This document shows, piece after piece, positions 1 through 64,000 of a stretch of DNA of 64,000 nt (position 1 is its first letter; each line of letters begins with the position of its first letter). The stretch comes from a bacterium. Lineage in GTDB: Bacteria > Zhuqueibacterota > Zhuqueibacteria > Zhuqueibacterales > Zhuqueibacteraceae. Made by a program: the position numbers and the translations under genes. The notes beneath the pieces were generated by a model. That model did no database searches. It was not told where the DNA came from and saw only the letters and a list, made by a program, of their open reading frames with translations. The stretch is taken from assembly GCA_037444905.1 (NCBI GenBank), contig JBBILN010000031.1:1-64000 (forward strand). Direction: 5' to 3'.

Positions 1-88
1 GCCATCGCGTTGAATAAAAGACAAAGAACAGGATCAAGATAACATATAGGATGGATTAAGACCAACGGATGTTTTGTCCGTTGGTCTT

Positions 89-943
89 CTATTCTCGTTC
101 CACCAACTTTCGCTGCACGAGCACCACCATCAGCACAATCACCGCGAACGCAAAGCCCAGCGTGGCGGCGTAGCCCATGTGATAGAAGAAAAATCCCTGC
201 TTGTAAATGTAAAGCATGGCGGAGAGCGTGCGATTCATCGGGCCGCCGCCGGTCATGACATACGGCTCGATGAAGAGCGAAAAGCCGCCGATGGTGGAGA
301 GAATAACGACCATGAAAATCGTGGGGTTCAACATCGGCAGCGTGACGCGCCAAAATTTTTGCCAGGCACCGGCGCCGTCGATGCTGGCGGCTTCGTACAT
401 CTGCGGCGGCACGCTTTGCAGGCCGACCAGAAAGAGGACGATATACAACCCGACGTTTTTCCACGTGGCCATGAGCGCAATTGCCGGCATCGCCATCTTC
501 GGCTCGATCAGCCAGCCGATTTTCGGCAAACCGATTTGCGCCAGCAACGCATTGAGCACGCCGGTGTCTTTGGCGTAAAGTTGATCCCACAAAATCGCGA
601 TGACCACGCCGCTCACCACCACCGGTAGAAAGAACGCTGCTCTGAAGAAGCCTCGCAGTTTGATCCGCTCGTTCAGTTGAATAGCTAGAAACAGCGCGAC
701 AGCGATTTGCAGCGGAATGTGCAGCAGCAGGAAGAGGCCGGTGTTCAGCATCGCCTGCCAGAACAGGTTGTCGCGAAAAAGTTTGGCAAAATTATCCAAC
801 CCCACCCAGACCATCGGCGAGACGATGTCCCAGCGGTGAAAGAGCAGCACCAGCGAGAACACCAGCGGAAAGCCGATGAAAATGGCGAAATGGAGCGCGT
901 AGGGGGTGACGAACAAATAGCCTATGTGATTGCGACGGCGCAT
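89..943 (-). CDS. Carbohydrate ABC transporter permease (MalF/UgpA-like, binding-protein-dependent inner membrane component)
   Basis: 284-aa ORF with six TM segments and the typical permease loop; it lies directly downstream of a solute-binding protein gene on the same strand. Confidence 0.8.
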   Translation of the reverse strand: MRRRNHIGYLFVTPYALHFAIFIGFPLVFSLVLLFHRWDIVSPMVWVGLDNFAKLFRDNLFWQAMLNTGLFLLLHIPLQIAVALFLAIQLNERIKLRGFFRAAFFLPVVVSGVVIAILWDQLYAKDTGVLNALLAQIGLPKIGWLIEPKMAMPAIALMATWKNVGLYIVLFLVGLQSVPPQMYEAASIDGAGAWQKFWRVTLPMLNPTIFMVVILSTIGGFSLFIEPYVMTGGGPMNRTLSAMLYIYKQGFFFYHMGYAATLGFAFAVIVLMVVLVQRKLVERE

Positions 944-955
944 CGAAATAGATAG

Positions 956-1122
956 TTGGATTTTTGGATCGTTGGATTAATGGATTGTTGGAGTTTTGGA
1001 TTGTTGGATTGTTGGAACGCTGAAGTACTGGAATGTCCAACATTCTATTTTGCCCCATCGATCCAACAATCCATCGATCCAACAATCCATCGATCCAATA
1101 ATCCAGCTATCCAATTTTTTCG
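956..1122. repeat. Intergenic inverted tandem-repeat element: left arm about 8 copies of nnTTGGAT, right arm 3 copies of ATCGATCCAACAATCC
   Basis: Read directly in the sequence. The two arms are reverse complements (TTGGAT/ATCCAA) and can fold into one long imperfect hairpin between the binding-protein and permease genes. The same 22-mer 'atccaa(c/t)aatccagctatcca' recurs at 21907-21928. Confidence 0.7.
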
Positions 1123-1123
1123 T

Positions 1124-2401
1124 TCACTCGAGAATCAACCTCACCCGTTTTGCCGCATCCCGCACGGCCTCTTCCGGCGATTTTGCGGCGTAGACGACCG
1201 CGGCTTCGTATTCCTGCGAGATGGCATCGAAGACTTCTTTCATCACCGGCGATTGATCGATGCCGCGGACATGCTCGGCCTGTTGCGCGAAGGCAACCAT
1301 GCGCGGGTTCTTGGCGAAATAATCGGCAAAAAGAGAATCGTTTAGCATGCCTTTGCGCAGCGGCAATTGGCTGGCGATCTGGAGCAGGCGCAGATCATTC
1401 CGGCGCGAGACCATGAATTTGACAAACTCCCACGCGGCTTTCGGTTGTTGACAGGTGGAAAAGATGACGATGTTCTTCAAATCGCCATACGTGTAAACCG
1501 GCCCACGATGACCGTCCGGCACCGGCATCGGCGCAAAGTCGTATTCAAATCCTTCCGGTTTGTATTTTTCCGCGTGGCTGATTTCCCACGGACCGGTGAA
1601 ACGCGAGGCGGCTTTCCCCAACAGAAAAAAATCGACGGTGGCGGACATTTTTTGCTTTGGGAAATAATCCTCACGAAACAGGATTTGCAAAAATTTCATC
1701 GCGGCAACGGCGCTGGCATTCTCAAACAACACGCTATCGCCGGAGACCAAAGTATTCCCGCCGCCGGCGGCAAGGTACAACGGATAAAAATCAAAAAAGC
1801 GCTGCCACCACAAAACGCGAATGTCACTCATGCCTATCCAGCTTGATAAATCGTGACGCAACTTCGCGGCGGCGGCAATGTACTCGGAATAAGTGGAAGG
1901 CGCGTTATCAAAGCCGGCTTGCCGGAACAGCTTGACGTTGTACATCATCATGATGGGATTGGTTTTCCAGGGCATCTGATAAAGCTTGCCGTTACGGGAA
2001 CGCGCTTGCGCGACAACGTCAACGGCACAACGCGAGTTGAGCACACTGTCGCAATCCGCAAATTGATCGAGCGCGATGAGCGCTTGGGCGCGAACATAAA
2101 ATTCAACATCACCGGGCCAAACGTTGGAATAAATATCGGGCGTGGTGCGACCGGCGATGGCCGCCAGAATCACTTCTTCGCTGGATTGCCCCTCCGGAAT
2201 CGGCTGATGATGGACGCGCATCTCGGGATACATCTCGTTCCACTCTTTCACCACCGCGCGCGCCACTTCTTGCTCGTAGGGATTGTTGGCTGACCAGTAG
2301 AGCAACTCCGGGCGGCTGTAAGCTTTCTCGCTGCTGCAGCCGCTCGCAGAGAGCATGGCGAGAAATCCTAAAACAACCACGCGCCAAAGCCGCAGGCTCA
2401 T
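1124..2401 (-). CDS. ABC transporter extracellular solute-binding protein (family 1, sugar-binding lipoprotein)
   Basis: The ORF has a lipoprotein-type signal (MSLRLWRVVVLGFLAMLSASGC). I place the start at the ATG at 2401 rather than at the ORF-track start 2488. It sits upstream of the permease. Confidence 0.8.
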   Translation of the reverse strand: MSLRLWRVVVLGFLAMLSASGCSSEKAYSRPELLYWSANNPYEQEVARAVVKEWNEMYPEMRVHHQPIPEGQSSEEVILAAIAGRTTPDIYSNVWPGDVEFYVRAQALIALDQFADCDSVLNSRCAVDVVAQARSRNGKLYQMPWKTNPIMMMYNVKLFRQAGFDNAPSTYSEYIAAAAKLRHDLSSWIGMSDIRVLWWQRFFDFYPLYLAAGGGNTLVSGDSVLFENASAVAAMKFLQILFREDYFPKQKMSATVDFFLLGKAASRFTGPWEISHAEKYKPEGFEYDFAPMPVPDGHRGPVYTYGDLKNIVIFSTCQQPKAAWEFVKFMVSRRNDLRLLQIASQLPLRKGMLNDSLFADYFAKNPRMVAFAQQAEHVRGIDQSPVMKEVFDAISQEYEAAVVYAAKSPEEAVRDAAKRVRLILE

Positions 2402-2511
2402 TGGAGTGAGATCAATTTTTTCCAATCGTGGTAATGCCAACATTCGCAAAATTTCTTTTAATAAGCTTTGATCGGCCAATTGTTCCAAACGCTCCAGACT
2501 GGCAGTCTGGG

Positions 2512-5500
2512 CTACTTCAACATCAAAAGCTTGCGTTTCTCAACAAAACCTTCTGCCTTCATCTCATACACGTAGATGCCGGAAGTGACATTACGGCCAT
2601 TGTTGTTTTTTCCATCCCACTGCGCCGAGTATTCGCCTGCCGGTTTTTGCTGATCTGTGAGCAACCGCACTTCGTGCCCAAGCAGATCATAGATTCTTAT
2701 CGTGACATGTCCAGGCTCACGGAGTTGGTAACGAATCGTCGTTTGCGCGTTAAACGGATTGGGATAGTTTTGCTGCAAAGCGTTCTCGAAGGGCACGGCA
2801 TTCTGTTGCCGGTTATCAACAGCAGTGCCGATATCATACAACTTTTCAATCTCCGCCACGGAAAGCGCATAATTGTAGATGCGAACGTCGTCAATCACGC
2901 CGTTGAAATTATAATTCCGGTTGTTGGGCAGCACCTGCCCGATCATCAAATCGATTGTAGTTTGCAGGAGGGCGCCAGCCCACGACGAGAAGGCATCCAG
3001 CTCGCCGTTCACATAAATTTCAAAATCGGCGCCGCTGTAGAGCGCGGTGAGATTGTACCATTTGTCCGCGACGAATTTGGTTTTCGAATCCAAATCTTTG
3101 ATGCCGGCGTTGACGGAATGATTGGTTTTGACCGTCCAGCGGCCGCCGCCATTCGTAATCGAAACCTTCCAGCGGTTTTCCCAATTACCATGTGAAATTG
3201 GATAAGCCTCGCGATCGTAAAATTGCCCGATCTTCATCCAAAGATTGATGGTGATGGCTTGCTGGAAATTGAGAACGGGCTGGTTGGGAATTCGAATATA
3301 GTCATCGACACCGTCAAAAGCGTAAGCGCGATTGGCTTGCCCAAAGCGATCGGCGACAAGCGTTGCGCCGGAAACCGTGCCGTGATTGCCGTTGCCGCTT
3401 GCGTCATTGGCATTGCCGTTGAATGGATAATAAGCAACAAGATCGCCGGTTTGAACTTTTGAGAAGTCACGAACGCGAATGCCGATGCTATCCACGGCTT
3501 GGCCGCCGCGACCGTCTTCGATCTGGCAGACAATGAAATAATCACCTTCGCTCATCGGTGACATCCACTTGACGGTCGAGCCGCTGCCAGTCAAAGTGCC
3601 GCGCGCTGCAATCCAGGAATAAAATAATGTATCGCCATCGGGATCATTCGCGGTGCAGATCAATTCTGTCGTTGCACCCATGTCGATCTTTCCGGGACGC
3701 ACTTTCAGTGCGGAAATGCTCGGTGCGTGATTGATCGAGCTAACGACTTCGAGCTGCACCGCCGCCGAATCTCGCGCGCCGTGGTCATCATCCACAAGAC
3801 ATTGAACAATGTAACTTCCCTGTGAAATCGGAGCGGTCCAGCCGATCTGTGCACCACTGCCGATTATCGTCCCGTCCGTTGCTTTCCATGTGTAGGACAA
3901 TTCATCCGCATTTCGATCAGTAGCGGTGCAATAAATCGTCGTGGCTTCACCAATGAGCAACGTTGACTTTTTTGCAGCAAGACTTTTGATTCGCGGCGGG
4001 TAATTTGTAACGGCTTGGCCGGAACGATAATCGACAACGACGCCATCAATTAACATTTTGTCGAGATCATAAGTAATGGCGCCGCCTGCCGGAGTAATCA
4101 CGACTAGAACGGCGGCATCAACGGGGATCGTTAAATTGATTTTCCCGCTCACGTTGGTTCGCAAAAAATTATTGCTGACCGCGTCATAAAGATCATGCTG
4201 GTCGCTGCCAACTTCAATTTCAACAGTTTTCTCAGTATCGTAGGGATTGAAATAGAGAAATGTGGGATAGGCGGCATCATGAAAATAGTCGGTTTTCAAA
4301 ACATTCAATTGCAAAATTTTTTCGACATTGCTCGTGTCGATAATGCCGCCCAAGATGCCTACGTGCGATGATCCATACAGTGCCAGATTGGTTTTTCCCC
4401 ATCCGCCACTGATCGCGTCACCTGTTGCATAAGGACTGGCACCGAACACTAATCTGCGCATGGCTTCGTGTGCGATGTAAGAGTTGGGATCGTATTGCCG
4501 CGCCCACTCTTCGCTGTCTTGATTCTGGTCGGGCAAATACTTCGGGTAAAATAACCGGGCGGCATTCGCCGCATTTAGCACCCACTTACCGATGGCGCGG
4601 GCGAAACGATCATCATAGCGCACGAGCGGAACCAACGCGCCGATTTGCTCAAACGTGTTCATCGCAAAGGCGTAGTCATTGCCACTGACTTCGCCGATTA
4701 AACCGGAGCAATCATATCCGCCCCAATTGCCAACGATGGCGCCCCATTGCCGCAGCGGGCCGACGTTAAAGCACCAATTGACCAGTTTGGCGACTTCATA
4801 AGTGGTGCCGATTTCGGCATTCATGCGAGCGGCGGTGTAAACGCCATAAGGCAGTTGCAGTTCATACGAAGGATTCGAATTCCAATTACTCAAAAACTCC
4901 ATCGCCCATTCGGCGCCGATACGATACTGCGGATTTTTTGTTTCAACATACGCGTTATAGAGCAGCCAGGCAATGGCGCCCGCGGCTTCCGGCTCGGGCA
5001 CGCCGCTCGCATACGGCGTCATGTTCGAGAGATACCAGCCGCGATAGTTCATGTTCGGAACATTCCACGGCGTGGCGCTGCCCCCCATTTTTTCGACGGC
5101 TTTCAACCATTGATTTGCCACTGAGGTGAATTGAAAGGCAAAGTCACCGGTGTTGGGGTATATGTCGTAAAGTTGGTAGAAAAAAACATTAGGCATGGTG
5201 GCGTACCACCAGTCATCGCCGCTTTGGGTCACGGGATGATTGAGATAGACATTTTCCTCCGGCCGCCGGTTGAAAAACTCTTCGCACATCAACACCCAAT
5301 TTTCGCCCTTCTGTTTGCTCTTGTCAATTCCCACCAAGCTGGCGCCGATGACCGCCGGCAGCAAATTAATGGCTTCGGCGGAATTGGGAACTGTCGTGCC
5401 GACCACCGTGTGCAATCCAAAGCTGAGGTGGTTCGGATAATTCACCGGGTTCGTCTGCCGCCAGATCAATGGCAAATATTGTCCGGTGCGATTAAAATCG

Positions 5501-5694
5501 AAAACCAAAGAATCGTAACCCAGGGTGACTTGTTTCCAATCTCGCATTTGATATGGCACTGGCAGATTCGGCATCATGTCGATGCGGTTGATGGCAATTT
5601 GCTGCGCGAAGCTATTTGCAGCAAACAGAAATGTCGCGGCGATGGCGAATGCGCATTGACCTAGCGGAGGTGGTTTTAAGCCAAGCTTATTCAT
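2512..5694 (-). CDS. Large secreted multidomain protein with a T9SS C-terminal sorting domain (N-terminal hydrolase-like region, PKD-like repeats, LamG/concanavalin-like domain)
   Basis: A signal peptide (MNKLGLKPP...AANSFAQQ) begins at the ATG at 5694. There is a LamG-like segment (LVAYYPFNGNANDASGNGNHG...YAFDGVDDYIRIP) and PKD-like repeats (DxDGD...YSW). The C-terminus is 'QNYPNPFNAQTTIRYQL...IYDLLGHEVRLL...GEYSAQWDGKNNNGRNVTSGIYVYEM', a type-A T9SS sorting domain. Confidence 0.75.
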   Translation of the reverse strand: MNKLGLKPPPLGQCAFAIAATFLFAANSFAQQIAINRIDMMPNLPVPYQMRDWKQVTLGYDSLVFDFNRTGQYLPLIWRQTNPVNYPNHLSFGLHTVVGTTVPNSAEAINLLPAVIGASLVGIDKSKQKGENWVLMCEEFFNRRPEENVYLNHPVTQSGDDWWYATMPNVFFYQLYDIYPNTGDFAFQFTSVANQWLKAVEKMGGSATPWNVPNMNYRGWYLSNMTPYASGVPEPEAAGAIAWLLYNAYVETKNPQYRIGAEWAMEFLSNWNSNPSYELQLPYGVYTAARMNAEIGTTYEVAKLVNWCFNVGPLRQWGAIVGNWGGYDCSGLIGEVSGNDYAFAMNTFEQIGALVPLVRYDDRFARAIGKWVLNAANAARLFYPKYLPDQNQDSEEWARQYDPNSYIAHEAMRRLVFGASPYATGDAISGGWGKTNLALYGSSHVGILGGIIDTSNVEKILQLNVLKTDYFHDAAYPTFLYFNPYDTEKTVEIEVGSDQHDLYDAVSNNFLRTNVSGKINLTIPVDAAVLVVITPAGGAITYDLDKMLIDGVVVDYRSGQAVTNYPPRIKSLAAKKSTLLIGEATTIYCTATDRNADELSYTWKATDGTIIGSGAQIGWTAPISQGSYIVQCLVDDDHGARDSAAVQLEVVSSINHAPSISALKVRPGKIDMGATTELICTANDPDGDTLFYSWIAARGTLTGSGSTVKWMSPMSEGDYFIVCQIEDGRGGQAVDSIGIRVRDFSKVQTGDLVAYYPFNGNANDASGNGNHGTVSGATLVADRFGQANRAYAFDGVDDYIRIPNQPVLNFQQAITINLWMKIGQFYDREAYPISHGNWENRWKVSITNGGGRWTVKTNHSVNAGIKDLDSKTKFVADKWYNLTALYSGADFEIYVNGELDAFSSWAGALLQTTIDLMIGQVLPNNRNYNFNGVIDDVRIYNYALSVAEIEKLYDIGTAVDNRQQNAVPFENALQQNYPNPFNAQTTIRYQLREPGHVTIRIYDLLGHEVRLLTDQQKPAGEYSAQWDGKNNNGRNVTSGIYVYEMKAEGFVEKRKLLMLK

Positions 5695-5707
5695 AAAACC
5701 AAACCAC

Positions 5708-5760
5708 GAAGACACAAAGACACAAAGGCACAAAGACACAAAGACACAAAGGCACAAAGA
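5708..5760. repeat. Octamer microsatellite (GACACAAA/GGCACAAA) x6.5, with a higher-order 24-bp period
   Basis: Read directly: gacacaaagacacaaaggcacaaagacacaaagacacaaaggcacaaaga. It lies 14 bp upstream of the start codon of the minus-strand T9SS gene (5694) and immediately left of the IS110 element. Confidence 0.8.
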
Positions 5761-5848
5761 TTCTATATTGAAATGTAGCACATGAGCTTTCGAGTCGTTA
5801 GCTTGGGACAAATCTATTGCGTCGCTCACTTCCTCCCAGGAGAGAACC

Positions 5849-6916
5849 ATGCGCTACTTCAACAACGTTTCCGAGTTCGTCGCCCAGAAAACCGTGTTTT
5901 GCGGCATCGACATGCACTTCAAACACTGGAACGTTTGCGTGCTCTGTGACGGCGAAGTCGTCGAAGAAGTTCGGATTGACGGCAACATCATCCGTTTGCT
6001 CAATCTCTTGAAGCTCTATTCGACGGCGCGTCAAGTGCGCATCGTTTACGAAGCCGGCTTTTGCGGTTTCTGGGTGTATCGGCAGTTGAATGCGCAAGGC
6101 TACTCTTGCATGATCACGCCGCCGAGCCTGTTGCCTCAGCCGCACGACAAGGTTAAAACCAACCGCCGCGATGCCAAGGCGCTGGCAGGTTATTTGGCGG
6201 CGGGTCTGCTGAAAGCGGTTTACGTTCCGCCGCCGGAAGTCGAAGCCGATCGCCGCGTCGTGCGTCGTCGCGGGCAAGTGAGGAAGAACATGACCCGCAC
6301 CAAGAACCAGATTAAATCGTTCCTGCACCTGCACGGCCTCAAAGCGCCAGAAGAAGCGGGTTCCAAATGGAGTCACGATTATATCACTTGGCTGAAACAA
6401 CTCAAATGGGAGCATCATTCCGATGCGTTTACGTTGCAGAATATGCTCATGAGCTATGAGCACCAGCGTGAAGAGTTGGCCCAGGTGACACGTCAGTTGC
6501 GGCAACTCTCGCGTGAACTCCGCTATACGGAAGACTTCAAACGCTTGACCGCGGCGCGCGGCGTGGGCTTGATTACGGGGATGACCTTTCTCTTAGAGAT
6601 TTTTGATTTCGGCCGTTTTCGCCGGGCCGAGCAGTTTGCGAGTTATCTCGGTTTGACGCCCGCGCAGTATTCTTCTGGTGAAAAAGTTCGGCTCGGTCAT
6701 ATTACGCGCCAGGGCAACGCGCACTTGCGCGCAGTGTTGATTGAAAGCGCGTGGACCGTGATTCGCCACGATCCCCATTTGCGCGAGAAATATGATCGCA
6801 TTCGGCAACGCGGTGTCAATGGCAAGAAGGCCATTGTCGCAGTCGCACGCAGCCTCGCGATCCGCTTACGGAGCTGTCTGCTGAATGAACAAGAATATGT
6901 GATTGGTGTATGTTGA
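5849..6916 (+). CDS. IS110-family transposase (DEDD N-terminal domain plus IS116/IS110/IS902 C-terminal domain)
   Basis: 355 aa with 'CGIDMHFKHWNVCVL' (GIDxxK catalytic start), 'NRRDAKALAGYLAAGLL', '...YLGLTPAQYSSGEKVRLGHITRQGNAHLRAVLIESAWTVIRH'. A Shine-Dalgarno sequence AGGAGAG lies upstream. The true start may be slightly internal. Confidence 0.85.
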   Translation: MRYFNNVSEFVAQKTVFCGIDMHFKHWNVCVLCDGEVVEEVRIDGNIIRLLNLLKLYSTARQVRIVYEAGFCGFWVYRQLNAQGYSCMITPPSLLPQPHDKVKTNRRDAKALAGYLAAGLLKAVYVPPPEVEADRRVVRRRGQVRKNMTRTKNQIKSFLHLHGLKAPEEAGSKWSHDYITWLKQLKWEHHSDAFTLQNMLMSYEHQREELAQVTRQLRQLSRELRYTEDFKRLTAARGVGLITGMTFLLEIFDFGRFRRAEQFASYLGLTPAQYSSGEKVRLGHITRQGNAHLRAVLIESAWTVIRHDPHLREKYDRIRQRGVNGKKAIVAVARSLAIRLRSCLLNEQEYVIGVC

Positions 6917-7181
6917 AGTTTGAACGTGTGCTCTTACGACTTGCGGCTACTTTGGGCCGACCGCGTTTTGTGCGTAAACAACATGCTGTGTTTGTGACAT
7001 GAAAGCTTGTCACAAAGACTGCGGCGGCCCATTTAAACTACGAACGAGAAACTTGTCGGCCATGAGCTTGGTGCTTCGCGCCACTCGTGGACTACGAATA
7101 GCAGGCTGTCTTCCCCGAGTCGTCAAGAGTTGAAGTTTTCAACCGGTGTTGGTGTTCTTTTATAAATTCGTTTATACAACT

Positions 7182-7269
7182 CCCGTCGTTCGACCCAAAA
7201 GCCGGTCGAACGACGGGGCTTCGGGAGAAGTGTTGTGCCCCAAAAGCCGGCACAACACTTCTCCCGAAG
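7182..7269. other. Two adjacent perfect hairpins (14-bp and 21-bp stems) whose apical loops share the sequence 5'-CAAAAGCC-3'
   Basis: Read directly: CCCGTCGTTCGACC-caaaagcc-GGTCGAACGACGGG, then CTTCGGGAGAAGTGTTGTGCC-ccaaaagcc-GGCACAACACTTCTCCCGAAG, followed by TTTGAATAAAAAAAAC. They sit in the 3' flank of the IS110 transposase. Confidence 0.7.
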
Positions 7270-7460
7270 TTTGAATAAAAAAAACAAATAGTGCTTGCAT
7301 TTCATATAGCAGGCACGAAGAAAGGAAGCTTAAATCTACTTTATCAGGTTATCTTGCTCGGCCCACGAAACACGCAAAATACACTAAAAAGGTTTTTCGC
7401 GTTTTTCGTGTATTTAGTGGGCACAAATTTGAATGTGACTATGCAAAATTTATCCAGCAA

Positions 7461-9146
7461 TCATTCCCACAACTTCCAATCGAAATCAATCGTCGGAAAA
7501 CCTGGGCGAGGAAACGTGCCGCCTTTTTTGGCCACGATGATGTCAATCGCTTTCGGCTCCACTTCGCTACCTGCCGGCAGAGCGTCGAGCGCGGCGTGGT
7601 TGATGGTCACGGGGTATTTGCTTTTGAGCGCGTTAATATGATGCAGCAGGTTTTTCGTCATCTCTTCAGTATAGCAATCCTGGCGCACTTGTTCTTTGAC
7701 TTGATCATAAGGCCGAATCTTGCCCTGGCGATCGCGGTATTGGCGACTGTTGGTTGCATAGAACTGCTGAGCCTTTTCGTCGGTCATTTCAATTGATTTC
7801 AGGATTTCTTCTATGGCTCTGGCGTAAACGATTTTTTCTTGCCACCATTGCCTTTGTTTCTGCACAGTGGGGCGATTTTGCAGCCCGCGCTCGAAAGCGC
7901 GCGAGGTGAGCAGTTTGTCGCGCACGCTGCGCCACACGATTTGTTGCAACGACGCCGACAAAGCCTGCGGTGAAGTGGTGTTGAAACGAATATAGGCACG
8001 GCGCGCCTGGTACCACGTCCAAAAATCTTCAAAAAGAAAATTCTGATCCGTCAACCGCACCAATGTCTCGCCACGGTAGTGCGCGAGGTTGAGCGAATCC
8101 AGCGGGCCGGCTTCGGACATCAGCGTTTTGGTGAGATTCCACTCTTGGTATTTTTCAGACGGAAGGATGGACTTGCCGATGATCGCGCGCAGCGCATTGA
8201 ATGGTCGCCGAACAATGACAGGGTTGCGCTCCCGCAGCATTTGATCCACATACTGATCGGAAAGCGCATCGGCCTTTCGTTGAACCAGAGCACGTTCGAG
8301 ATCATATTCCTGCTTTACACGCTCGGTTTCAGTCATCACCGGATTCGTCCATACGTTCGTGATCTGCACCAGATAGAATCCATCCGGCGTTTCGACAGGT
8401 GGCGAGATCTCGCCCAACGCGAGCTTGTCAACGACGCGCGCCATTTCGGGATTTTGACTCTCCAAACGAAATTTGGTGATTTCAAGCGAGCGATCACTCG
8501 CGGAAATGGAATCACTAAGCTGCGACTTGAACAGCATGTCAAAGGATGCACCCTTCGCCAATTGATCGGAATAGTGTTTCAGCGTTTCTTTGTGCGGCGC
8601 AAAGAGCCATTTCAACTCGAGGTGAATCCGTTCTTTGGCGAGAGCTTCTTCCATTTCTTTTGGCGTGATGGAAACTTTGCTCAGCACGTCGTCACGATAA
8701 AGCTCTTCGGTGGCGAGATCGCCTTCAAATTCTTTCAATGTCGAGGTGACTTGACGATCTTCTGCCAAGCCACGGCCGTAGCCCTCCAACGCCATGAGCT
8801 TTTCATAGATCATAAAATTGAGATGGCGTTTTCTGGCGTTGTTGCCTTTTTTGACGAAGGCCGGGCCGAATTCGTAGCTCATCAAAAATTCTTCTGCGGT
8901 GATGTCAAGATTGCCGACGCGCGCGACCACGACGGTGTCCATGCCTGGGGGCACAAGTGTGTTGCGAGCGGAGTGGTCTTTTTTATCGGCGAAGCCAACG
9001 CTGGCCAATACGCCAATACATAAAAAAGAAAAATTCACGCAAAGACGCGAAGCCGCCGAGACAATGCCAAGGAAGGCTCTTTGCGTATCCTTTACTCTGC
9101 GCCTTTGCGTAGGGCTTTTGATTTTTCTTTTACAGCTCAATTTCAT
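7461..9146 (-). CDS. PpiC-type peptidyl-prolyl cis-trans isomerase (SurA/PpiD-like periplasmic chaperone)
   Basis: Rotamase motif '...ALGEISPPVETPDGFYLVQITNV' and a SurA-N-like helical region. The hydrophobic signal 'VNFSFLCIGVLASVGFA' suggests the real start is internal (possibly GTG), so the 5' end is uncertain. Confidence 0.55.
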   Translation of the reverse strand: MKLSCKRKIKSPTQRRRVKDTQRAFLGIVSAASRLCVNFSFLCIGVLASVGFADKKDHSARNTLVPPGMDTVVVARVGNLDITAEEFLMSYEFGPAFVKKGNNARKRHLNFMIYEKLMALEGYGRGLAEDRQVTSTLKEFEGDLATEELYRDDVLSKVSITPKEMEEALAKERIHLELKWLFAPHKETLKHYSDQLAKGASFDMLFKSQLSDSISASDRSLEITKFRLESQNPEMARVVDKLALGEISPPVETPDGFYLVQITNVWTNPVMTETERVKQEYDLERALVQRKADALSDQYVDQMLRERNPVIVRRPFNALRAIIGKSILPSEKYQEWNLTKTLMSEAGPLDSLNLAHYRGETLVRLTDQNFLFEDFWTWYQARRAYIRFNTTSPQALSASLQQIVWRSVRDKLLTSRAFERGLQNRPTVQKQRQWWQEKIVYARAIEEILKSIEMTDEKAQQFYATNSRQYRDRQGKIRPYDQVKEQVRQDCYTEEMTKNLLHHINALKSKYPVTINHAALDALPAGSEVEPKAIDIIVAKKGGTFPRPGFPTIDFDWKLWE

Positions 9147-9256
9147 TCGAGGTTTGATTGAATTCGGCTAAAAATAAGTCACGCCTACGGCGTTTCAAAA
9201 ATTGAAAGAACGACAGTTCTATAAGCATTTCACCCCTAACGGGGTTTGATGCTAGA

Positions 9257-10291
9257 TTAGAATTCAATGCCAAGCGAAAAGACGTGCACGGTTTCGAGAC
9301 GGCCGCGATCTTGATAGGCGTAGTCGATTTTTGCAGCAGCACGACTGAAGAGCATATTGGTTTTAAGGCCGGCGCCGAGTGAAAGGCCGCCCTCGGCTTC
9401 GTCTAAAAAGAGCGACTGATAGCCGCCGCGCAAAAAGAGGGTTTTGCGCACCGCCAGTTCAGAGCCAAGGTTGATGCTTTCATAGTTGTCGCTCGGATGC
9501 AGCGCGTCCACGGCAATGGTCCAGCGATAATTTTCACTGCGCAGCAGTTCGGTCGAAGCGCCGAATTGAAAATGCAACGGCAGTTGCCAGGAATCGAGAT
9601 CGATATTTTGCGGAATGCGTTCGTTCGAGCCGAGCTTGGTGTCGTCGATGCGATGGAATTGGCGCAGATCGCGGCCTTGCATGCGCATCTTGGTGCCAAA
9701 GTTGGTGATCACCGCGCCGATCGTCATGCCGCCGAAAAGATCGGTGCGAAAAGTCGTGCCGAAATCAATCGCGAACGCCGAGGCCGACTCGTGCCAGATT
9801 TGCTGCTGAATATACTTCGCCGTGAAACCGACGCCGAATCGGTCGATCAATTGCTTGCTGAATGAAAGGCCGATCGCGAGATCGCTCGCGTCAAAAAATT
9901 CGCCGGTGCCTTCGGGCTTTTCCACGGTGCGCACCTGCATTTCGTCCATGTTCAATGCGGTGAGACTCACGCCGAATTTGCCCAAATCATTCACGGGCAA
10001 AACCAGGCCGACGAAATCGAAGCTGGTGCCGGCCAGCCATTCGGTGTGCAGCGCCGCCACTTCATTGCGCTCGGCTTTGGCGACGCCAGCGACGTTCCAA
10101 TAGAGCGCGGTCGCGTCGTTGGCCAAGCTGACAAAAGCGCCGCCCATTGCGGCCGCGCGCGCGCCGACGCCAATCTCCAAAAATGTTGCTGCCGCAGTGC
10201 CGGATTTGGAAACGTTGCGGGATGTCTGTCCAAAGGCTTGGAGGGCGGCCATCATCACCAAAAGAAAAGAGCAGATTATTGTCTTCTTCAT
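9257..10291 (-). CDS. PorV/PorQ-family outer-membrane beta-barrel protein (T9SS-associated)
   Basis: Signal peptide, then the N-terminal signature 'GTAAATFLEIGVGARAAAMGGAFVSLANDATALYWNVAGVA' typical of the PorV/PorQ (FadL-like) family. The C-terminus ends in aromatic residues. It is flanked by T9SS cargo genes. Confidence 0.7.
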   Translation of the reverse strand: MKKTIICSFLLVMMAALQAFGQTSRNVSKSGTAAATFLEIGVGARAAAMGGAFVSLANDATALYWNVAGVAKAERNEVAALHTEWLAGTSFDFVGLVLPVNDLGKFGVSLTALNMDEMQVRTVEKPEGTGEFFDASDLAIGLSFSKQLIDRFGVGFTAKYIQQQIWHESASAFAIDFGTTFRTDLFGGMTIGAVITNFGTKMRMQGRDLRQFHRIDDTKLGSNERIPQNIDLDSWQLPLHFQFGASTELLRSENYRWTIAVDALHPSDNYESINLGSELAVRKTLFLRGGYQSLFLDEAEGGLSLGAGLKTNMLFSRAAAKIDYAYQDRGRLETVHVFSLGIEF

Positions 10292-10324
10292 AGTGCGTCG
10301 CCTTCATTTCGCTGATTGCGCTCT

Positions 10325-10365
10325 CATGCTGTCAGTGATCTGTGAACTGATCACGGGTTACTGAA
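10325..10365. promoter_or_regulatory. TGATCA-containing motif pair (CAGTGATC ... AACTGATCAC) upstream of the porV-like gene
   Basis: Read directly: ctgtcagtgatctgtgaactgatcacggg. The same AACTGATCA/CAGTGATCAG words recur at 16708-16772, upstream of the TonB-dependent receptor gene. Confidence 0.3.
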
Positions 10366-10373
10366 CACTGCAA

Positions 10374-13300
10374 CTATTTCAACACTGCGAAACGTCCGAT
10401 CTTCGTGCCGACGTGCGGCGCATCGACGTGAAAAATGTAAACGCCGTAGGCAATATCCATCCCATCGCGCGAGACGAGATTCCATGCTTCCTGGCCGTCA
10501 TCGATGCTGCTGCTGTGCTGCAGCGTTTGCACGAGATGGCCGCTGATGGTGTAGATGCGAATCGTGCACTCGCGCGGCAGATGGATGAATTGGATCCTGC
10601 GCTCGCCGCGACCGACATTGGTGCTGAACGGCTCCCATGAAGCCGCACCAACATATGGATTGGGCACTACGGCAATATCGTCCAAGTCGCTTTGCGCTTG
10701 GGTGAGATCCAACGACGGCGCATGAGTCACGAATTCAAAAAACTCGCCGCGACGGAAGGGCTTGGAAGTCACCAATCGAAAAACGTCGCCGGGCTGCGGC
10801 AGGCGCTGTTGACTCTCCGCAATGGTAGTGTCTTTAACCAGCGTGATGGACCAACTAAAACGCGCGTTGCGAAAAACGTCGGCGGCTTTTCCCGCGGAGT
10901 CACCGCTGACGAAGAAAATGGCGTCGCCGGCATTGAAGGTGGAATCGCTGTTGTTATCGCGGAAAACGAATTGAAAGTGATCAATGTTCTCGGTGACATT
11001 TTTGACGACAATGTTCGAAGCATTGCGTGGGCTGAAAGAAGTCGCTGGAAATCCCAAATCACCTTCGCCCTTTGCAGTGAAGGTGATTTCAAAATCTGCG
11101 GGGTAGAAAACACGGCGCGGCTCGTAAGCCGGCGCATAGCGCGAATCGAAGCCAAGTTGCACGAGGTAGTTGCTGTTGCCTTTGCTCCACTTGCTCTGCG
11201 CTTGAATAATGCGCACCGTGGAATCGTTCTTGATGTCCACCGCAAAGCCGTGCAACACCGGCGTTTGCTCTTCCTCCCCTTTGATGGCAGTGAACTCCAC
11301 CAACGTGTCGCGCGCGGTATAATCAACCAATTGATACTGCGGATGCGCGTCATTGTGAAATGCGGTGCGGTCATTGAACTCGAGGCGGTAAAGGTGATTT
11401 TCACGCAAGGAATCCGGATTGAGTATGCTGACCGTGACCGAGCCGGTGCCGGGACCAATGGGCGGCGTCATCTTCACTTGCGGCTTGATATATCCGGCCG
11501 CCGGCGCACGCGGCGTGACTTCCGCGGTGTTGATGTCAGCTTTCACGCGGCCATTGATATCGACTTTGAAAATGCTCGTGCATTCGGAAGGCGGAATGCC
11601 CTCGAATTCACCGGTGATGTCCGTGCGCGAAAAACCCTGATCGTAAGAAACCACCGCGTAGTAGTAGGTTTGGCCGTTTTGCACCGTGGTGTCAATAAAG
11701 GAGTGGCGCAATCCAGTGTCTGTGCCGAGATCGAAGCGTGCGCCGTTGACATCAATTGGATGCAAGCCTGTGACGCCATTGACGAGATCAAACTGCGCGA
11801 GGGACTTGCGAAAAGTGGCCTTGCCGAAAGCATCGGTGATGAGCTTGTTCTCGAGGAAATTCGGCTCGGTGCTGCGATAAACGCGATAGCCTTCGAAATT
11901 GAATTTTTGATAGAACGGGTCAAAGGTTTTCTCGGCGCGGCTATCCCAATACAACGTCACACGACGGTCGCCGGGCACGGCGGTGACGATGGGTTTGGCC
12001 GGCGGTTTGGCAAAACGATAGTTGGCGTTATAAATCTGTTGCACCGTGCGCTTGCGGCGGAAGAGATCGTTGGTATCAATGCCGAAAATGAGCGCCATGG
12101 AAAAGCGTTCGGTTTCGCCGGTTTCCTGCAATGCGCCGGTTTCGCGGCTATAGGTGTCGCGTCCACTCAAATGAAACAAATAGCAGGAAAAATAATTGGC
12201 GAGATTGACGCCGACCAATGATTGTCCGTGCGGCGCCGGCAACGCGGACAGCCCGCTCCAGTTCAGCTCATCGTTGTTGAGATCATACGGCGTGTGCACC
12301 GGAAAAATTTTGAAACCGGTGAGGCCAAGTTGATCGGATTCGTCTTTGTCGAGAATGCCGAAATTGGGCTCGCCTTGATCGGGCTGGCCATTGGCTTCGC
12401 TGTTGTCCGCATCGGGGCCGGTGTAGCCTTCATCAAATGGCCCGATGCCATCGGCGCCGACGTCATCGTTCAATGGCTCGCCTTCATCCCACTCACCGTT
12501 GTCATTGAAATCTCCGAAGCTTTGCCAATTGGCATTCTCGTCGGCGTCCCAATGCGGCCGCCAAGAATAGCCGTAGAATCGGCGAAAGGCCAGCGTGTCT
12601 TGCGCGAGGTCAACCAGCGCAGGATCTTGCGTCGCACTCTGAATAAAATTGAGCGCGGCGTTGTCGCGACGTTCGTCGGTCAAACCATCATCATCGTTGT
12701 CGCGGCGGTCATCCGAAATGCCGGGGCTTTCGAGAAAGGCGTAGCCGGAATATCCCACCGGACTCCAATTGCCGGGATTGCCATAAGGCACGGTTGACCA
12801 GGCGTAGGAAATATCCAGCTCTTCGTTGTAATCGCCGGCGTTGTTCGAGGAGTTGTCGTGGCCGCCGATACCCCAATCGATGTATTGCGCGAACAGCGTT
12901 TTTTCGTAATCGGTGGTGCTCATGTTGGTGATCTCGTAAAACCAAAAGATCACGTCTTCGGCGAGCACTTGCGACCATTGAAAGCCGCGCGCGCGCACTT
13001 GCATGCCCAAGCCGCCGCGCTCCGGGTCATCACGATCGGGGCGGAAATTGTGCTTCAAAATGTATTCGCGGTCTTCGTGGTCATCAAACACAAAATAGGT
13101 TTCAAGATCCGCGTTTTGCACGCCTTTGCCGAAGAAGCCGTTCCAGAAACCGTCCCAATCCGCCGGGCGATCCGGCCAATGCGTGGGCCAAGTTTGAGGA
13201 TTGCTGCTTTGCGCCGGGCTAGATTGAAACGGATTGAAATAGCCGGGCAAGGGCCACCAACCATACGTCACGCCGGTTGCCGGGTCATGGCGCGTGTATT

Positions 13301-13655
13301 CGTAGTAATTGGTTTCGAGTGGATGAATGAGCTGTCCCGCAGGCGATTTGGTTTCCGCTTGCACGATGATCGCAACGCCATCGACGTAAGTATGGCCGCT
13401 GCCTTTGGGCCACACGCCGCTGAGCGTCGGAACATTGAGCCAGTCCGCCACTTCGCCAAAGTTGTAATACACCGTCTGCACCAAGTTGCCGTCCATGATT
13501 CCCCGTTTGGTTTGAAAATGGTCGCCTTTGTTTTTATCAACTAGGCGCTGCGCAACGCTGGGCGCAGGGATCATCGCCAATAACAAGAAGAATGTCAGCG
13601 GCGACAACAGACGAAGGAGAAGTCGCAACACAACGAGCCTCCATGCTGTGTTCAT
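10374..13655 (-). CDS. Large secreted protein with Asp-rich calcium-binding-like repeats and a T9SS-like C-terminal domain
   Basis: Signal peptide MNTAWRLVVLRLLLRLLSPLTFFLLLAMIPAPSVAQ. Acidic repeats 'DDRRDNDDDGLTDERRDN' (thrombospondin type-3-like). C-terminus 'VVPNPYV...RIYTISGHLVQTL...GVYIFHV' resembles a T9SS/FlgD-Ig-like sorting domain. Function is unknown. Confidence 0.6.
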   Translation of the reverse strand: MNTAWRLVVLRLLLRLLSPLTFFLLLAMIPAPSVAQRLVDKNKGDHFQTKRGIMDGNLVQTVYYNFGEVADWLNVPTLSGVWPKGSGHTYVDGVAIIVQAETKSPAGQLIHPLETNYYEYTRHDPATGVTYGWWPLPGYFNPFQSSPAQSSNPQTWPTHWPDRPADWDGFWNGFFGKGVQNADLETYFVFDDHEDREYILKHNFRPDRDDPERGGLGMQVRARGFQWSQVLAEDVIFWFYEITNMSTTDYEKTLFAQYIDWGIGGHDNSSNNAGDYNEELDISYAWSTVPYGNPGNWSPVGYSGYAFLESPGISDDRRDNDDDGLTDERRDNAALNFIQSATQDPALVDLAQDTLAFRRFYGYSWRPHWDADENANWQSFGDFNDNGEWDEGEPLNDDVGADGIGPFDEGYTGPDADNSEANGQPDQGEPNFGILDKDESDQLGLTGFKIFPVHTPYDLNNDELNWSGLSALPAPHGQSLVGVNLANYFSCYLFHLSGRDTYSRETGALQETGETERFSMALIFGIDTNDLFRRKRTVQQIYNANYRFAKPPAKPIVTAVPGDRRVTLYWDSRAEKTFDPFYQKFNFEGYRVYRSTEPNFLENKLITDAFGKATFRKSLAQFDLVNGVTGLHPIDVNGARFDLGTDTGLRHSFIDTTVQNGQTYYYAVVSYDQGFSRTDITGEFEGIPPSECTSIFKVDINGRVKADINTAEVTPRAPAAGYIKPQVKMTPPIGPGTGSVTVSILNPDSLRENHLYRLEFNDRTAFHNDAHPQYQLVDYTARDTLVEFTAIKGEEEQTPVLHGFAVDIKNDSTVRIIQAQSKWSKGNSNYLVQLGFDSRYAPAYEPRRVFYPADFEITFTAKGEGDLGFPATSFSPRNASNIVVKNVTENIDHFQFVFRDNNSDSTFNAGDAIFFVSGDSAGKAADVFRNARFSWSITLVKDTTIAESQQRLPQPGDVFRLVTSKPFRRGEFFEFVTHAPSLDLTQAQSDLDDIAVVPNPYVGAASWEPFSTNVGRGERRIQFIHLPRECTIRIYTISGHLVQTLQHSSSIDDGQEAWNLVSRDGMDIAYGVYIFHVDAPHVGTKIGRFAVLK

Positions 13656-13960
13656 AAGCTTGCAACGAAAAGAGCAAAGAGTTCAATTTGAAGGCATCAC
13701 ATCAAAACAGAATTCCTTTTGTTGCGGGTGATCTTTGAACTCATCCCCTAAGTCCCCTTCTCTTAAAAAGAGAAGGGGAGAAAAGCGTTTGCAAACACGT
13801 GAGCACTACTCTTTATCGCATCAAAGGCGCTTTTCTTCACCTCGAACCGGCCGCCCCCTTCTCTTCCCAAGAGAAGAGGGCTAGGGGGATGAGTTCCGAG
13901 GGTGCGAAGAGCCTTATCTTGACTCGTATGGGGCCGCGGGGATGAGTTCAAGAGCCTAAT

Positions 13961-16648
13961 TCAAAATCCAAACGACGCGCCCACCACCACCTGCCGTGGC
14001 GGGCTATAGAAATCGGGCCGGGTGAAGTATTCATCAATTGTATTCACGCCGCGCACGACCGGAGCAAGCGCCGATTCCAACGTGTAGCCGGCTCTGCCGG
14101 TGTCGCCAAAGACTTGCTGCTCGTTGGCGGTGTCGAAAAGATTGAACGCCTTTAGAAAAACTGAAACCTCGTGTCCGGCCAGCGACACATATTTGGTGGC
14201 GTAAAAATCGACGTTGAAGAATGCCGGGCGATTGTCGCTGTTTTCCAAACCAGTGCGTTGATTCAACAACGAGGGCGTGTACGGCAGACCCGAACCGATT
14301 TGGCCGATGAAGCTGGCAATGAGATTCTTCGGCGTGCCGAGCGTGACCGTGAAGTTGAGCGAATGGCGGCGATCCCAATCCAGCGCCACGAGCTGCTTAT
14401 TTGCCTCGATTGGCGGCGTTGCTTGCGACTTGTTGTAATCGTCATTGGGATCAGAAGCATTGCCTTGCGCGATTTGATACGTGTAATCCACCGTCACGCC
14501 AAGGCCGTTGCGCAGTCGTTTTTCCAAAGCCAGCGTGAGGCCGCGCACGTCGCCGTAATCGCGATTGATGTACTTGCCAAATTTCCGAAACTCGTTTTTC
14601 ACGTGCACTTCGTTGCCGAGCAGATTGCGAATGTCCTTGTAATAGCCCGTCAACGTCAAGCCGAGGTCTTCGGCGAGTTGTTGCTGCAGGCCGACTTCGT
14701 AGATGGTGGTGCGCTGCGGCTCGAGATCGGCGTTGCCAATGGTTGAGCCGACAAATGCCGGAAAATCACCGGTGAGGGGAATGCGATAATTCGGATTGCG
14801 ATACAAATATTCAAACGGCGGAATTTGGAAAAAATGGCCGTAGGAGATGTGCACCACGCCGCGATCGGTAATCGGATACGCAACGCCAATGCGCGGACTC
14901 CATTGATATTTCGCCGAAGCTTTGCCAAACAGATTTTGTGGAAAAGGCGGCTGCAGCGTGTCCAAGCCGGCGATTTGATCGGGATTGAGCAGGTACTCGC
15001 CGTCGGGCTGAAAATAATCGAAGCGCGCGCCGATATTGACCACGAGATAATCCAATTCGATTTTGTCCTGCACGTAGGCCGCCAGTTGATACGGATGCCG
15101 CGTGTAGAGATTATTGTCAAACGAACCGGGCGCTGACAGCGCCGGTTTGTAGCCCGTGGTGGCATCGACGTGCACTTGGAAATCATGATAGTCCAGCGTA
15201 TGCTGCTGCACTTCCACGCCTGTTTTGAGCAAGTGCGCGTGCGTGACTTGGCTGGTGAAATCAATTTTTCCCGTGTAGGTTTGCGCCTTGTGCGTGAAGT
15301 GCCACATTTGCGTGCCGCCGGTCAAAAAAGCATTGCCGCTCACGTCGCGCATGCGTTCGAGCTTCACGTAACGCGGGTCAAGCGGATCTTCAAAAACAAA
15401 TTGCTTGTACTCCGTGATAAAAGCCGAAGCTTGAAAATCGGCGAATGTCGAGGGGCTGAAGAGGTGCGTGTACGCGAGGCTGGCGAGTTTTCCTTCTTGC
15501 GAGCGTTGATAGTCGCCCTCGGGATTGAGTTTGAAGCGATGATCGTATTCGCGGAAATTCTGTTTCTGATAAAAAGTGTTCAGCCGAATGCCTTGCGCGG
15601 GTCCAACTTTGAACGTCAATTTGCCTTGCAATGAAACGCGCTCGTCCGGATTCATCGGCACGTACTCATTGTCGCCCGTTGCGCCCACGTACCAGTCCTC
15701 GGAATTATCCGCGGCGAAATTCGAGGAGTCGGAGGGATTGAATTGCCGCCGGCCATAAATATAACCCTGGCTGTCAATTCTTCTGCCCGACAAAAAGAAG
15801 TTGAGCAACTTGCCCAACCCCGGAAACGGTCCACTCAATGTGCCCTGCAGGTTGTAGAGGTCCGTGGGCGAAATATGATCGATATTATTGAACAGTTCGG
15901 TGCGGCTGCTGACATAATCGCCCACATAACCCGATAGCTCGCCGGAATAATGCTCGCCGCCGTCTTTGGTGACTTGATTGACCACGCCCGAGAGCGCTTC
16001 GCCATACTCGGCGTTGAATGTGCCGCTCAACACTTGCAGCTCTTGAATGGCATTGACCTCGGCTTCCACCGCGGAGTTGCCGGTAAAGACATCATTCACC
16101 GCCACACCATCAATGAGATACTTGACCTCCGCGCTGCGGCCGCCGCGGAAATGGCCTTCCACCACGCCGGCTTGCAAGCTCACGGCGCGGTTCACGTCCT
16201 CGATGGGGAGCATCGCAATCTCTTCGCCGCCGATTTTGGCGGTGGTCGAGGTGAGATCTTTCTGAATGATCGGCTTCTCAGCCACAACCACGACTTCGCC
16301 CATGGTGAGCACTTCTTCCGATAACTCGAAATCGAGTTTGGTGGTCAAGTCAATCGAAACTTTAACATTGTTCATAGCCACCATGGCATATCCGATCATG
16401 CTGGCTTTCACTTGATAGACGCCAGGCGGGACGTTTAGAATGAAATAGGTTCCATCCAATCCGCTGGCCGCGCCCAACGCCGTTCCGGTAACCAAAACGT
16501 TCACGCCGATGAGCGGCTCTTTGGTTTGAGCATCGATGATCTTGCCGGCAATTTTTCCGGTGGTTCCGGCAAGCACCGGCAACGCCACTGCCAAGCCTCC
16601 CAAGGCAAGTCGAATGAGCCAGCGGTAACGTTTTTTTTGATACCGCAT
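13961..16648 (-). CDS. TonB-dependent receptor (N-terminal carboxypeptidase-regulatory-like domain plus plug plus 22-strand barrel)
   Basis: I place the start at the ATG at 16648 (MRYQKKRYRWLIRLALGGLAVALPVLA signal) rather than at the ORF-track start 16702. 'GKIIDAQTKEPLIGVNVLV' matches a CarbopepD_reg domain. Plug motifs 'DLTSTTAKIGGEEIAMLP...LQAGVV' are present. The terminal 'VGASFGF' is an aromatic beta-barrel terminus. Confidence 0.85.
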   Translation of the reverse strand: MRYQKKRYRWLIRLALGGLAVALPVLAGTTGKIAGKIIDAQTKEPLIGVNVLVTGTALGAASGLDGTYFILNVPPGVYQVKASMIGYAMVAMNNVKVSIDLTTKLDFELSEEVLTMGEVVVVAEKPIIQKDLTSTTAKIGGEEIAMLPIEDVNRAVSLQAGVVEGHFRGGRSAEVKYLIDGVAVNDVFTGNSAVEAEVNAIQELQVLSGTFNAEYGEALSGVVNQVTKDGGEHYSGELSGYVGDYVSSRTELFNNIDHISPTDLYNLQGTLSGPFPGLGKLLNFFLSGRRIDSQGYIYGRRQFNPSDSSNFAADNSEDWYVGATGDNEYVPMNPDERVSLQGKLTFKVGPAQGIRLNTFYQKQNFREYDHRFKLNPEGDYQRSQEGKLASLAYTHLFSPSTFADFQASAFITEYKQFVFEDPLDPRYVKLERMRDVSGNAFLTGGTQMWHFTHKAQTYTGKIDFTSQVTHAHLLKTGVEVQQHTLDYHDFQVHVDATTGYKPALSAPGSFDNNLYTRHPYQLAAYVQDKIELDYLVVNIGARFDYFQPDGEYLLNPDQIAGLDTLQPPFPQNLFGKASAKYQWSPRIGVAYPITDRGVVHISYGHFFQIPPFEYLYRNPNYRIPLTGDFPAFVGSTIGNADLEPQRTTIYEVGLQQQLAEDLGLTLTGYYKDIRNLLGNEVHVKNEFRKFGKYINRDYGDVRGLTLALEKRLRNGLGVTVDYTYQIAQGNASDPNDDYNKSQATPPIEANKQLVALDWDRRHSLNFTVTLGTPKNLIASFIGQIGSGLPYTPSLLNQRTGLENSDNRPAFFNVDFYATKYVSLAGHEVSVFLKAFNLFDTANEQQVFGDTGRAGYTLESALAPVVRGVNTIDEYFTRPDFYSPPRQVVVGASFGF

Positions 16649-16707
16649 CGCACGCACCTTTAATGTGAGGTTATGAAACTTGCAACGAAATGGGAACCGC
16701 AACGCAA

Positions 16708-16772
16708 CAGTGATCAGTGATCAGTAATCAGTTGTTACCTAAAACTGATCATTGAAAACTGATCACTGTTTA
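16708..16772. promoter_or_regulatory. Direct and inverted repeats of CAGTGATCAG and AAAACTGATCA in the 5' region of the TonB-dependent receptor gene
   Basis: Read directly: cagtgatcagtgatcagtaatcag...aaaactgatcattgaaaactgatcactg. It shares motifs with 10325-10365. Confidence 0.3.
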
Positions 16773-16782
16773 CTGACTCCCG

Positions 16783-19700
16783 TCACTTCACAAACAACAT
16801 CCGCTTGGTGAGACTCATCTCGCCCGTGTGCAACCGGTAGAAATAAATACCGGAGCCGACCGCCTTGCCGTGAGTGTCCTTGCCATCCCACCTCACCTCA
16901 AAACGTCCGGCCGGGCGGTAACCTTCCACCAACGTGGCGACTTTCTGTCCCGCCACGTTGAAAATGTCCACCGTCACGTTCGCCGCATGCGGCAACGCAA
17001 AGGCAATGTTGGTTGAAGGATTAAACGGGTTCGGATAATTCTGCGCCAGCTCGAAAGTCGCCGGAAGCCCGTTGGCATCGCCGCGCTCGGCAACACCGGT
17101 GCTCGTGCCAACGACTTTCACGTTGAGATCGTCAAAATACACGGTGCCCGTGAAACGCGCGTAGGGATGCAAACGCACTTCGAGCGCTCTGGCTTCCGGA
17201 TCATCCGGCACAACGATATCAAGCGTGTATTCGGTCCAATCAAATTGCGTGACGTGCGGAAAAGTGAATTGCGTGTCAATGGGATAACCCGTCACGTTGT
17301 TGAAGCCGTCGTTGTTGCCATTGCCTTTGAAGAAACCGTAGGTGAAGCCGCAAGACCACGTCACTGGATACGCGGCCGCGGAATCCGGCACGAGATTATT
17401 CGCCTTCACCCACACACTGATGCGCAACACATCGCCGGCTTTGACTTCCTTTAGTGAAGTGATGTCATACGGCACACCCTCCGCCGCACTCGTCGCAGCA
17501 CCACTGCCTGAGAGCAAATACCGCTTCGTTCCGACAAACCCATCGTGTGGTTGACGATTGAACGGCAAATCAAATTTCAGCGAGTACAAACCCGAATGCG
17601 CCGCTTCGTTCGTGAGTCGCGTGTTCTCAAAACCATTGGCGAGCACGCCATCGTTGCCGCCGATTGGCGGAAGCCAATACAGCCAGCCCGTGGGCATATC
17701 CACCGATTGATTCCAATTCTGCCCAGCCCACGCGCCTTGCCGGCCAACGTGGATGAAATCATCCGCCCATACTGTGCCCGTCGCATCTTTCCCGCCCACA
17801 AAACTGATCACGGTCTTCCACGCATCGCGCGGCAAAACGGTTTCGCCCACGGCATTCGTATCAGCAACCCAGCCATTGCTGCTCGCGACACTTTGATTGA
17901 TCGGCAGCTTGGTCTCGCCAATGAGTTGTCCGGCTTGATCCCAGAACGTGTAGGCAATCCACCAACGTTGGTCGTCGTTGGCCGGGTTCGTATTGACGTT
18001 CTGTGTTCGCACCCATGCGCCAATCTTGATGTCAACATTCGCGAGATGCTGCGGCGACCAGTAATCCACCATGTTCTCTGAAACCCATGCCGCGGCTTCG
18101 CTGGTGGTGGTCTTGGTAATCTTCAACGAGCGCGCCAAGCTATGCGCTTGATCTGTTGCCCAACTTAATGTCGAACCCGCCGGCTCCGCGCCTTTCGTCC
18201 AATACGAGGGCAAACTGCTTTCGAAACCACCGATGGCAGCCAGCGGCGGAATGTCCAACTTCTCCACGGTCAAGTCATCGAAATAAACCGTGCCCGTGAA
18301 GCGCGCGTACGGATGCAAACGCACTTCGAGCGCTTTCGCCTCGGGATCATTCGGCACCGTCACGTCCAAAGAATACTTCGTCCAATCAAATTGCGTGACG
18401 TGCGGAAAAGTGAATTGCGTGTCAATGGGATAACCCGTCACGTTGTTGAAGCCGTCGTTGTTGCCATTGCCTTTGAAGAAACCGTAGGTGAAGCCGCAAG
18501 ACCACGTCACTGGATACGCGGCCGCGGAATCCGGCACGAGATTATTCGCCTTCACCCACACACTGATGCGCAACACATCGCCGGCTTTGACTTCCTTTAG
18601 TGAAGTGATGTCATACGGCACACCCTCCGCCGCACTCGTCGCAGCACCACTGCCTGAGAGCAAATACCGCTTCGTTCCGACAAACCCATCGTGTGGTTGA
18701 CGATTGAACGGCAAATCAAATTTCAGCGAGTACAAACCCGAATGCGCCGCTTCGTTCGTGAGTCGCGTGTTCTCAAAACCATTGGCGAGCACGCCATCGT
18801 TGCCGCCGATTGGCGGAAGCCAATACAGCCAGCCCGTGGGCATATCCACCGATTGATTCCAATTCTGCCCAGCCCACGCGCCTTGCCGGCCAACGTGGAT
18901 GAAATCATCCGCCCATACTGTGCCCGTCGCATCTTTCCCGCCCACAAAACTGATCACGGTCTTCCACGCATCGCGCGGCAAAACGGTTTCGCCCACGGCA
19001 TTCGTATCAGCAACCCAGCCATTGCTGCTCGCGACACTTTGATTGATCGGCAGCTTGGTCTCGCCAATGAGTTGTCCGGCTTGATCCCAGAACGTGTAGG
19101 CAATCCACCAACGTTGGTCGTCGTTGGCCGGGTTCGTATTGACGTTCTGTGTTCGCACCCATGCGCCAATCTTGATGTCAACATTCGCGAGATGCTGCGG
19201 CGACCAGTAATCCACCATGTTCTCTGAAACCCATGCCGCGGCTTCGCTGGTGGTGGTCTTGGTAATCTTCAACGAGCGCGCCAAGCTATGCGCTTGATCT
19301 GTTGCCCAACTTAATGTCGAACCCGCCGGCTCCGCGCCTTTCGTCCAATACGAGGGCAAACTGCTTTCGAAACCACCGATGGCAGCCAGCGGCGGAATGT
19401 CCAACTTCTCCACGGTCAAGTCATCGAAATAAACCGTGCCCGTGAAGCGCGCGTACGGATGCAAACGCACCTCGAGCGCTTTCGCCTCGGGATCATTCGG
19501 AACCGTCACGTCCAAAGAGTACTTCGTCCAATCAAATTGGGTGACGTGCGGGAAAGTGAATTGCATGTCAATGGGATAGCCCGTCACGTTGTTGAAGCCG
19601 TCGTTGTTGCCGTTGCCTTTGAAGAAACCGTAGGTGAAGCCGCAAGACCACGTCACTGGATACGCGGCCGCGGAATCCGGCACGAGATTATTCGCCTTCA

Positions 19701-20574
19701 CCCACACACTGATGCGCAACACATCGCCGGCCTTTGCGCCACCAGGCAATTGGGAAAGAAGATAACGCTTGGTTCCAACGAACGCATCGTGCGGCTGGCG
19801 GTTGAATGGCAAATCAAATTTCAGCGAATACAAACCCGAATGCGCCGCTTCGTTCGTGAGCCGCGTGTTCTCAAAACCGTTGGCAAGCACGCCATCGTTG
19901 CCGCCGATTGGCGGGAGCCAATACAGCCAGCCCGTGGGCATATCCACCGATTGATTCCAATTCTGCCCGGCCCACGCGCCTTGCCGGCCAACATGGATGA
20001 AATCATCCGCCCACACTGTGCCGGTCGCATCTTTCCCGCCCACAAAACTGATCACGGTCTTCCACGCATCGCGCGGCAAAACGGTTTCGCCCACGGCATT
20101 CGTATCAGCAACCCAGCCATTGCTGCTCGCGACACTTTGATTGATCGGCAGCTTGGTCTCGCCAATGAGTTGTCCGGCTTGATCCCAGAACGTGTAGGCA
20201 ATCCACCAACGTTGGTCGTCGTTGGCCGGGTTCGTATTGACGTTCTGTGTTCGCACCCATGCGCCAATTTTGATATCAACATTGGCGAGATGTTGCGGCG
20301 ACCAGTAATCCACCATGTTCTCTGAAACCCACGAGGCCGCTTCGCTCGTTGTGGACTTCGTAATCTTCAACGAGCGCGCCATGCTGTGTGCTTGATCCGT
20401 GGCCCACGTCAAGGTCGCGCCCGCCGGCTCCGCGCCTTTCGTCCAGTACGAAGGCAGATTGCTCTCGAAACCACCCACAGCATAGAATTGCGCGTGAAGC
20501 GAAGACGCTCCCAACAGGGCTGCTCCAAACAACAGAAGGAGGCCACCTTGCAGTCTTTTCGCAAATAGGCTCAT
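16783..20574 (-). CDS. T9SS-secreted protein with three tandem ~382-aa repeats, each with two CBM4/9-like carbohydrate-binding modules, and a C-terminal sorting domain
   Basis: I place the start at the ATG at 20574 (signal MSLFAKRLQGGLLLLFGAALLGASSLHAQ) rather than at the ORF-track start 20655. Each repeat unit starts 'GGFES(N/S)LPSYWTKGAEPAG...' and carries a second 'LANGFENTRLTNEAAHSGLYSLKFD' module. The C-terminus is 'LAQNYPNPFNPSTNIAFALPHAANVTVDIFNVAGQKVATLVEGYRPAGRFEVRWDGKDTHGKAVGSGIYFYRLH'. Confidence 0.75.
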   Translation of the reverse strand: MSLFAKRLQGGLLLLFGAALLGASSLHAQFYAVGGFESNLPSYWTKGAEPAGATLTWATDQAHSMARSLKITKSTTSEAASWVSENMVDYWSPQHLANVDIKIGAWVRTQNVNTNPANDDQRWWIAYTFWDQAGQLIGETKLPINQSVASSNGWVADTNAVGETVLPRDAWKTVISFVGGKDATGTVWADDFIHVGRQGAWAGQNWNQSVDMPTGWLYWLPPIGGNDGVLANGFENTRLTNEAAHSGLYSLKFDLPFNRQPHDAFVGTKRYLLSQLPGGAKAGDVLRISVWVKANNLVPDSAAAYPVTWSCGFTYGFFKGNGNNDGFNNVTGYPIDMQFTFPHVTQFDWTKYSLDVTVPNDPEAKALEVRLHPYARFTGTVYFDDLTVEKLDIPPLAAIGGFESSLPSYWTKGAEPAGSTLSWATDQAHSLARSLKITKTTTSEAAAWVSENMVDYWSPQHLANVDIKIGAWVRTQNVNTNPANDDQRWWIAYTFWDQAGQLIGETKLPINQSVASSNGWVADTNAVGETVLPRDAWKTVISFVGGKDATGTVWADDFIHVGRQGAWAGQNWNQSVDMPTGWLYWLPPIGGNDGVLANGFENTRLTNEAAHSGLYSLKFDLPFNRQPHDGFVGTKRYLLSGSGAATSAAEGVPYDITSLKEVKAGDVLRISVWVKANNLVPDSAAAYPVTWSCGFTYGFFKGNGNNDGFNNVTGYPIDTQFTFPHVTQFDWTKYSLDVTVPNDPEAKALEVRLHPYARFTGTVYFDDLTVEKLDIPPLAAIGGFESSLPSYWTKGAEPAGSTLSWATDQAHSLARSLKITKTTTSEAAAWVSENMVDYWSPQHLANVDIKIGAWVRTQNVNTNPANDDQRWWIAYTFWDQAGQLIGETKLPINQSVASSNGWVADTNAVGETVLPRDAWKTVISFVGGKDATGTVWADDFIHVGRQGAWAGQNWNQSVDMPTGWLYWLPPIGGNDGVLANGFENTRLTNEAAHSGLYSLKFDLPFNRQPHDGFVGTKRYLLSGSGAATSAAEGVPYDITSLKEVKAGDVLRISVWVKANNLVPDSAAAYPVTWSCGFTYGFFKGNGNNDGFNNVTGYPIDTQFTFPHVTQFDWTEYTLDIVVPDDPEARALEVRLHPYARFTGTVYFDDLNVKVVGTSTGVAERGDANGLPATFELAQNYPNPFNPSTNIAFALPHAANVTVDIFNVAGQKVATLVEGYRPAGRFEVRWDGKDTHGKAVGSGIYFYRLHTGEMSLTKRMLFVK
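17050..20487. repeat. 3 x 1146-bp near-identical tandem DNA repeat inside the CBM-repeat gene
   Basis: Six-frame ORFs recur with an exact 1146-nt offset (17167/18313/19459; 17545/18691; 17577/18723/19821). Copies 2 and 3 are essentially identical at the nucleotide level. Copy 1 differs by scattered substitutions and one indel (LLSQLPGGAKAGD versus LLSGSGAATSAAEGVPYDITSLKEVKAGD). Confidence 0.85.
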
Positions 20575-20813
20575 ACTCTTTTCCCTTTCCTTAAATTTAA
20601 ACTTTATGAATTGGTTTGATTGTGAGTCGTAACGCTCCGCCCTTCTCGCGATCACCTCCTTTCGTTAGATTCCCCCTTCACTATTACGGTAGCAAGCGAG
20701 AATGGCATCCCGCAGCAATCTTGTTCCATTTCAAGCTCTGTGCTGGTGCGAAACAGGATTCTTCCAGAATGGCAAGCGAGGGAAGGGCTGAATAGTTACG
20801 ATTTCCCTTTCAC

Positions 20814-21827
20814 TCAATGCGGAATCACCAAAGTTTTCACTGCCAAACTTTTGCGCGTGCTCTCCAGCGCCTCGCTGATTCTCTCCAATGCAAAGCGGTT
20901 GAGGCTGAAGGGCGCGAGATTGATTTTCCCCTGCACAAGCAAATCAACGGCGCGGTGAAAAGTAAATGGATTCAAAATCGAGCTGAGAATCGTCAGCTCT
21001 TTGAGAAACGCGGTTTGCAACGGCAAACGCGCATAAGCCGCCGGCGCGGCGAGACCGAAAAGCACGACGCGGCTGCCGCGCTTTGCAAGCGCGAGTGCCA
21101 GCTCCGCGGCTTCGGCTTTGCCAACGCATTCGATGACAATATCACAGCCGCCGTGAGTTTGCTCCGCAATCGCTTGCACCGCACTCGGCTCGCTCGAATC
21201 CAGCACAATCTCTGCTCCGAGTTGCGTAGCAATCGCGCGTTTCGAAGCGAGCGGATCGAGAACGAATATCATACCGGCGCCGGCGATTCGCGCGAGCTGC
21301 AACATAAGCAAGCCGATGTTACCCGCACCAATAATGCCCACTGCTTGCCCGGGTTGAATCGCGGCACGTTCGAGGCCGCGCACGCAGCACGAGAGCGGCT
21401 CGGCAAACGCGCCAAATTCGAGCGGAAAATTTTCCGGCAGCTTGTAACATTGTTTGGCCGGCGCAATCACGAACTCGGCGAAACCGCCGTCGATATCAAC
21501 GCCGAGCGCGCGCAAGTTTTCGCAAAAATTCACCTGGCCGCGATGGCAATAATAGCAGCCGCCACAGGCAATGTTGGGATCGACCGCCACGTGATCGCCG
21601 GACCGCAACTCGCGCACTTGATTTCCCGCTTCGACGATTGTGCCGGCAAATTCGTGGCCGAGAATCACCGGCGGCCGCGCGTGTGCTTCGCCGGCGAAAA
21701 TGTGCACATCGGTGCCGCACACGCCGCAAGCGGCGATTTGCGCCAGCACTTCGTCGCCCCTCAGCGCGCGCAGCGGGCGGTCAATGATCTGCACATCGTG
21801 CGGCTGGTTGAATTGCGCGGCTTTCAT
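20814..21827 (-). CDS. Zn-dependent alcohol/polyol dehydrogenase of the MDR superfamily (sorbitol/threonine dehydrogenase-like)
   Basis: I place the start at MKAAQF (ATG at 21827) rather than at the ORF-track start 21932. Catalytic Zn motif 'GVCGTDVHIFAGE', structural Zn 'CGGCYYCHRGQVNFC', Rossmann motif 'GIIGAGNIGLLMLQLAR'. The upstream part of the ORF-track frame merely translates the TTGGAT repeat element. Confidence 0.85.
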   Translation of the reverse strand: MKAAQFNQPHDVQIIDRPLRALRGDEVLAQIAACGVCGTDVHIFAGEAHARPPVILGHEFAGTIVEAGNQVRELRSGDHVAVDPNIACGGCYYCHRGQVNFCENLRALGVDIDGGFAEFVIAPAKQCYKLPENFPLEFGAFAEPLSCCVRGLERAAIQPGQAVGIIGAGNIGLLMLQLARIAGAGMIFVLDPLASKRAIATQLGAEIVLDSSEPSAVQAIAEQTHGGCDIVIECVGKAEAAELALALAKRGSRVVLFGLAAPAAYARLPLQTAFLKELTILSSILNPFTFHRAVDLLVQGKINLAPFSLNRFALERISEALESTRKSLAVKTLVIPH

Positions 21828-21835
21828 TTCGGCGA

Positions 21836-21930
21836 TCTCCAACAATGGATGTTCAGATCGTTGGAGTGATGGATAAATGAATTGATGGAGTAATGGAGAG
21901 AACAGCAATCCAACAATCCAGCTATCCATC
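21836..21930. repeat. Second copy of the TTGGAT/ATCCAA inverted-repeat intergenic element
   Basis: Read directly: ctccaacaatggatg...gatcgttggagtgatggataaatgaattgatggagtaatggag...atccaacaatccagctatccatcactccat. It shares the 22-mer with 1097-1118 and again sits between two co-directional genes. Confidence 0.6.
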
Positions 21931-24511
21931 ACTCCATTTTGGGGAACTCCACGCGCACATTACAGTCAGGCAAAGCATGAGAATAATTGATTGCGGTGCG
22001 ATAAGAATTTTTATCTTCTTGCTGTGCGGTCCACGACGCTGCCGACAGAATCTTTTGATCGACCCAAACTCTCTTTGGCGCTTGCGCGCTCAGGATGATA
22101 GCGCTTGCAGAATGGCCGGCAAAAGCACGGGATTGCCAGCGCATGACGCGATGCTGTTCATGCCAGTGCGCGTCGATGAGCGTTGCGGAGATGTTTTCGA
22201 GATAGGGTTTGGCAATGGCGCCGCGCGTGATTTGAATTTCACTCGGCGCGTGTTGCTCGGGAATAACCAGCGCCGGGAACGATCGGCCATCGTAATGGAT
22301 CGAGGTGGCATACTCGCCGTGGCCGGAATAAATCACTTTCACAGTTTTTCCATTGATCAACCATTCAAATGCCGGCGTTGGCGTTGGGCTCGGCAAGTCC
22401 GTGCGCAGATGCAAATTCCACGGGCTTTCGGCGGCGCCCAGCAAACGATACAGCGTGAAAAGATACCAACCACCGGCCCACAGAAAGCTCGGCTTGTCGA
22501 TCCGGCCGTAATGCGCAGAGGCAGGATCGCTGTAGCGATATTCGTACATCGCGGGCTGGCCTTGCGGGCTGCGCATGATTCCGGCAATCGTCATGTTGTT
22601 GCGCACGACCTCGAGTGCGGCGTCGTTTTCACCGATTTGCTGCAAAGCCAACGCATACCACGCGGCGCCGTGCGGCCAAACGCCGCCATTGATATATTCG
22701 CCCTTGTTCTTTCCCTGCTCGTGATTGACAAGGTGAAACTCTTTTTCGAGCAAATGAAAATCCGCCGGATCAACCATGCGCAAGCCGAGTTGCGAATCGT
22801 AAATTCTTTGTTGCGCGGTGGCAACCAATCGGCGCTGCTTCTCCGTTTCGAGCACCTCGAACATAACGGCCAGCAAAGCCCCCGCATAGATGTGCTCATC
22901 TTTGGTGGCGCCGTTGTTGAAATTGATCAAGTAGCCGAGTTGTTCATCCCACAATTTTTGCGCGAGCGCAGTGCGTAGAGATTTCACTTGTGCAAGATAT
23001 GCCTGCAATTTCTCGGGCGCAGATTGCAGTTTACTGCCGATGAAAACAAATTCCTGCAAAGCGCGAATCGCCAGCGCGGTGAGGTAAGCGCGCGGCCCCG
23101 GCGCATTGCCGATGTCCCACCAATCCGGCGAGGCGCCCCACAGCAAACCATCTTCTCCGAGGTGGCTCAAGGTGAAGGTGAGACTCTTTTCCAAAACCGG
23201 CTGCAAGCGTTGCAGCAACGCGAGATCGCCGGTGTGCCGCAAATAGCTGCCAGCAACCAGAATGAACCAAAAGTGATTCCAATTATCCTTTCCGGCGAAC
23301 TCGGTTTTGAAACCGTCATCTTTCCAATAATAGGCGTGGGGAATAACGTTTTCCGCGTTGGCTTTGTTGGCGAGATAGAGCAGATCGGTGCGCACGCGAT
23401 GGGCGTCAAAATTGGCCGCGGCGAGGTCGGTCATGAGCGCATCATGGGTGAAATAGAAATTGTATTGCGCGGGACAAGGCATGGGCACGATTTCGTTCTC
23501 GAGAAAATGGCGGTTGGCAGCGAGCAAAGCTTTGGCCCATTGCGCCGAATGATCGAGATCAGCATTGCCGGTGTGAAACGCCGGCGCGCCATGCGCCGCA
23601 GTTGCAATATGTTTCTCGTAGGCCGCGGTTTCTTCGCGACAGTTTGCCGCCAAATGTTTTGCGAGCGTCGCGGCTTCCGATTTTGTCGTCGCGGCCAGGA
23701 AATGAACGACAACCAGCGAGTCCCCCGGAACAAGTTCTTTTTCATAAACAAAAGCGGCAGCCGGTTGATGCGCGCCGCCGTTGTTGGAAAGCGCGCGCCA
23801 ACTCATCGCGTCACTGCCAGAGATCCAATTGAACTGCCCGTCACGCCATAGTGCCGCGCTGTTTGCCGACCACTGGCGCGGCGGAGTTGCGCCATTGCCA
23901 ACTAACACGGTTGCATTCGCAGTTTCCGGATCATCGAAGTCGGCAAAAATGGTTTGCGTGTTGGGATCGAACGAAGTGTGTGCGCGATCTTTTAATTTAT
24001 AACTCTGACAAGTGCGCAGCGTGGTTTCCCAATGCGTGTACAGACGGTAAGTGTGAGGTTGAGAATCGCGATTGCCGACCACCATGCGCGCCAGCATGCC
24101 GGGACTGTTTTGAAAGAAGGAATAAGAAACGGTAAAGTGCGTGCGTGCGATGTGCTGCGAGAATTGCACGGTTGCGGGAGAAAGAAGATAAGGCCATGGT
24201 TCCCAGCCAATCAACTGTCGGGGGCCATCATCAATTTGCAGGCCAAGATGGAAAATTTGCGATTCATCGCGACGCCAATAGTCGGCGCTCAGATCTATGC
24301 TATTCGCCACCGGCGCAAAGAAGCTGAGGCGCGAGGGCAGGGGCCGGCTGTGGTGGCTCTCGAAACCAGCGTAAGGACCGCCGACTTCGATCGAACCGTA
24401 GCCGCCCGCAAATGCAACCGCAATGGTGGAGTCGGGCGGAATAAAGTCGTTTTCTTTGCCGGCAAACGCGGAGATGAAGTTGATCAATAGGAATGTGAAC
24501 AGCGATGGCAT
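21929..24511 (-). CDS. Secreted six-hairpin (alpha/alpha)6 glycoside-hydrolase-like protein (GDE_C/GH63-like fold)
   Basis: Signal peptide MPSLFTFLLINFISAFAG begins at the ATG at 24511. The C-terminal half carries 'EYINGGVWPHGAAWYALAL' and 'GWYLFTLYRLLG', typical of amylo-alpha-1,6-glucosidase-like barrels. The gene is co-oriented with a LacI regulator and an alcohol dehydrogenase. Family assignment is tentative. Confidence 0.5.
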   Translation of the reverse strand: MPSLFTFLLINFISAFAGKENDFIPPDSTIAVAFAGGYGSIEVGGPYAGFESHHSRPLPSRLSFFAPVANSIDLSADYWRRDESQIFHLGLQIDDGPRQLIGWEPWPYLLSPATVQFSQHIARTHFTVSYSFFQNSPGMLARMVVGNRDSQPHTYRLYTHWETTLRTCQSYKLKDRAHTSFDPNTQTIFADFDDPETANATVLVGNGATPPRQWSANSAALWRDGQFNWISGSDAMSWRALSNNGGAHQPAAAFVYEKELVPGDSLVVVHFLAATTKSEAATLAKHLAANCREETAAYEKHIATAAHGAPAFHTGNADLDHSAQWAKALLAANRHFLENEIVPMPCPAQYNFYFTHDALMTDLAAANFDAHRVRTDLLYLANKANAENVIPHAYYWKDDGFKTEFAGKDNWNHFWFILVAGSYLRHTGDLALLQRLQPVLEKSLTFTLSHLGEDGLLWGASPDWWDIGNAPGPRAYLTALAIRALQEFVFIGSKLQSAPEKLQAYLAQVKSLRTALAQKLWDEQLGYLINFNNGATKDEHIYAGALLAVMFEVLETEKQRRLVATAQQRIYDSQLGLRMVDPADFHLLEKEFHLVNHEQGKNKGEYINGGVWPHGAAWYALALQQIGENDAALEVVRNNMTIAGIMRSPQGQPAMYEYRYSDPASAHYGRIDKPSFLWAGGWYLFTLYRLLGAAESPWNLHLRTDLPSPTPTPAFEWLINGKTVKVIYSGHGEYATSIHYDGRSFPALVIPEQHAPSEIQITRGAIAKPYLENISATLIDAHWHEQHRVMRWQSRAFAGHSASAIILSAQAPKRVWVDQKILSAASWTAQQEDKNSYRTAINYSHALPDCNVRVEFPKME

Positions 24512-24638
24512 TGGATCAACTCCCAGCAGTTCAAAGCAGTTGTACAATGATGCAATGATGGAGCTGAGTTCCTAGTGCGTAACGCCGAGGGCCTCTATTC
24601 GTCCTGGCCCTTTTCTACATGACTCATATGCCACTTGC

Positions 24639-25670
24639 TCACGCTGCCGGCGGCGCGGTGGATTGCCGCACGACCAGTTCCACGGGCGTAAAAACTTTGC
24701 CGGGCAATTCTTTTTTGGTCTCGATCATTTCCATTAGCCGCCGCAAGGCCGCTGCGCCGAGCTCTTCTTTATCAACTCGAATGGTGGTGAGCGGCGGCTG
24801 CGCGTGGGTGCCGGCTTCGATATCGTCGAAACCGACAATGGAAACGTCCACTGGAATTTGCCGGCCGTGCTGTTTCAAGCATTGCATGGCGCCAATGGCC
24901 ATGGCGTCATTCGCGGTGAAGAGCGCGGTGAAGTGCGCGCCGCGCGCGAGCAGTTTTTCCGCGGCGTGCACGCCGTCATCAGTGGTCGTATTACTCTCCA
25001 CGGTTTCGATCAAGTCCTCTGCTGGCTCTAGCTGCGCTTCCAGCAAAGCTTGCTTGTAACCTTCCAGCCGCGCGGCGATACTGGGGTGAGTGAGGTCGCC
25101 GCCGATGAAGGCAATGCGGCGATGTCCCAAATCAAACAGGTGACGCATTGCCAGCTTCGCGCCCAGCAGATTGTCCATCATGACCACGTTGCCCTGTTTG
25201 TGGCGCGGCGAGAAATCAATAAACACGTGCGGCAGTTTGAGTTTGAGAATATGTTCGGACAACGCGTTTGGCACGTGGCCGGCCAAAAGCACGCCATCAA
25301 CGTTGCGCTCGCGCAGGAACCGCGGCAAGTCGGTCTCAATACGAAAAGCGCGCGGCACGGTGGTGAGCAGGATGTAGTATTTGAATTTGCGGGATTCGAA
25401 TTCGGTGCCGAGAAAAATTTTGGTGTAGAACGGCTCGGCGCGTGAGAAGTGATCGTCAGTGAGGATAAAACCGATGTTGCCGCTCTTGCGTGAAGCTAGG
25501 CCGCGCGCAGCCTGGCGGGGATGATAGTTGAGTTGCTGCACAGCCTTGAGGACGCGCTGCCGAGTTTCTGCGCGAATGCTGGCCTTGTTGTTCAAAACCA
25601 GCGAAACTGTCGCCTCCGAAACCTTGGCCCTTTGCGCAACGTCTTTTATCGTAGCACCCTGGCTCATCAT
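24639..25670 (-). CDS. LacI-family transcriptional regulator
   Basis: N-terminal HTH 'ATIKDVAQRAKVSEATVSLVLNNKASIRAETRQRVLKAVQQLNYHPRQAARGL' followed by a periplasmic-binding-fold sugar-sensing domain. Confidence 0.9.
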   Translation of the reverse strand: MMSQGATIKDVAQRAKVSEATVSLVLNNKASIRAETRQRVLKAVQQLNYHPRQAARGLASRKSGNIGFILTDDHFSRAEPFYTKIFLGTEFESRKFKYYILLTTVPRAFRIETDLPRFLRERNVDGVLLAGHVPNALSEHILKLKLPHVFIDFSPRHKQGNVVMMDNLLGAKLAMRHLFDLGHRRIAFIGGDLTHPSIAARLEGYKQALLEAQLEPAEDLIETVESNTTTDDGVHAAEKLLARGAHFTALFTANDAMAIGAMQCLKQHGRQIPVDVSIVGFDDIEAGTHAQPPLTTIRVDKEELGAAALRRLMEMIETKKELPGKVFTPVELVVRQSTAPPAA

Positions 25671-26087
25671 TAAACCGGTTTAAAGTTTTGTCTTTAAAGT
25701 CCTCGAGTTTGGGTAATTTTTTGCCTATTACCCAAGCAAATCGCCAGTGCCTGGAAAGTTTTTCATTAAAGCGCTTTAATAGAATAACAAACCGCTGCGA
25801 ATTTGTCAAGCAAAACTTCGGGCTCGCAGAGATTTTCTGACTCGGAAGCTGCCTAAAAGCTATCTAGCGAGAGCGACAAGAAACTTTCTCTCCGCCACAT
25901 CGTGATGCCAGACGGATGCGCCAATGCGGAAATTACCTAGTTGGAAATGAAAGTTTTCAATTTTAACTTTATCCGGACGAGGTTCCACTGACTAAGTTTT
26001 CGTTGCCGCAACGGGCTTTCTAGCGTCGCAACATAAGACCAGTCGAATAACAAATGTGACGCAGCGAACGCATAATGAGAGGATGTC

Positions 26088-26639
26088 ATGTTGGAGAAAA
26101 AAATTCAAGTCCGCAACGGACTCGTTGCAGTTTATACCGGAGAGGGCAAGGGCAAAACCACGGCCGCGCTGGGCACGGTCGTTCGTGCCGTCGGGTACGG
26201 TTTGCGCGTGTACATGCTGCAATTCATCAAAGGCTCATGGCATTACGGCGAGTTGGACGGCGCAAAATTGTTGGAGCCTTATTTTAAGATTGAGCGCATG
26301 GGCAAGGGCTTCTATAAAATCCTTGATGACAACCTCCCCGAAGAAGAACATCGCGCTGCCGCGCACGCCGCGGCCGAGCGTGCGCTGGAGGTGTTGAAAA
26401 GCGGCGAGTATGATATGATCATTCTCGACGAAATCAACGTCGCCGTGATGACGGGTTTATTGCCGGTGGAAAAAGTTTTGGAGATCATCGCGGCGAAACC
26501 CGCGACGTGTCATCTCATCCTCACCGGCCGTGGCGCGCCGCAAGAGTTGATCGACGCTGCAGATTTAGCCACGGAGATGCGGGAGATCAAGCATCCATAT
26601 CAACAGGGGAAACTGGCACAAAAGGGATTTGATTTTTAG
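26088..26639 (+). CDS. cobO: Cob(I)yrinic acid a,c-diamide adenosyltransferase (ATP:corrinoid adenosyltransferase, CobA/CobO/BtuR type)
   Basis: P-loop 'VYTGEGKGKTTAALG' and 'MLQFIKGSWHYGE...ILDEINVAVMTGLL...HLILTGRGAPQELIDAADLATEM', the CobO family signature. Confidence 0.85.
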   Translation: MLEKKIQVRNGLVAVYTGEGKGKTTAALGTVVRAVGYGLRVYMLQFIKGSWHYGELDGAKLLEPYFKIERMGKGFYKILDDNLPEEEHRAAAHAAAERALEVLKSGEYDMIILDEINVAVMTGLLPVEKVLEIIAAKPATCHLILTGRGAPQELIDAADLATEMREIKHPYQQGKLAQKGFDF

Positions 26640-26672
26640 CGGGGAAATGATTCTAAAAATAGCTGAAAAAAT

Positions 26673-26993
26673 TTATCGGGAATAGCCCATTGCAAACAAA
26701 AGCGCGGATCTGATTTCTTCCATTTTTGTTTCCGAGAGTTTCACAATCAAAGCGCCCAACTTGGTTTTCGTCACGGTTTGAACATGGTCCAAATTAATGG
26801 CGCACAACCCCTTCATGCCGTCGCTCTCATCAAGCACTACTTCCGTTGGAATCTCTCGGACCGTCGAAGTAATAGGAGCAATCGTTACTTCACCAAGAAA
26901 TTGCAAGGCTGAGCTACGGGTTAAAACAACGACTGGCCTTTCTTTATCTGGCGGCTTAAACTTATACCAACGAATCTCCCCTCGTTCCATCAT
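26673..26993 (-). CDS. mazF: Type II toxin, MazF/PemK-family mRNA interferase
   Basis: 106 aa; 'RGEIRWYKFKPPDKERPVVVLTRSS...APITSTVREIPTEVVL' matches the PemK/MazF fold. It overlaps the upstream small RHH gene by 4 bp. Confidence 0.75.
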   Translation of the reverse strand: MMERGEIRWYKFKPPDKERPVVVLTRSSALQFLGEVTIAPITSTVREIPTEVVLDESDGMKGLCAINLDHVQTVTKTKLGALIVKLSETKMEEIRSALLFAMGYSR

Positions 26994-27232
26994 TCACTCC
27001 ATGCCTGCTCATTCTCCCACACATCAAACTCACCAGCTTGTACAGGCTGCTTCGAGTATCCTTCATGGTGTCGCTTCTCCATTTCTTTGATCTGCAATTG
27101 TTCGAGGTAATGGAGCAACGACGCACGCAGAAATTCCGACCACGTAGTCTGCTGTTGCTGAACGGCATGATTCACTCGCGACAAAAGGTCTTCTTCAATC
27201 GTCAGTTGAATCGTCTTCATAGGCGTGTCCAA
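26990..27232 (-). CDS. Antitoxin (ribbon-helix-helix/CopG-like, MazE-equivalent)
   Basis: 80-aa acidic protein directly upstream of, and 4-bp overlapping with, the mazF-like gene; N-terminal beta-strand 'KTIQLTIEEDLLSRVNHAV'. Confidence 0.55.
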   Translation of the reverse strand: MDTPMKTIQLTIEEDLLSRVNHAVQQQQTTWSEFLRASLLHYLEQLQIKEMEKRHHEGYSKQPVQAGEFDVWENEQAWSE

Positions 27233-27398
27233 GCGAGGTTAATCTGGTACGAATGATTTTGTGGGCTTTATTTATGACACTTCGAAACTAAAATCAAGAG
27301 CAAATTCTGGCGCGAATCACGATTTGCATTTTTACCTTCGAATAACTATGTTGCGCCCGACTTGTTGATCCCCTCATTTTTCAGCAAAGGAGAATAAC

Positions 27399-28511
27399 GT
27401 GGCGCTCTGGGATAAAATTCGCGGCGAGTTCATCGATATCATCGCATGGACGGCGCCTTCAGAAACCGAGTTGATGGCTTATCGTTTTCCGCGTTACAAT
27501 CATGAGATCAAAATGGGCGCACAGCTCACCGTGCGCGAAGGCCAGGCCGCGGTCTTCGTAAACGAAGGCCGAATTGCCGATCTTTTCACACCCGGCATGT
27601 ATACGCTCAGCACGCAGAATCTACCCATTCTTTCGACGATGCGCGGCTGGAAGTACGGCTTCGAATCGCCCTTCAAAGCCGAAGTCTATTTCGTGCAAAC
27701 CAAGCAGTTCACGAATTTGAAGTGGGGCACGAGCAATCCCATTATGATGCGCGACGCGGAATTCGGGCCGGTACGCATTCGCGCGTATGGCACCTATGTG
27801 ATCAAAGTCGTCGACCCCAAAACGTTTCTGCAGCAGTTGGTTTCCACGGATCCCGAATTCGAGTTGTATGAAATTGACAAACAACTGCGCAACGTCATCG
27901 TCTCGCGTTTTGCCGACGTGATTGCCGAGGCGAAAATCCCCGTGCTCGAGCTGGCCGGCAATTACGACAAGCTCGGCAAGTTTATTTGCGATCGCATCAA
28001 CGACGAGTTCACGGCGTTCGGCATTGACCTGCTCAATTTTTATATCGAGAATATCTCGTTGCCGACGAACGTCGAAGAAGCTTTGGATCGCCGTACCGCC
28101 ATGGGCGTGGTGGGCAATCTCGATCAGTACCTCAAATATCAAACTGCCGAGGCTGTGCGCGACGCAGCACAAAATACCGCGGGCGGTGCGGCCGGTGTCG
28201 GCGCAGGTTTGGGCGCCGGGCTTGGCATCGCGCAACGTATGATGGAAAGCATGGGCACACATCCGAGCGCTCCGGCGGCGAGTGCGCCTCCTCCTCTGCC
28301 CCAATCTCCGGCTTACTATCTCGGCATCGGCGGCCAACAGCAAGGTCCATTCGATCGCGCGGCAATGCAAGCGCAAATCGCCTCCGGCCAACTTACGCGT
28401 GAAACTCTCGTGTGGAGTCAAGGTATGGCGAGTTGGACGGCAGCAGGGCAAGTCGCCGATCTTGCATCACTCTTTGCAGCCGTGCCGCCGCCGTTGCCGC
28501 CACAGAAATAG
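27399..28511 (+). CDS. SPFH/band-7 domain protein (Band_7_1 type) with a Gly/Ala-rich linker and a C-terminal GYF-like DUF4339 domain
   Basis: 'MALWDKIRGEFIDIIAW...PRYNHEIKMGAQLTVREGQAAVFVNEGRIADLF' is the SPFH beta-sandwich. The C-terminus 'YYLGIGGQQQGPFDRAAMQAQIASGQLTRETLVWSQGMASWTAAGQV' is a DUF4339/GYF_2 domain. Confidence 0.75.
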   Translation: MALWDKIRGEFIDIIAWTAPSETELMAYRFPRYNHEIKMGAQLTVREGQAAVFVNEGRIADLFTPGMYTLSTQNLPILSTMRGWKYGFESPFKAEVYFVQTKQFTNLKWGTSNPIMMRDAEFGPVRIRAYGTYVIKVVDPKTFLQQLVSTDPEFELYEIDKQLRNVIVSRFADVIAEAKIPVLELAGNYDKLGKFICDRINDEFTAFGIDLLNFYIENISLPTNVEEALDRRTAMGVVGNLDQYLKYQTAEAVRDAAQNTAGGAAGVGAGLGAGLGIAQRMMESMGTHPSAPAASAPPPLPQSPAYYLGIGGQQQGPFDRAAMQAQIASGQLTRETLVWSQGMASWTAAGQVADLASLFAAVPPPLPPQK

Positions 28512-28583
28512 GCGCGTAACTAAAAAAGCCACGCGAATTGTGCTGCTGCAATATTCTTCTGTATACTTTGAGGACTCAAAGCG

Positions 28584-30437
28584 ATGTCACCCCGACGTTA
28601 TCTCGCCTTCGTTTGCTGCTCTTCATTAGGATTTCTTTTCGGACTTCACGACCCGCTCGTGGCGCAATCCGACAAAAAATTCCAAATTGCGCCAGCCTTT
28701 CCCTCCCTTCCGCCGATGCGGGAGGTGCAATCGGGGACGAGCTTTCATGAGTATTACGACATCCTACCCAATGTTGCGAGCTGTTACGAAGGCGTTTTGA
28801 AAGAGAGCGAAAAACTCAAGGTGCTCCACAAGCTCAACTATGTGAGAAGTCTGCACAAGCTGAAGCCGGTATTGTACAAATTTGAAAATGATGCCGCGAT
28901 GGCAAAGGCTTCTCTCATCATGGTGGCGAACGGCACGTTGACGCATTCTCCCGATTCGACCATGAAGTGTTGGAGCGCTTTGGGTTACTACGGCGCGAGC
29001 ACGAGCAACCTCTGGATGGGCTCATCAAGCCAAGCTTCCGAAGACCAAGTTGACGACTACTTGATTGATTACGGCGTCAGCAGCGCCGGACACCGACGAT
29101 GGCTGATCGATCCTTTTCTGAAATATATCTCATTCGGAAGAGTGGACACGGAGAATTTGGCCGCGGGCGGCATTCAGGTGATTCACAATGAAACGCAAGA
29201 ATTGAACGAGCTGCATCCCGGCTTCGTGGCCTATCCCTTTGAGAGCTATCCTGCGGAGCTATTGGAAAAAACCTGGTATTTGTCATTTTCCGCGTTGGCC
29301 AATGACAACGGCGTTTGGACAGGCTCCGGCGTCGATTTTTCTCAAGCCCAAATCACAGTGACGCAAGAAGACGGGCAGCCCATGCAAGTCTTCGAAGTCG
29401 AGCACGACAACATTGGCTATGGCTTGCCCAATTGCTTGCGCTGGCGCGTTGCAGCATTGACAGATGACGTCAAATATCTGGTCACGATACGAAACGTCAA
29501 GGTTTTGCAGAATTATAAAGATTATTCCTATTGGTTCGTTTCCAAAAATTTTCAGCCCGCGTTGCTCTCTCCCACGAATTTCGACAACAAGGCGCCGCTC
29601 CACCCGACCTTTTGTTGGAAGGCCGTGGACAGCAAGGTGGCCTATGATCTGCAGATTGCACGCGATCCTTATTTTCGCGACCTCGTCTTCAATCTGAATG
29701 GAATAGACTCCACTTGCATCCGCCTGACGGAGAGCGTCTTGTCCGAGAACACGGAATATTTTTGGCGTGTGCGCGCCGTTGACTCGGCCGGGATCGGGCA
29801 TCTTTGGTCGCCGAGTTGGAGATTTACAACCCTCAATTCACATTTGTCTTTGCTGGCGCCGCCAAACGGTGCGCGCGAGGTGGATCCTTCGGTTTACTTT
29901 CAATGGACCGCTTTGACCGCCTTCGACGTCGACAGCTATGAGTTTCAAGCGGCGCACGACTCGAATTTGACCTCGAACTACTTTACCGTTGACATTCCAG
30001 GTACGTGGAGCGGCTTCTACTTCAGTCGCGCAAATCCATTGCAGTCGGGCAAAAGCTATTTTTGGCGAATAAAAGCCAAGCTTGCCGGCGGCAATCAAAG
30101 TTTATTTTCCGAAGTCTGGCGCTTCACCGTCAAACCTGCAACTGCCGTCGAGGCCAAGGCAGATGCGATTCCTACTGCCTACGCTTTGGCGCAGAACTTT
30201 CCGAATCCTTTTAAGGCGAGCACCATTATCGAATTTGAACTTCCTAAAGAAGAATACGTGGCCCTGGAGCTTTTCAATCTGCAAGGTCAGCGTCTCAAGC
30301 CATTGGTGCATGGGCGAGTGCGGGCGGGACGTCATCGCATTCACTTGGACACCGCGGGGCTTCCCAACGGCATCTACGTGTATCGCATGCAAACCGAGGA
30401 AACCACTTTCGCAAAGAAACTGATCATCTTAAAATAA
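28584..30437 (+). CDS. T9SS-secreted protein with an N-terminal CAP/SCP-like domain, Ig/FN3-like repeats and a C-terminal sorting domain
   Basis: Signal peptide present. 'GHRRWLIDPFL...' and 'HKLNYVRSLHKL' resemble a CAP (PR-1/YkwD-like) domain. The C-terminus is 'ALAQNFPNPFKASTIIEFELPKEEYVALELFNLQGQRLKPL...GLPNGIYVYRMQ'. Confidence 0.6.
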   Translation: MSPRRYLAFVCCSSLGFLFGLHDPLVAQSDKKFQIAPAFPSLPPMREVQSGTSFHEYYDILPNVASCYEGVLKESEKLKVLHKLNYVRSLHKLKPVLYKFENDAAMAKASLIMVANGTLTHSPDSTMKCWSALGYYGASTSNLWMGSSSQASEDQVDDYLIDYGVSSAGHRRWLIDPFLKYISFGRVDTENLAAGGIQVIHNETQELNELHPGFVAYPFESYPAELLEKTWYLSFSALANDNGVWTGSGVDFSQAQITVTQEDGQPMQVFEVEHDNIGYGLPNCLRWRVAALTDDVKYLVTIRNVKVLQNYKDYSYWFVSKNFQPALLSPTNFDNKAPLHPTFCWKAVDSKVAYDLQIARDPYFRDLVFNLNGIDSTCIRLTESVLSENTEYFWRVRAVDSAGIGHLWSPSWRFTTLNSHLSLLAPPNGAREVDPSVYFQWTALTAFDVDSYEFQAAHDSNLTSNYFTVDIPGTWSGFYFSRANPLQSGKSYFWRIKAKLAGGNQSLFSEVWRFTVKPATAVEAKADAIPTAYALAQNFPNPFKASTIIEFELPKEEYVALELFNLQGQRLKPLVHGRVRAGRHRIHLDTAGLPNGIYVYRMQTEETTFAKKLIILK

Positions 30438-30438
30438 T

Positions 30439-31647
30439 ATGAGCTCAAGCCACGAAGACAGAATGACCAACAAAACAGAAACGTTTTCCACAGTCAATCC
30501 GACAGTGCTTGAGGAAAGTCATCTCACCGAAGAACAAGACCTCGCACCACAGCCTCTTCCCACACCCGGAAAGAAATTTCCGTGCCGTCAGTGCGGCGCG
30601 CATCTTGAATTCAATCCCACCGCGCAAGCGTTGACATGCCCGTATTGTCATCATCAAGAAAAAATTCCGCAAAGCGCCGAAGAAATCGTCGAGCGTTCTT
30701 ACGAGGATTATTTGAAGGCCAGCCGCGCGGGGTTGCAGGTGAGCAATGGCGCCGAGCTTGAGGTGAAGTGCCACGCGTGCGGCGCGGTGATCATGATGCC
30801 GGCGAATGTCGTCACGCAAGATTGCCCATTCTGCGGTGTGCATTTGGAATCGCAGCCGCATGCGACCGAGCCGTTTATCGAGCCGAGCGCGGTCTTGCCT
30901 TTCAAAATCGATCAAGCCGGCGCACAAGCCGCGTTTCAAAATTGGATTCGCGGTTTGTGGTTCGCGCCGAACGCGCTCAAACAAATCGGCGAACTGGGCA
31001 AGCTTGTGGGCATGTACACGCCGTTTTGGACGTTCGACGCCATGACACTCACGTTTTATCAAGGCGAGCGCGGCACACACTATTGGGAGACGGAAGATTT
31101 TATCGCGAATGTAAACGGCCGCAACGAGCGCCGCACCCGCCGGGTGCAACGCACGCGCTGGCAATCCGCGAGCGGCTCGGTGCGGCATTGGTTCGACGAC
31201 GTGACGGTGCTCGCTTCGCGCGGGATGCCCGCGGAATATGCGCAGGATTTGGATCCGTGGGATTTGCAAGCATTGGCGAATTTCAAAGCGGAGTATCTCA
31301 GCGGCTTTCGCACCGAGCGCTATCAGGTGGGATTGGAAGAAGGTTTTAATCGCGCGAAGCAATTCATGCAGCCCACATTGCACGCGCTTATTTGCCGCGA
31401 CATCGGCGGCGATGCGCAGCGCGTGCAATCCGCCTCGACGCAATATTCCGGCATCACCTTCAAACATATTCTCCTCCCAATTTGGATTTCCGCCTATCGC
31501 TACGGCGGCCAATTGCATCGCATTCTCATCAACGCCCGCACCGGCGAAGTGCAAGGCAGCCGGCCGTATTCCCCGTGGAAAATTGCAGGCGCGGTGTTGT
31601 TGGCGCTGGCGGTCGCCGTACTTTACTTTTTGTTCCAATCAAACTGA
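30439..31647 (+). CDS. Hypothetical membrane-anchored protein with a double zinc-ribbon N-terminus
   Basis: Two CxxC-x(15-18)-CxxC zinc ribbons (CRQCGAHL...CPYCHH; CHACGAVIM...CPFCGV), a ~250-aa domain of unknown function, and a C-terminal TM helix (WKIAGAVLLALAVAVLYFLF). Its start overlaps the preceding stop (ATATGA). Confidence 0.5.
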   Translation: MSSSHEDRMTNKTETFSTVNPTVLEESHLTEEQDLAPQPLPTPGKKFPCRQCGAHLEFNPTAQALTCPYCHHQEKIPQSAEEIVERSYEDYLKASRAGLQVSNGAELEVKCHACGAVIMMPANVVTQDCPFCGVHLESQPHATEPFIEPSAVLPFKIDQAGAQAAFQNWIRGLWFAPNALKQIGELGKLVGMYTPFWTFDAMTLTFYQGERGTHYWETEDFIANVNGRNERRTRRVQRTRWQSASGSVRHWFDDVTVLASRGMPAEYAQDLDPWDLQALANFKAEYLSGFRTERYQVGLEEGFNRAKQFMQPTLHALICRDIGGDAQRVQSASTQYSGITFKHILLPIWISAYRYGGQLHRILINARTGEVQGSRPYSPWKIAGAVLLALAVAVLYFLFQSN

Positions 31648-31762
31648 ATTCTTAAGCAATCTTTCAATTGCATTTTTTTAAAGTTCCATTATTTTTGGCT
31701 AACAAGGTCGCGTTCACACAAGCTTGTTATTGGTTTCGTATATTATTGATGAGGAGAATGAC

Positions 31763-32014
31763 ATGATCGACGTTAAGCAAGCCGCTCAAATCGCAGCCAA
31801 TTACTTCTCAGATTTGAATCCTGGCAAATTTCAGAATCTCGCGCTCGAAGAGATCGAATTAACCGACGATGAGGAGAATTGGTTGGTAACACTTGGGTAT
31901 AATCCGCCCTCGACCAATATTTTTGTTAACGGGCCAGTGGCGCGAGAATACAAAGTGATCAGGATTGATGCGAAAGACGGGAAAGTAGTTTCGATGAAGA
32001 TTAAAAAAATCTAA
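31763..32014 (+). CDS. Small PepSY-like protein (candidate partner of the downstream PIN-domain protein)
   Basis: 83 aa from the ATG that follows GAGGAG. The helix-then-beta-hairpin pattern '...NWLVTLGY...YKVIRIDAKDGKVVSMKI' is PepSY-like. It lies in the AT-rich islet, 7 bp upstream of the PIN gene. Confidence 0.4.
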   Translation: MIDVKQAAQIAANYFSDLNPGKFQNLALEEIELTDDEENWLVTLGYNPPSTNIFVNGPVAREYKVIRIDAKDGKVVSMKIKKI

Positions 32015-32020
32015 ACGCCG

Positions 32021-32542
32021 ATGGATCACTTGATAAAATTGCTTGAGTTTTATCGAAACCGCGGACTTCTTCTCGATGCGAATCTTCTTCTTTTGTACGT
32101 CGTTGGGCGATGCGACATTCGGGCCGTGACTTCTTTCAAACGAACAAAAATCTTCACTCCTGAAGATTACGGTTTGTTAGAAAACTTCGTCCGTTATTTC
32201 AGGAGTATCGTTACGACGCCTAATATTCTAACGGAGGTCAGCAATTTATTGAATCAGCTACCCGACAATATCAAAGCCGAGCATTTCGTACAGTTTGCCA
32301 ATGTCATTGAAAGTTTAAACGAAGAATATGTTGCCAGCGCTCTCCTTGCGATTCAACCGCAATTCGAAAAATTCGGTCTAACAGATTTCAGCATTATCAC
32401 CGAGGCTCGAGGGAGATACTTAATTCTAACCGATGATTTCAGATTATCAAATTACCTTCAAAGCTTAAGGGTCGACGTAATTAATTTTAATCACATTCGA
32501 ACCTATCATTGGAAGATGCCTCCGCGTCAATTTAGCTTTTGA
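32021..32542 (+). CDS. PIN-domain protein (putative ribonuclease)
   Basis: The four acidic positions are spaced as in a PIN fold: 'LLDANLLLLYVVG', 'ILTEVSNLL', 'LTDFSIITEARG', 'YLILTDDFRL'. The gene is AT-rich. Confidence 0.5.
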   Translation: MDHLIKLLEFYRNRGLLLDANLLLLYVVGRCDIRAVTSFKRTKIFTPEDYGLLENFVRYFRSIVTTPNILTEVSNLLNQLPDNIKAEHFVQFANVIESLNEEYVASALLAIQPQFEKFGLTDFSIITEARGRYLILTDDFRLSNYLQSLRVDVINFNHIRTYHWKMPPRQFSF

Positions 32543-32563
32543 ACTTCCGCACAAATAAACTTT

Positions 32564-33457
32564 TTACCTCAACATCGCCCGCAACGCGCTTTCCAAATCG
32601 CCGTGTTTGAAACTATATCCATTCGTCACGAGTTTTGCCGGCGCAATGCGCGCACTGGAGAGCAAAAGATCGTCGGCCATTTCGCCCAATACCAGCCGCG
32701 CAGCAAATGCCGGTAGTGGGAAAATCGTGGGCCGTGAGATCACTCGTCCCAACGTCTTCGTGAATTCGCGATTGGTAACGGCTTGCGGCGCGACGAGATT
32801 CACCGGCCCGCGCAACGACTCCGTCATCACCGTGAACTGCAATGCGCCGATCACGTCTTCCAGCGCAATCCAGCTCCAATATTGTTCGCCGCTGCCGATC
32901 ACCCCGCCCACTCCCAGTCTGAACGGCAATAACATTTTTGCGAGCGCGCCGCCTTCGGTGCTGAGCACGATTCCAATGCGCGGCGTTACCACACGAATGC
33001 CTTTGCGCGCGGCCGGCTCTGTCGCTCTTTCCCAAGCCACACAAGTCTCCGCAAGAAAACCCGAACCCGGCGTGCTTTCTTCGCGCAAAATTTCATTGCC
33101 GCGATTGCCGTAATAGCCGATCGCCGAGGCGCTCACCAGCACACGCGGCGGTTGGTGCAATTGCGCCAGCGTATCACACAAAAGCTTCGTGCCCTGCTTG
33201 CGGCTCTCCATGATGCGCGCCTTTTTCGCCGCAGTCCATCTGCCCTCAATCCTTTCGCCCGCAAGATGCACCACCGCATCGAAACCCTCCAAATCGGAAA
33301 GATTCAATTTGCCGTTTTTCGGATCCCACTGCAGGGCGCGCACGTGCCCGTCGCCGCCGCGGCGTGAAAGCCCGATGACCGCATGCCCGTTGCTCTGCAG
33401 CGCTTGCACTAACTTCGCGCCGATAAAACCGGTGAAACCCGTGACGAGAATTTTCAT
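32564..33457 (-). CDS. TIGR01777-family NAD-dependent epimerase/dehydratase-like protein (YfcH-like, C-terminal DUF1731)
   Basis: I place the start at MKILVTGFTGFIG (ATG at 33457) rather than at the ORF-track start 33511, giving the Rossmann motif at the N-terminus. The whole protein, from MKILVTGFTGFIGAKLVQ to the C-terminal '...VNLVAPQAVTNREFTKTLGRVISRPTIFPLPAFAARLVLGEMADDLLLSSARIAPAKLVTNGYSF', is collinear with YfcH-like proteins. Confidence 0.8.
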   Translation of the reverse strand: MKILVTGFTGFIGAKLVQALQSNGHAVIGLSRRGGDGHVRALQWDPKNGKLNLSDLEGFDAVVHLAGERIEGRWTAAKKARIMESRKQGTKLLCDTLAQLHQPPRVLVSASAIGYYGNRGNEILREESTPGSGFLAETCVAWERATEPAARKGIRVVTPRIGIVLSTEGGALAKMLLPFRLGVGGVIGSGEQYWSWIALEDVIGALQFTVMTESLRGPVNLVAPQAVTNREFTKTLGRVISRPTIFPLPAFAARLVLGEMADDLLLSSARIAPAKLVTNGYSFKHGDLESALRAMLR

Positions 33458-33473
33458 GTGTTCCCTCGCTTTG

Positions 33474-33824
33474 CTATTTGCCAAAAACTTTGCGATACAT
33501 CGCTTCGTCAAAACCGACGATGAGCGTGCGGCCCTTGCGAATCGCGGGCGAACGCAAATTGCCGGTGCGGCCGATTAACACACTCACCAGCAAGTCCGTG
33601 CTCGGCCGGTCTTTTTTCAGATCAAGATGAACGAGGCTCCTCGCCTTCGTTGCAAAGATCTCGTCGATATCTTTGATCATCTCCAATACTTCTTGCGGCG
33701 GCAACGCGACTTTCTTTGTGCTCGCTTTTTCCTCAGGTTCAATCTTATGCTGCGCAAGAAACTCTTGCGTTTTGGCGCACGTTTCTCAGCTCGGGCGATA
33801 ATAATACCAATCGACTCTGGCCAT
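33474..33824 (-). CDS. Spx/ArsC-family thioredoxin-fold protein with an in-frame TGA (candidate selenocysteine, U-x-x-C redox motif)
   Basis: Reading the minus strand from the ATG at 33824 gives MARVDWYYYRPS-[TGA at 33788-33786]-ETCAKTQEFLAQHKIEPEE...LRSPAIRKGRTLIVGFDEAMYRKVFGK, in frame with the ORF-track fragment 33474..33704. This aligns residue-for-residue with Spx ([22 protein letters not shown]...LRRPIIIDEKRLQVGY), and the TGA falls exactly on the first Cys of the CxxC motif. A Shine-Dalgarno sequence AGGAG precedes the ATG, and a hairpin lies 19 nt downstream of the TGA. Confidence 0.6.
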
Positions 33825-34036
33825 GTGCTCCTCTTCTCTCTTTGCGTTTGCCTTTGCGTGATTTCAAAGCGATTTCAACACGGCCAATTTACAGCAATCT
33901 TCATCATTTGTCAAATCGGAATCGCCACGACCTTGTCTGACCCAAGGCGCAGCTTGCTTACGAAGGCCGCGTTGCGTAAATTACGCCCGTAGAATTCTTC
34001 CAGCCCGTCAATATGAATTCAATTTGAGGCCGCATC

Positions 34037-34783
34037 ATGAGAAAGAATCAAATCCACGAGTTTGCAGATGCGCGCTACGCCGGCATTCTAATCGCGGTGT
34101 TCGTCATCGCCGCATGGGCCGGCAGCCTCGCTTCTGCTCTGCAACTCGACATCGCAAATTTTCCCGCTTGGGGCAGTATGGCCGCGGTGCTGTTACTGAC
34201 GTTCCTCTATACCGGCCTCTTCATCACCGCACACGACGCCATGCACGGCTTGGTTGCGCCGCAGCACAAACGGGTGAATCATCTCATCGGCGCGGTGAGT
34301 GTCTTGCTCTATGCGCTCTTTTCATTTCAGCGCCTCAAAGCCGAGCATCGCAAACATCACGCACATCCGGGCAGCGCCGAGGATCCGGATTATCACGACG
34401 GCGAGCATCGCGGCTTTTGGCGCTGGTATTTTCACTTCATGCGCACTTACGTAACGTGGCAACAACTCCTCGGCATGGCGCTTGCGTTCAACATCCTTCA
34501 TCATCTCTTGAACATTCCTGTTCGCAATTTGCTTTTCTTTTGGGTCGCGCCCGCGCTGCTCAGCACATTGCAGCTTTTTTATTTTGGAACATTTTTGCCG
34601 CACCGCGAGCCTGAGGGCGGCTATCGCAACGAGCATCGCGCGGAGAGCAATGACTTTTCAGTACTCTGGTCGTTTCTCACTTGCTACCACTTCGGTTATC
34701 ATTGGGAGCATCACGAGTATCCGTATGTGCCGTGGTGGAAGCTGCCGGCCGTTCGAAAAAATTTAAGCCAATCTTCTCTATGA
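34037..34783 (+). CDS. crtW: Beta-carotene 4-ketolase (CrtW-type membrane di-iron desaturase-like)
   Basis: Three His boxes at CrtW spacing: 'AHDAMHG', 'EHRKHHAH', 'HWEHHEYPYVPWWKLP'; four TM segments. Confidence 0.75.
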   Translation: MRKNQIHEFADARYAGILIAVFVIAAWAGSLASALQLDIANFPAWGSMAAVLLLTFLYTGLFITAHDAMHGLVAPQHKRVNHLIGAVSVLLYALFSFQRLKAEHRKHHAHPGSAEDPDYHDGEHRGFWRWYFHFMRTYVTWQQLLGMALAFNILHHLLNIPVRNLLFFWVAPALLSTLQLFYFGTFLPHREPEGGYRNEHRAESNDFSVLWSFLTCYHFGYHWEHHEYPYVPWWKLPAVRKNLSQSSL

Positions 34784-35739
34784 CGAATTCCACAGCCAAA
34801 GTGCGCCTCGGCGTGAGCACGTGTTTGCTCGGCGAAAACGTGCGCTTCGACGGCGGGCACAAAGAAGATCACTATCTCACGGAAACGCTTGCGCCCTTTG
34901 TGGAATGGGTCGCGGCCTGCCCGGAAGTCGACATTGGTTTGGGCACGCCACGCGAGTCGATTCGCTTGATCGGAACGACGAATGCGCCGCGCTTGTTCGC
35001 GCCGAAATCCGGCATCGATCTCACCGAGAAAATGCTCTCGTATGCGTACGCCAAAGTCGCGCAGCTCAAGCAAATGGATTTGGACGGCTACATTCTGAAA
35101 AAGGATTCGCCGAGTTGCGGCATGGAGCGCGTGCGCATCTATCACGAAAGCGGCTCGGCTTCCCGTACGGGCACGGGCTTGTTCGCGCGCGTGCTCATGG
35201 AAGAGATGCCCGATTTGCCGGTGGAAGAAGAAGGCCGCTTGCACGATTCCAGCTTACGCGCGAACTTCATCGTGCGCGTATTTGCGCATCGCCGCTGGCG
35301 CGAGCTTGTTGCAAACGGTTTTAGCCTCGCCGCGTTGGTGGCATTTCATGCGCAGCATAAATTTCTGCTGATGGCACACAGCGAAAAACACTTGCGCGCG
35401 ATGGGGAAATTGGTGGCGGAAGCAAAAGCGCGCAAACCTAAAGACGCTTTTTCAGAATATAGCAAGCTGTTGTTCTCGGCATTGCGCGAGGCTGCCACCA
35501 AGCGTTCACACACAAATGTGCTGCAGCACCTCGCAGGCTTCTTCAAAAAGCAGTTGGAGAGTAAAGACAAGGTCGAATTGCAAAACGTCATCGCCGACTT
35601 TCGCAAAGGCTTGGTGCCGCTGATCGTGCCCATCACGCTCATCAAACATTACATCAACAAATTCGATTTGCAATACCTTCGCGATCAAGTCTACCTCAAT
35701 CCCCATCCCAAAGAACTCATGCTCCTCAATCATGTGTGA
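34780..35739 (+). CDS. DUF523 (YbbK-like) plus DUF1722 (YbgA-like) fusion protein
   Basis: I place the start at MTNSTAKVRLGVSTCLLGENVRFDGGHK (ATG at 34780, forming an ATGA overlap with the crtW stop) rather than at the ORF-track start 34681. This architecture is commonly encoded beside photolyase genes in light-induced operons. Confidence 0.7.
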   Translation: MTNSTAKVRLGVSTCLLGENVRFDGGHKEDHYLTETLAPFVEWVAACPEVDIGLGTPRESIRLIGTTNAPRLFAPKSGIDLTEKMLSYAYAKVAQLKQMDLDGYILKKDSPSCGMERVRIYHESGSASRTGTGLFARVLMEEMPDLPVEEEGRLHDSSLRANFIVRVFAHRRWRELVANGFSLAALVAFHAQHKFLLMAHSEKHLRAMGKLVAEAKARKPKDAFSEYSKLLFSALREAATKRSHTNVLQHLAGFFKKQLESKDKVELQNVIADFRKGLVPLIVPITLIKHYINKFDLQYLRDQVYLNPHPKELMLLNHV

Positions 35740-35751
35740 AGAGAGAGCTTC

Positions 35752-35772
35752 ACCAAACTTTTCAAGTTTGGT
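35752..35772. promoter_or_regulatory. Perfect 9-3-9 palindrome ACCAAACTT-TTC-AAGTTTGGT, 24 bp upstream of the photolyase start
   Basis: Read directly. Related copies lie at 37286-37306 and 43190-43214. The half-site CACCAAACT recurs at 35801-35810, overlapping the photolyase start codon. Confidence 0.4.
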
Positions 35773-35795
35773 AAAGCTGCGCTCGGAAGAACCAA

Positions 35796-37277
35796 ATGAT
35801 CACCAAACTCAATCTCAAAGCATTGCGGCAGCGTTCAACGCCAATTCCACCCGCGGGCCGCGAAAGAGATTTTGACCCGATGCGCAAGCGGATCATCGCG
35901 TTGCAAGAGGGCGCACCGCGCAAGGGCGCGAAGTATGTTTTGTATTGGATGCAAATCCACCGCCGCGCGTATCAGAATCAGGCGCTGAATTTCGCCCTTG
36001 AACAAGCCAATGCTCTGGGGCTACCACTTGTCGTTTATGAAGGCCTGCGCCCCGACTACGATCAAGCCAACGATCGCATGCATCAATTCATCATTGCAGG
36101 CGCGTTGGACAACCGCCGCGACTTCGCGAAGCGCGGCATTCGCTATTGTTTCTATCTTATGCCGGACGCGAGAACCGGCAACCGCCGCGCAGTCGCGCAG
36201 CTCGCGCAAGAAGCGGCGCTGCTCGTCACGGATGATTTTCCGACCTTCGTCATTCCGCAACACAATCGCGCCATTGTCAAGCAAGTCGAAGGTCCCGTGT
36301 ACGCCGTGGATGCCAACGGCGTCGTGCCCATGCGCGAATTGGATCATGAAGAATATGCCGCGCGCACGATTCGTCCGCGCATACATCGCTTGCTGCCCGC
36401 ATACTTCTGGCCGATTGCGGAAGTCACGCCGAAAATAAAAAGCGGCGAGCTGCCCTTGAATCTGCGGGAAGAAACGCGACTCGACGGCGTTGATTTGCAA
36501 ACCTTGCTCGCCGCAACGAACATCGATCACAACGTCGCGCCCTCGCGCTGTTTCCACGGCGGACGCAAAGCGGCATTCGCGCGGCTGAAAACCTTTCTCG
36601 CGGAGCGATTGCAAAACTATGCGGCGGGTCGCAACCTCGCGGGGGAGCATTGGACGAGCGAGCTTTCGCCCTATTTGCACTTTGGCCACATCAGTGCGAT
36701 GGAAGTGGCGTGGGAAGTATTGCACGCCGAGGCGCCCGCAGAATGTATCGACGCATTTCTCGAAGAGCATATTGTGCGGCGTGAATTGTCATATAACTTT
36801 TGCCACTTCAATAAGAAACACGCAAGCCTTGAGGCGCTGCCCGCGTGGGCAAGACAGACTCTCTTCGCGCATGAAAAAGATCAACGCGCTCATCTCTACA
36901 CTTCCGAAGAGTTCGAACAGGCCGCGACGCACGACGAGCTTTGGAATCTCACGCAACGCGAGCTTTTGGCAACGGGGAAAATTCACGGTTACATGCGCAT
37001 GCTTTGGGGCAAGAAGATCATCGAGTGGAGCGCTTCCCCGCAAGAAGCAATGATGACGATGATTCGTCTGCATCACCGTTATGCGTTGGACGGCCGCAAT
37101 CCCAACACCTACACGGGCATTCTGTGGTGCTTCGGCAAGCACGACCGCGCGTGGGGCCCGCAGCGCCCGATTTATGGCTTGGTGAGATACATGGCTTCGG
37201 AGAACACGAAACGCAAAATAAATTTTGGGGCGTATAAAGAATGGGTGGAGGAATGTGAGAGGAACGAACGGGCATAA
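35796..37277 (+). CDS. phr: Deoxyribodipyrimidine photolyase, class II CPD photolyase
   Basis: Class II hallmarks: 'KYVLYWMQ', 'ELSPYLHFGHIS', 'GKIHGYMRMLWGKKI', 'NPNTYTGILWCFGKHDRAWG'. Confidence 0.85.
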   Translation: MITKLNLKALRQRSTPIPPAGRERDFDPMRKRIIALQEGAPRKGAKYVLYWMQIHRRAYQNQALNFALEQANALGLPLVVYEGLRPDYDQANDRMHQFIIAGALDNRRDFAKRGIRYCFYLMPDARTGNRRAVAQLAQEAALLVTDDFPTFVIPQHNRAIVKQVEGPVYAVDANGVVPMRELDHEEYAARTIRPRIHRLLPAYFWPIAEVTPKIKSGELPLNLREETRLDGVDLQTLLAATNIDHNVAPSRCFHGGRKAAFARLKTFLAERLQNYAAGRNLAGEHWTSELSPYLHFGHISAMEVAWEVLHAEAPAECIDAFLEEHIVRRELSYNFCHFNKKHASLEALPAWARQTLFAHEKDQRAHLYTSEEFEQAATHDELWNLTQRELLATGKIHGYMRMLWGKKIIEWSASPQEAMMTMIRLHHRYALDGRNPNTYTGILWCFGKHDRAWGPQRPIYGLVRYMASENTKRKINFGAYKEWVEECERNERA

Positions 37278-37285
37278 GCAGTTTT

Positions 37286-37306
37286 ACTAAACTTTTCAAG
37301 TTTGGT
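37286..37306. promoter_or_regulatory. Palindrome ACTAAACTT-TTC-AAGTTTGGT between the convergent phr and GHMP-kinase genes
   Basis: Read directly. It is the same family as the element at 35752, and here could act as a bidirectional terminator hairpin or a protein-binding site. Confidence 0.4.
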
Positions 37307-37313
37307 AGAACTT

Positions 37314-38405
37314 TTAATCAACCCGCACGCCCTCCTCAATTGAAATCACATACGGCGCGCCGCCTACGGCGTGAATTGCTTCGGCTACGGCCTCGGCGTG
37401 TTGCGGCGCGTATGCGAACATGCAACCGCCGCCGCCCGAGCCGTTGATCTTCCCCCCCAATGCTCCCGCCTGCATCGCACTCTCCAGCATGCGCTCGATT
37501 TTCGGCGTCGAAACTTTTTTGTAGTCGCGCAATTGCTCGTGATGTTGATTCAGCAATTCGCCAAAGCGGTTGTGATCGAGCGTCTCGTGCTGTAAAACGA
37601 TGCGCGCTTCGCGCAGCAGATCGCGGTCGATCAAATTCGCGCGCAGCACTTCGGCGTGGCGAAATGGTAGTTTTCGCAAAGCGCCATGCGCTTCCTCGAG
37701 TGAAGTCTGGCGCAAATCAAATTGCGGCTGCATCTCGCGCATCAGCATAACGGCTTCTTGCGCCACATCCCGCACGTTGCGCAAAATACTCTTCGTATCC
37801 TTCGGCTCGCGCGAATCGCCGAGCACAAACGCGCCGAGCCGAGGCTTGAGGGTTTGCACTTCATGGTTGGAAAAATCAAGATAGATCACGTTGCCGTAGC
37901 ACGTGGAGAAGTGGTCCATCATGCCGCCCGGCTCGTTGAACTCGCGCACCTCGGCTTGATAGGCAAGGCGGGAAATCACTTCACGATCGTTTTGTTGCGG
38001 ATCATTCGCAGCCATGAGCAAAAACTTGATCCACGCCACCATCAGCGCCGAAGAACTCGACGTGCCGGAATTGATCGGCACCTTGCCGCGCACTTCGCAA
38101 TTCCAGCCGTGTTGCGGGCGAAAGCCGCGCTCCCACACAACGTTGAAGCCGCTGCGAAAATAATCGCGTTCGAGTTGATACGCAAGGCGTTCATTTGGAA
38201 TAAAGTCGAGATGCCTGCGGATATCGGGCAACTCGATATGAAAACGCAAATCCTCGCGCGGCGCGCCGGTGATGCGCATGCGCAAACTGATGGCCGCGGC
38301 AATCACAGGCAAGCCAAGGTAATCTTGATGCTCGCCGAAGAGGCAAATGCGGCCAGGCGTGGAGACGGTGAGTTTGTGGGGCATGCCATGCTCTTGTTGT
38401 GACAT
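37314..38405 (-). CDS. GHMP-family sugar kinase (galactokinase-like)
   Basis: Motif I 'GRICLFGEHQDYLGLPV', the GHMP ATP-binding motif 'PINSGTSSSSAL', and C-terminal 'GGKINGSGGGGCMFA'. Confidence 0.8.
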   Translation of the reverse strand: MSQQEHGMPHKLTVSTPGRICLFGEHQDYLGLPVIAAAISLRMRITGAPREDLRFHIELPDIRRHLDFIPNERLAYQLERDYFRSGFNVVWERGFRPQHGWNCEVRGKVPINSGTSSSSALMVAWIKFLLMAANDPQQNDREVISRLAYQAEVREFNEPGGMMDHFSTCYGNVIYLDFSNHEVQTLKPRLGAFVLGDSREPKDTKSILRNVRDVAQEAVMLMREMQPQFDLRQTSLEEAHGALRKLPFRHAEVLRANLIDRDLLREARIVLQHETLDHNRFGELLNQHHEQLRDYKKVSTPKIERMLESAMQAGALGGKINGSGGGGCMFAYAPQHAEAVAEAIHAVGGAPYVISIEEGVRVD

Positions 38406-38522
38406 CCAGAGATTGTCATTCGGGAGAAATCTTTTTACTCGCCGGAGAGACTACCCAGTGCTTAAAAAGATTCCATCTGAATGACACCGCGAGCGCGGCT
38501 CTTCATGTTTCTCTCGATCAAC

Positions 38523-41045
38523 TCAATTCGACCAAATCAATCCCACGCTCACTCTCCTCCCCACCTCATACGCGGTCGGATCCTCGAGTACGCCGCCAAT
38601 GCGGCCTTGTTGATCGCGCCACAAAAGATTTTGGCTATCCAGCAAATTCCGCCCCTCGAGCTGCAGCGACAATTGCATGCCGCCGAATGAAAAATTCTTG
38701 CGCGCTTTTACGTCAAAATAGTTGGTCCAATTCAGACGGCGGTTATTCGGCGAAATCAATTTGCCCGCGTTGTTCGCGCGGTTTTCATCCAGCGTATACG
38801 GCTTCGGGCTATTGATGCGCCATACCGCGTTCACGCTCCAACTCTTCTCGTGTTGATAATCGACATGCGCGATGATGGTGTGGCGTTGATCCCAACTCAA
38901 AAAATGCTCGCCCTCTTCCACAATGCCGCCGTATTGCAGCACGTTTTCTTTATCTCCAATCGCGAAGCTTGAGCCTTTGGCTTGCATGAGCGTGTAGCTG
39001 ATTTGTCCGCGCCAATTGCGGCCTTGCTGCTTGCGCACAAATAGCTCCAAACCGTTCGCCGTGCCGTACGCCAAATTGACGAAGCGCGTGTACACGCCGC
39101 TCGATTGCAAGCCCGTGTCTTCGAGTGGAATCGGATAGAACTGCACGTCGATGAGATTCTTGATGTCTTTGTTGAAGCCCGTGAGGCTGAACAGCCAATC
39201 TTCGCCAATGCTCTTTTCATAACCCACTTCCAACGCAGTCGTTTTTTCCGGCGCGAGATCGGGATTGCCCACGAGCGGATTGTATGCGGTGAAATCATAT
39301 TCCAAATTTGTGTAGAGATATTCGAACAGCGGCGCTTGAAAAAAGTGGCCGTAGTGCAAATGCAGCTTGTCGTTCTTCCCCACCGGGAACGCAACACCGA
39401 AGCGCGGACTGAGCTGCGTTTTGCTCGCCACCGGTGTTTTCTTCGTGAACACTTGAATCTCGTTGCTGTTGCCTTTGGTGATCGCTTCGATCGCAGGCCG
39501 CTCGCCCGCCGGGTCGAGATAATCGAAACGCATGCCGAAGTTCAACGAGAAGCGTTTGAGATCGTACTTGTCTTGCACGTAGGCCGCGCCCATTTTCGGA
39601 AAGTAACGATAACTCGTGTTATAAACGTTGAAACGAAATTCCGGCGGCAATTCGGGATGAAAGTCGGGCGGGAAGGGATCGATTTGCACGTTGTCCATGA
39701 ACAAGTCGTAGTACGTGAAATCCACGCCCGCTTTGAGCTGATGATTGTGCTGCCATTGGCTCACGATGTCGATGCGCGCGTTTGAAATGATCTCCTGTGA
39801 ATCCTGCCACCAGGCTTTGTCTCCTCCTAAAATAAAAAGGCCCTCGTCGTCGAATTGCACATTCAAATCATATTGACTCTGCGGCCGGCCGAGCACGGAT
39901 TTGAGAATGCTATAATAACTCAGCTTCGTCGTATAAAAAGTTTTCGTGCTAAGCGTGTGCGTCCACGTTGTGTTCAGGCGAAAGCTGTCTTTCGCGCGCG
40001 GCGGCAAGCCTTGCAGGTTTTGATACCAACGATGTTCGTACGCGCGCCAATCCGAAAGCGAGAGCAGGCCTTGCAGCACGAGCTTTTGTGTGGGATTGAA
40101 ATTGATCGAAAGCTTGGCGTTGCCGTGCAAGTTCTCTTCGATGGGGCCGTCAAAAAATGTGCGAAACGGTTTGCGCCAGCGCGTGTCGCTCGCTTGATAT
40201 TGTGCGGAAACATAATAGCGCATGCCCCAAAACAACGGCCCGCTGACTGAGCTTTCGACGTTGCGCGTGCGATTGAAATCCGTGTTGTCCCACGAGCCGG
40301 GCACCTCGCCGACGATATCCGAAGAGCCTTCGAGATAATACTTCGTGCGCTCCGTGCCTTCTTGCGTAATGATGTTCACGACGCCCGACATCGCGTTGCC
40401 GTATTCGGCATTGAAGCCGCCGGTTTGAATGGCCATGTCTTGAATCGAAACGTTGGGCACGTTGATGCCGCGACCGCCGGAGATCGCTTCCTGCACCGGA
40501 ATGCCATCGACGAGATAAAGCACCTCGGTCACGCGGCCGCCGCGAATGTGGCCTTCCACCACGCCGGGCTGCAAGTTCACGACTTCATCTACCGTCGCGA
40601 TGGGCAACGATTTAATTACCTCGCCGCGCACTTCGTGCTGCGAGCCGGTGATGTCCATTTGAATCGCCTCGCGCTCGGCCCTCACCACGATCTCTTTTTC
40701 CAATGTGAGGGTAGTGGGCGTGAGCACAAAATCGATAATCGTGCGTGCGTCCGCGCGAATGACGATGTTCGTGCGCGTAAACTTTACGTAGCCGATCATC
40801 TCCGCAGTTACGGTGTAAATGCCCGGCGGAAGGTTGTTGACAATAAACTGGCCTTTGTTGTTCGCCGCGGCGCCGGCCTTCGTGCCCTTGACAAGTATGC
40901 TCGCACCGGGCAACGGCCTTTTGGTTTCGGCGTCAGTGATCACGCCGGTCAATGTTCCCGTGACGCCGGCAAATGCAGGCGTGGCTTGCCAGAGGCATGT
41001 TGTGAAAACAAACGCGCACAAAAGCCCAACAAGGCGACGATTCAT
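38523..41045 (-). CDS. TonB-dependent receptor (CarbopepD_reg domain plus plug plus barrel)
   Basis: Signal peptide, then 'GVITDAETKRPLPGASILV', plug 'DITGSQHEVRGEVIKSLP...LQPGVV', and a beta-barrel terminus 'VSVGLIWSN'. Confidence 0.85.
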   Translation of the reverse strand: MNRRLVGLLCAFVFTTCLWQATPAFAGVTGTLTGVITDAETKRPLPGASILVKGTKAGAAANNKGQFIVNNLPPGIYTVTAEMIGYVKFTRTNIVIRADARTIIDFVLTPTTLTLEKEIVVRAEREAIQMDITGSQHEVRGEVIKSLPIATVDEVVNLQPGVVEGHIRGGRVTEVLYLVDGIPVQEAISGGRGINVPNVSIQDMAIQTGGFNAEYGNAMSGVVNIITQEGTERTKYYLEGSSDIVGEVPGSWDNTDFNRTRNVESSVSGPLFWGMRYYVSAQYQASDTRWRKPFRTFFDGPIEENLHGNAKLSINFNPTQKLVLQGLLSLSDWRAYEHRWYQNLQGLPPRAKDSFRLNTTWTHTLSTKTFYTTKLSYYSILKSVLGRPQSQYDLNVQFDDEGLFILGGDKAWWQDSQEIISNARIDIVSQWQHNHQLKAGVDFTYYDLFMDNVQIDPFPPDFHPELPPEFRFNVYNTSYRYFPKMGAAYVQDKYDLKRFSLNFGMRFDYLDPAGERPAIEAITKGNSNEIQVFTKKTPVASKTQLSPRFGVAFPVGKNDKLHLHYGHFFQAPLFEYLYTNLEYDFTAYNPLVGNPDLAPEKTTALEVGYEKSIGEDWLFSLTGFNKDIKNLIDVQFYPIPLEDTGLQSSGVYTRFVNLAYGTANGLELFVRKQQGRNWRGQISYTLMQAKGSSFAIGDKENVLQYGGIVEEGEHFLSWDQRHTIIAHVDYQHEKSWSVNAVWRINSPKPYTLDENRANNAGKLISPNNRRLNWTNYFDVKARKNFSFGGMQLSLQLEGRNLLDSQNLLWRDQQGRIGGVLEDPTAYEVGRRVSVGLIWSN

Positions 41046-42139
41046 AAGTGATCCTCAAAAGGAATGGCGAATTTATAAATTCGGCGAGTGGCCCCATGAA
41101 CGGCCCACATAAATTCGCCGTCCCACGCGATTTGTTCTATGAAAGCACTCGGCACCGCATAGCGGTTTCGAATGCTGAGATCCGCACGCAATTGCAGCAA
41201 CTCAGTTGTCGTCGACATCCACATGTACCGCCCATCCCACGCCAAGCCAATGGGGCTGGAACGCGGGCTGCCCAAAATAGCGCGGGGAGAGAAATCCGGC
41301 AAGTTTACTTTTGGAAAAGTTGCGCGTTTGCGTTCACAAAGCCAGAGCGTCTGGCCGTCCCATTCCAAATCGCTCACCAACGAAAGTGCGCCTTTGCCAA
41401 AACTGCCGTTCAGCATAAGTGTTTCGATCGGAGCAAGCGTCAGTGCGTCGATCTTAAAAAAATGCGGTTCAGTCAACGGCCTTTCATTAACATCAAACAT
41501 GCCCACGTGGCCCGAGCCGTCGCTCAAATAGTAGTACGCTCCGACGCGCGCCAGTCCATAGAGACGTTGCACGCAAGGCACAGAGATCGAGTCTGCCCAG
41601 CAGGTGTCCGCTGTAAGTGTGCCGAGGCGAGGAGAAATTTGCAGCACGTTGAGGCTCTCATCCAAACGATAGACATTTCCGCCCATCGTGTCAAACTTTG
41701 TAACAAGAAACTGATTGCCTTCCCGCCACACGCCGGAAGCATTTGCGAATGGCAACTCACCGGAGAAGGCCACTTCTAAAAGTTTGGTCATTGCGACATC
41801 CTGCACAACGTCGCGCTGTTCATATTGAAAAGTCACCAAGACATTCGTGAGCGCATGCTGCGGCGCAGAAACTTCCAAGTTGCGTGAGCCGACTTTAAGA
41901 TTGGCGAAATGGTACGTGCCGTTCGCCTCAACGGTATCGCGCAATCCGAGCGCTTTAATTTGCACCACCGCGCCTTGCACCGCGCGGCCGTTATCAACAT
42001 CGAACACGCGGCCGGTGAGCGTGAAGAGCGGCTCGCCTGCGCCGGTTATTTCCTTCTCTTGTTTTTTGAAGCAGTTTAGATTGATGCTCGCAAGTATCAT
42101 TGCAGCGGCCAAGAGTGCGGCGAAACTTCGGGGGCGCAT
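41042..42139 (-). CDS. Lipoprotein with a carboxypeptidase-regulatory-like domain and a predicted beta-propeller, co-transcribed with the TonB-dependent receptor
   Basis: Lipobox 'LASINLNC'; 'LTGRVFDVDNGRAVQGAVVQI'. It overlaps the downstream TonB-dependent receptor gene by 4 bp. Confidence 0.5.
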   Translation of the reverse strand: MRPRSFAALLAAAMILASINLNCFKKQEKEITGAGEPLFTLTGRVFDVDNGRAVQGAVVQIKALGLRDTVEANGTYHFANLKVGSRNLEVSAPQHALTNVLVTFQYEQRDVVQDVAMTKLLEVAFSGELPFANASGVWREGNQFLVTKFDTMGGNVYRLDESLNVLQISPRLGTLTADTCWADSISVPCVQRLYGLARVGAYYYLSDGSGHVGMFDVNERPLTEPHFFKIDALTLAPIETLMLNGSFGKGALSLVSDLEWDGQTLWLCERKRATFPKVNLPDFSPRAILGSPRSSPIGLAWDGRYMWMSTTTELLQLRADLSIRNRYAVPSAFIEQIAWDGEFMWAVHGATRRIYKFAIPFEDHL

Positions 42140-42493
42140 GCAGGTTTCCTCGGAATGGCAAAATCGAAACTTGATTCAAGCTCAAAGGATGATAAAGAAA
42201 TTTCCCTCGAATGGCAAGGCTGCAACCCCGAACGGCAAACAAGTGTGGCCGGGCGCCGCATTGCCTCTGTTTTCGGCGGAGAACGAGAGTCTGCGCTACG
42301 TTTTCGTTATGTAAAGACGCGAGCTTTTGCTTTCTTAAGTTTGCGCAGCGCTTTAGGCCAACTAGGCAAACTAGCCACCTCGGTAAACAAGCGCAGATGG
42401 CTCGCAAGAACGCGCAGCGACAAAGCAAAAAAAGAAAACCTCGTGCCGCAATGCCCTGAAAGCCGGAAGGCAATCACGGATAACTCACGCGCC

Positions 42494-42587
42494 TGTAATA
42501 CCTCAGTTACGGGTGTAGTAGCGCAGGCATCCTGCCTGCAGACAAGATGTCTGCGCTACGTTTTCCACCAATAACTGAGGCATTACA
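42494..42587. mobile_element. MITE-like 94-bp element with 16-bp terminal inverted repeats (TGTAATACCTCAGTTA / TAACTGAGGCATTACA), flanked by a 6-bp direct repeat CGCGCC
   Basis: Read directly. The interior holds two perfect small hairpins (GCAGGCA-tcc-TGCCTGC and GCAGACA-aga-TGTCTGC). A 17-bp fragment of the interior (gtctgcgctacgttttc) recurs at 42286-42303. Confidence 0.4.
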
Positions 42588-42640
42588 CGCGCCTAAAAGT
42601 TGCGCTTGACTTTTGTGTAGCTGCGAATCAATTTGCGTTC

Positions 42641-43081
42641 ATGAAAGCGCACATCAAAAAGCTGTGGAGCCAAACGCGCTTGCAGCTCTGGCCTGAAACG
42701 TATTGGCTCATGAGCCTTGCACATGGACAATTACAAGAAGCTGCGGATGCCGTTTCAGCGTCTGCGCAGCACTTCGTCGCGCTCGTGGTTGAGCGCGATG
42801 AAATTTCACTCACCCTGTGCGAACGAGTGTGGCAACAATTCGCAACGCCATTGCACAGCCGTAGCATTGCCGGGCCGTATCGCGTCATCACGCTTGCTTT
42901 GAATCTCGATCTTTCTCTCACGGGTTATTTGCTGCCCGCGGCCGCGCGGTTGGCCGAAGCCGGTATTTCTATCGTGCCGCAATGTGCTTTTTTAAAGGAT
43001 CATTTGTTGATTAAAGAAGAGGACGCAACGCGCGCGATGAGCGTTTTGCGGCGGCTCATTGCCGAAAGCCGGGTGAATTAG
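42641..43081 (+). CDS. ACT-domain-containing protein (ACT_7-like), function unknown
   Basis: 146 aa. The predicted beta-alpha-beta-beta-alpha-beta C-terminal module 'GPYRVITLALNLDLSLTGYLLPAAARLAEAGISIVPQCAFLKDHLLI' is ACT-like. Confidence 0.4.
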   Translation: MKAHIKKLWSQTRLQLWPETYWLMSLAHGQLQEAADAVSASAQHFVALVVERDEISLTLCERVWQQFATPLHSRSIAGPYRVITLALNLDLSLTGYLLPAAARLAEAGISIVPQCAFLKDHLLIKEEDATRAMSVLRRLIAESRVN

Positions 43082-43189
43082 TTTGCCATGCCTTTAGATT
43101 TGTCATTCTGTAAGAATCTTCCCTCGCGCTGGGAAGAGAGCCGAGCACGAGGGAAGTTCCTACCAGGATGACAGTTCAAGACCAAAGCT

Positions 43190-43214
43190 TTACTAAACTT
43201 GAAAAGTTTAGTAA
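43190..43214. promoter_or_regulatory. Palindrome TTACTAAACTT-GAA-AAGTTTAGTAA, 47 bp upstream of the acetyltransferase/aminotransferase gene
   Basis: Read directly; third member of the AAACTT-N3-AAGTTT palindrome family. Confidence 0.4.
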
Positions 43215-43260
43215 AGCAGCCCCGACTCTTTTGCAACCGTCTTCATTTCAAGGAAGCCTC

Positions 43261-44991
43261 ATGCCCACCAACTCTCCAACGGTTTACATTCACCCCACCG
43301 CCTCCATTTCCGAACAGGCCACGATCGGCGCAGGCACGAAGATTTGGCATTACGCGCACGTGCGTGAAGGCGCAAAGATCGGCGCGAACTGCGTGCTCGG
43401 CAAAGACGTTTACGTCGATCACTTCGTCACCATCGGCAACGGCGTCAAGATTCAGAACGGCGTTTCGGTTTATCACGGCGTCACGCTGGAAGATGAAGTC
43501 TTCGTCGGACCGAATGCCGTGTTCACAAACGATCTGTTGCCGCGCGCGCATCACACGGATTGGCGCGTGGTCGAAACCGTGGTCGAGCGCGGCGCTTCGA
43601 TTGGCGCGAACGCCACGATCGTGTGCGGCGTGCGGCTCGGCGCGCATTGCATGGTTGGCGCAGGTTCGGTTGTGATCAAAAATGTGCCGCCGCACGCGCT
43701 CGTGGTCGGCAATCCGGCGCGCACGATTGGCTACGTTTGCACCTGCGGCCATCACCTTCATCGTGACTATGCCATCGCCGATTCGAATTTGGAGCAGTTC
43801 GTGTGCGAATCGTGCAAGCGCACGTTCGAGCTGCCCGCGTTGCGCGATCAACGCGAAGAAGTGTTGCGCACCGGCGTCGACGGCATTCGCTTCGTGCATC
43901 ACAATTTTGACGAAGACACCTTGAGCGCAGTGGAGAGTGTGTTGCAATCGGGTTGGGTTGCAGGCTGCGGCGGCGCTTCCGCGCGTTTTGAAAAAGAGCT
44001 GGCAGCGCTCTCGCGCTGCGAATATGCGGTCGCGATGAACAGTTGCACCTCCGCCCTCTTCGCCGCGCTGCGCGCGTTGGAAATCGGGCCGGGCGATGAA
44101 GTCATCGTTGCGGATTTCTCGTTTCCCGCTTCGGGCATGTCGGTGATGCACGCGGGGGCCACGCCGCGTTTCGTGGATGTGAGACGCGATACCTATAATT
44201 TAGACATCGCAAAGCTCAATGCTTTGGTGAATAAAAAAACGCGCGCGGTGATGGTGGTGCATACCTTCGGGCAAATGGCGCCCGTGCGCGAGTTGTATGC
44301 GTGGTGCAAAAGCCGCGGCCTCGCGTTGATCGAAGACGCAGCGTGCTCCATCGGCGCGAACTACGAAGGCGTGGTTTCGGGCGAGAGTTCGGATATCGCA
44401 TGTTATTCTTTTCATGGCAGGAAAATAATCACCACGGGCGAGGGCGGCGCCGTGGTGACGAACAACGCGGAGCTATATCGCAAAGTGCGCGCGCTCTCCT
44501 CGCTCGGCGTGGATGCCTCGGATAAATTCAAAGCCGGCGGGCCGCTGCGCTATGGCTTTCAGCAACTCGGTTATAATTTCAGATTGAGTGACATCAATTG
44601 CGCCATCGGTTTGCAGCAGCTTCGGCATTTGCCCGCTTTGTTGGAGAGAAGAAGAGAAGCCGCGGAACGCTACGGCCAAGCGCTCGCGGAAGTGCCCGGC
44701 ATCACGTTGCCGTATGTCGATCCGAAAGCGTATCACACCTATCAAGCGTTCGTCTGCAGGGTAGAAAATGAAAAACTCCGCGATCATTTGATGGCGGAGT
44801 TGAAGAAGAAAGGCATTCACACCACAATTGGCACCTACGCGCAACATCTCGAACCGTTGTTCGCCTCGCAAGATGTCTGTCCCAACTCCAGCGAACTGCG
44901 CGCGACGACGATCACGCTCCCGTTTCATTCGTTCTTGGGCAAGGCGCAGGTGGAGTATGTGGCGGAGCAGATCAAATTGCTCCTGCATTAG
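43261..44991 (+). CDS. Fusion protein: N-terminal left-handed beta-helix sugar N-acetyltransferase (WxcM-like) plus C-terminal DegT/DnrJ/EryC1/StrS-family PLP aminotransferase
   Basis: I place the start at MPTNSPTVYIHPTASISEQATIGAG (ATG at 43261) rather than at the ORF-track start 43168. Hexapeptide repeats run through about residue 190. A Cys-rich linker (CTCGHHLH...CESCKRTF) follows. Then comes a DegT-type fold 'NSCTSALFAALRAL...DFSFPASG' with 'FHGRKIITTGEGG' (Schiff-base Lys region). Confidence 0.8.
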   Translation: MPTNSPTVYIHPTASISEQATIGAGTKIWHYAHVREGAKIGANCVLGKDVYVDHFVTIGNGVKIQNGVSVYHGVTLEDEVFVGPNAVFTNDLLPRAHHTDWRVVETVVERGASIGANATIVCGVRLGAHCMVGAGSVVIKNVPPHALVVGNPARTIGYVCTCGHHLHRDYAIADSNLEQFVCESCKRTFELPALRDQREEVLRTGVDGIRFVHHNFDEDTLSAVESVLQSGWVAGCGGASARFEKELAALSRCEYAVAMNSCTSALFAALRALEIGPGDEVIVADFSFPASGMSVMHAGATPRFVDVRRDTYNLDIAKLNALVNKKTRAVMVVHTFGQMAPVRELYAWCKSRGLALIEDAACSIGANYEGVVSGESSDIACYSFHGRKIITTGEGGAVVTNNAELYRKVRALSSLGVDASDKFKAGGPLRYGFQQLGYNFRLSDINCAIGLQQLRHLPALLERRREAAERYGQALAEVPGITLPYVDPKAYHTYQAFVCRVENEKLRDHLMAELKKKGIHTTIGTYAQHLEPLFASQDVCPNSSELRATTITLPFHSFLGKAQVEYVAEQIKLLLH

Positions 44992-45025
44992 CGATCCGAA
45001 CTCTTTCATCTAAACAGAAAAAGGA

Positions 45026-46009
45026 ATGAACATGGCGCCTCGTTTTCCGTACTTCGTGCTAACGGCGATCCTCTTGTTTGCCGCCTCAACGACATTCGCC
45101 CAAGACACCCTCCGCTTCACGCCCACGGTCGGTCATCAAACTTTCAAAGTGCGCGAGCCGGTGTTGCGCATGAAGCCCGGACAAGTGCTCGTGAGCGAAA
45201 CGATGATGGGAGGTTATTACACCAAAGAAGGCGGCGCGTGGCCGGGCGAGGTTGGGCCGATTTACATCGAAGGCGCAACGCCGAATGATCAACTCGTGGC
45301 GAAGCTCATTCGCGTGCGGCCCAATCGCGATCTCGCGCCCGCGGCGATTAGCGGCAACTTCGGCGGTCTCGGCAGCGATGTGCGCGTGCGCATGCTCAAT
45401 CCGCCCGTGCCCAACGAGCGCTTTCTGTGGCAGCTTGATCGCGTCCGCAATCTCGGCATCTTGGAGCTACCTCGCAGTCGCGTGAAAAGAATCGAAGCGC
45501 CGCTCGCGCCCATGCTCGGTCGCGTTGCGGTTGCGCCGCGCGGAGAAGAGTCGTATGGCGGATTGTGGCCGGGCTATTTCGGCGGCAACATGGATGCGCC
45601 GGAAATTCGCGAAGGCGTGACCGTGTATTTGCCGATCTTTCACGAGGGCGCATACGTTTATTTCGGCGACGGCCACGCGCTGCAAGGCGCAGGCGAGATT
45701 GCGGGCACGGGCCTCGAAACCACAATGGCCGTGACGCTGCAATTCGATCTCATCAAAAACAAGCCGATTGATTGGCCGCGCATTGAAGACGATGATTACC
45801 TCATGGTCGCGGGCAGCGCGCGGCCGCTCATCGATGCGTTTCGCCTCGCGCACGTGGAGTTGATCGAATGGCTCGAAACCGAATACGGCTTCGATCGTTG
45901 GGAAGCGTATCAAGTGCTCTCGCAAGTGGGCACGAGCACGGTGGCGAACATCGTCGATCCGCAATACACGGTGGTCGCGAAATTTCCGAAGAAGTATTTG
46001 CCAAAGTGA
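45026..46009 (+). CDS. Acetamidase/formamidase (FmdA_AmdA) family protein, secreted
   Basis: Signal peptide, then 'GPIYIEGATPNDQLVAKLIRV...NMDAPEIREGVTVYLPIFHEGAYVYFGDGHALQGAGEIAGTGLE', the FmdA/AmdA signature. Confidence 0.75.
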   Translation: MNMAPRFPYFVLTAILLFAASTTFAQDTLRFTPTVGHQTFKVREPVLRMKPGQVLVSETMMGGYYTKEGGAWPGEVGPIYIEGATPNDQLVAKLIRVRPNRDLAPAAISGNFGGLGSDVRVRMLNPPVPNERFLWQLDRVRNLGILELPRSRVKRIEAPLAPMLGRVAVAPRGEESYGGLWPGYFGGNMDAPEIREGVTVYLPIFHEGAYVYFGDGHALQGAGEIAGTGLETTMAVTLQFDLIKNKPIDWPRIEDDDYLMVAGSARPLIDAFRLAHVELIEWLETEYGFDRWEAYQVLSQVGTSTVANIVDPQYTVVAKFPKKYLPK

Positions 46010-46074
46010 ACGTATGAGGTTCAGTCACGGCTGAGCCGTGACTTGATCTTTCCCAAAACACAACAGGAGCACAC

Positions 46075-48036
46075 ATGAAGAGGATTCTTCAGCCTTTTGC
46101 GCTTGCGACTCTCATCAACCTGCATCTGGCGGCATGGTCGCAACTGGGCGCACAAAACGCTGTCAAGCCGGAAAACGATCGCATGAGTGGCAACCCCGCT
46201 GCCGCGTATCAGCCGGATATTTACCAAATTCTCAACCTCAACAACCTATCAACGTGGATGCGGCGCGACGGCCAATCCAATCATTCCCCGACCGGCGACA
46301 ACGGCACTTATTTTCCGCGAGGAACGGCTGCGGTGATTTATCAAGACGGTTTCGTCTTCGGCTCAAAGGCTTATCTCGACTCCGCGAAAACCAAGCCTGC
46401 GCCATTCAATCATCTCATCCGTGTCGGCGGCGCAACGTACAGCACCGGGATGCGTCAAGGATGGGTAACCAGCAGCGGCGCCCAAGCTTATCCCATCGAT
46501 CCCGGCCATCCACGCGCGCGTATTTATCGCATCCGCCGTGACTGGAGAGTCGCCCTCAAAAATCAAGACGGCAGCTTTACAGAAGAACTCCGGCGCGATA
46601 CAGCCGAGTCATACGAGATCGCACTCGCCGCGGTGCAGCCGCAACAGATGCAAGCAGTGTATGACCGTTACACGTTGGATTGGAACAACTGGCCGGTCGA
46701 TCTCGGCGCGCCGTTTATTGATCGCAATCGCAACGGCGTCTACGATGTTCCGCCACCGTTGAGCGAAACCTTCACTCACAAAGATCTGATTGCTGGCGGC
46801 TATGACGAGCCGGGCATCGCGTTGAGCGACATGAATCGACCGGCAGAGCAAGTCGTCTGGGCGGTTTGCAATGATCTACACGAGCCAACTTCGGTATCTC
46901 GTTTCGGTTCGGAGCCGACTGGTTTGGAAATTCAAATCACGCAATGGGCCTACAAGAGCAATCCGGAGTTAGGCAACGTCTTCTTTCGTCGCATTCGTTT
47001 CATCAACAAAGGCGGCGTCGATATTGAAAGAAACGGCAAACGCGGTGTTTTCTGGTTGGATAGCATGTACGTCGGACAGTTTGCGGACGTGGAAATCGGC
47101 TACAGACAGGACGATCTTGTGGGCTGTGATACACTTTCGAGTTCGGCATATGCTTACAACGCCAAGGCGAGCGACACGGATTATCAGAAGTTCAACCTTG
47201 CCCCGCCCGCGGTGAGCTATGGCTTGCTACAAGGGCCAATCGTGCCCACTGCCAACGCGATCGCGTTCTTTGATTTGAAAACGCGCAACGGTTTTACGAA
47301 TCTAGCCATGACGGCCCATTCCTATTTTTCAGACAGAGCCGTCTATTCCGATCCGGCCGGCGGATATACTACGAATGCGCTGCTTTGGCACAAGATGCTG
47401 CGAGGTTTCGCGCCATTTGAGAATACGCTGGAACGCTATGCTCATCCGCCCGGCGTAACGCCCGGGCCGTTTCCGCTGGCCGGCGATCCCCTCAGCGGCG
47501 AGGGACACATCGACGGGCTTGATACGCCATATTCTCTCAAACCCGGAGATCGTCGCATCTTGCTCGCGACCGGCCCGTTTCAAATGGCGCCGGGCGATAC
47601 GCAAGAGGTGGTGCTCGCGTGCGCGGTCGGATTGGGAGCCGATCGCCTTTCCAGCCTTGCGCTCGTCAAGTCGCTTACGCGAAAACTACACGCGGCATAT
47701 CCCAACGTCGAAAACATTCCAACGCGCGTGCAAGAGGCGATGAATTCGCCCGCGCCCGAACGCTTCGCGTTGCTGCCCAATCATCCCAATCCTTTTGCAA
47801 ACGTGACTCGCATCGAATTCACACTGGCGCAAGCAGGAGAAATCAAGCTTGCGATTTATGATGTTCTCGGCCGTGAAGTATTCGCGTTGACGCAGGGGCG
47901 CAAAGAGCCTGGGCAGTATTCTGTGCTCTGGAATGGGCGGGATCAACGCGGCGATTTCATGCCAAGTGGAATCTACTTTTGCCGTTTGGAAATGAAAGAT
48001 GGCGCTCTTATGCGCAAGCTTATGCTATTGCGCTAG
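46075..48036 (+). CDS. Secreted protein of unknown function with a T9SS C-terminal sorting domain
   Basis: Signal peptide MKRILQPFALATLINLHLAAWSQLGAQ. The C-terminus is 'ALLPNHPNPFANVTRIEFTLAQAGEIKLAIYDVLGREVFALTQGRKEPGQYSVLWNGRDQRGDFMPSGIYFCRLEM'. Confidence 0.6.
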   Translation: MKRILQPFALATLINLHLAAWSQLGAQNAVKPENDRMSGNPAAAYQPDIYQILNLNNLSTWMRRDGQSNHSPTGDNGTYFPRGTAAVIYQDGFVFGSKAYLDSAKTKPAPFNHLIRVGGATYSTGMRQGWVTSSGAQAYPIDPGHPRARIYRIRRDWRVALKNQDGSFTEELRRDTAESYEIALAAVQPQQMQAVYDRYTLDWNNWPVDLGAPFIDRNRNGVYDVPPPLSETFTHKDLIAGGYDEPGIALSDMNRPAEQVVWAVCNDLHEPTSVSRFGSEPTGLEIQITQWAYKSNPELGNVFFRRIRFINKGGVDIERNGKRGVFWLDSMYVGQFADVEIGYRQDDLVGCDTLSSSAYAYNAKASDTDYQKFNLAPPAVSYGLLQGPIVPTANAIAFFDLKTRNGFTNLAMTAHSYFSDRAVYSDPAGGYTTNALLWHKMLRGFAPFENTLERYAHPPGVTPGPFPLAGDPLSGEGHIDGLDTPYSLKPGDRRILLATGPFQMAPGDTQEVVLACAVGLGADRLSSLALVKSLTRKLHAAYPNVENIPTRVQEAMNSPAPERFALLPNHPNPFANVTRIEFTLAQAGEIKLAIYDVLGREVFALTQGRKEPGQYSVLWNGRDQRGDFMPSGIYFCRLEMKDGALMRKLMLLR

Positions 48037-48245
48037 CCTTACCGGTGAGGCAAGAACTGAAAAAATGACTTCGAAGTATTACTCAACAACAAAGCCTTTT
48101 CGACGCAAAATATCTTTGCGGGGGAAAAGGCTTTGACGTATCGGAAATGCGCTCCGTTTCTTTCATGGCTTCTTGGGAATGACCCAATACGGGGAGACAA
48201 AGTAGCGTTGGCTTTGTGTCCCACCAGAACTGTGCCTGCGACCCC

Positions 48246-49418
48246 TCACACCCGCTTCCACAAAATCGACTGCTTGCGCAACACGAAGCGCACAAAGCCG
48301 AAAACCGTTGACACATTCCCCATCAAAAAGTAAAACGGAATATACAGGTAACGAATGCGCAAGCCGACATATTCCTGCAAGAACCCCAAAGCCCCGGCAA
48401 GATAGAAAGCCAGTTGCAAATCGAGCAGGAGCCAGTAAAACGGCGCTTGCGCCAGAAAACAGGCGAAAGGCAAAGCGAGAATAAAGAAAGGGCTGGCAAG
48501 GCGCAGCACTTTGTGTGAAACGAACTGCAGCGCCACGATGCCGCGCATGGGATTGCACAAACTGCGCAGCATGTAAATCTGCTGAAAGTTGCCGACGTTG
48601 ATGCGGATGCGGCGATTGAATTCGCCGTTCAACGTCGTGGATTCATCTTCGACCACGACGGCCTCCGGCTCGTACTGCACCCGATAGCCTTCTTTGATAA
48701 TGCGCATGGGCAGAATGAAATCGTCGTTGATGGTTTTCTTGTGCAGCGGCTTGAAGAGCCGCCGGCGGAAGCCATATAGCGCGCCGTGCGCCCCAATGGT
48801 GGAGTGCACGAGGCTCTCATATTTTTTCAAAAACGTTTCATAGTGCCAATACACTTTCTCCGTGGCGCTGCGCAACGATTCATCTTCGGTATCAAAACTA
48901 TACACGCCGGAAACACACCCCACGCGCGCATTCTGAAAATGGCGCAGCAATTTTTTTAAAGCCTCCGGCTTGACCATGCCCGAAGCGTCGGAAAGCACGA
49001 CGATATCGCCGTCCAAAGTGGGAATGACTTGATTGAGCACCGTGGTTTTGCCTTGGCGCGGTGTGAGCGGGAGAAAGGTGATTTCATTCGCACCATAGCA
49101 ACTCAGCATGGCGTTGGTTTGATCCGTGGATCCATCCGAAGCGACCACGATTTTGAGACGATCGCGAGGATAATCCAAATCCAACGTGTTTTCCACTTTT
49201 TTGCGGATGACGCGCTCTTCATTATAGGCGAGAATGAGAAAGCTGACCGTGGGCCAGTCGTGGTCGTGCAAAGGGGGCTGCGCTTGCGCCTTTCCGTGCG
49301 CAGGCTCAAGCCACCGGCGCACGTGCGCGAGCGCGAAAACGAGCAGAGGATAACCGATAAACGTGTAAAACAAAACGCCGAGACACAGCCAAACTGCAAA
49401 TCGCCAGAATGATTCCAT
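48246..49418 (-). CDS. Family 2 glycosyltransferase (processive, cellulose-synthase/PgaC-like membrane GT2)
   Basis: I place the start at MESFWRFAVWLCLGVLFYTF (ATG at 49418) rather than at the ORF-track start 49544. DxD-type motifs 'ILAYNEE', 'VASDGSTD', 'VVLSDASGMV' and a QxxRW-like region are present, with C-terminal TM helices. Confidence 0.8.
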   Translation of the reverse strand: MESFWRFAVWLCLGVLFYTFIGYPLLVFALAHVRRWLEPAHGKAQAQPPLHDHDWPTVSFLILAYNEERVIRKKVENTLDLDYPRDRLKIVVASDGSTDQTNAMLSCYGANEITFLPLTPRQGKTTVLNQVIPTLDGDIVVLSDASGMVKPEALKKLLRHFQNARVGCVSGVYSFDTEDESLRSATEKVYWHYETFLKKYESLVHSTIGAHGALYGFRRRLFKPLHKKTINDDFILPMRIIKEGYRVQYEPEAVVVEDESTTLNGEFNRRIRINVGNFQQIYMLRSLCNPMRGIVALQFVSHKVLRLASPFFILALPFACFLAQAPFYWLLLDLQLAFYLAGALGFLQEYVGLRIRYLYIPFYFLMGNVSTVFGFVRFVLRKQSILWKRV

Positions 49419-49589
49419 GAGACGGTTCCAGAATATGATGCAATCACATTCCGGCCACCGTCCGATGTGCAGCCGAAACTCCCGAGAAAGGCTGGTGGGT
49501 TGGATTGATGGAATCTTGGAGCACGGCGGCCAATGCTCTTTCACTCCAGGGCGCCATCATTCCGCAAAATCCGCCGCTCTGCTGCTCTT

Positions 49590-50303
49590 TCAATTGAGCA
49601 ATTTCCAAAGTCCGGTGATCACGCCGATGTAGATCAGCGGCTGAATTGGACGCAATACTTTCTCGAACGCATAGCCCCATTTCGACAAACGATCGGGTGG
49701 AACGAGAATGACATCGCCGTCATGCAGGGCAAGATTTTGATCGAGCGCGCCGTTCTCCATCAGCTTTTTGAGATTGACTTTGACCATTTGCTGGTTCTGC
49801 GCGGTAGAGGTGTTGCGAAACAGTTTCACTTTCGCCATGCTGGCTTTTTTCGTGGGGCTGCCGGCTTCCGTGATGGCGTCCATAATGGTCATATTCTTTT
49901 TGATGAGGTATTTCCCCGGGCTGCCGACTTCGCCCAAAACGAACACGCGTCGCGCTTCATATGAGGCGATGACCACCGTGATTTCGACGTCAATGATGTA
50001 TTCGCCCAGCAGCTTCGTCATCAGCGCATCGATTTCATCACTGGTTTTGTTTTCCACGTACAAACTGCCGATGAGGTCGAACGAGATGCAGCCATCCGGG
50101 CCGACTGGCTCGGTGAGCGCGAAACTTTCATTTTGCGCCGCCCCGGGGCCTGCGGTAATTTGCAGAACATCGCCCGGCCCGACGCGATAGCTCGCCTTGT
50201 TCAAAGGCTCCGCTGAAGGCACGGCGACCGAATCCACTTGGGCCAAAACGCTTCCGACCAGCAACCCGACAGCAACCAAAACGAACGGCAAGATTTTGTT
50301 CAT
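49590..50303 (-). CDS. Polysaccharide export protein (Wza/GumB-like, Poly_export plus SLBB domains)
   Basis: I place the start at MNKILPFVLVAVGLLVGSVLAQ (ATG at 50303) rather than at the ORF-track start 50588. 'YRVGPGDVLQITA' is the Poly_export motif and 'VFVLGEVGSPGKY...LHDGDVILVP' is an SLBB domain. The gene 4-bp overlaps the upstream deacetylase gene. Confidence 0.65.
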   Translation of the reverse strand: MNKILPFVLVAVGLLVGSVLAQVDSVAVPSAEPLNKASYRVGPGDVLQITAGPGAAQNESFALTEPVGPDGCISFDLIGSLYVENKTSDEIDALMTKLLGEYIIDVEITVVIASYEARRVFVLGEVGSPGKYLIKKNMTIMDAITEAGSPTKKASMAKVKLFRNTSTAQNQQMVKVNLKKLMENGALDQNLALHDGDVILVPPDRLSKWGYAFEKVLRPIQPLIYIGVITGLWKLLN

Positions 50304-51070
50304 GAGGTATCCTTCCCACTTCGGAAAGAGGTTTTGAGGTAATGCAGATTTTGCCATAGAAAATGATAACCGGTATTGCCCAGCGCGCGTTTGCCCAGTT
50401 TGCCGAGTTGGTGCAACGTCACGCTTTTGGTGAGGTGCCACTTGCTTTCGCGCAGAATTTGTGCAAGCTCGGTTGTAGTTGAACGAGCCGTGATCACCCA
50501 ACGCGGCCACAAACGCACATTCGGAACTTTGCTCGGAACGTAAGCCTCGTGCCCGGGCCTCGAAGTAAAAATTTCGCGATAGCCGCACGCCGAGGCAAAT
50601 TCTAAAAGCGCCTCGTCATATCTGCCGCCGGGCAATGACATTGTGGAAATTTCTTTGCCGAGCAAGTCGGCGAGAATTTTTTGCGGCACGAGAACTTCCT
50701 GCTCCATTTGACTGCGCGTCAATTGTGCGAGAAAAATGTGCGAATGGGAGTGTGCGCCGAATTCCACGCCCGCTTGCGCCAATGCCGCAATCTCTTCACG
50801 GCGCAGCATGCCGGCCGCGCCTATCTTGGCGGTGGTCACGAAGCAGGTGCAGCGGATGCGGTCTTTTTCCAACAGCGGCCACAGCAAATGATACAGGCTG
50901 CCATAGCCATCGTCAAATGTCAAGTGCAACCGTGCGCGCGCCTGCTCGTGCGCGCGGAACAGCGCCAGATGAGTCAGAAAATCTGCATAGCTCACATCGT
51001 ATGCCGGCTGCCATTCTTTGAAATCGATTTGCTGCTCTGCACGCGCTATATTATGATACATCAAAACCAT
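50300..51070 (-). CDS. Polysaccharide deacetylase (NodB-homology domain)
   Basis: 'LTFDDGYGSLY', 'HSHSH' and related NodB motifs. Confidence 0.8.
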   Translation of the reverse strand: MVLMYHNIARAEQQIDFKEWQPAYDVSYADFLTHLALFRAHEQARARLHLTFDDGYGSLYHLLWPLLEKDRIRCTCFVTTAKIGAAGMLRREEIAALAQAGVEFGAHSHSHIFLAQLTRSQMEQEVLVPQKILADLLGKEISTMSLPGGRYDEALLEFASACGYREIFTSRPGHEAYVPSKVPNVRLWPRWVITARSTTTELAQILRESKWHLTKSVTLHQLGKLGKRALGNTGYHFLWQNLHYLKTSFRSGKDTS

Positions 51071-51195
51071 GTCGTTTGCGCAAGAATCTCATCGCATTGT
51101 TGCATTCTTGGAATGAGGGCGCATTGGTTTGAAGCCGCGCTGCCATTGCCGAAGCTGCACAGTTGGAACAAGAGCTTCCAACACGCCGGCCTCTC

Positions 51196-52356
51196 TCACT
51201 TCCTGATTTCACGGGTTAGCTTTAGATACATCTCTTCCACGCGTTGCAGCATCCGCTCCGCGCTGAAATGTTCCAATACTCGCGCCCTTCCGCGTTGCGC
51301 CATGCGGCGAGCGCCCTCGGGATCGCGCAAGGTATCCGCAAGGGCTTGCGCAAGCGCATGCGCGTCATCGGAGGGCGCCAAAATGCCGTACTCTCGCGAC
51401 GGCAAAATTTCCGGATTGCCGCCGACACTAGTGGCCACCACCGGCACTCCGCCGGCCATCGCTTCCAAGATCGCCATCGAGATGCCTTCGGTTTGGGAAG
51501 AGGAACAGAAGACCGTCATCACACCGAGCACATCCGTGATGTCTTTGCGATAGCCCGCGAACACGACGTGCTCTGTGAGCGCAAGCTCGCGCGTACGTTG
51601 CCGCAAGCTCGCCTCTTCCGGCCCGGCGCCGACGAAAAGCAAACCGGCGCGGGGATGTTGTTCCAACACTTTTGCAAACGCTGCAAGCAGAAGCGGATAG
51701 TTCTTGCGATACTCCAAACGCCCGACTGTTCCAATCACGTACTGAAATTTTTCCAGACCTAGCTCTTGCCGCATTGGCGCAAGCCGCCGCTCGTCTTCGC
51801 GCTCGGAAAATTCCAGACCATTGTGAATGGTGATGATTTTTTCAGCGGGCAAACCGCCTTGCACGAGCAAACGCTGGCGCAATTCTTCCGAGACAGTAAT
51901 GACGCGCGCCGTTTTGCGGATAAGAACTTTTTCCAGCCAGCGCCGGCGCTGATCCTCGATCGTAAAACTCGAGTGCTCGTGCGTGATGAGCACCGGCACG
52001 CGCGCGAGTATGGCCGCAATTCGGCCCCATAAATTCGCCGTGAAGACGTGACAATGAACGATGTCGATCTGCAATTCACGCATGAGCGCCCGCAAGCGTA
52101 AGATAAGGCCCAGATCAACCTTCGGGCGCTTGTGCATCACATGCACGGGAATGCCTGCTTCTTCCAACTCGGCCGCCATGCGACCTTTGCGCGTGAGGCA
52201 ACAAACTGTGACTGCAAACTTCTTCGGGTCGAGGCCGAGCGCAAGGTTGATCAACACGCGTTCCGCGCCGCCGTTTTCAAGGTCTTCGATGAGGTGAAGA
52301 ACTTTAAGGCGTGCGCCGTGGCGCGCTTTTGCCAACGCTTCTTTCGCATTTCTCAT
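51196..52356 (-). CDS. Family 4 glycosyltransferase (GT-B, retaining)
   Basis: N-terminal 'LHLIEDLENGGAERV' plus the C-terminal GT4 core with the E-x7-E region ('...SQTEGISMAILEAMAGGVPVVATSVGG'). Confidence 0.85.
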   Translation of the reverse strand: MRNAKEALAKARHGARLKVLHLIEDLENGGAERVLINLALGLDPKKFAVTVCCLTRKGRMAAELEEAGIPVHVMHKRPKVDLGLILRLRALMRELQIDIVHCHVFTANLWGRIAAILARVPVLITHEHSSFTIEDQRRRWLEKVLIRKTARVITVSEELRQRLLVQGGLPAEKIITIHNGLEFSEREDERRLAPMRQELGLEKFQYVIGTVGRLEYRKNYPLLLAAFAKVLEQHPRAGLLFVGAGPEEASLRQRTRELALTEHVVFAGYRKDITDVLGVMTVFCSSSQTEGISMAILEAMAGGVPVVATSVGGNPEILPSREYGILAPSDDAHALAQALADTLRDPEGARRMAQRGRARVLEHFSAERMLQRVEEMYLKLTREIRK

Positions 52357-52365
52357 TGCGGCATA

Positions 52366-55314
52366 TCACGGCAAGATCAAAACCTTTTTAATCATCTGCG
52401 ACCAGCTTGCCGTTTCCACAGCGCGATAGCGCAGACGCAGAAAATATGTGCCCCGCGCGACACGTTCGTGGTCGTCATTCCGTGTTTGCCACACATGATG
52501 ATATGCACCCGCGGCATAGCCGCCGCTCGCAAGCCGGCGTACGACTCTTCCGGTCAAATCCAGCACTTCCAAATTGACTTCGGCGTTTTGCGGCAGCGCG
52601 AATTGGATGTGCATCATTTGGGCGTTCGCGGATTTCGCGGCCGAAAGCGGGTTGGGAAAACTCGACAGCGCGAAATCTTTTGGCAATTCCTGCCGCGCTT
52701 GCTGCGCGACGGCGGTCCCGTGCTCATTCACACTCGCATTGCCCGAAGTTTTGATATACTTCAGTGAGAAATCATCCGTCTGGTTGTTGATGTCCTGGCC
52801 ATAGCGGAAAAACCCGGTGTACCAAACCTCCGACTTTGGAAACATCTTCGTCGAATCCTTTGCAACCGCCGCGAGCTTGTTGTTGATGTAGTAATCAAAA
52901 TAATTCGCGTCCGGCTCTTGGCGAATTTTGATGGTGATCAAATCGCCGGCTTTGGGGTCGCTTAAACCCGGCCAACGGCCTAGATCGGTTGCGCCTTCAT
53001 AGGAGCCTTTGTTGAGCGCCCAAAGCCAGACACGGCCGTAGCGATGCCAAAGCCAGTAGCCGCTGGCGTTCGTGTTGTTCCCGTCCAACATCAACGCTAC
53101 TGCGCCTTCGCGCACGCCGCCGGCATCCGCATGTTTGCCCCAACGATAACTCAGCTCGATAATTTGCGTGTAGCGATCATTGTAGAGTTTGTTGAACACC
53201 GCGAGATAACGCCATCCGCCCTGCGCGTTTGCATTCAAATCCAACTCGTTCTCTTCGATATGCCAATACGCGCCGTCATAGGTCCAATCCGGGCCGATTT
53301 GGCTGCGGTTGAAATTATCAAAAACGGAGAAGACTTCCGGCCCGGTGGTGAAGCTGGTGTCGCGCGCCGCCGCAAGATTCCCCAACACATCACGCGCTTG
53401 CACCCGCAAGCGATATGTGGTTTTCGGCGTGAGCTCATTCAACACGAGCTGATGCTGCGTGACTTGGGTGGAGTCGCGCACGGAGTTTTGCAGAGTATTA
53501 TTAGGGCCATATTGTGCTTCGCTCGTCGCCGTCTCATCCGTCGCCCAACTGATGGTCACCTCATTCGCAGCAATGTTACTGATCTTAAGATTCGAAATGA
53601 GCGGCGGCGTGGTGTCTTTGATGACTTTGAAATATGCAACACAGCCTCCATTCGGAGGGCTGAGCGTGATGGGCGCAGTGGTCACGCCGGAAATATGCGT
53701 GCGCCAACGTCCCGCGCGCGTTTCGAACCAATCGCCGTCCAGCTTGCTCTGCGTTTCCGTTAGGGCGATCTGAAACGCGTCGCGCGGCTCCGAATAGACG
53801 ACATATTCCACGCCCGGCGTGCCGGCGAGCCAGCGCGAGCTGCCAAGGTCTTCAAATTTCGTGAAGCGCTGCCATGCGATGGAATATCTGCCGTTGTTCG
53901 TCCAAAAATCTTTCAAGTAGGTGATGTAACTCGCGCCTTTGGAAAACAAGTTCTCCGGCGTGAGCACAGCATCATACTCAGAAGTGAGCGTATTGCCATA
54001 AACAAAATAGCCGCCGCGCATGATGATTTGCCACGCGTCTTTGCGCAACTCGTCCGCGGTTTGGCGGCCTTCATAACCAAAGCCGCTGTTGATGACCGGC
54101 TTTGCGAAACGACGATCGAGACTGATGCGCGCTGGGTCCGTGGTTTGTTGATAGATCGTCGTGTGCCAATTCGCTGCGCCAAAATCATCGGCGCTGGTGT
54201 CGAGCGTGTGCGTGGTGATGGGATGATGATACGGATCATTTGCTTTGAGCCACTCGCCCACGTATGCGTGCCCCGTGATGGGAGCGCCTTTTTCATATTC
54301 TCCGGAAGTGATCCACACCACATTGAACGCAGCGTAACGATTGACGACGTACGCGAGATAGCGGTCGAGTTGTTCGCGGCTTGCAAAGAGCGGCCACGTC
54401 TCTTCGGGCCAGCCGAGCACCAATCCCACGGCCAAGCCTTTGCCATTGAGAAATGCGAGGCGTTGATCGAGCGCTTGCCAATAAGCGGGATTCAAACTAT
54501 CCACATTGTTCGCGAAAAATGCCGGGCCGCCTTCATTGCGCGCGCTGCTGTTGGGTGAAATCGTGAAGAGGCGACCGTGCATGTAATTAAAACCTTGTTG
54601 CGCGCGGGCTGCAACATACGTTTGAAATGCTCCGGGCCAAGATAACGCCGCGGAACTGAATGCCCACTGCGTATCGCCGATGAGAAAAAACGGCGCGCCG
54701 TCCGCATGCGCAAAGGTATAGGGGAATTGTTCGGATTCGCGCAAAGGTCCGTGCGCAGAAACATGTTCGTCCGGCAAGCGATCACTGCAACGCAGGCCGC
54801 CGCCATAGCCATCGTAATTCGGATCGCTCGATTCCGACAGCCAACACCAATCTCCAAAAGCTTCCGGCATGAAGCGCGCGCGAAAACTTCGCTCTCCCTC
54901 CCAAAACGCATAGACACTGAGAATTTTGCCGGTCGCTTCGCCGGAAACCCCGGTGAAAGCGACCTTCACGTCCGGGGCATGGCGATAAGTTGCAGGCGCG
55001 CCCGCGGCGTCATAGAACACCACTTCGTAGACACCATAGAGCGGCACGTTCTTCAATTTGGCTGCAGCCGGGCTTGCTGGGGAATTTTTGCTGATCGTGG
55101 AAACCGCCACCGCGCATGGAAGGATGCGACGACGATCCCATATGCTTTTGTCATGAACCGAAGCGCTGACGGAATCAATAACGGCGGACGGGAATTGCAG
55201 CTCCTGTGCAGCAATGGGACGCACCATGACAAGACTGAGTATGGCGAAGCTCACTCTTACCCAGCCGTGGCGGCGGCAAAAAGATTTCATCAAACGAGGT
55301 TTGAAAATAGTCAT
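52366..55314 (-). CDS. Secreted glycoside-hydrolase-like protein (DUF4038/GH140-like TIM barrel) with FN3-like and beta-sandwich domains and a T9SS-type C-terminal domain, encoded inside the EPS locus
   Basis: The start is ambiguous (ATG at 55314 or 55290); a signal peptide MKSFCRRHGWVRVSFAILSLVMVRPIAAQ is present. The barrel region includes 'DGAPFFLIGDTQWAF...GLAVGLVLGWPEE...VVWITSGEYEKG'. The C-terminus is 'FPNPLSAAKSANAQMMHIQFALPQNAEVNLEVLDLTGRVVRRLASGGYAAGAYHHVWQTRNDDHERVARGTYFLRL'. Confidence 0.6.
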   Translation of the reverse strand: MTIFKPRLMKSFCRRHGWVRVSFAILSLVMVRPIAAQELQFPSAVIDSVSASVHDKSIWDRRRILPCAVAVSTISKNSPASPAAAKLKNVPLYGVYEVVFYDAAGAPATYRHAPDVKVAFTGVSGEATGKILSVYAFWEGERSFRARFMPEAFGDWCWLSESSDPNYDGYGGGLRCSDRLPDEHVSAHGPLRESEQFPYTFAHADGAPFFLIGDTQWAFSSAALSWPGAFQTYVAARAQQGFNYMHGRLFTISPNSSARNEGGPAFFANNVDSLNPAYWQALDQRLAFLNGKGLAVGLVLGWPEETWPLFASREQLDRYLAYVVNRYAAFNVVWITSGEYEKGAPITGHAYVGEWLKANDPYHHPITTHTLDTSADDFGAANWHTTIYQQTTDPARISLDRRFAKPVINSGFGYEGRQTADELRKDAWQIIMRGGYFVYGNTLTSEYDAVLTPENLFSKGASYITYLKDFWTNNGRYSIAWQRFTKFEDLGSSRWLAGTPGVEYVVYSEPRDAFQIALTETQSKLDGDWFETRAGRWRTHISGVTTAPITLSPPNGGCVAYFKVIKDTTPPLISNLKISNIAANEVTISWATDETATSEAQYGPNNTLQNSVRDSTQVTQHQLVLNELTPKTTYRLRVQARDVLGNLAAARDTSFTTGPEVFSVFDNFNRSQIGPDWTYDGAYWHIEENELDLNANAQGGWRYLAVFNKLYNDRYTQIIELSYRWGKHADAGGVREGAVALMLDGNNTNASGYWLWHRYGRVWLWALNKGSYEGATDLGRWPGLSDPKAGDLITIKIRQEPDANYFDYYINNKLAAVAKDSTKMFPKSEVWYTGFFRYGQDINNQTDDFSLKYIKTSGNASVNEHGTAVAQQARQELPKDFALSSFPNPLSAAKSANAQMMHIQFALPQNAEVNLEVLDLTGRVVRRLASGGYAAGAYHHVWQTRNDDHERVARGTYFLRLRYRAVETASWSQMIKKVLILP

Positions 55315-55321
55315 GCTCGAA

Positions 55322-56638
55322 TTACCCCTTTGATTTGAGAGGCGTTCGTTCCGGCTCCCAGCCCACACTTTTCGCAAACATGTCGATCACCTGCAGCGCC
55401 GTGCGCTGTGCATCGAATTTTTGTGCGACCAACTTCTGCCCGGCTAGCGCCATGCGTGCGCCGTGCTCAGGCTCGCGCCGCATGCGCATTAACGCCTCGG
55501 CTGCTGCCGAAGGATCATCGCAGTCCACCAATATGCCGGTGTGCTCCGGCTGGATCAATTCGTTGATGGCATTCAACGGCGTTGCGATCACCGGCACTCT
55601 CGTGGCCAGCGCTTCAATGTACACATTGGGTATGCCCCAATGGAGGTAAGGTCGCGGCAGCAGAATGAAGACGTTCGCCCACAGCCGCAATGGGCGCAAC
55701 TCTTCCTGTTTGAGATAGCCGAGCAGCTTTACTTCGTTCTGCAAATCGTGTTGTGTGATCAATTCACTCAGGTGTTGGCGCTCGGGGCCGTCGCCGACGA
55801 TCTTGCACTCAAACGCGAGGTTTTGCCGTTTCAATTCCGCACATGCGGCAATCAGCGTATCGAAACCTTTCGTCTTATAGAGCGTGCCAATCGAAAGCAC
55901 GCGCAAAGCGCCGCTGCTCATGGTGCGCGCTTGCGCGTCTGCATAAAAGTTGTTCAGCTCGAGGCCGTGATAGATGAGCTTGATCACTGCGCTCTTCTCC
56001 GGCACGAGCTGAGAGAGGTGCGCACGGTTATAATCCGTGCATGTCATAACGAACGTCGCTGCCCGCAGCTTGCGCACGAGCATGCTGTCGTCTTCGTAGA
56101 TGTCGTGCGCGTGCGCGGAAAGACTGTATGGCAAATCCGTGAGGCGATGCGCGATCCATGCCACGGCGCATGGAAACGTCGCCCAGAAAGCATGCACGTG
56201 CACGGTTTGCCGTTGCTGCATAAGGCGCGCGAAGCACACGGCTTTCGGAAAGAGCAGAAGGTTTTTCGCCAGGCTCACGGGCTTGCGCCACACTTCAAAA
56301 AAAAACGTGAGCAATGCGCCGATATAACGCAGCGGCCGCCGCAGCAAAAAATAAAACTGCGCGCGCCACACTTCCCATGAGAGAAAAAACGGCCGCTGGA
56401 TCAAACGCGGCAGCAGTTTCTGCGCTTGCGCTTGCACCACGCGAGCGTCCGGCGGTTTGAGCGTGTAGATATCAAAGTCAAAGCCCGCCTCCGCCAAAGC
56501 CGCCATCTCGCGCAGAATGAACGTTTCGTCAAGGCACGGGAAGCGCGAAACCAGGAATGCAAGCTTTGGAGACGGCACTTTGTAAACTCCCTCTGTGTGA
56601 AAAGAATTCGCGCCGGCGGAACGAAACGGCCGGCTCAT
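55322..56638 (-). CDS. Family 4 glycosyltransferase
   Basis: GT4 C-terminal core '...FILLPRPYLHWGIPNVYIEALATRVPVIATPLNAINELI'; start overlaps the upstream wzx stop. Confidence 0.8.
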   Translation of the reverse strand: MSRPFRSAGANSFHTEGVYKVPSPKLAFLVSRFPCLDETFILREMAALAEAGFDFDIYTLKPPDARVVQAQAQKLLPRLIQRPFFLSWEVWRAQFYFLLRRPLRYIGALLTFFFEVWRKPVSLAKNLLLFPKAVCFARLMQQRQTVHVHAFWATFPCAVAWIAHRLTDLPYSLSAHAHDIYEDDSMLVRKLRAATFVMTCTDYNRAHLSQLVPEKSAVIKLIYHGLELNNFYADAQARTMSSGALRVLSIGTLYKTKGFDTLIAACAELKRQNLAFECKIVGDGPERQHLSELITQHDLQNEVKLLGYLKQEELRPLRLWANVFILLPRPYLHWGIPNVYIEALATRVPVIATPLNAINELIQPEHTGILVDCDDPSAAAEALMRMRREPEHGARMALAGQKLVAQKFDAQRTALQVIDMFAKSVGWEPERTPLKSKG

Positions 56639-58107
56639 ACGACGCGATTCATCGACTCTTTGACGTTCTCCAACACCTTGCTGTCCGTGATGGCGACCAA
56701 CGCGGCATACAGAGTAACTCCAATGCCGAAATCAACCGACAGCTCGACAAAGGGATTCGTGAACTTTGCCAGTACGATGACGGCATACATCGCGGCGCCG
56801 ACCGCGCCATATTTCAACAATGCCGTCCACGGCATTTTGAAACCCAGGAAGTGGCGCGTGGGCAAAGTGACCATTCCCACGAGCAAGAGGTAGCTGAACA
56901 ATTTCGCAATGGCTGCGCCCTGGATGCCGTAGTATGGAATGAGGGCGACATTGCCGATCAAATTGATGACCGTGGTGATGCCCAGGAAAGCGACCAGCAA
57001 GTTCGTGCGCTTTTGAATGTACAAGCTCGCGGCCAAAATCGGGACGGCGCCGTTGATCATCAAACCGGTAATCAACCACGGCACAATGACGTGGCCTTCC
57101 AAAAATTTTTCGGAGGCGATCAAGTTCAACAAGGTCTTGCTATCCGCGGCGAAACCCAAAATCAGCGGGATGGCAAAGAGCGCGTAGGTGCGCAGCGCAT
57201 TCTCGAGAAACTTGCGCGTCGGTTCCGCGCCCTTCGTGGCCCAAATGCGCATGTAGATCGGCGTGACCGCGCTGGCGAACGGCATCACCACCACGTCCTT
57301 CACGTAATCCGACAGGTTGTACGCTGCGCTGTACAGCCCCACGCTATCGGCGCCGAGATAAAATTGCAGGCAGTAGCGGTCGACATAGTTGAGCAGCATC
57401 GACACCAGCTCGAAGCCGATGAGCGGAAAGCCGTAGTGCAAAGCGATGCGAAAAATCTCATTCGAAAAGTGCTCGAAGCGCGGCCAGTGCTTGCGAAAGC
57501 GCCACCACGCTAAAGCTCCCAAGCCCAAAGTCATCGCCGCAAGCTGGGAGAGGTAAAAACTCATCAACGACTTGGAGAGCAGGAACAGAAACGCCAGCAT
57601 CATGGCCAGCAACAAGTAGCGCACGAGCACGCGGTAGCTATTCAGCGCGAGGGTTTGTTGTTCCGCGCGCAAAAAACCGAGCATGAGGCTTTCCGCGGAT
57701 CGAAAGAACACCATGCCGCTGCTCACCAGCAGCAACGCGAACGTCATGCTGTGTTCATCGATGAAGCTATCGACGACCATGGTGCCGAGCCCCCAAATCG
57801 CGGTGATGACCAGCGCGATCATCAGCCCGCCGAGCAGCAAAGAAGAGAGGTAATCGTTGCGGCGGTGTTTCTGGCTGCCGCGCGAGTATTCGTCGTGAAA
57901 ACGGACGATGCTGTTTTGCAGCCCGGCTTTCGCCACGGCCGTTACGATGAGCACGGTGTTGGAAAGCAGACTCATCGTGCCATACTCGGCCACGGTAAAA
58001 ACGCGCGTCAGAATCGGGAACGAAATCAAGGACGCAAAGAGAATGAGAACCTGGCCGATGGAATAGTGTGAGGATTGCCGCAGGAACCCGCGTAAGGTTT
58101 TGCTCAT
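56635..58107 (-). CDS. wzx: Oligosaccharide flippase (Wzx-like, MOP superfamily polysaccharide biosynthesis protein)
   Basis: 490 aa with about 12-14 TM helices and the typical Wzx topology and composition. Confidence 0.8.
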   Translation of the reverse strand: MSKTLRGFLRQSSHYSIGQVLILFASLISFPILTRVFTVAEYGTMSLLSNTVLIVTAVAKAGLQNSIVRFHDEYSRGSQKHRRNDYLSSLLLGGLMIALVITAIWGLGTMVVDSFIDEHSMTFALLLVSSGMVFFRSAESLMLGFLRAEQQTLALNSYRVLVRYLLLAMMLAFLFLLSKSLMSFYLSQLAAMTLGLGALAWWRFRKHWPRFEHFSNEIFRIALHYGFPLIGFELVSMLLNYVDRYCLQFYLGADSVGLYSAAYNLSDYVKDVVVMPFASAVTPIYMRIWATKGAEPTRKFLENALRTYALFAIPLILGFAADSKTLLNLIASEKFLEGHVIVPWLITGLMINGAVPILAASLYIQKRTNLLVAFLGITTVINLIGNVALIPYYGIQGAAIAKLFSYLLLVGMVTLPTRHFLGFKMPWTALLKYGAVGAAMYAVIVLAKFTNPFVELSVDFGIGVTLYAALVAITDSKVLENVKESMNRVV

Positions 58108-59261
58108 TGCCTTTTTTGATTCCTGCAGCTAAACAACTCTTCATAAAGCCGTGCGTGCGCCGCCGTCATGGCTTGCACACTGAATTTCTCCTGCGCGCGC
58201 GCCGCCGCCGCTTCGCCCATTTGCCGGCGCCGCTCCGGTGAAGCCGCGAGCGTAAGCAGTGCATGCGCCAGCGCCGCGCTTTCGCCGGGCGGCGTGAGAT
58301 AGCCGGTCTCCGCATTGACGATCTGCTCGCGATTGCCGCCCACCGCGGAAGCGAGCACGGGTTTGCCCGCGGCCATGGCTTCGAGAATGGCGTTCGAGAA
58401 GCCCTCCGAAAATGAAGGCGCGAGCAAAATGTCGATCGCATGCATAATCTCAGGAATGTCCTTTCTCGAATCCATAAAACACACCTGGCGCTCCGCGTGC
58501 GCCGCGGCCACCGTATGTTGCAGCTCATGGAAGAGTGCGGTATCAGCGACATAGCCGCAAAGCAAAAGCCGGGAATTGGGGAATCGCTTTGCCATTTGCA
58601 AAAACGCGGATAGCGCTTCGCGATGCCCTTTCGCCGGTCGGATATTGGCAACGACGGCGACGAGCAACTCTTCCGCGCCAAACCCCAGCTCTTGGCGTTT
58701 GGCGAGGCCGCGATTCGCACGTTGCAGTTTCTCCATATCCACGCCGTTGTAGAGCACGCGCACGCGTTCCCTCTGCAGTTTTGTGCGGGCCAGCACGGCT
58801 TGCCGCACGGCTTCGGAATTGGCCGTCACACACTGCACCAGATGGCGGTCTACCCAGTTATTCATGCGCGTAACGCCGGCGCCATCAAAGCCGCCGAGAT
58901 CGCGATGACTGGAAATCCGCACGGGCACGTGGGCCCATTTGCCGACCAATGCGCCGAGCACGTTGCTCGTGGGCAAAAAGGCGTGAATCAAATCCGGCTT
59001 GAGGCGCTGGAAAACTTCATGCAGCTTTCGCGCTTCCCGCCATGCGCTCAGTTGCACCCAGTTATCGCGGCCGATAAGCTCGCAAGCAATGCCGTGGTCG
59101 GACAGGCGCTGCCGCAGCTCCGGAGCCGCTTGCGCCAGCACAACGAAGTGGCGGCGGAATCTTTCAGCGTCAAGATGCAGCGCCAATTCCATCACTTGTA
59201 GAGGCGTGCCGCCGAATGCCAGCTTGTCGAGCAAAAAAATGATGGAGATCTTTTTTGACAT
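58104..59261 (-). CDS. Family 4 glycosyltransferase
   Basis: I place the start at MSKKISIIFLL (ATG at 59261) rather than at the ORF-track start 59297. GT4 core '...SFSEGFSNAILEAMAAGKPVLASAVGGNREQI'. Confidence 0.8.
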   Translation of the reverse strand: MSKKISIIFLLDKLAFGGTPLQVMELALHLDAERFRRHFVVLAQAAPELRQRLSDHGIACELIGRDNWVQLSAWREARKLHEVFQRLKPDLIHAFLPTSNVLGALVGKWAHVPVRISSHRDLGGFDGAGVTRMNNWVDRHLVQCVTANSEAVRQAVLARTKLQRERVRVLYNGVDMEKLQRANRGLAKRQELGFGAEELLVAVVANIRPAKGHREALSAFLQMAKRFPNSRLLLCGYVADTALFHELQHTVAAAHAERQVCFMDSRKDIPEIMHAIDILLAPSFSEGFSNAILEAMAAGKPVLASAVGGNREQIVNAETGYLTPPGESAALAHALLTLAASPERRRQMGEAAAARAQEKFSVQAMTAAHARLYEELFSCRNQKRQ

Positions 59262-59451
59262 AAGCGTGCGTGGTGGCGCTTCGCTTTCGCGCGTCAATAG
59301 ATTTGCTTGAGTTGCTCCCCGGTGCGGCTGTCATGCAGTAGGAACCTTTTTCCCCTGAGATGAAAACTATTCCGAGCGCTGATGCGAGCACGGGAAAAGA
59401 CTCTCTCAGAATGACAAGCGAGTAAGGAGCGGCGTCCTCAATGATCCGGAA

Positions 59452-60933
59452 TCAAGCGCCCGCGGTTTTCGGCTTGAAATCCAACTGAAAACTCTTCTCC
59501 CCGCGCTCCGCCAGCAGGTGCCTGCGGGCTTCGAGTTTTTCGCGGCGGAGAAACACATAAGCATACGTCAGCCCAACCAGCACCCAATACAATCCAACCA
59601 ACTCCTCGCGCGTGAAGCGCGAGCCGAAAATATTCACGACCAAAATGCCGCAAATGCTCGCGATGCCGCCGAGCATCCAGCCGCGCATGAAACGGTCACC
59701 GCTGGTGCGGTACACGCGCCACATGGTAACACCGGGCACGGCAAGGAGCGTCAAAAAGGACAGCAGGCCGAGCAAGCCCATTTCCGCGCCGATGCGAAGA
59801 TACATGTTGTGTGCATCCATGCCCCATTCCATATTGGCATAGGTGGGGATGGCTTGCTGAAAAACATTATAACCCACACCGGTGAGCGGATAATCTTCAA
59901 TCAAGCGCAGCGCGCCGCGCCAAATGCGCACGCGTTGTGCGGAACTGGTTTCGAGATTGCGTTCTTCTTCATTCGGCGCGGGCACGCGACCGCCGACACG
60001 CTCATTGGCGGCGACGAGCGTTCGCGCGAACCGCTGCTGCACAATGCCCGGCGTCCACGTGTCGTAAAACATTACGGCCAAAGCCAGCATGGCGAGCATC
60101 CAGCGATAGCGCAGCAATCCGATGGCGCCCAGGGCGGCAATGACGCCGAGATACGCGCCGCGTGACAGCGACAGCATCAGCGGGAGCGTCGCTGCTGTGA
60201 AAATGCCGAACAGAACCATGCGGCTGAAGAATTTTCGCTCGAAGAGCCCGATCGCGAGCGCGACGATTGGATAAAAAACAAAAAACGCGGCTAGATCGTT
60301 CTCTCCGCCGAAACCGAACGCGCCGCCGAAACGTGTGCGCAAGCTGATGTTGTGCCAGCCGATGTTGTTGAGGTCATTAATCGTGAGCAGTGCGACGAAG
60401 CCGACGGTAAGCAACGCGGTGCGCACCAACCGTTTGATCGCCGGGCGCGCGAACCGGGCATTGGCAATGGGAAAGAACAAAAGGATCGGGCTGAGCCAGC
60501 GTTTGAGCGGATTGAGCTGGGCGGCGAGGTGATCGCTGCCGGCAAAACGCGAGCTGTTCAGCAGCGCTGCAATACAGATGAGCAGAAAAAAGAGAATCGC
60601 GAAGTTCATCCAACTGAAGCTGACGATCCGTTCGCGCTGCAGAATGGCGTTCACGATCCAAATCACAAAGATGACCATGGACAGCAAATTGAACGGATTC
60701 AAGGTGCCCAGTTGCTGCAGGCTGTATGGAATCCACGATTGCAGCGGCAACAAGATGATGACCGCATGGATGAGCACTTCAAAACGCGCCAACCCGACCA
60801 CCGTGAGAATCGCTCCGACGAGCAGCCCCATCGCCACGCCCGCGGAGACCTCGACGACCGTGCACGCCAACGCCACGGCGGCCAGGATCGAGAACAGCGC
60901 GTACCAGTAATATGTGGTTCGTTGTGCCGTCAT
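59452..60933 (-). CDS. O-antigen ligase/polymerase-like membrane protein (Wzy-type)
   Basis: 493 aa with multiple TM segments and a large periplasmic loop of Wzy_C/O-antigen-ligase type ('...LSRGAYLGVIAALGAIGLL...'). Confidence 0.6.
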   Translation of the reverse strand: MTAQRTTYYWYALFSILAAVALACTVVEVSAGVAMGLLVGAILTVVGLARFEVLIHAVIILLPLQSWIPYSLQQLGTLNPFNLLSMVIFVIWIVNAILQRERIVSFSWMNFAILFFLLICIAALLNSSRFAGSDHLAAQLNPLKRWLSPILLFFPIANARFARPAIKRLVRTALLTVGFVALLTINDLNNIGWHNISLRTRFGGAFGFGGENDLAAFFVFYPIVALAIGLFERKFFSRMVLFGIFTAATLPLMLSLSRGAYLGVIAALGAIGLLRYRWMLAMLALAVMFYDTWTPGIVQQRFARTLVAANERVGGRVPAPNEEERNLETSSAQRVRIWRGALRLIEDYPLTGVGYNVFQQAIPTYANMEWGMDAHNMYLRIGAEMGLLGLLSFLTLLAVPGVTMWRVYRTSGDRFMRGWMLGGIASICGILVVNIFGSRFTREELVGLYWVLVGLTYAYVFLRREKLEARRHLLAERGEKSFQLDFKPKTAGA

Positions 60934-63188
60934 GAGAGCCTGGCTTTGGAACGGTAGTGATTCCGGCGATAGACTTTTTGAAAGCTGCGCGGCCCGAATT
61001 CTTCTTCCAAGCGGAAGCGATTAAGTATCGCGCCCAGATATGGTGCGCGCACTCTCTGCAAAATTTTAACCGCCTGCCGCGCGGCTTCATATTGCGTGCG
61101 CCCGGCTTCAAACACCAGCAAGATGAGATCGGCTTCCGGCGCGATCAACAAGGGATCCGAGACCGGAATGATCGGCGCCGCATCAATGATGATAATATCA
61201 TACTGTTCGCGCAGACGCGTGAGCAAATCGCGCAGTTTGGATTGGTGCGCCAGCTTCTGAAAAGTTACGTGGCGATTGCCCGACGGAATCACATCGAGCG
61301 CACTGCCATTCAACGCCAGTGTGCTGGGCAGCCCTTCGAATGTAATCTCGCCGGCGAGCCAATTGGTGAGGCCGCGATGCTCTTCCAGCCCCAGGCGGGT
61401 TTCCGTGGTGGGGTGATAAATGTCCGTGTCCAGCAGAATCGTTTTTTTGCCAAAGAGCGAAAACGAAACCGCGAGATTTTGCGCAATGGTGGATTTGCCT
61501 TCGCCCGGGCCGGGGCTGGTAATCATCAGCACGCGCATTCCGTTCTGGTCTTTCATGATCACGTCGAGACCGGCGCGCAACGCATAAAAGCTCTCGGCTT
61601 CGGCAGCTTCGGGATCGTGCATGAGAATGAGATGATTGGCGGCGACATTGCTGGTCGCGCCCTTGCTGCTCGGCTGCCAGTCTTCGAAATTCTCCACCAC
61701 GCCGGCGACGGGGAGCTTGAGCTTGGCTTCGACGTCACGCGTGGTTTTGAGCGAGCGATCGAAGGCCTCGCGGAAATATGCCAAAGCGACGCCCAACGCA
61801 ATGCCCAAGAAGAAACCCACGACCAATTTAAGCCCGCGCTTGCGTGGCTGCGGTTCCAGTGGCTCCTCGGCTTGATCGACCACGTTGACATTCAGCGCCT
61901 TTTCCGCCTGCAAGCTTTTGAGTTTTTCATTCGTGCTCAACGCGGCTTGATAGGCGTCTTGCGCAACCTGTACTTCGCGTTGCAGCTTGAGCAAATCTTT
62001 TTCCTGCTCCGGCAGTTCTGTCAGCAAACGATCACGATAATCGCTGGCCAAACTGCGCAAGCCGTCTTCTTTTGCACGCAGGCTGCTGATTTCCACCTCC
62101 AACAGCAGCCGCTCGATGTACAATTCCTGCCACGCCATGCTGGAAGAATCAGCAGTGGCGGCGGAGGAGTATGTGGTGCCGCCGGTAATGCCGCGCAACT
62201 CTTCAACCGTGGCTTCGATCTCACGCTTCAAGCCAACGACTTTGGCGTGCTTGGGCGTATACATCGCCGTTTGCGTATTCAACTCTTGCTGCAGCTCCAG
62301 CAAACGCCCCTTCAACTCTTCAATGCGCGGACGTTGCACTTCCAAATGCGCGAGGGAGGAATTTTTGCGCTGCATGTTTGCCAATTGCTGATCGAGCGCC
62401 GTCATGCGGCCTTCGACCAGTTTACGCTGGCTGGTGATTTCGACCAGTTGGCTTTCCAAAGTTTCCACGCGACCGGAAAGGCGACCGGTCTCGCGATTTG
62501 CGGACGCAATATTGTTTTTGCGGCGGTACTCGACGAGCCGGCCCTCAGCTTCAACCAGGCGTTGATAGGAGTTTTGCAGCTCTTCGTGATAAAATTTGTT
62601 CAAACTGCCGAGGCGCTCTTGAATCACTTCTAAATTAAGCTCGACGAATTCCGTGCCGATGGTTCTGGCGTAAACGTAGGCATCGTGCGGGTTGTCGGCT
62701 TCGACCAACACGCGAATCATTTGGCCGCCGCGATGCTCGGTTTGTATGTTCTTCAAAAGCTCGATGACGGCTCGATCTTCCGCGTTCAGTTTCGGCGCCG
62801 TGAACCCGAGCGCATGCTTGATTTTAGTGCTGAGCGCGCCTTCTTCCTCTTCCGTCCCAGTATCGCGAGATTGAGAGAGCGGAGAGCTTTGGCCGGAAGA
62901 ATCTTGTGCCAGCGCCTGCACGACGCGACGCGCAAAGCCCTGGCTGGAGATGATGTCCATATAGTTGCCCACGGATAAATCCGGGCTGACATCGATATCC
63001 GAGGTCAACAAGCTGGTGATGGCATCATCGCCTACTTCAAAAGCAATCGACGCTTCGTATTCCGATTTGGAAAAAATCAGCAAGATCGCCAGAGGGATGG
63101 TGACGAAGATGGTGCACAGCGCAATCAGCGAGCGATGCTTGTAAACGACGCGCAGATGCTCCCGAATTTGCAGTTTCTCAAAATCCAC
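60930..63188 (-). CDS. wzc: Polysaccharide co-polymerase/tyrosine autokinase (Wzc/GumC-like: Wzz domain plus coiled coil plus CpsD/CapB P-loop ATPase)
   Basis: N-terminal TM plus 'Wzz' region, a long coiled coil, a second TM, then Walker A 'VLMITSPGPGEGKSTIAQNLAVSF' and 'ILLDTDIYHP'. Confidence 0.85.
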   Translation of the reverse strand: MDFEKLQIREHLRVVYKHRSLIALCTIFVTIPLAILLIFSKSEYEASIAFEVGDDAITSLLTSDIDVSPDLSVGNYMDIISSQGFARRVVQALAQDSSGQSSPLSQSRDTGTEEEEGALSTKIKHALGFTAPKLNAEDRAVIELLKNIQTEHRGGQMIRVLVEADNPHDAYVYARTIGTEFVELNLEVIQERLGSLNKFYHEELQNSYQRLVEAEGRLVEYRRKNNIASANRETGRLSGRVETLESQLVEITSQRKLVEGRMTALDQQLANMQRKNSSLAHLEVQRPRIEELKGRLLELQQELNTQTAMYTPKHAKVVGLKREIEATVEELRGITGGTTYSSAATADSSSMAWQELYIERLLLEVEISSLRAKEDGLRSLASDYRDRLLTELPEQEKDLLKLQREVQVAQDAYQAALSTNEKLKSLQAEKALNVNVVDQAEEPLEPQPRKRGLKLVVGFFLGIALGVALAYFREAFDRSLKTTRDVEAKLKLPVAGVVENFEDWQPSSKGATSNVAANHLILMHDPEAAEAESFYALRAGLDVIMKDQNGMRVLMITSPGPGEGKSTIAQNLAVSFSLFGKKTILLDTDIYHPTTETRLGLEEHRGLTNWLAGEITFEGLPSTLALNGSALDVIPSGNRHVTFQKLAHQSKLRDLLTRLREQYDIIIIDAAPIIPVSDPLLIAPEADLILLVFEAGRTQYEAARQAVKILQRVRAPYLGAILNRFRLEEEFGPRSFQKVYRRNHYRSKARLS

Positions 63189-63381
63189 GTTGTTGCCTCC
63201 ATGCTCTTTTAGGTAAGCGTGAACGGTTCAGCCGTCAAACTCCGGCGAGCGCAACAGAATCATAAACTCGCCAGAACTCGCGTTCGGAAATGAGCACGTT
63301 TGAATCGTCACGGAAAATAAATGCGAGTAACGCCTTGATCATCGCGCACAAAAAGCCACTCGCCTACCCCGTCGCTCTCGC

Positions 63382-64000
63382 TCATGCCATCGTGGGTTCG
63401 TGCACTCCCTCTTGAACGATCGTCGCGGACGCATAGCCGTTTTGCCGAGCAGAATGTTTTTCGTATTCTGTTTGCGGCAAAAATTCTATGCGCTCGATAC
63501 TACTTTGCCATTCGCTCTGCCGGGCGAGCGCGCGCACAAGCGTTTCTTCCAATTCTCGAATATTGCCCGGCCAGGCATACGCCATGAGCTGAGCGCGCGC
63601 CGTTTCACTGCACACGGTTTCGCGCCCGCCATTTTTCATGGCCGCTTTCTTGATGAAATGGGCGACAAAAGCCGGTAGGTCCTCCCTCCGTTCGCGCAAC
63701 GGAGGCAGCACAAATTCAAAAGTTGAAAGTCGATAATAGAAATCCTGCCGGAAGCGGCTTTGCTCCACGTGCTGCGCGAGATCAGATTGCGTGGTCGCCA
63801 GCAGTCGCAGGCGCAACCTCAGCGCCGCGCCACTCGCGGCATCATAAAGGGTCTTATCCTGCAAAAGCCGCATGAACCAGAGCTGCAAATTGAGCGATAG
63901 CGCCTCGACATTCTTCAAGAGCACGCTGACGTCGAGAGTGGGATGCGGCGCGTTGGCGGGTTTGCCATTGGCATTAAAGCATGTCGATTGCGCGGCGCAC
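63382..64000 (-). CDS. Sigma-54-dependent transcriptional activator, C-terminal part (partial; the N-terminus lies beyond the window)
   Basis: Sigma-54 interaction domain C-terminal motifs 'FRQDFYYRLSTFEFVLPPLRERREDLPAFVAHFIKK...MAYAWPGNIRELEETLVRA' are present. The reading frame continues to the window edge. Confidence 0.7.
   Translation of the reverse strand, partial: CAAQSTCFNANGKPANAPHPTLDVSVLLKNVEALSLNLQLWFMRLLQDKTLYDAASGAALRLRLRLLATTQSDLAQHVEQSRFRQDFYYRLSTFEFVLPPLRERREDLPAFVAHFIKKAAMKNGGRETVCSETARAQLMAYAWPGNIRELEETLVRALARQSEWQSSIERIEFLPQTEYEKHSARQNGYASATIVQEGVHEPTMA

Follow-up and report, generated by a model that had tools for sequence, protein, structure and literature searches.

The window, by which we mean the whole 64-kb stretch of DNA analysed here, contains on its minus strand a reading frame, 33824 to 33474, that is interrupted by a single internal stop codon, a TGA at 33788-33786. 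Is this codon the mark of a broken gene, an error in the sequence, or a codon for selenocysteine (Sec)? Translated from the ATG at 33824-33822, the frame reads MARVDWYYYRPS, then the TGA as codon 13, and then ETCAKTQEFLAQHKIEPEE...LRSPAIRKGRTLIVGFDEAMYRKVFGK (the C-terminal end is also given as GRTLIVGFDEAMYRKVFGK), before it closes with a TAG at 33476-33474. If codon 13 is read as Sec, the frame is a complete coding sequence for an ArsC-family selenoprotein of 116 residues (33474..33824, minus strand). An RBS-like AGGAG is found 3 nt upstream of the ATG (33828..33832, minus strand). On the strength of the aligned codons in relatives, the TGA (33786..33788) is assigned as U13, the first position of a U-E-T-C redox motif. 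The TGC at 33777..33779 encodes Cys16, the presumed resolving cysteine of this UxxC motif; its column is invariant in the protein alignment, and the TG of its codon (nt 10-11, counting from the U of the UGA) is invariant in all 67 Sec forms that we aligned.

A previous sequence-only reading of the locus had placed the ATG at 33824 behind an AGGAG, the TGA at 33788-33786 and an open frame beyond it, in exact agreement with our translation. It had also foreseen that ORF callers would truncate the gene, as they do: the mechanical ORF list shows only a C-terminal fragment of 76 aa (33474-33704), and the public gene call (P0002) has 68 aa, identical to residues 49-116 of the selenoprotein product.

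Profile searches were run on the product with U13 written as cysteine. The NCBIfam model NF041106, 'ArsC family (seleno)protein' (ArsC_rel_Se_1), is matched over its full length (positions 1-107 of 107) with 124.6 bits against a cutoff of 85 (E=2.3e-36), and the U/C-x-x-C that this family has near its N-terminus is present as U13-E-T-C16. Homologues already bear the NF041106 name at NCBI. The selenoprotein product also matches Pfam ArsC (E=9e-9), but the Spx/MgsR model TIGR01617 is not reached (42.8 bits, cutoff 75.05), and the Spx equivalog models, which have cutoffs of 123-159, give 23-37 bits. The description of the locus as a Spx/ArsC-family gene can thus be kept for the ArsC/Spx superfamily, not for orthology to Spx.

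Selenoproteins of this kind have been catalogued before, as the sequence-only reading had stated. 'ArsC-like' selenoproteins appear in a survey of 2006 (PMC1794560), and the GOS survey reported an 'Arsenate reductase 2, cd03032, UxxC' with 42 Sec and 238 Cys sequences (PMC2398784), which probably is NF041106. An 'Arsenate reductase-like protein, UxxC' is included in a 2022 review (PMC9312934) and again in PMC13188914. Since the family is already present in NCBIfam and in the selenoproteome reviews, the gene is not new in kind; it is a genuine member of an already curated selenoprotein family. In the literature on the family we found no experimental study of an NF041106 member. What our analysis contributes beyond this literature is a SECIS consensus with a covarying base pair and the gene-neighbourhood links of the NF041106 family.

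How is the TGA treated in other genomes? A protein search returned 264 relatives, most of them truncated calls with 59-87% coverage; a few full-length relatives (115-116 aa) carry C-x-x-C at the aligned site. We read the DNA upstream of seven truncated calls, and in all seven there is a short N-terminal piece, followed by a stop and an in-frame [D/E]TCAKTQEFLA. When one genome per species was scanned, at least 568 genomes proved to have a relative. Of the best 80 of these at least 568, 66 have TGA as the aligned codon, 13 have TGC and one has TGT; TAA and TAG do not occur, and none of the TGA loci has a frameshift. By their record titles, the best 80 loci belong to, among others, Acidobacteriota, Methylomirabilota/Rokubacteria, Planctomycetota, Zixibacteria, Calditrichia, Gemmatimonadales, Nitrospinota, Tectomicrobia, Actinomycetota and Chloroflexota. 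The claim that the TGA falls on the first cysteine of a CxxC motif is borne out by these data, as the 14 Cys-form homologues among the best 80 align TGC or TGT with the 66 TGA codons.

The coding sequence before the TGA behaves like the sequence after it. Over the 10 codons 5' of the TGA, entropy summed per codon position is 6.2, 4.6 and 12.5, the pattern of third-position wobble, and a fraction of 0.52 of the differences is synonymous when read in frame, compared with 0.16-0.19 in the other two frames. This substitution pattern shows both sides of the UGA to be translated in one frame and held under purifying selection. A genome-wide reassignment of TGA (code 4/25) was considered and ruled out: TGA is the commonest stop in the window, ending 24 of 37 long ORFs, and therefore retains its usual meaning.

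These observations bear directly on the possibility that the locus is a pseudogene, an ArsC/Spx-like gene broken by a nonsense mutation at its catalytic cysteine codon. One in-frame stop in a short gene, of which callers report only the C-terminal fragment, is what such a gene would look like. A decaying gene is hard to reconcile, however, with homologues from many phyla that alternate between TGA and a cysteine codon without acquiring other stops or frameshifts, with in-frame purifying selection on both sides of the TGA, or with a downstream hairpin that is specific to the TGA forms (see below). We regard a pseudogene as extremely improbable.

An error of sequencing or assembly, with TGC or TGT as the true codon, would need only one wrong base. 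An independently made Logan assembly (L090, run SRR11582173) is 100% identical to positions 31519-40424 of the window (8,906 nt), including the TGA. As this assembly may derive from the same reads, what the identity rules out is an artefact of assembly, not an error in the reads. A read error at the TGA is nevertheless implausible because orthologues carry the TGA as well, and in a relative of ~90% identity it is found in four assemblies from different samples. Moreover, the window holds the full SECIS sequence of the Sec forms, which is missing in the Cys forms. An erroneous TGA has almost no chance of being the explanation.

The SECIS hairpin is located at 33753..33769 (minus strand) and overlaps the codons for T-Q-E-F-L-A. 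Its 5' arm is CGCAAGA (33769-33763), its loop GUU (33762-33760) and its 3' arm UCUUGCG (33759-33753). With the U of the UGA as nt 1, the 7-bp stem pairs nt 20-26 with nt 30-36. The hairpin CGCAAG-AGUUU-CUUGCG that had been proposed to start 19 nt after the U of the UGA is indeed present, and it is the element conserved in the family. In 67 Sec-type sequences the 18 nt that begin 16 nt past the UGA, ACGCARGRGUUYCUUGCG, are almost invariant across phyla; in 14 Cys-type sequences the same stretch varies freely. At the third-codon positions 21, 27, 33 and 36, the entropy is 0-0.5 bit in the Sec forms compared with 1.0-1.7 bit in the Cys forms; third positions neighbouring these have ~1.5 bit. The mean hairpin energy is -8.4 kcal/mol for the 67 Sec forms and +4.0 kcal/mol for the 14 Cys forms, and the loop G is found in 67/67 and 7/14 sequences, respectively. 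The comparison shows a putative SECIS hairpin that is specific to the Sec forms and absent from the Cys forms.

Covariation supports the pairing. Across 64 distinct sequences, 97.5% of the stem cells are paired; pair 24/32 is A-U in 37 sequences and G-U in 27, and the loop-closing pair 26/30 is A-U in 41, G-C in 22 and mismatched in one (alignment A2). None of 500 shuffles reached the observed pairing or covariation, and in a control in which the 3' arm was slid by 1-3 nt, pairing fell to 32-67%. Two-sided covariation is seen at one pair only (26/30); the remaining stem is invariant and so, on its own, gives no information about structure. The A-U to G-C swap at 26/30 consists of a Glu to Gly substitution (GAG to GGG) coupled to a synonymous change from TTT to TTC. 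Since the exchange of Glu and Gly goes together with a silent TTT/TTC change by which the base pair is retained, RNA structure would dictate the choice of amino acid here, and the T-Q-[E/G]-F-L-A peptide of the Sec forms appears to be shaped by the SECIS RNA, not by protein function. The family-wide consensus, CGCARGR-GUU-YCUUGCG, could seed a covariance model. Rfam contains no matching one: no match to the hairpin was obtained when the whole window was searched at gathering thresholds and positions 33600-33900 at E<=10.

The bSECIS model of Zhang & Gladyshev, as summarised in PMC13188914, has a loop of 3-9 nt with the pattern N1-G-[G/U]-N-N2, an upper stem of 4-16 bp, a UGA-to-loop distance of 16-37 nt and an energy of -7.5 kcal/mol or lower. 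The hairpin in the window lies within all of these limits, with a loop of 3 nt (A-G-U-U-U including the closing pair), a stem of 7 bp, a distance of 23 nt and -8.5 kcal/mol. It resembles the E. coli fdhF-type element in being a hairpin within the coding sequence soon after the UGA, with a small apical loop that contains G-U and with suitable spacing and stability. It differs in being minimal, 7 bp and a triloop, without a conserved lower stem or a bulged U. Folding of the region next to the UGA, which the sequence-only reading had recommended, gave a divided answer: the hairpin fits the bSECIS model, but the single-sequence fold of 76 nt around the UGA is not distinctive (MFE -14.1, z = 0.23). 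The evidence for the SECIS is therefore comparative, not thermodynamic.

Two other pairings were examined. The alternative GUGCGC/GCGCAG pairing put forward earlier (nt 10-14/34-38) was rejected, being 68% paired and showing no covariation. In many orthologues the MFE goes to a hairpin of nt 8-13 with nt 20-25 (33764-33781, minus strand; CCUGCG/CGCAGG), whose 3' arm is the 5' arm of the SECIS; the version in the window is weak, at -3.5 kcal/mol. We rejected this hairpin as a functional structure, as it is 88% paired with no covariation beyond that of shuffles; it probably arises incidentally from the codons that specify C-[A/G] and T-Q. It could still modulate the availability of the SECIS.

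Recoding of the UGA need not mean Sec. A tRNA-Sec-like tRNA might deliver cysteine, or a near-cognate tRNA might read through the codon, and PMC13582414, citing Vargas-Rodriguez et al. 2018, states that UGA recoding with a downstream SECIS can also be mediated by other anticodon types. The hairpin, however, fits a canonical SelB-type bSECIS, including the invariant loop G-U; NF041106 is curated as a selenoprotein family, and an alternation of Sec and Cys at a redox site is what as a rule marks a selenoprotein. Insertion of a residue other than Sec is highly improbable in our judgement.

We searched the window for the Sec machinery. The 64 kb contain no tRNA genes, and no SelA, SelB or SelD domains are present among the 43 ORFs; no tRNA-Sec was found in any fetched flank of the related loci. 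A scan of the window for other genes with TGA read-through and a nearby cysteine gave only noise apart from the ArsC-like gene, so that the window offers no further selenoprotein in support of Sec use. As selA, selB, selC and selD are not in the window, we infer the Sec machinery of the genome from the selenoprotein gene itself: SelB and tRNA-Sec presumably exist in the source genome, and the inserted residue is presumably Sec. On this reasoning, the gene would mark the source organism as a Sec user.

Recoding of the UGA at codon 13 to Sec, in a 116-residue thioredoxin-fold protein of the NF041106 family, is very probably the best explanation of the locus. By the established route of Sec insertion in bacteria, an elongating ribosome would meet the UGA at codon 13 with a 7-bp mRNA hairpin, capped by a GUU apical loop, 23 nt further on. 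SelB-GTP-Sec-tRNA(Sec) would bind the GUU loop and deliver Sec, and translation would continue to the TAG at 33474. The resulting protein would act as an oxidoreductase whose U13-E-T-C16 site cycles between selenol/thiol and selenenylsulfide. The gene would probably be co-transcribed, from a conserved sigma-70-like promoter, with that of an NAD(P)-dependent oxidoreductase of the TIGR01777 (YfcH) type.

The putative promoter, TTGACA-17 nt-TAAATT (33886..33914, minus strand), lies ~60 nt upstream of the ATG and scores 10/12 in a consensus scan. In the closest relatives (L003, L008 and L009) a block TTGACAAA...ATTGCnGTAnATT is kept ahead of the orthologous gene, and TTGACA-17-TAAATT presumably acts as a promoter. 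An element TTGC(N)GTAAATT is present in both of the divergent promoter regions, at 33967-33990 (plus strand) and 33886-33898 (minus strand), in a spacer of 212 bp; it is kept in L003 and L008 and perhaps serves both sides as a -10 or operator motif.

Downstream, after a gap of 16 nt from the selenoprotein stop, follows the gene of the TIGR01777 oxidoreductase (32564..33457, minus strand; Epimerase+DUF1731 in Pfam), which scores 325 bits against a TIGR01777 cutoff of 207. The two genes are probably co-transcribed. Of the best 80 (of at least 568) loci, 20 encode a TIGR01777 homologue no more than ~2.6 kb away from the ArsC-like gene, in several phyla and varied gene orders; no other neighbour recurs widely among these 80. 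The linkage is observed with Sec and Cys forms alike, upstream or downstream, and the TIGR01777 protein also resembles cyanobacterial ThyD. It may be a functional partner of the ArsC-like protein.

On the other side, three genes of light-response/photoprotection type are divergently transcribed (34037..37277, plus strand). They encode a CrtW-like beta-carotene ketolase (34037-34783; 346.6 bits, just under the cutoff of 350) and, from domain searches, a TudS-DUF1722 protein, which is a RudS-like tRNA s4U (4-thiouridine) desulfidase (~34774-35739), and a class-II-type photolyase (35796-37277). The same arrangement is found in L003-L006, L008 and L009. According to PMC11417400, RudS genes occur together with photolyase and LitR in operons that respond to light. 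In the window no CarH/LitR-type regulator was found, but a MerR-HTH + B12-binding protein of this type is encoded directly upstream and in the same orientation in L010 (1856-2812), L013, L014 and L015, which are close-clade genomes with a Sec-type ArsC-like gene. The link to photoprotection holds for a minority of loci: within the best 80 of at least 568, RudS is a neighbour in 9, CarH/LitR in 4 and photolyase in 3.

The most speculative of our suggestions, based on this neighbourhood, is that the selenoprotein and the TIGR01777 oxidoreductase may take part in a response to light or photo-oxidative stress. That they form a conserved two-gene redox module of a B12/CarH-LitR light regulon, together with CrtW, RudS and photolyase, is a tentative idea to which we would give rather less than even weight. 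If it were true, the repair or prevention of photo-oxidative damage would be a specific task of a selenoprotein family that is so far uncharacterised.

Several features elsewhere in the window deserve mention. In an ORF of 1290 aa at 16783-20655 (minus strand), which has a FlgD_ig domain at its C-terminus, a repeat search finds a ~1146-bp unit three times in tandem, with 88-100% nucleotide identity; the copies are very recent internal duplications or possibly the result of assembly collapse or expansion. An IS110-family transposase (DEDD_Tnp_IS110 + Transposase_20; 5849-6916, plus strand) lies between the gene of a large secreted Laminin_G/Por_Secre_tail protein and a PPIase gene. A MazF/PemK-type toxin gene (26673-26993, minus strand) is preceded by a short ORF, a candidate antitoxin (region 26673-27198). 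A large exopolysaccharide cluster occupies 48246-63188 (minus strand), with glycosyltransferases, a Wzx-like flippase, a Wzy_C ligase/polymerase, Poly_export and a GNVR/tyrosine-kinase-like chain-length regulator. Outside this cluster the window encodes several T9SS-type proteins (Por_Secre_tail, PorV-like), which point to an organism of the FCB group.

For a structural view of the product we used an AlphaFold model of a Cys homologue, P0004, which is 49% identical and stands in for the window product (alignment of 53 sequences; model m660a25255858, pLDDT 95, pTM 0.88). In the model the CxxC motif lies at the N-terminal end of helix 1 (residues 14-25), as is usual in redox proteins with a thioredoxin fold. 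Residues 55-68, in the middle region, form a beta-hairpin; in Spx and ArsC structures this region is a helical subdomain. At most ~75% of the model residues superpose on any solved structure of the ArsC superfamily. Judged from the model, the selenoprotein is a divergent branch of the ArsC/Spx/YffB superfamily, and analogy makes a selenol/thiol oxidoreductase its most likely function.

A true arsenate reductase, that is, a glutaredoxin-coupled ArsC with Sec as the nucleophile, would agree with membership of the Pfam ArsC family. U13 would also occupy what we take to be the place of the catalytic Cys12 of R773 ArsC. Against this, the ArsC equivalog model TIGR00014 gives no match at E<=1, and neither the 64 kb of the window nor the conserved neighbourhoods contain ars genes (arsR, arsB, ACR3, arsA). 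For the selenoprotein of arsenate-reductase type the surveys give UxxS (PMC2398784, PMC9312934), not the UxxC seen here. We consider arsenate reduction very unlikely.

The comparison with Spx/MgsR (TIGR01617; PDB 1z3e, 6ghb) is closer. The closest solved sequences are those of Spx: the family profile aligns to B. subtilis Spx with E=4e-8, U13 and C16 are opposite Spx C10 and C13, and the two groups share the superfamily, a CxxC at the N-terminus of helix 1 that aligns residue for residue, and a C-terminal G-x-L-R-x-P...VGF/Y block. This likeness is what would favour a redox-sensing transcription factor that binds the alpha-CTD of RNA polymerase in the manner of Spx, rather than an enzyme. Unlike Spx/MgsR, the product is ~15 residues shorter, its middle subdomain differs as modelled for P0004, and its TIGR01617 score is under the cutoff. 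A Spx-like regulator seems unlikely to us, and we prefer the oxidoreductase. YffB (PA3664, PDB 1rw1) and the Bacteroides ArsC-family protein 3gkx are more distant, at 17-21% identity and with only 84-88 of 115 residues superposed.

With NF041106 itself we find no essential difference. The full-length match above the cutoff, the UxxC motif, the length of 115-116 aa and the alternation of Sec and Cys are all those of the family. The practical consequence is a correction of annotation: the public calls at this locus and at dozens of orthologous loci are cut to 68-102 aa, so that the active site is lost, and the correct product here is a 116-aa UxxC selenoprotein, an ordinary member of NF041106.
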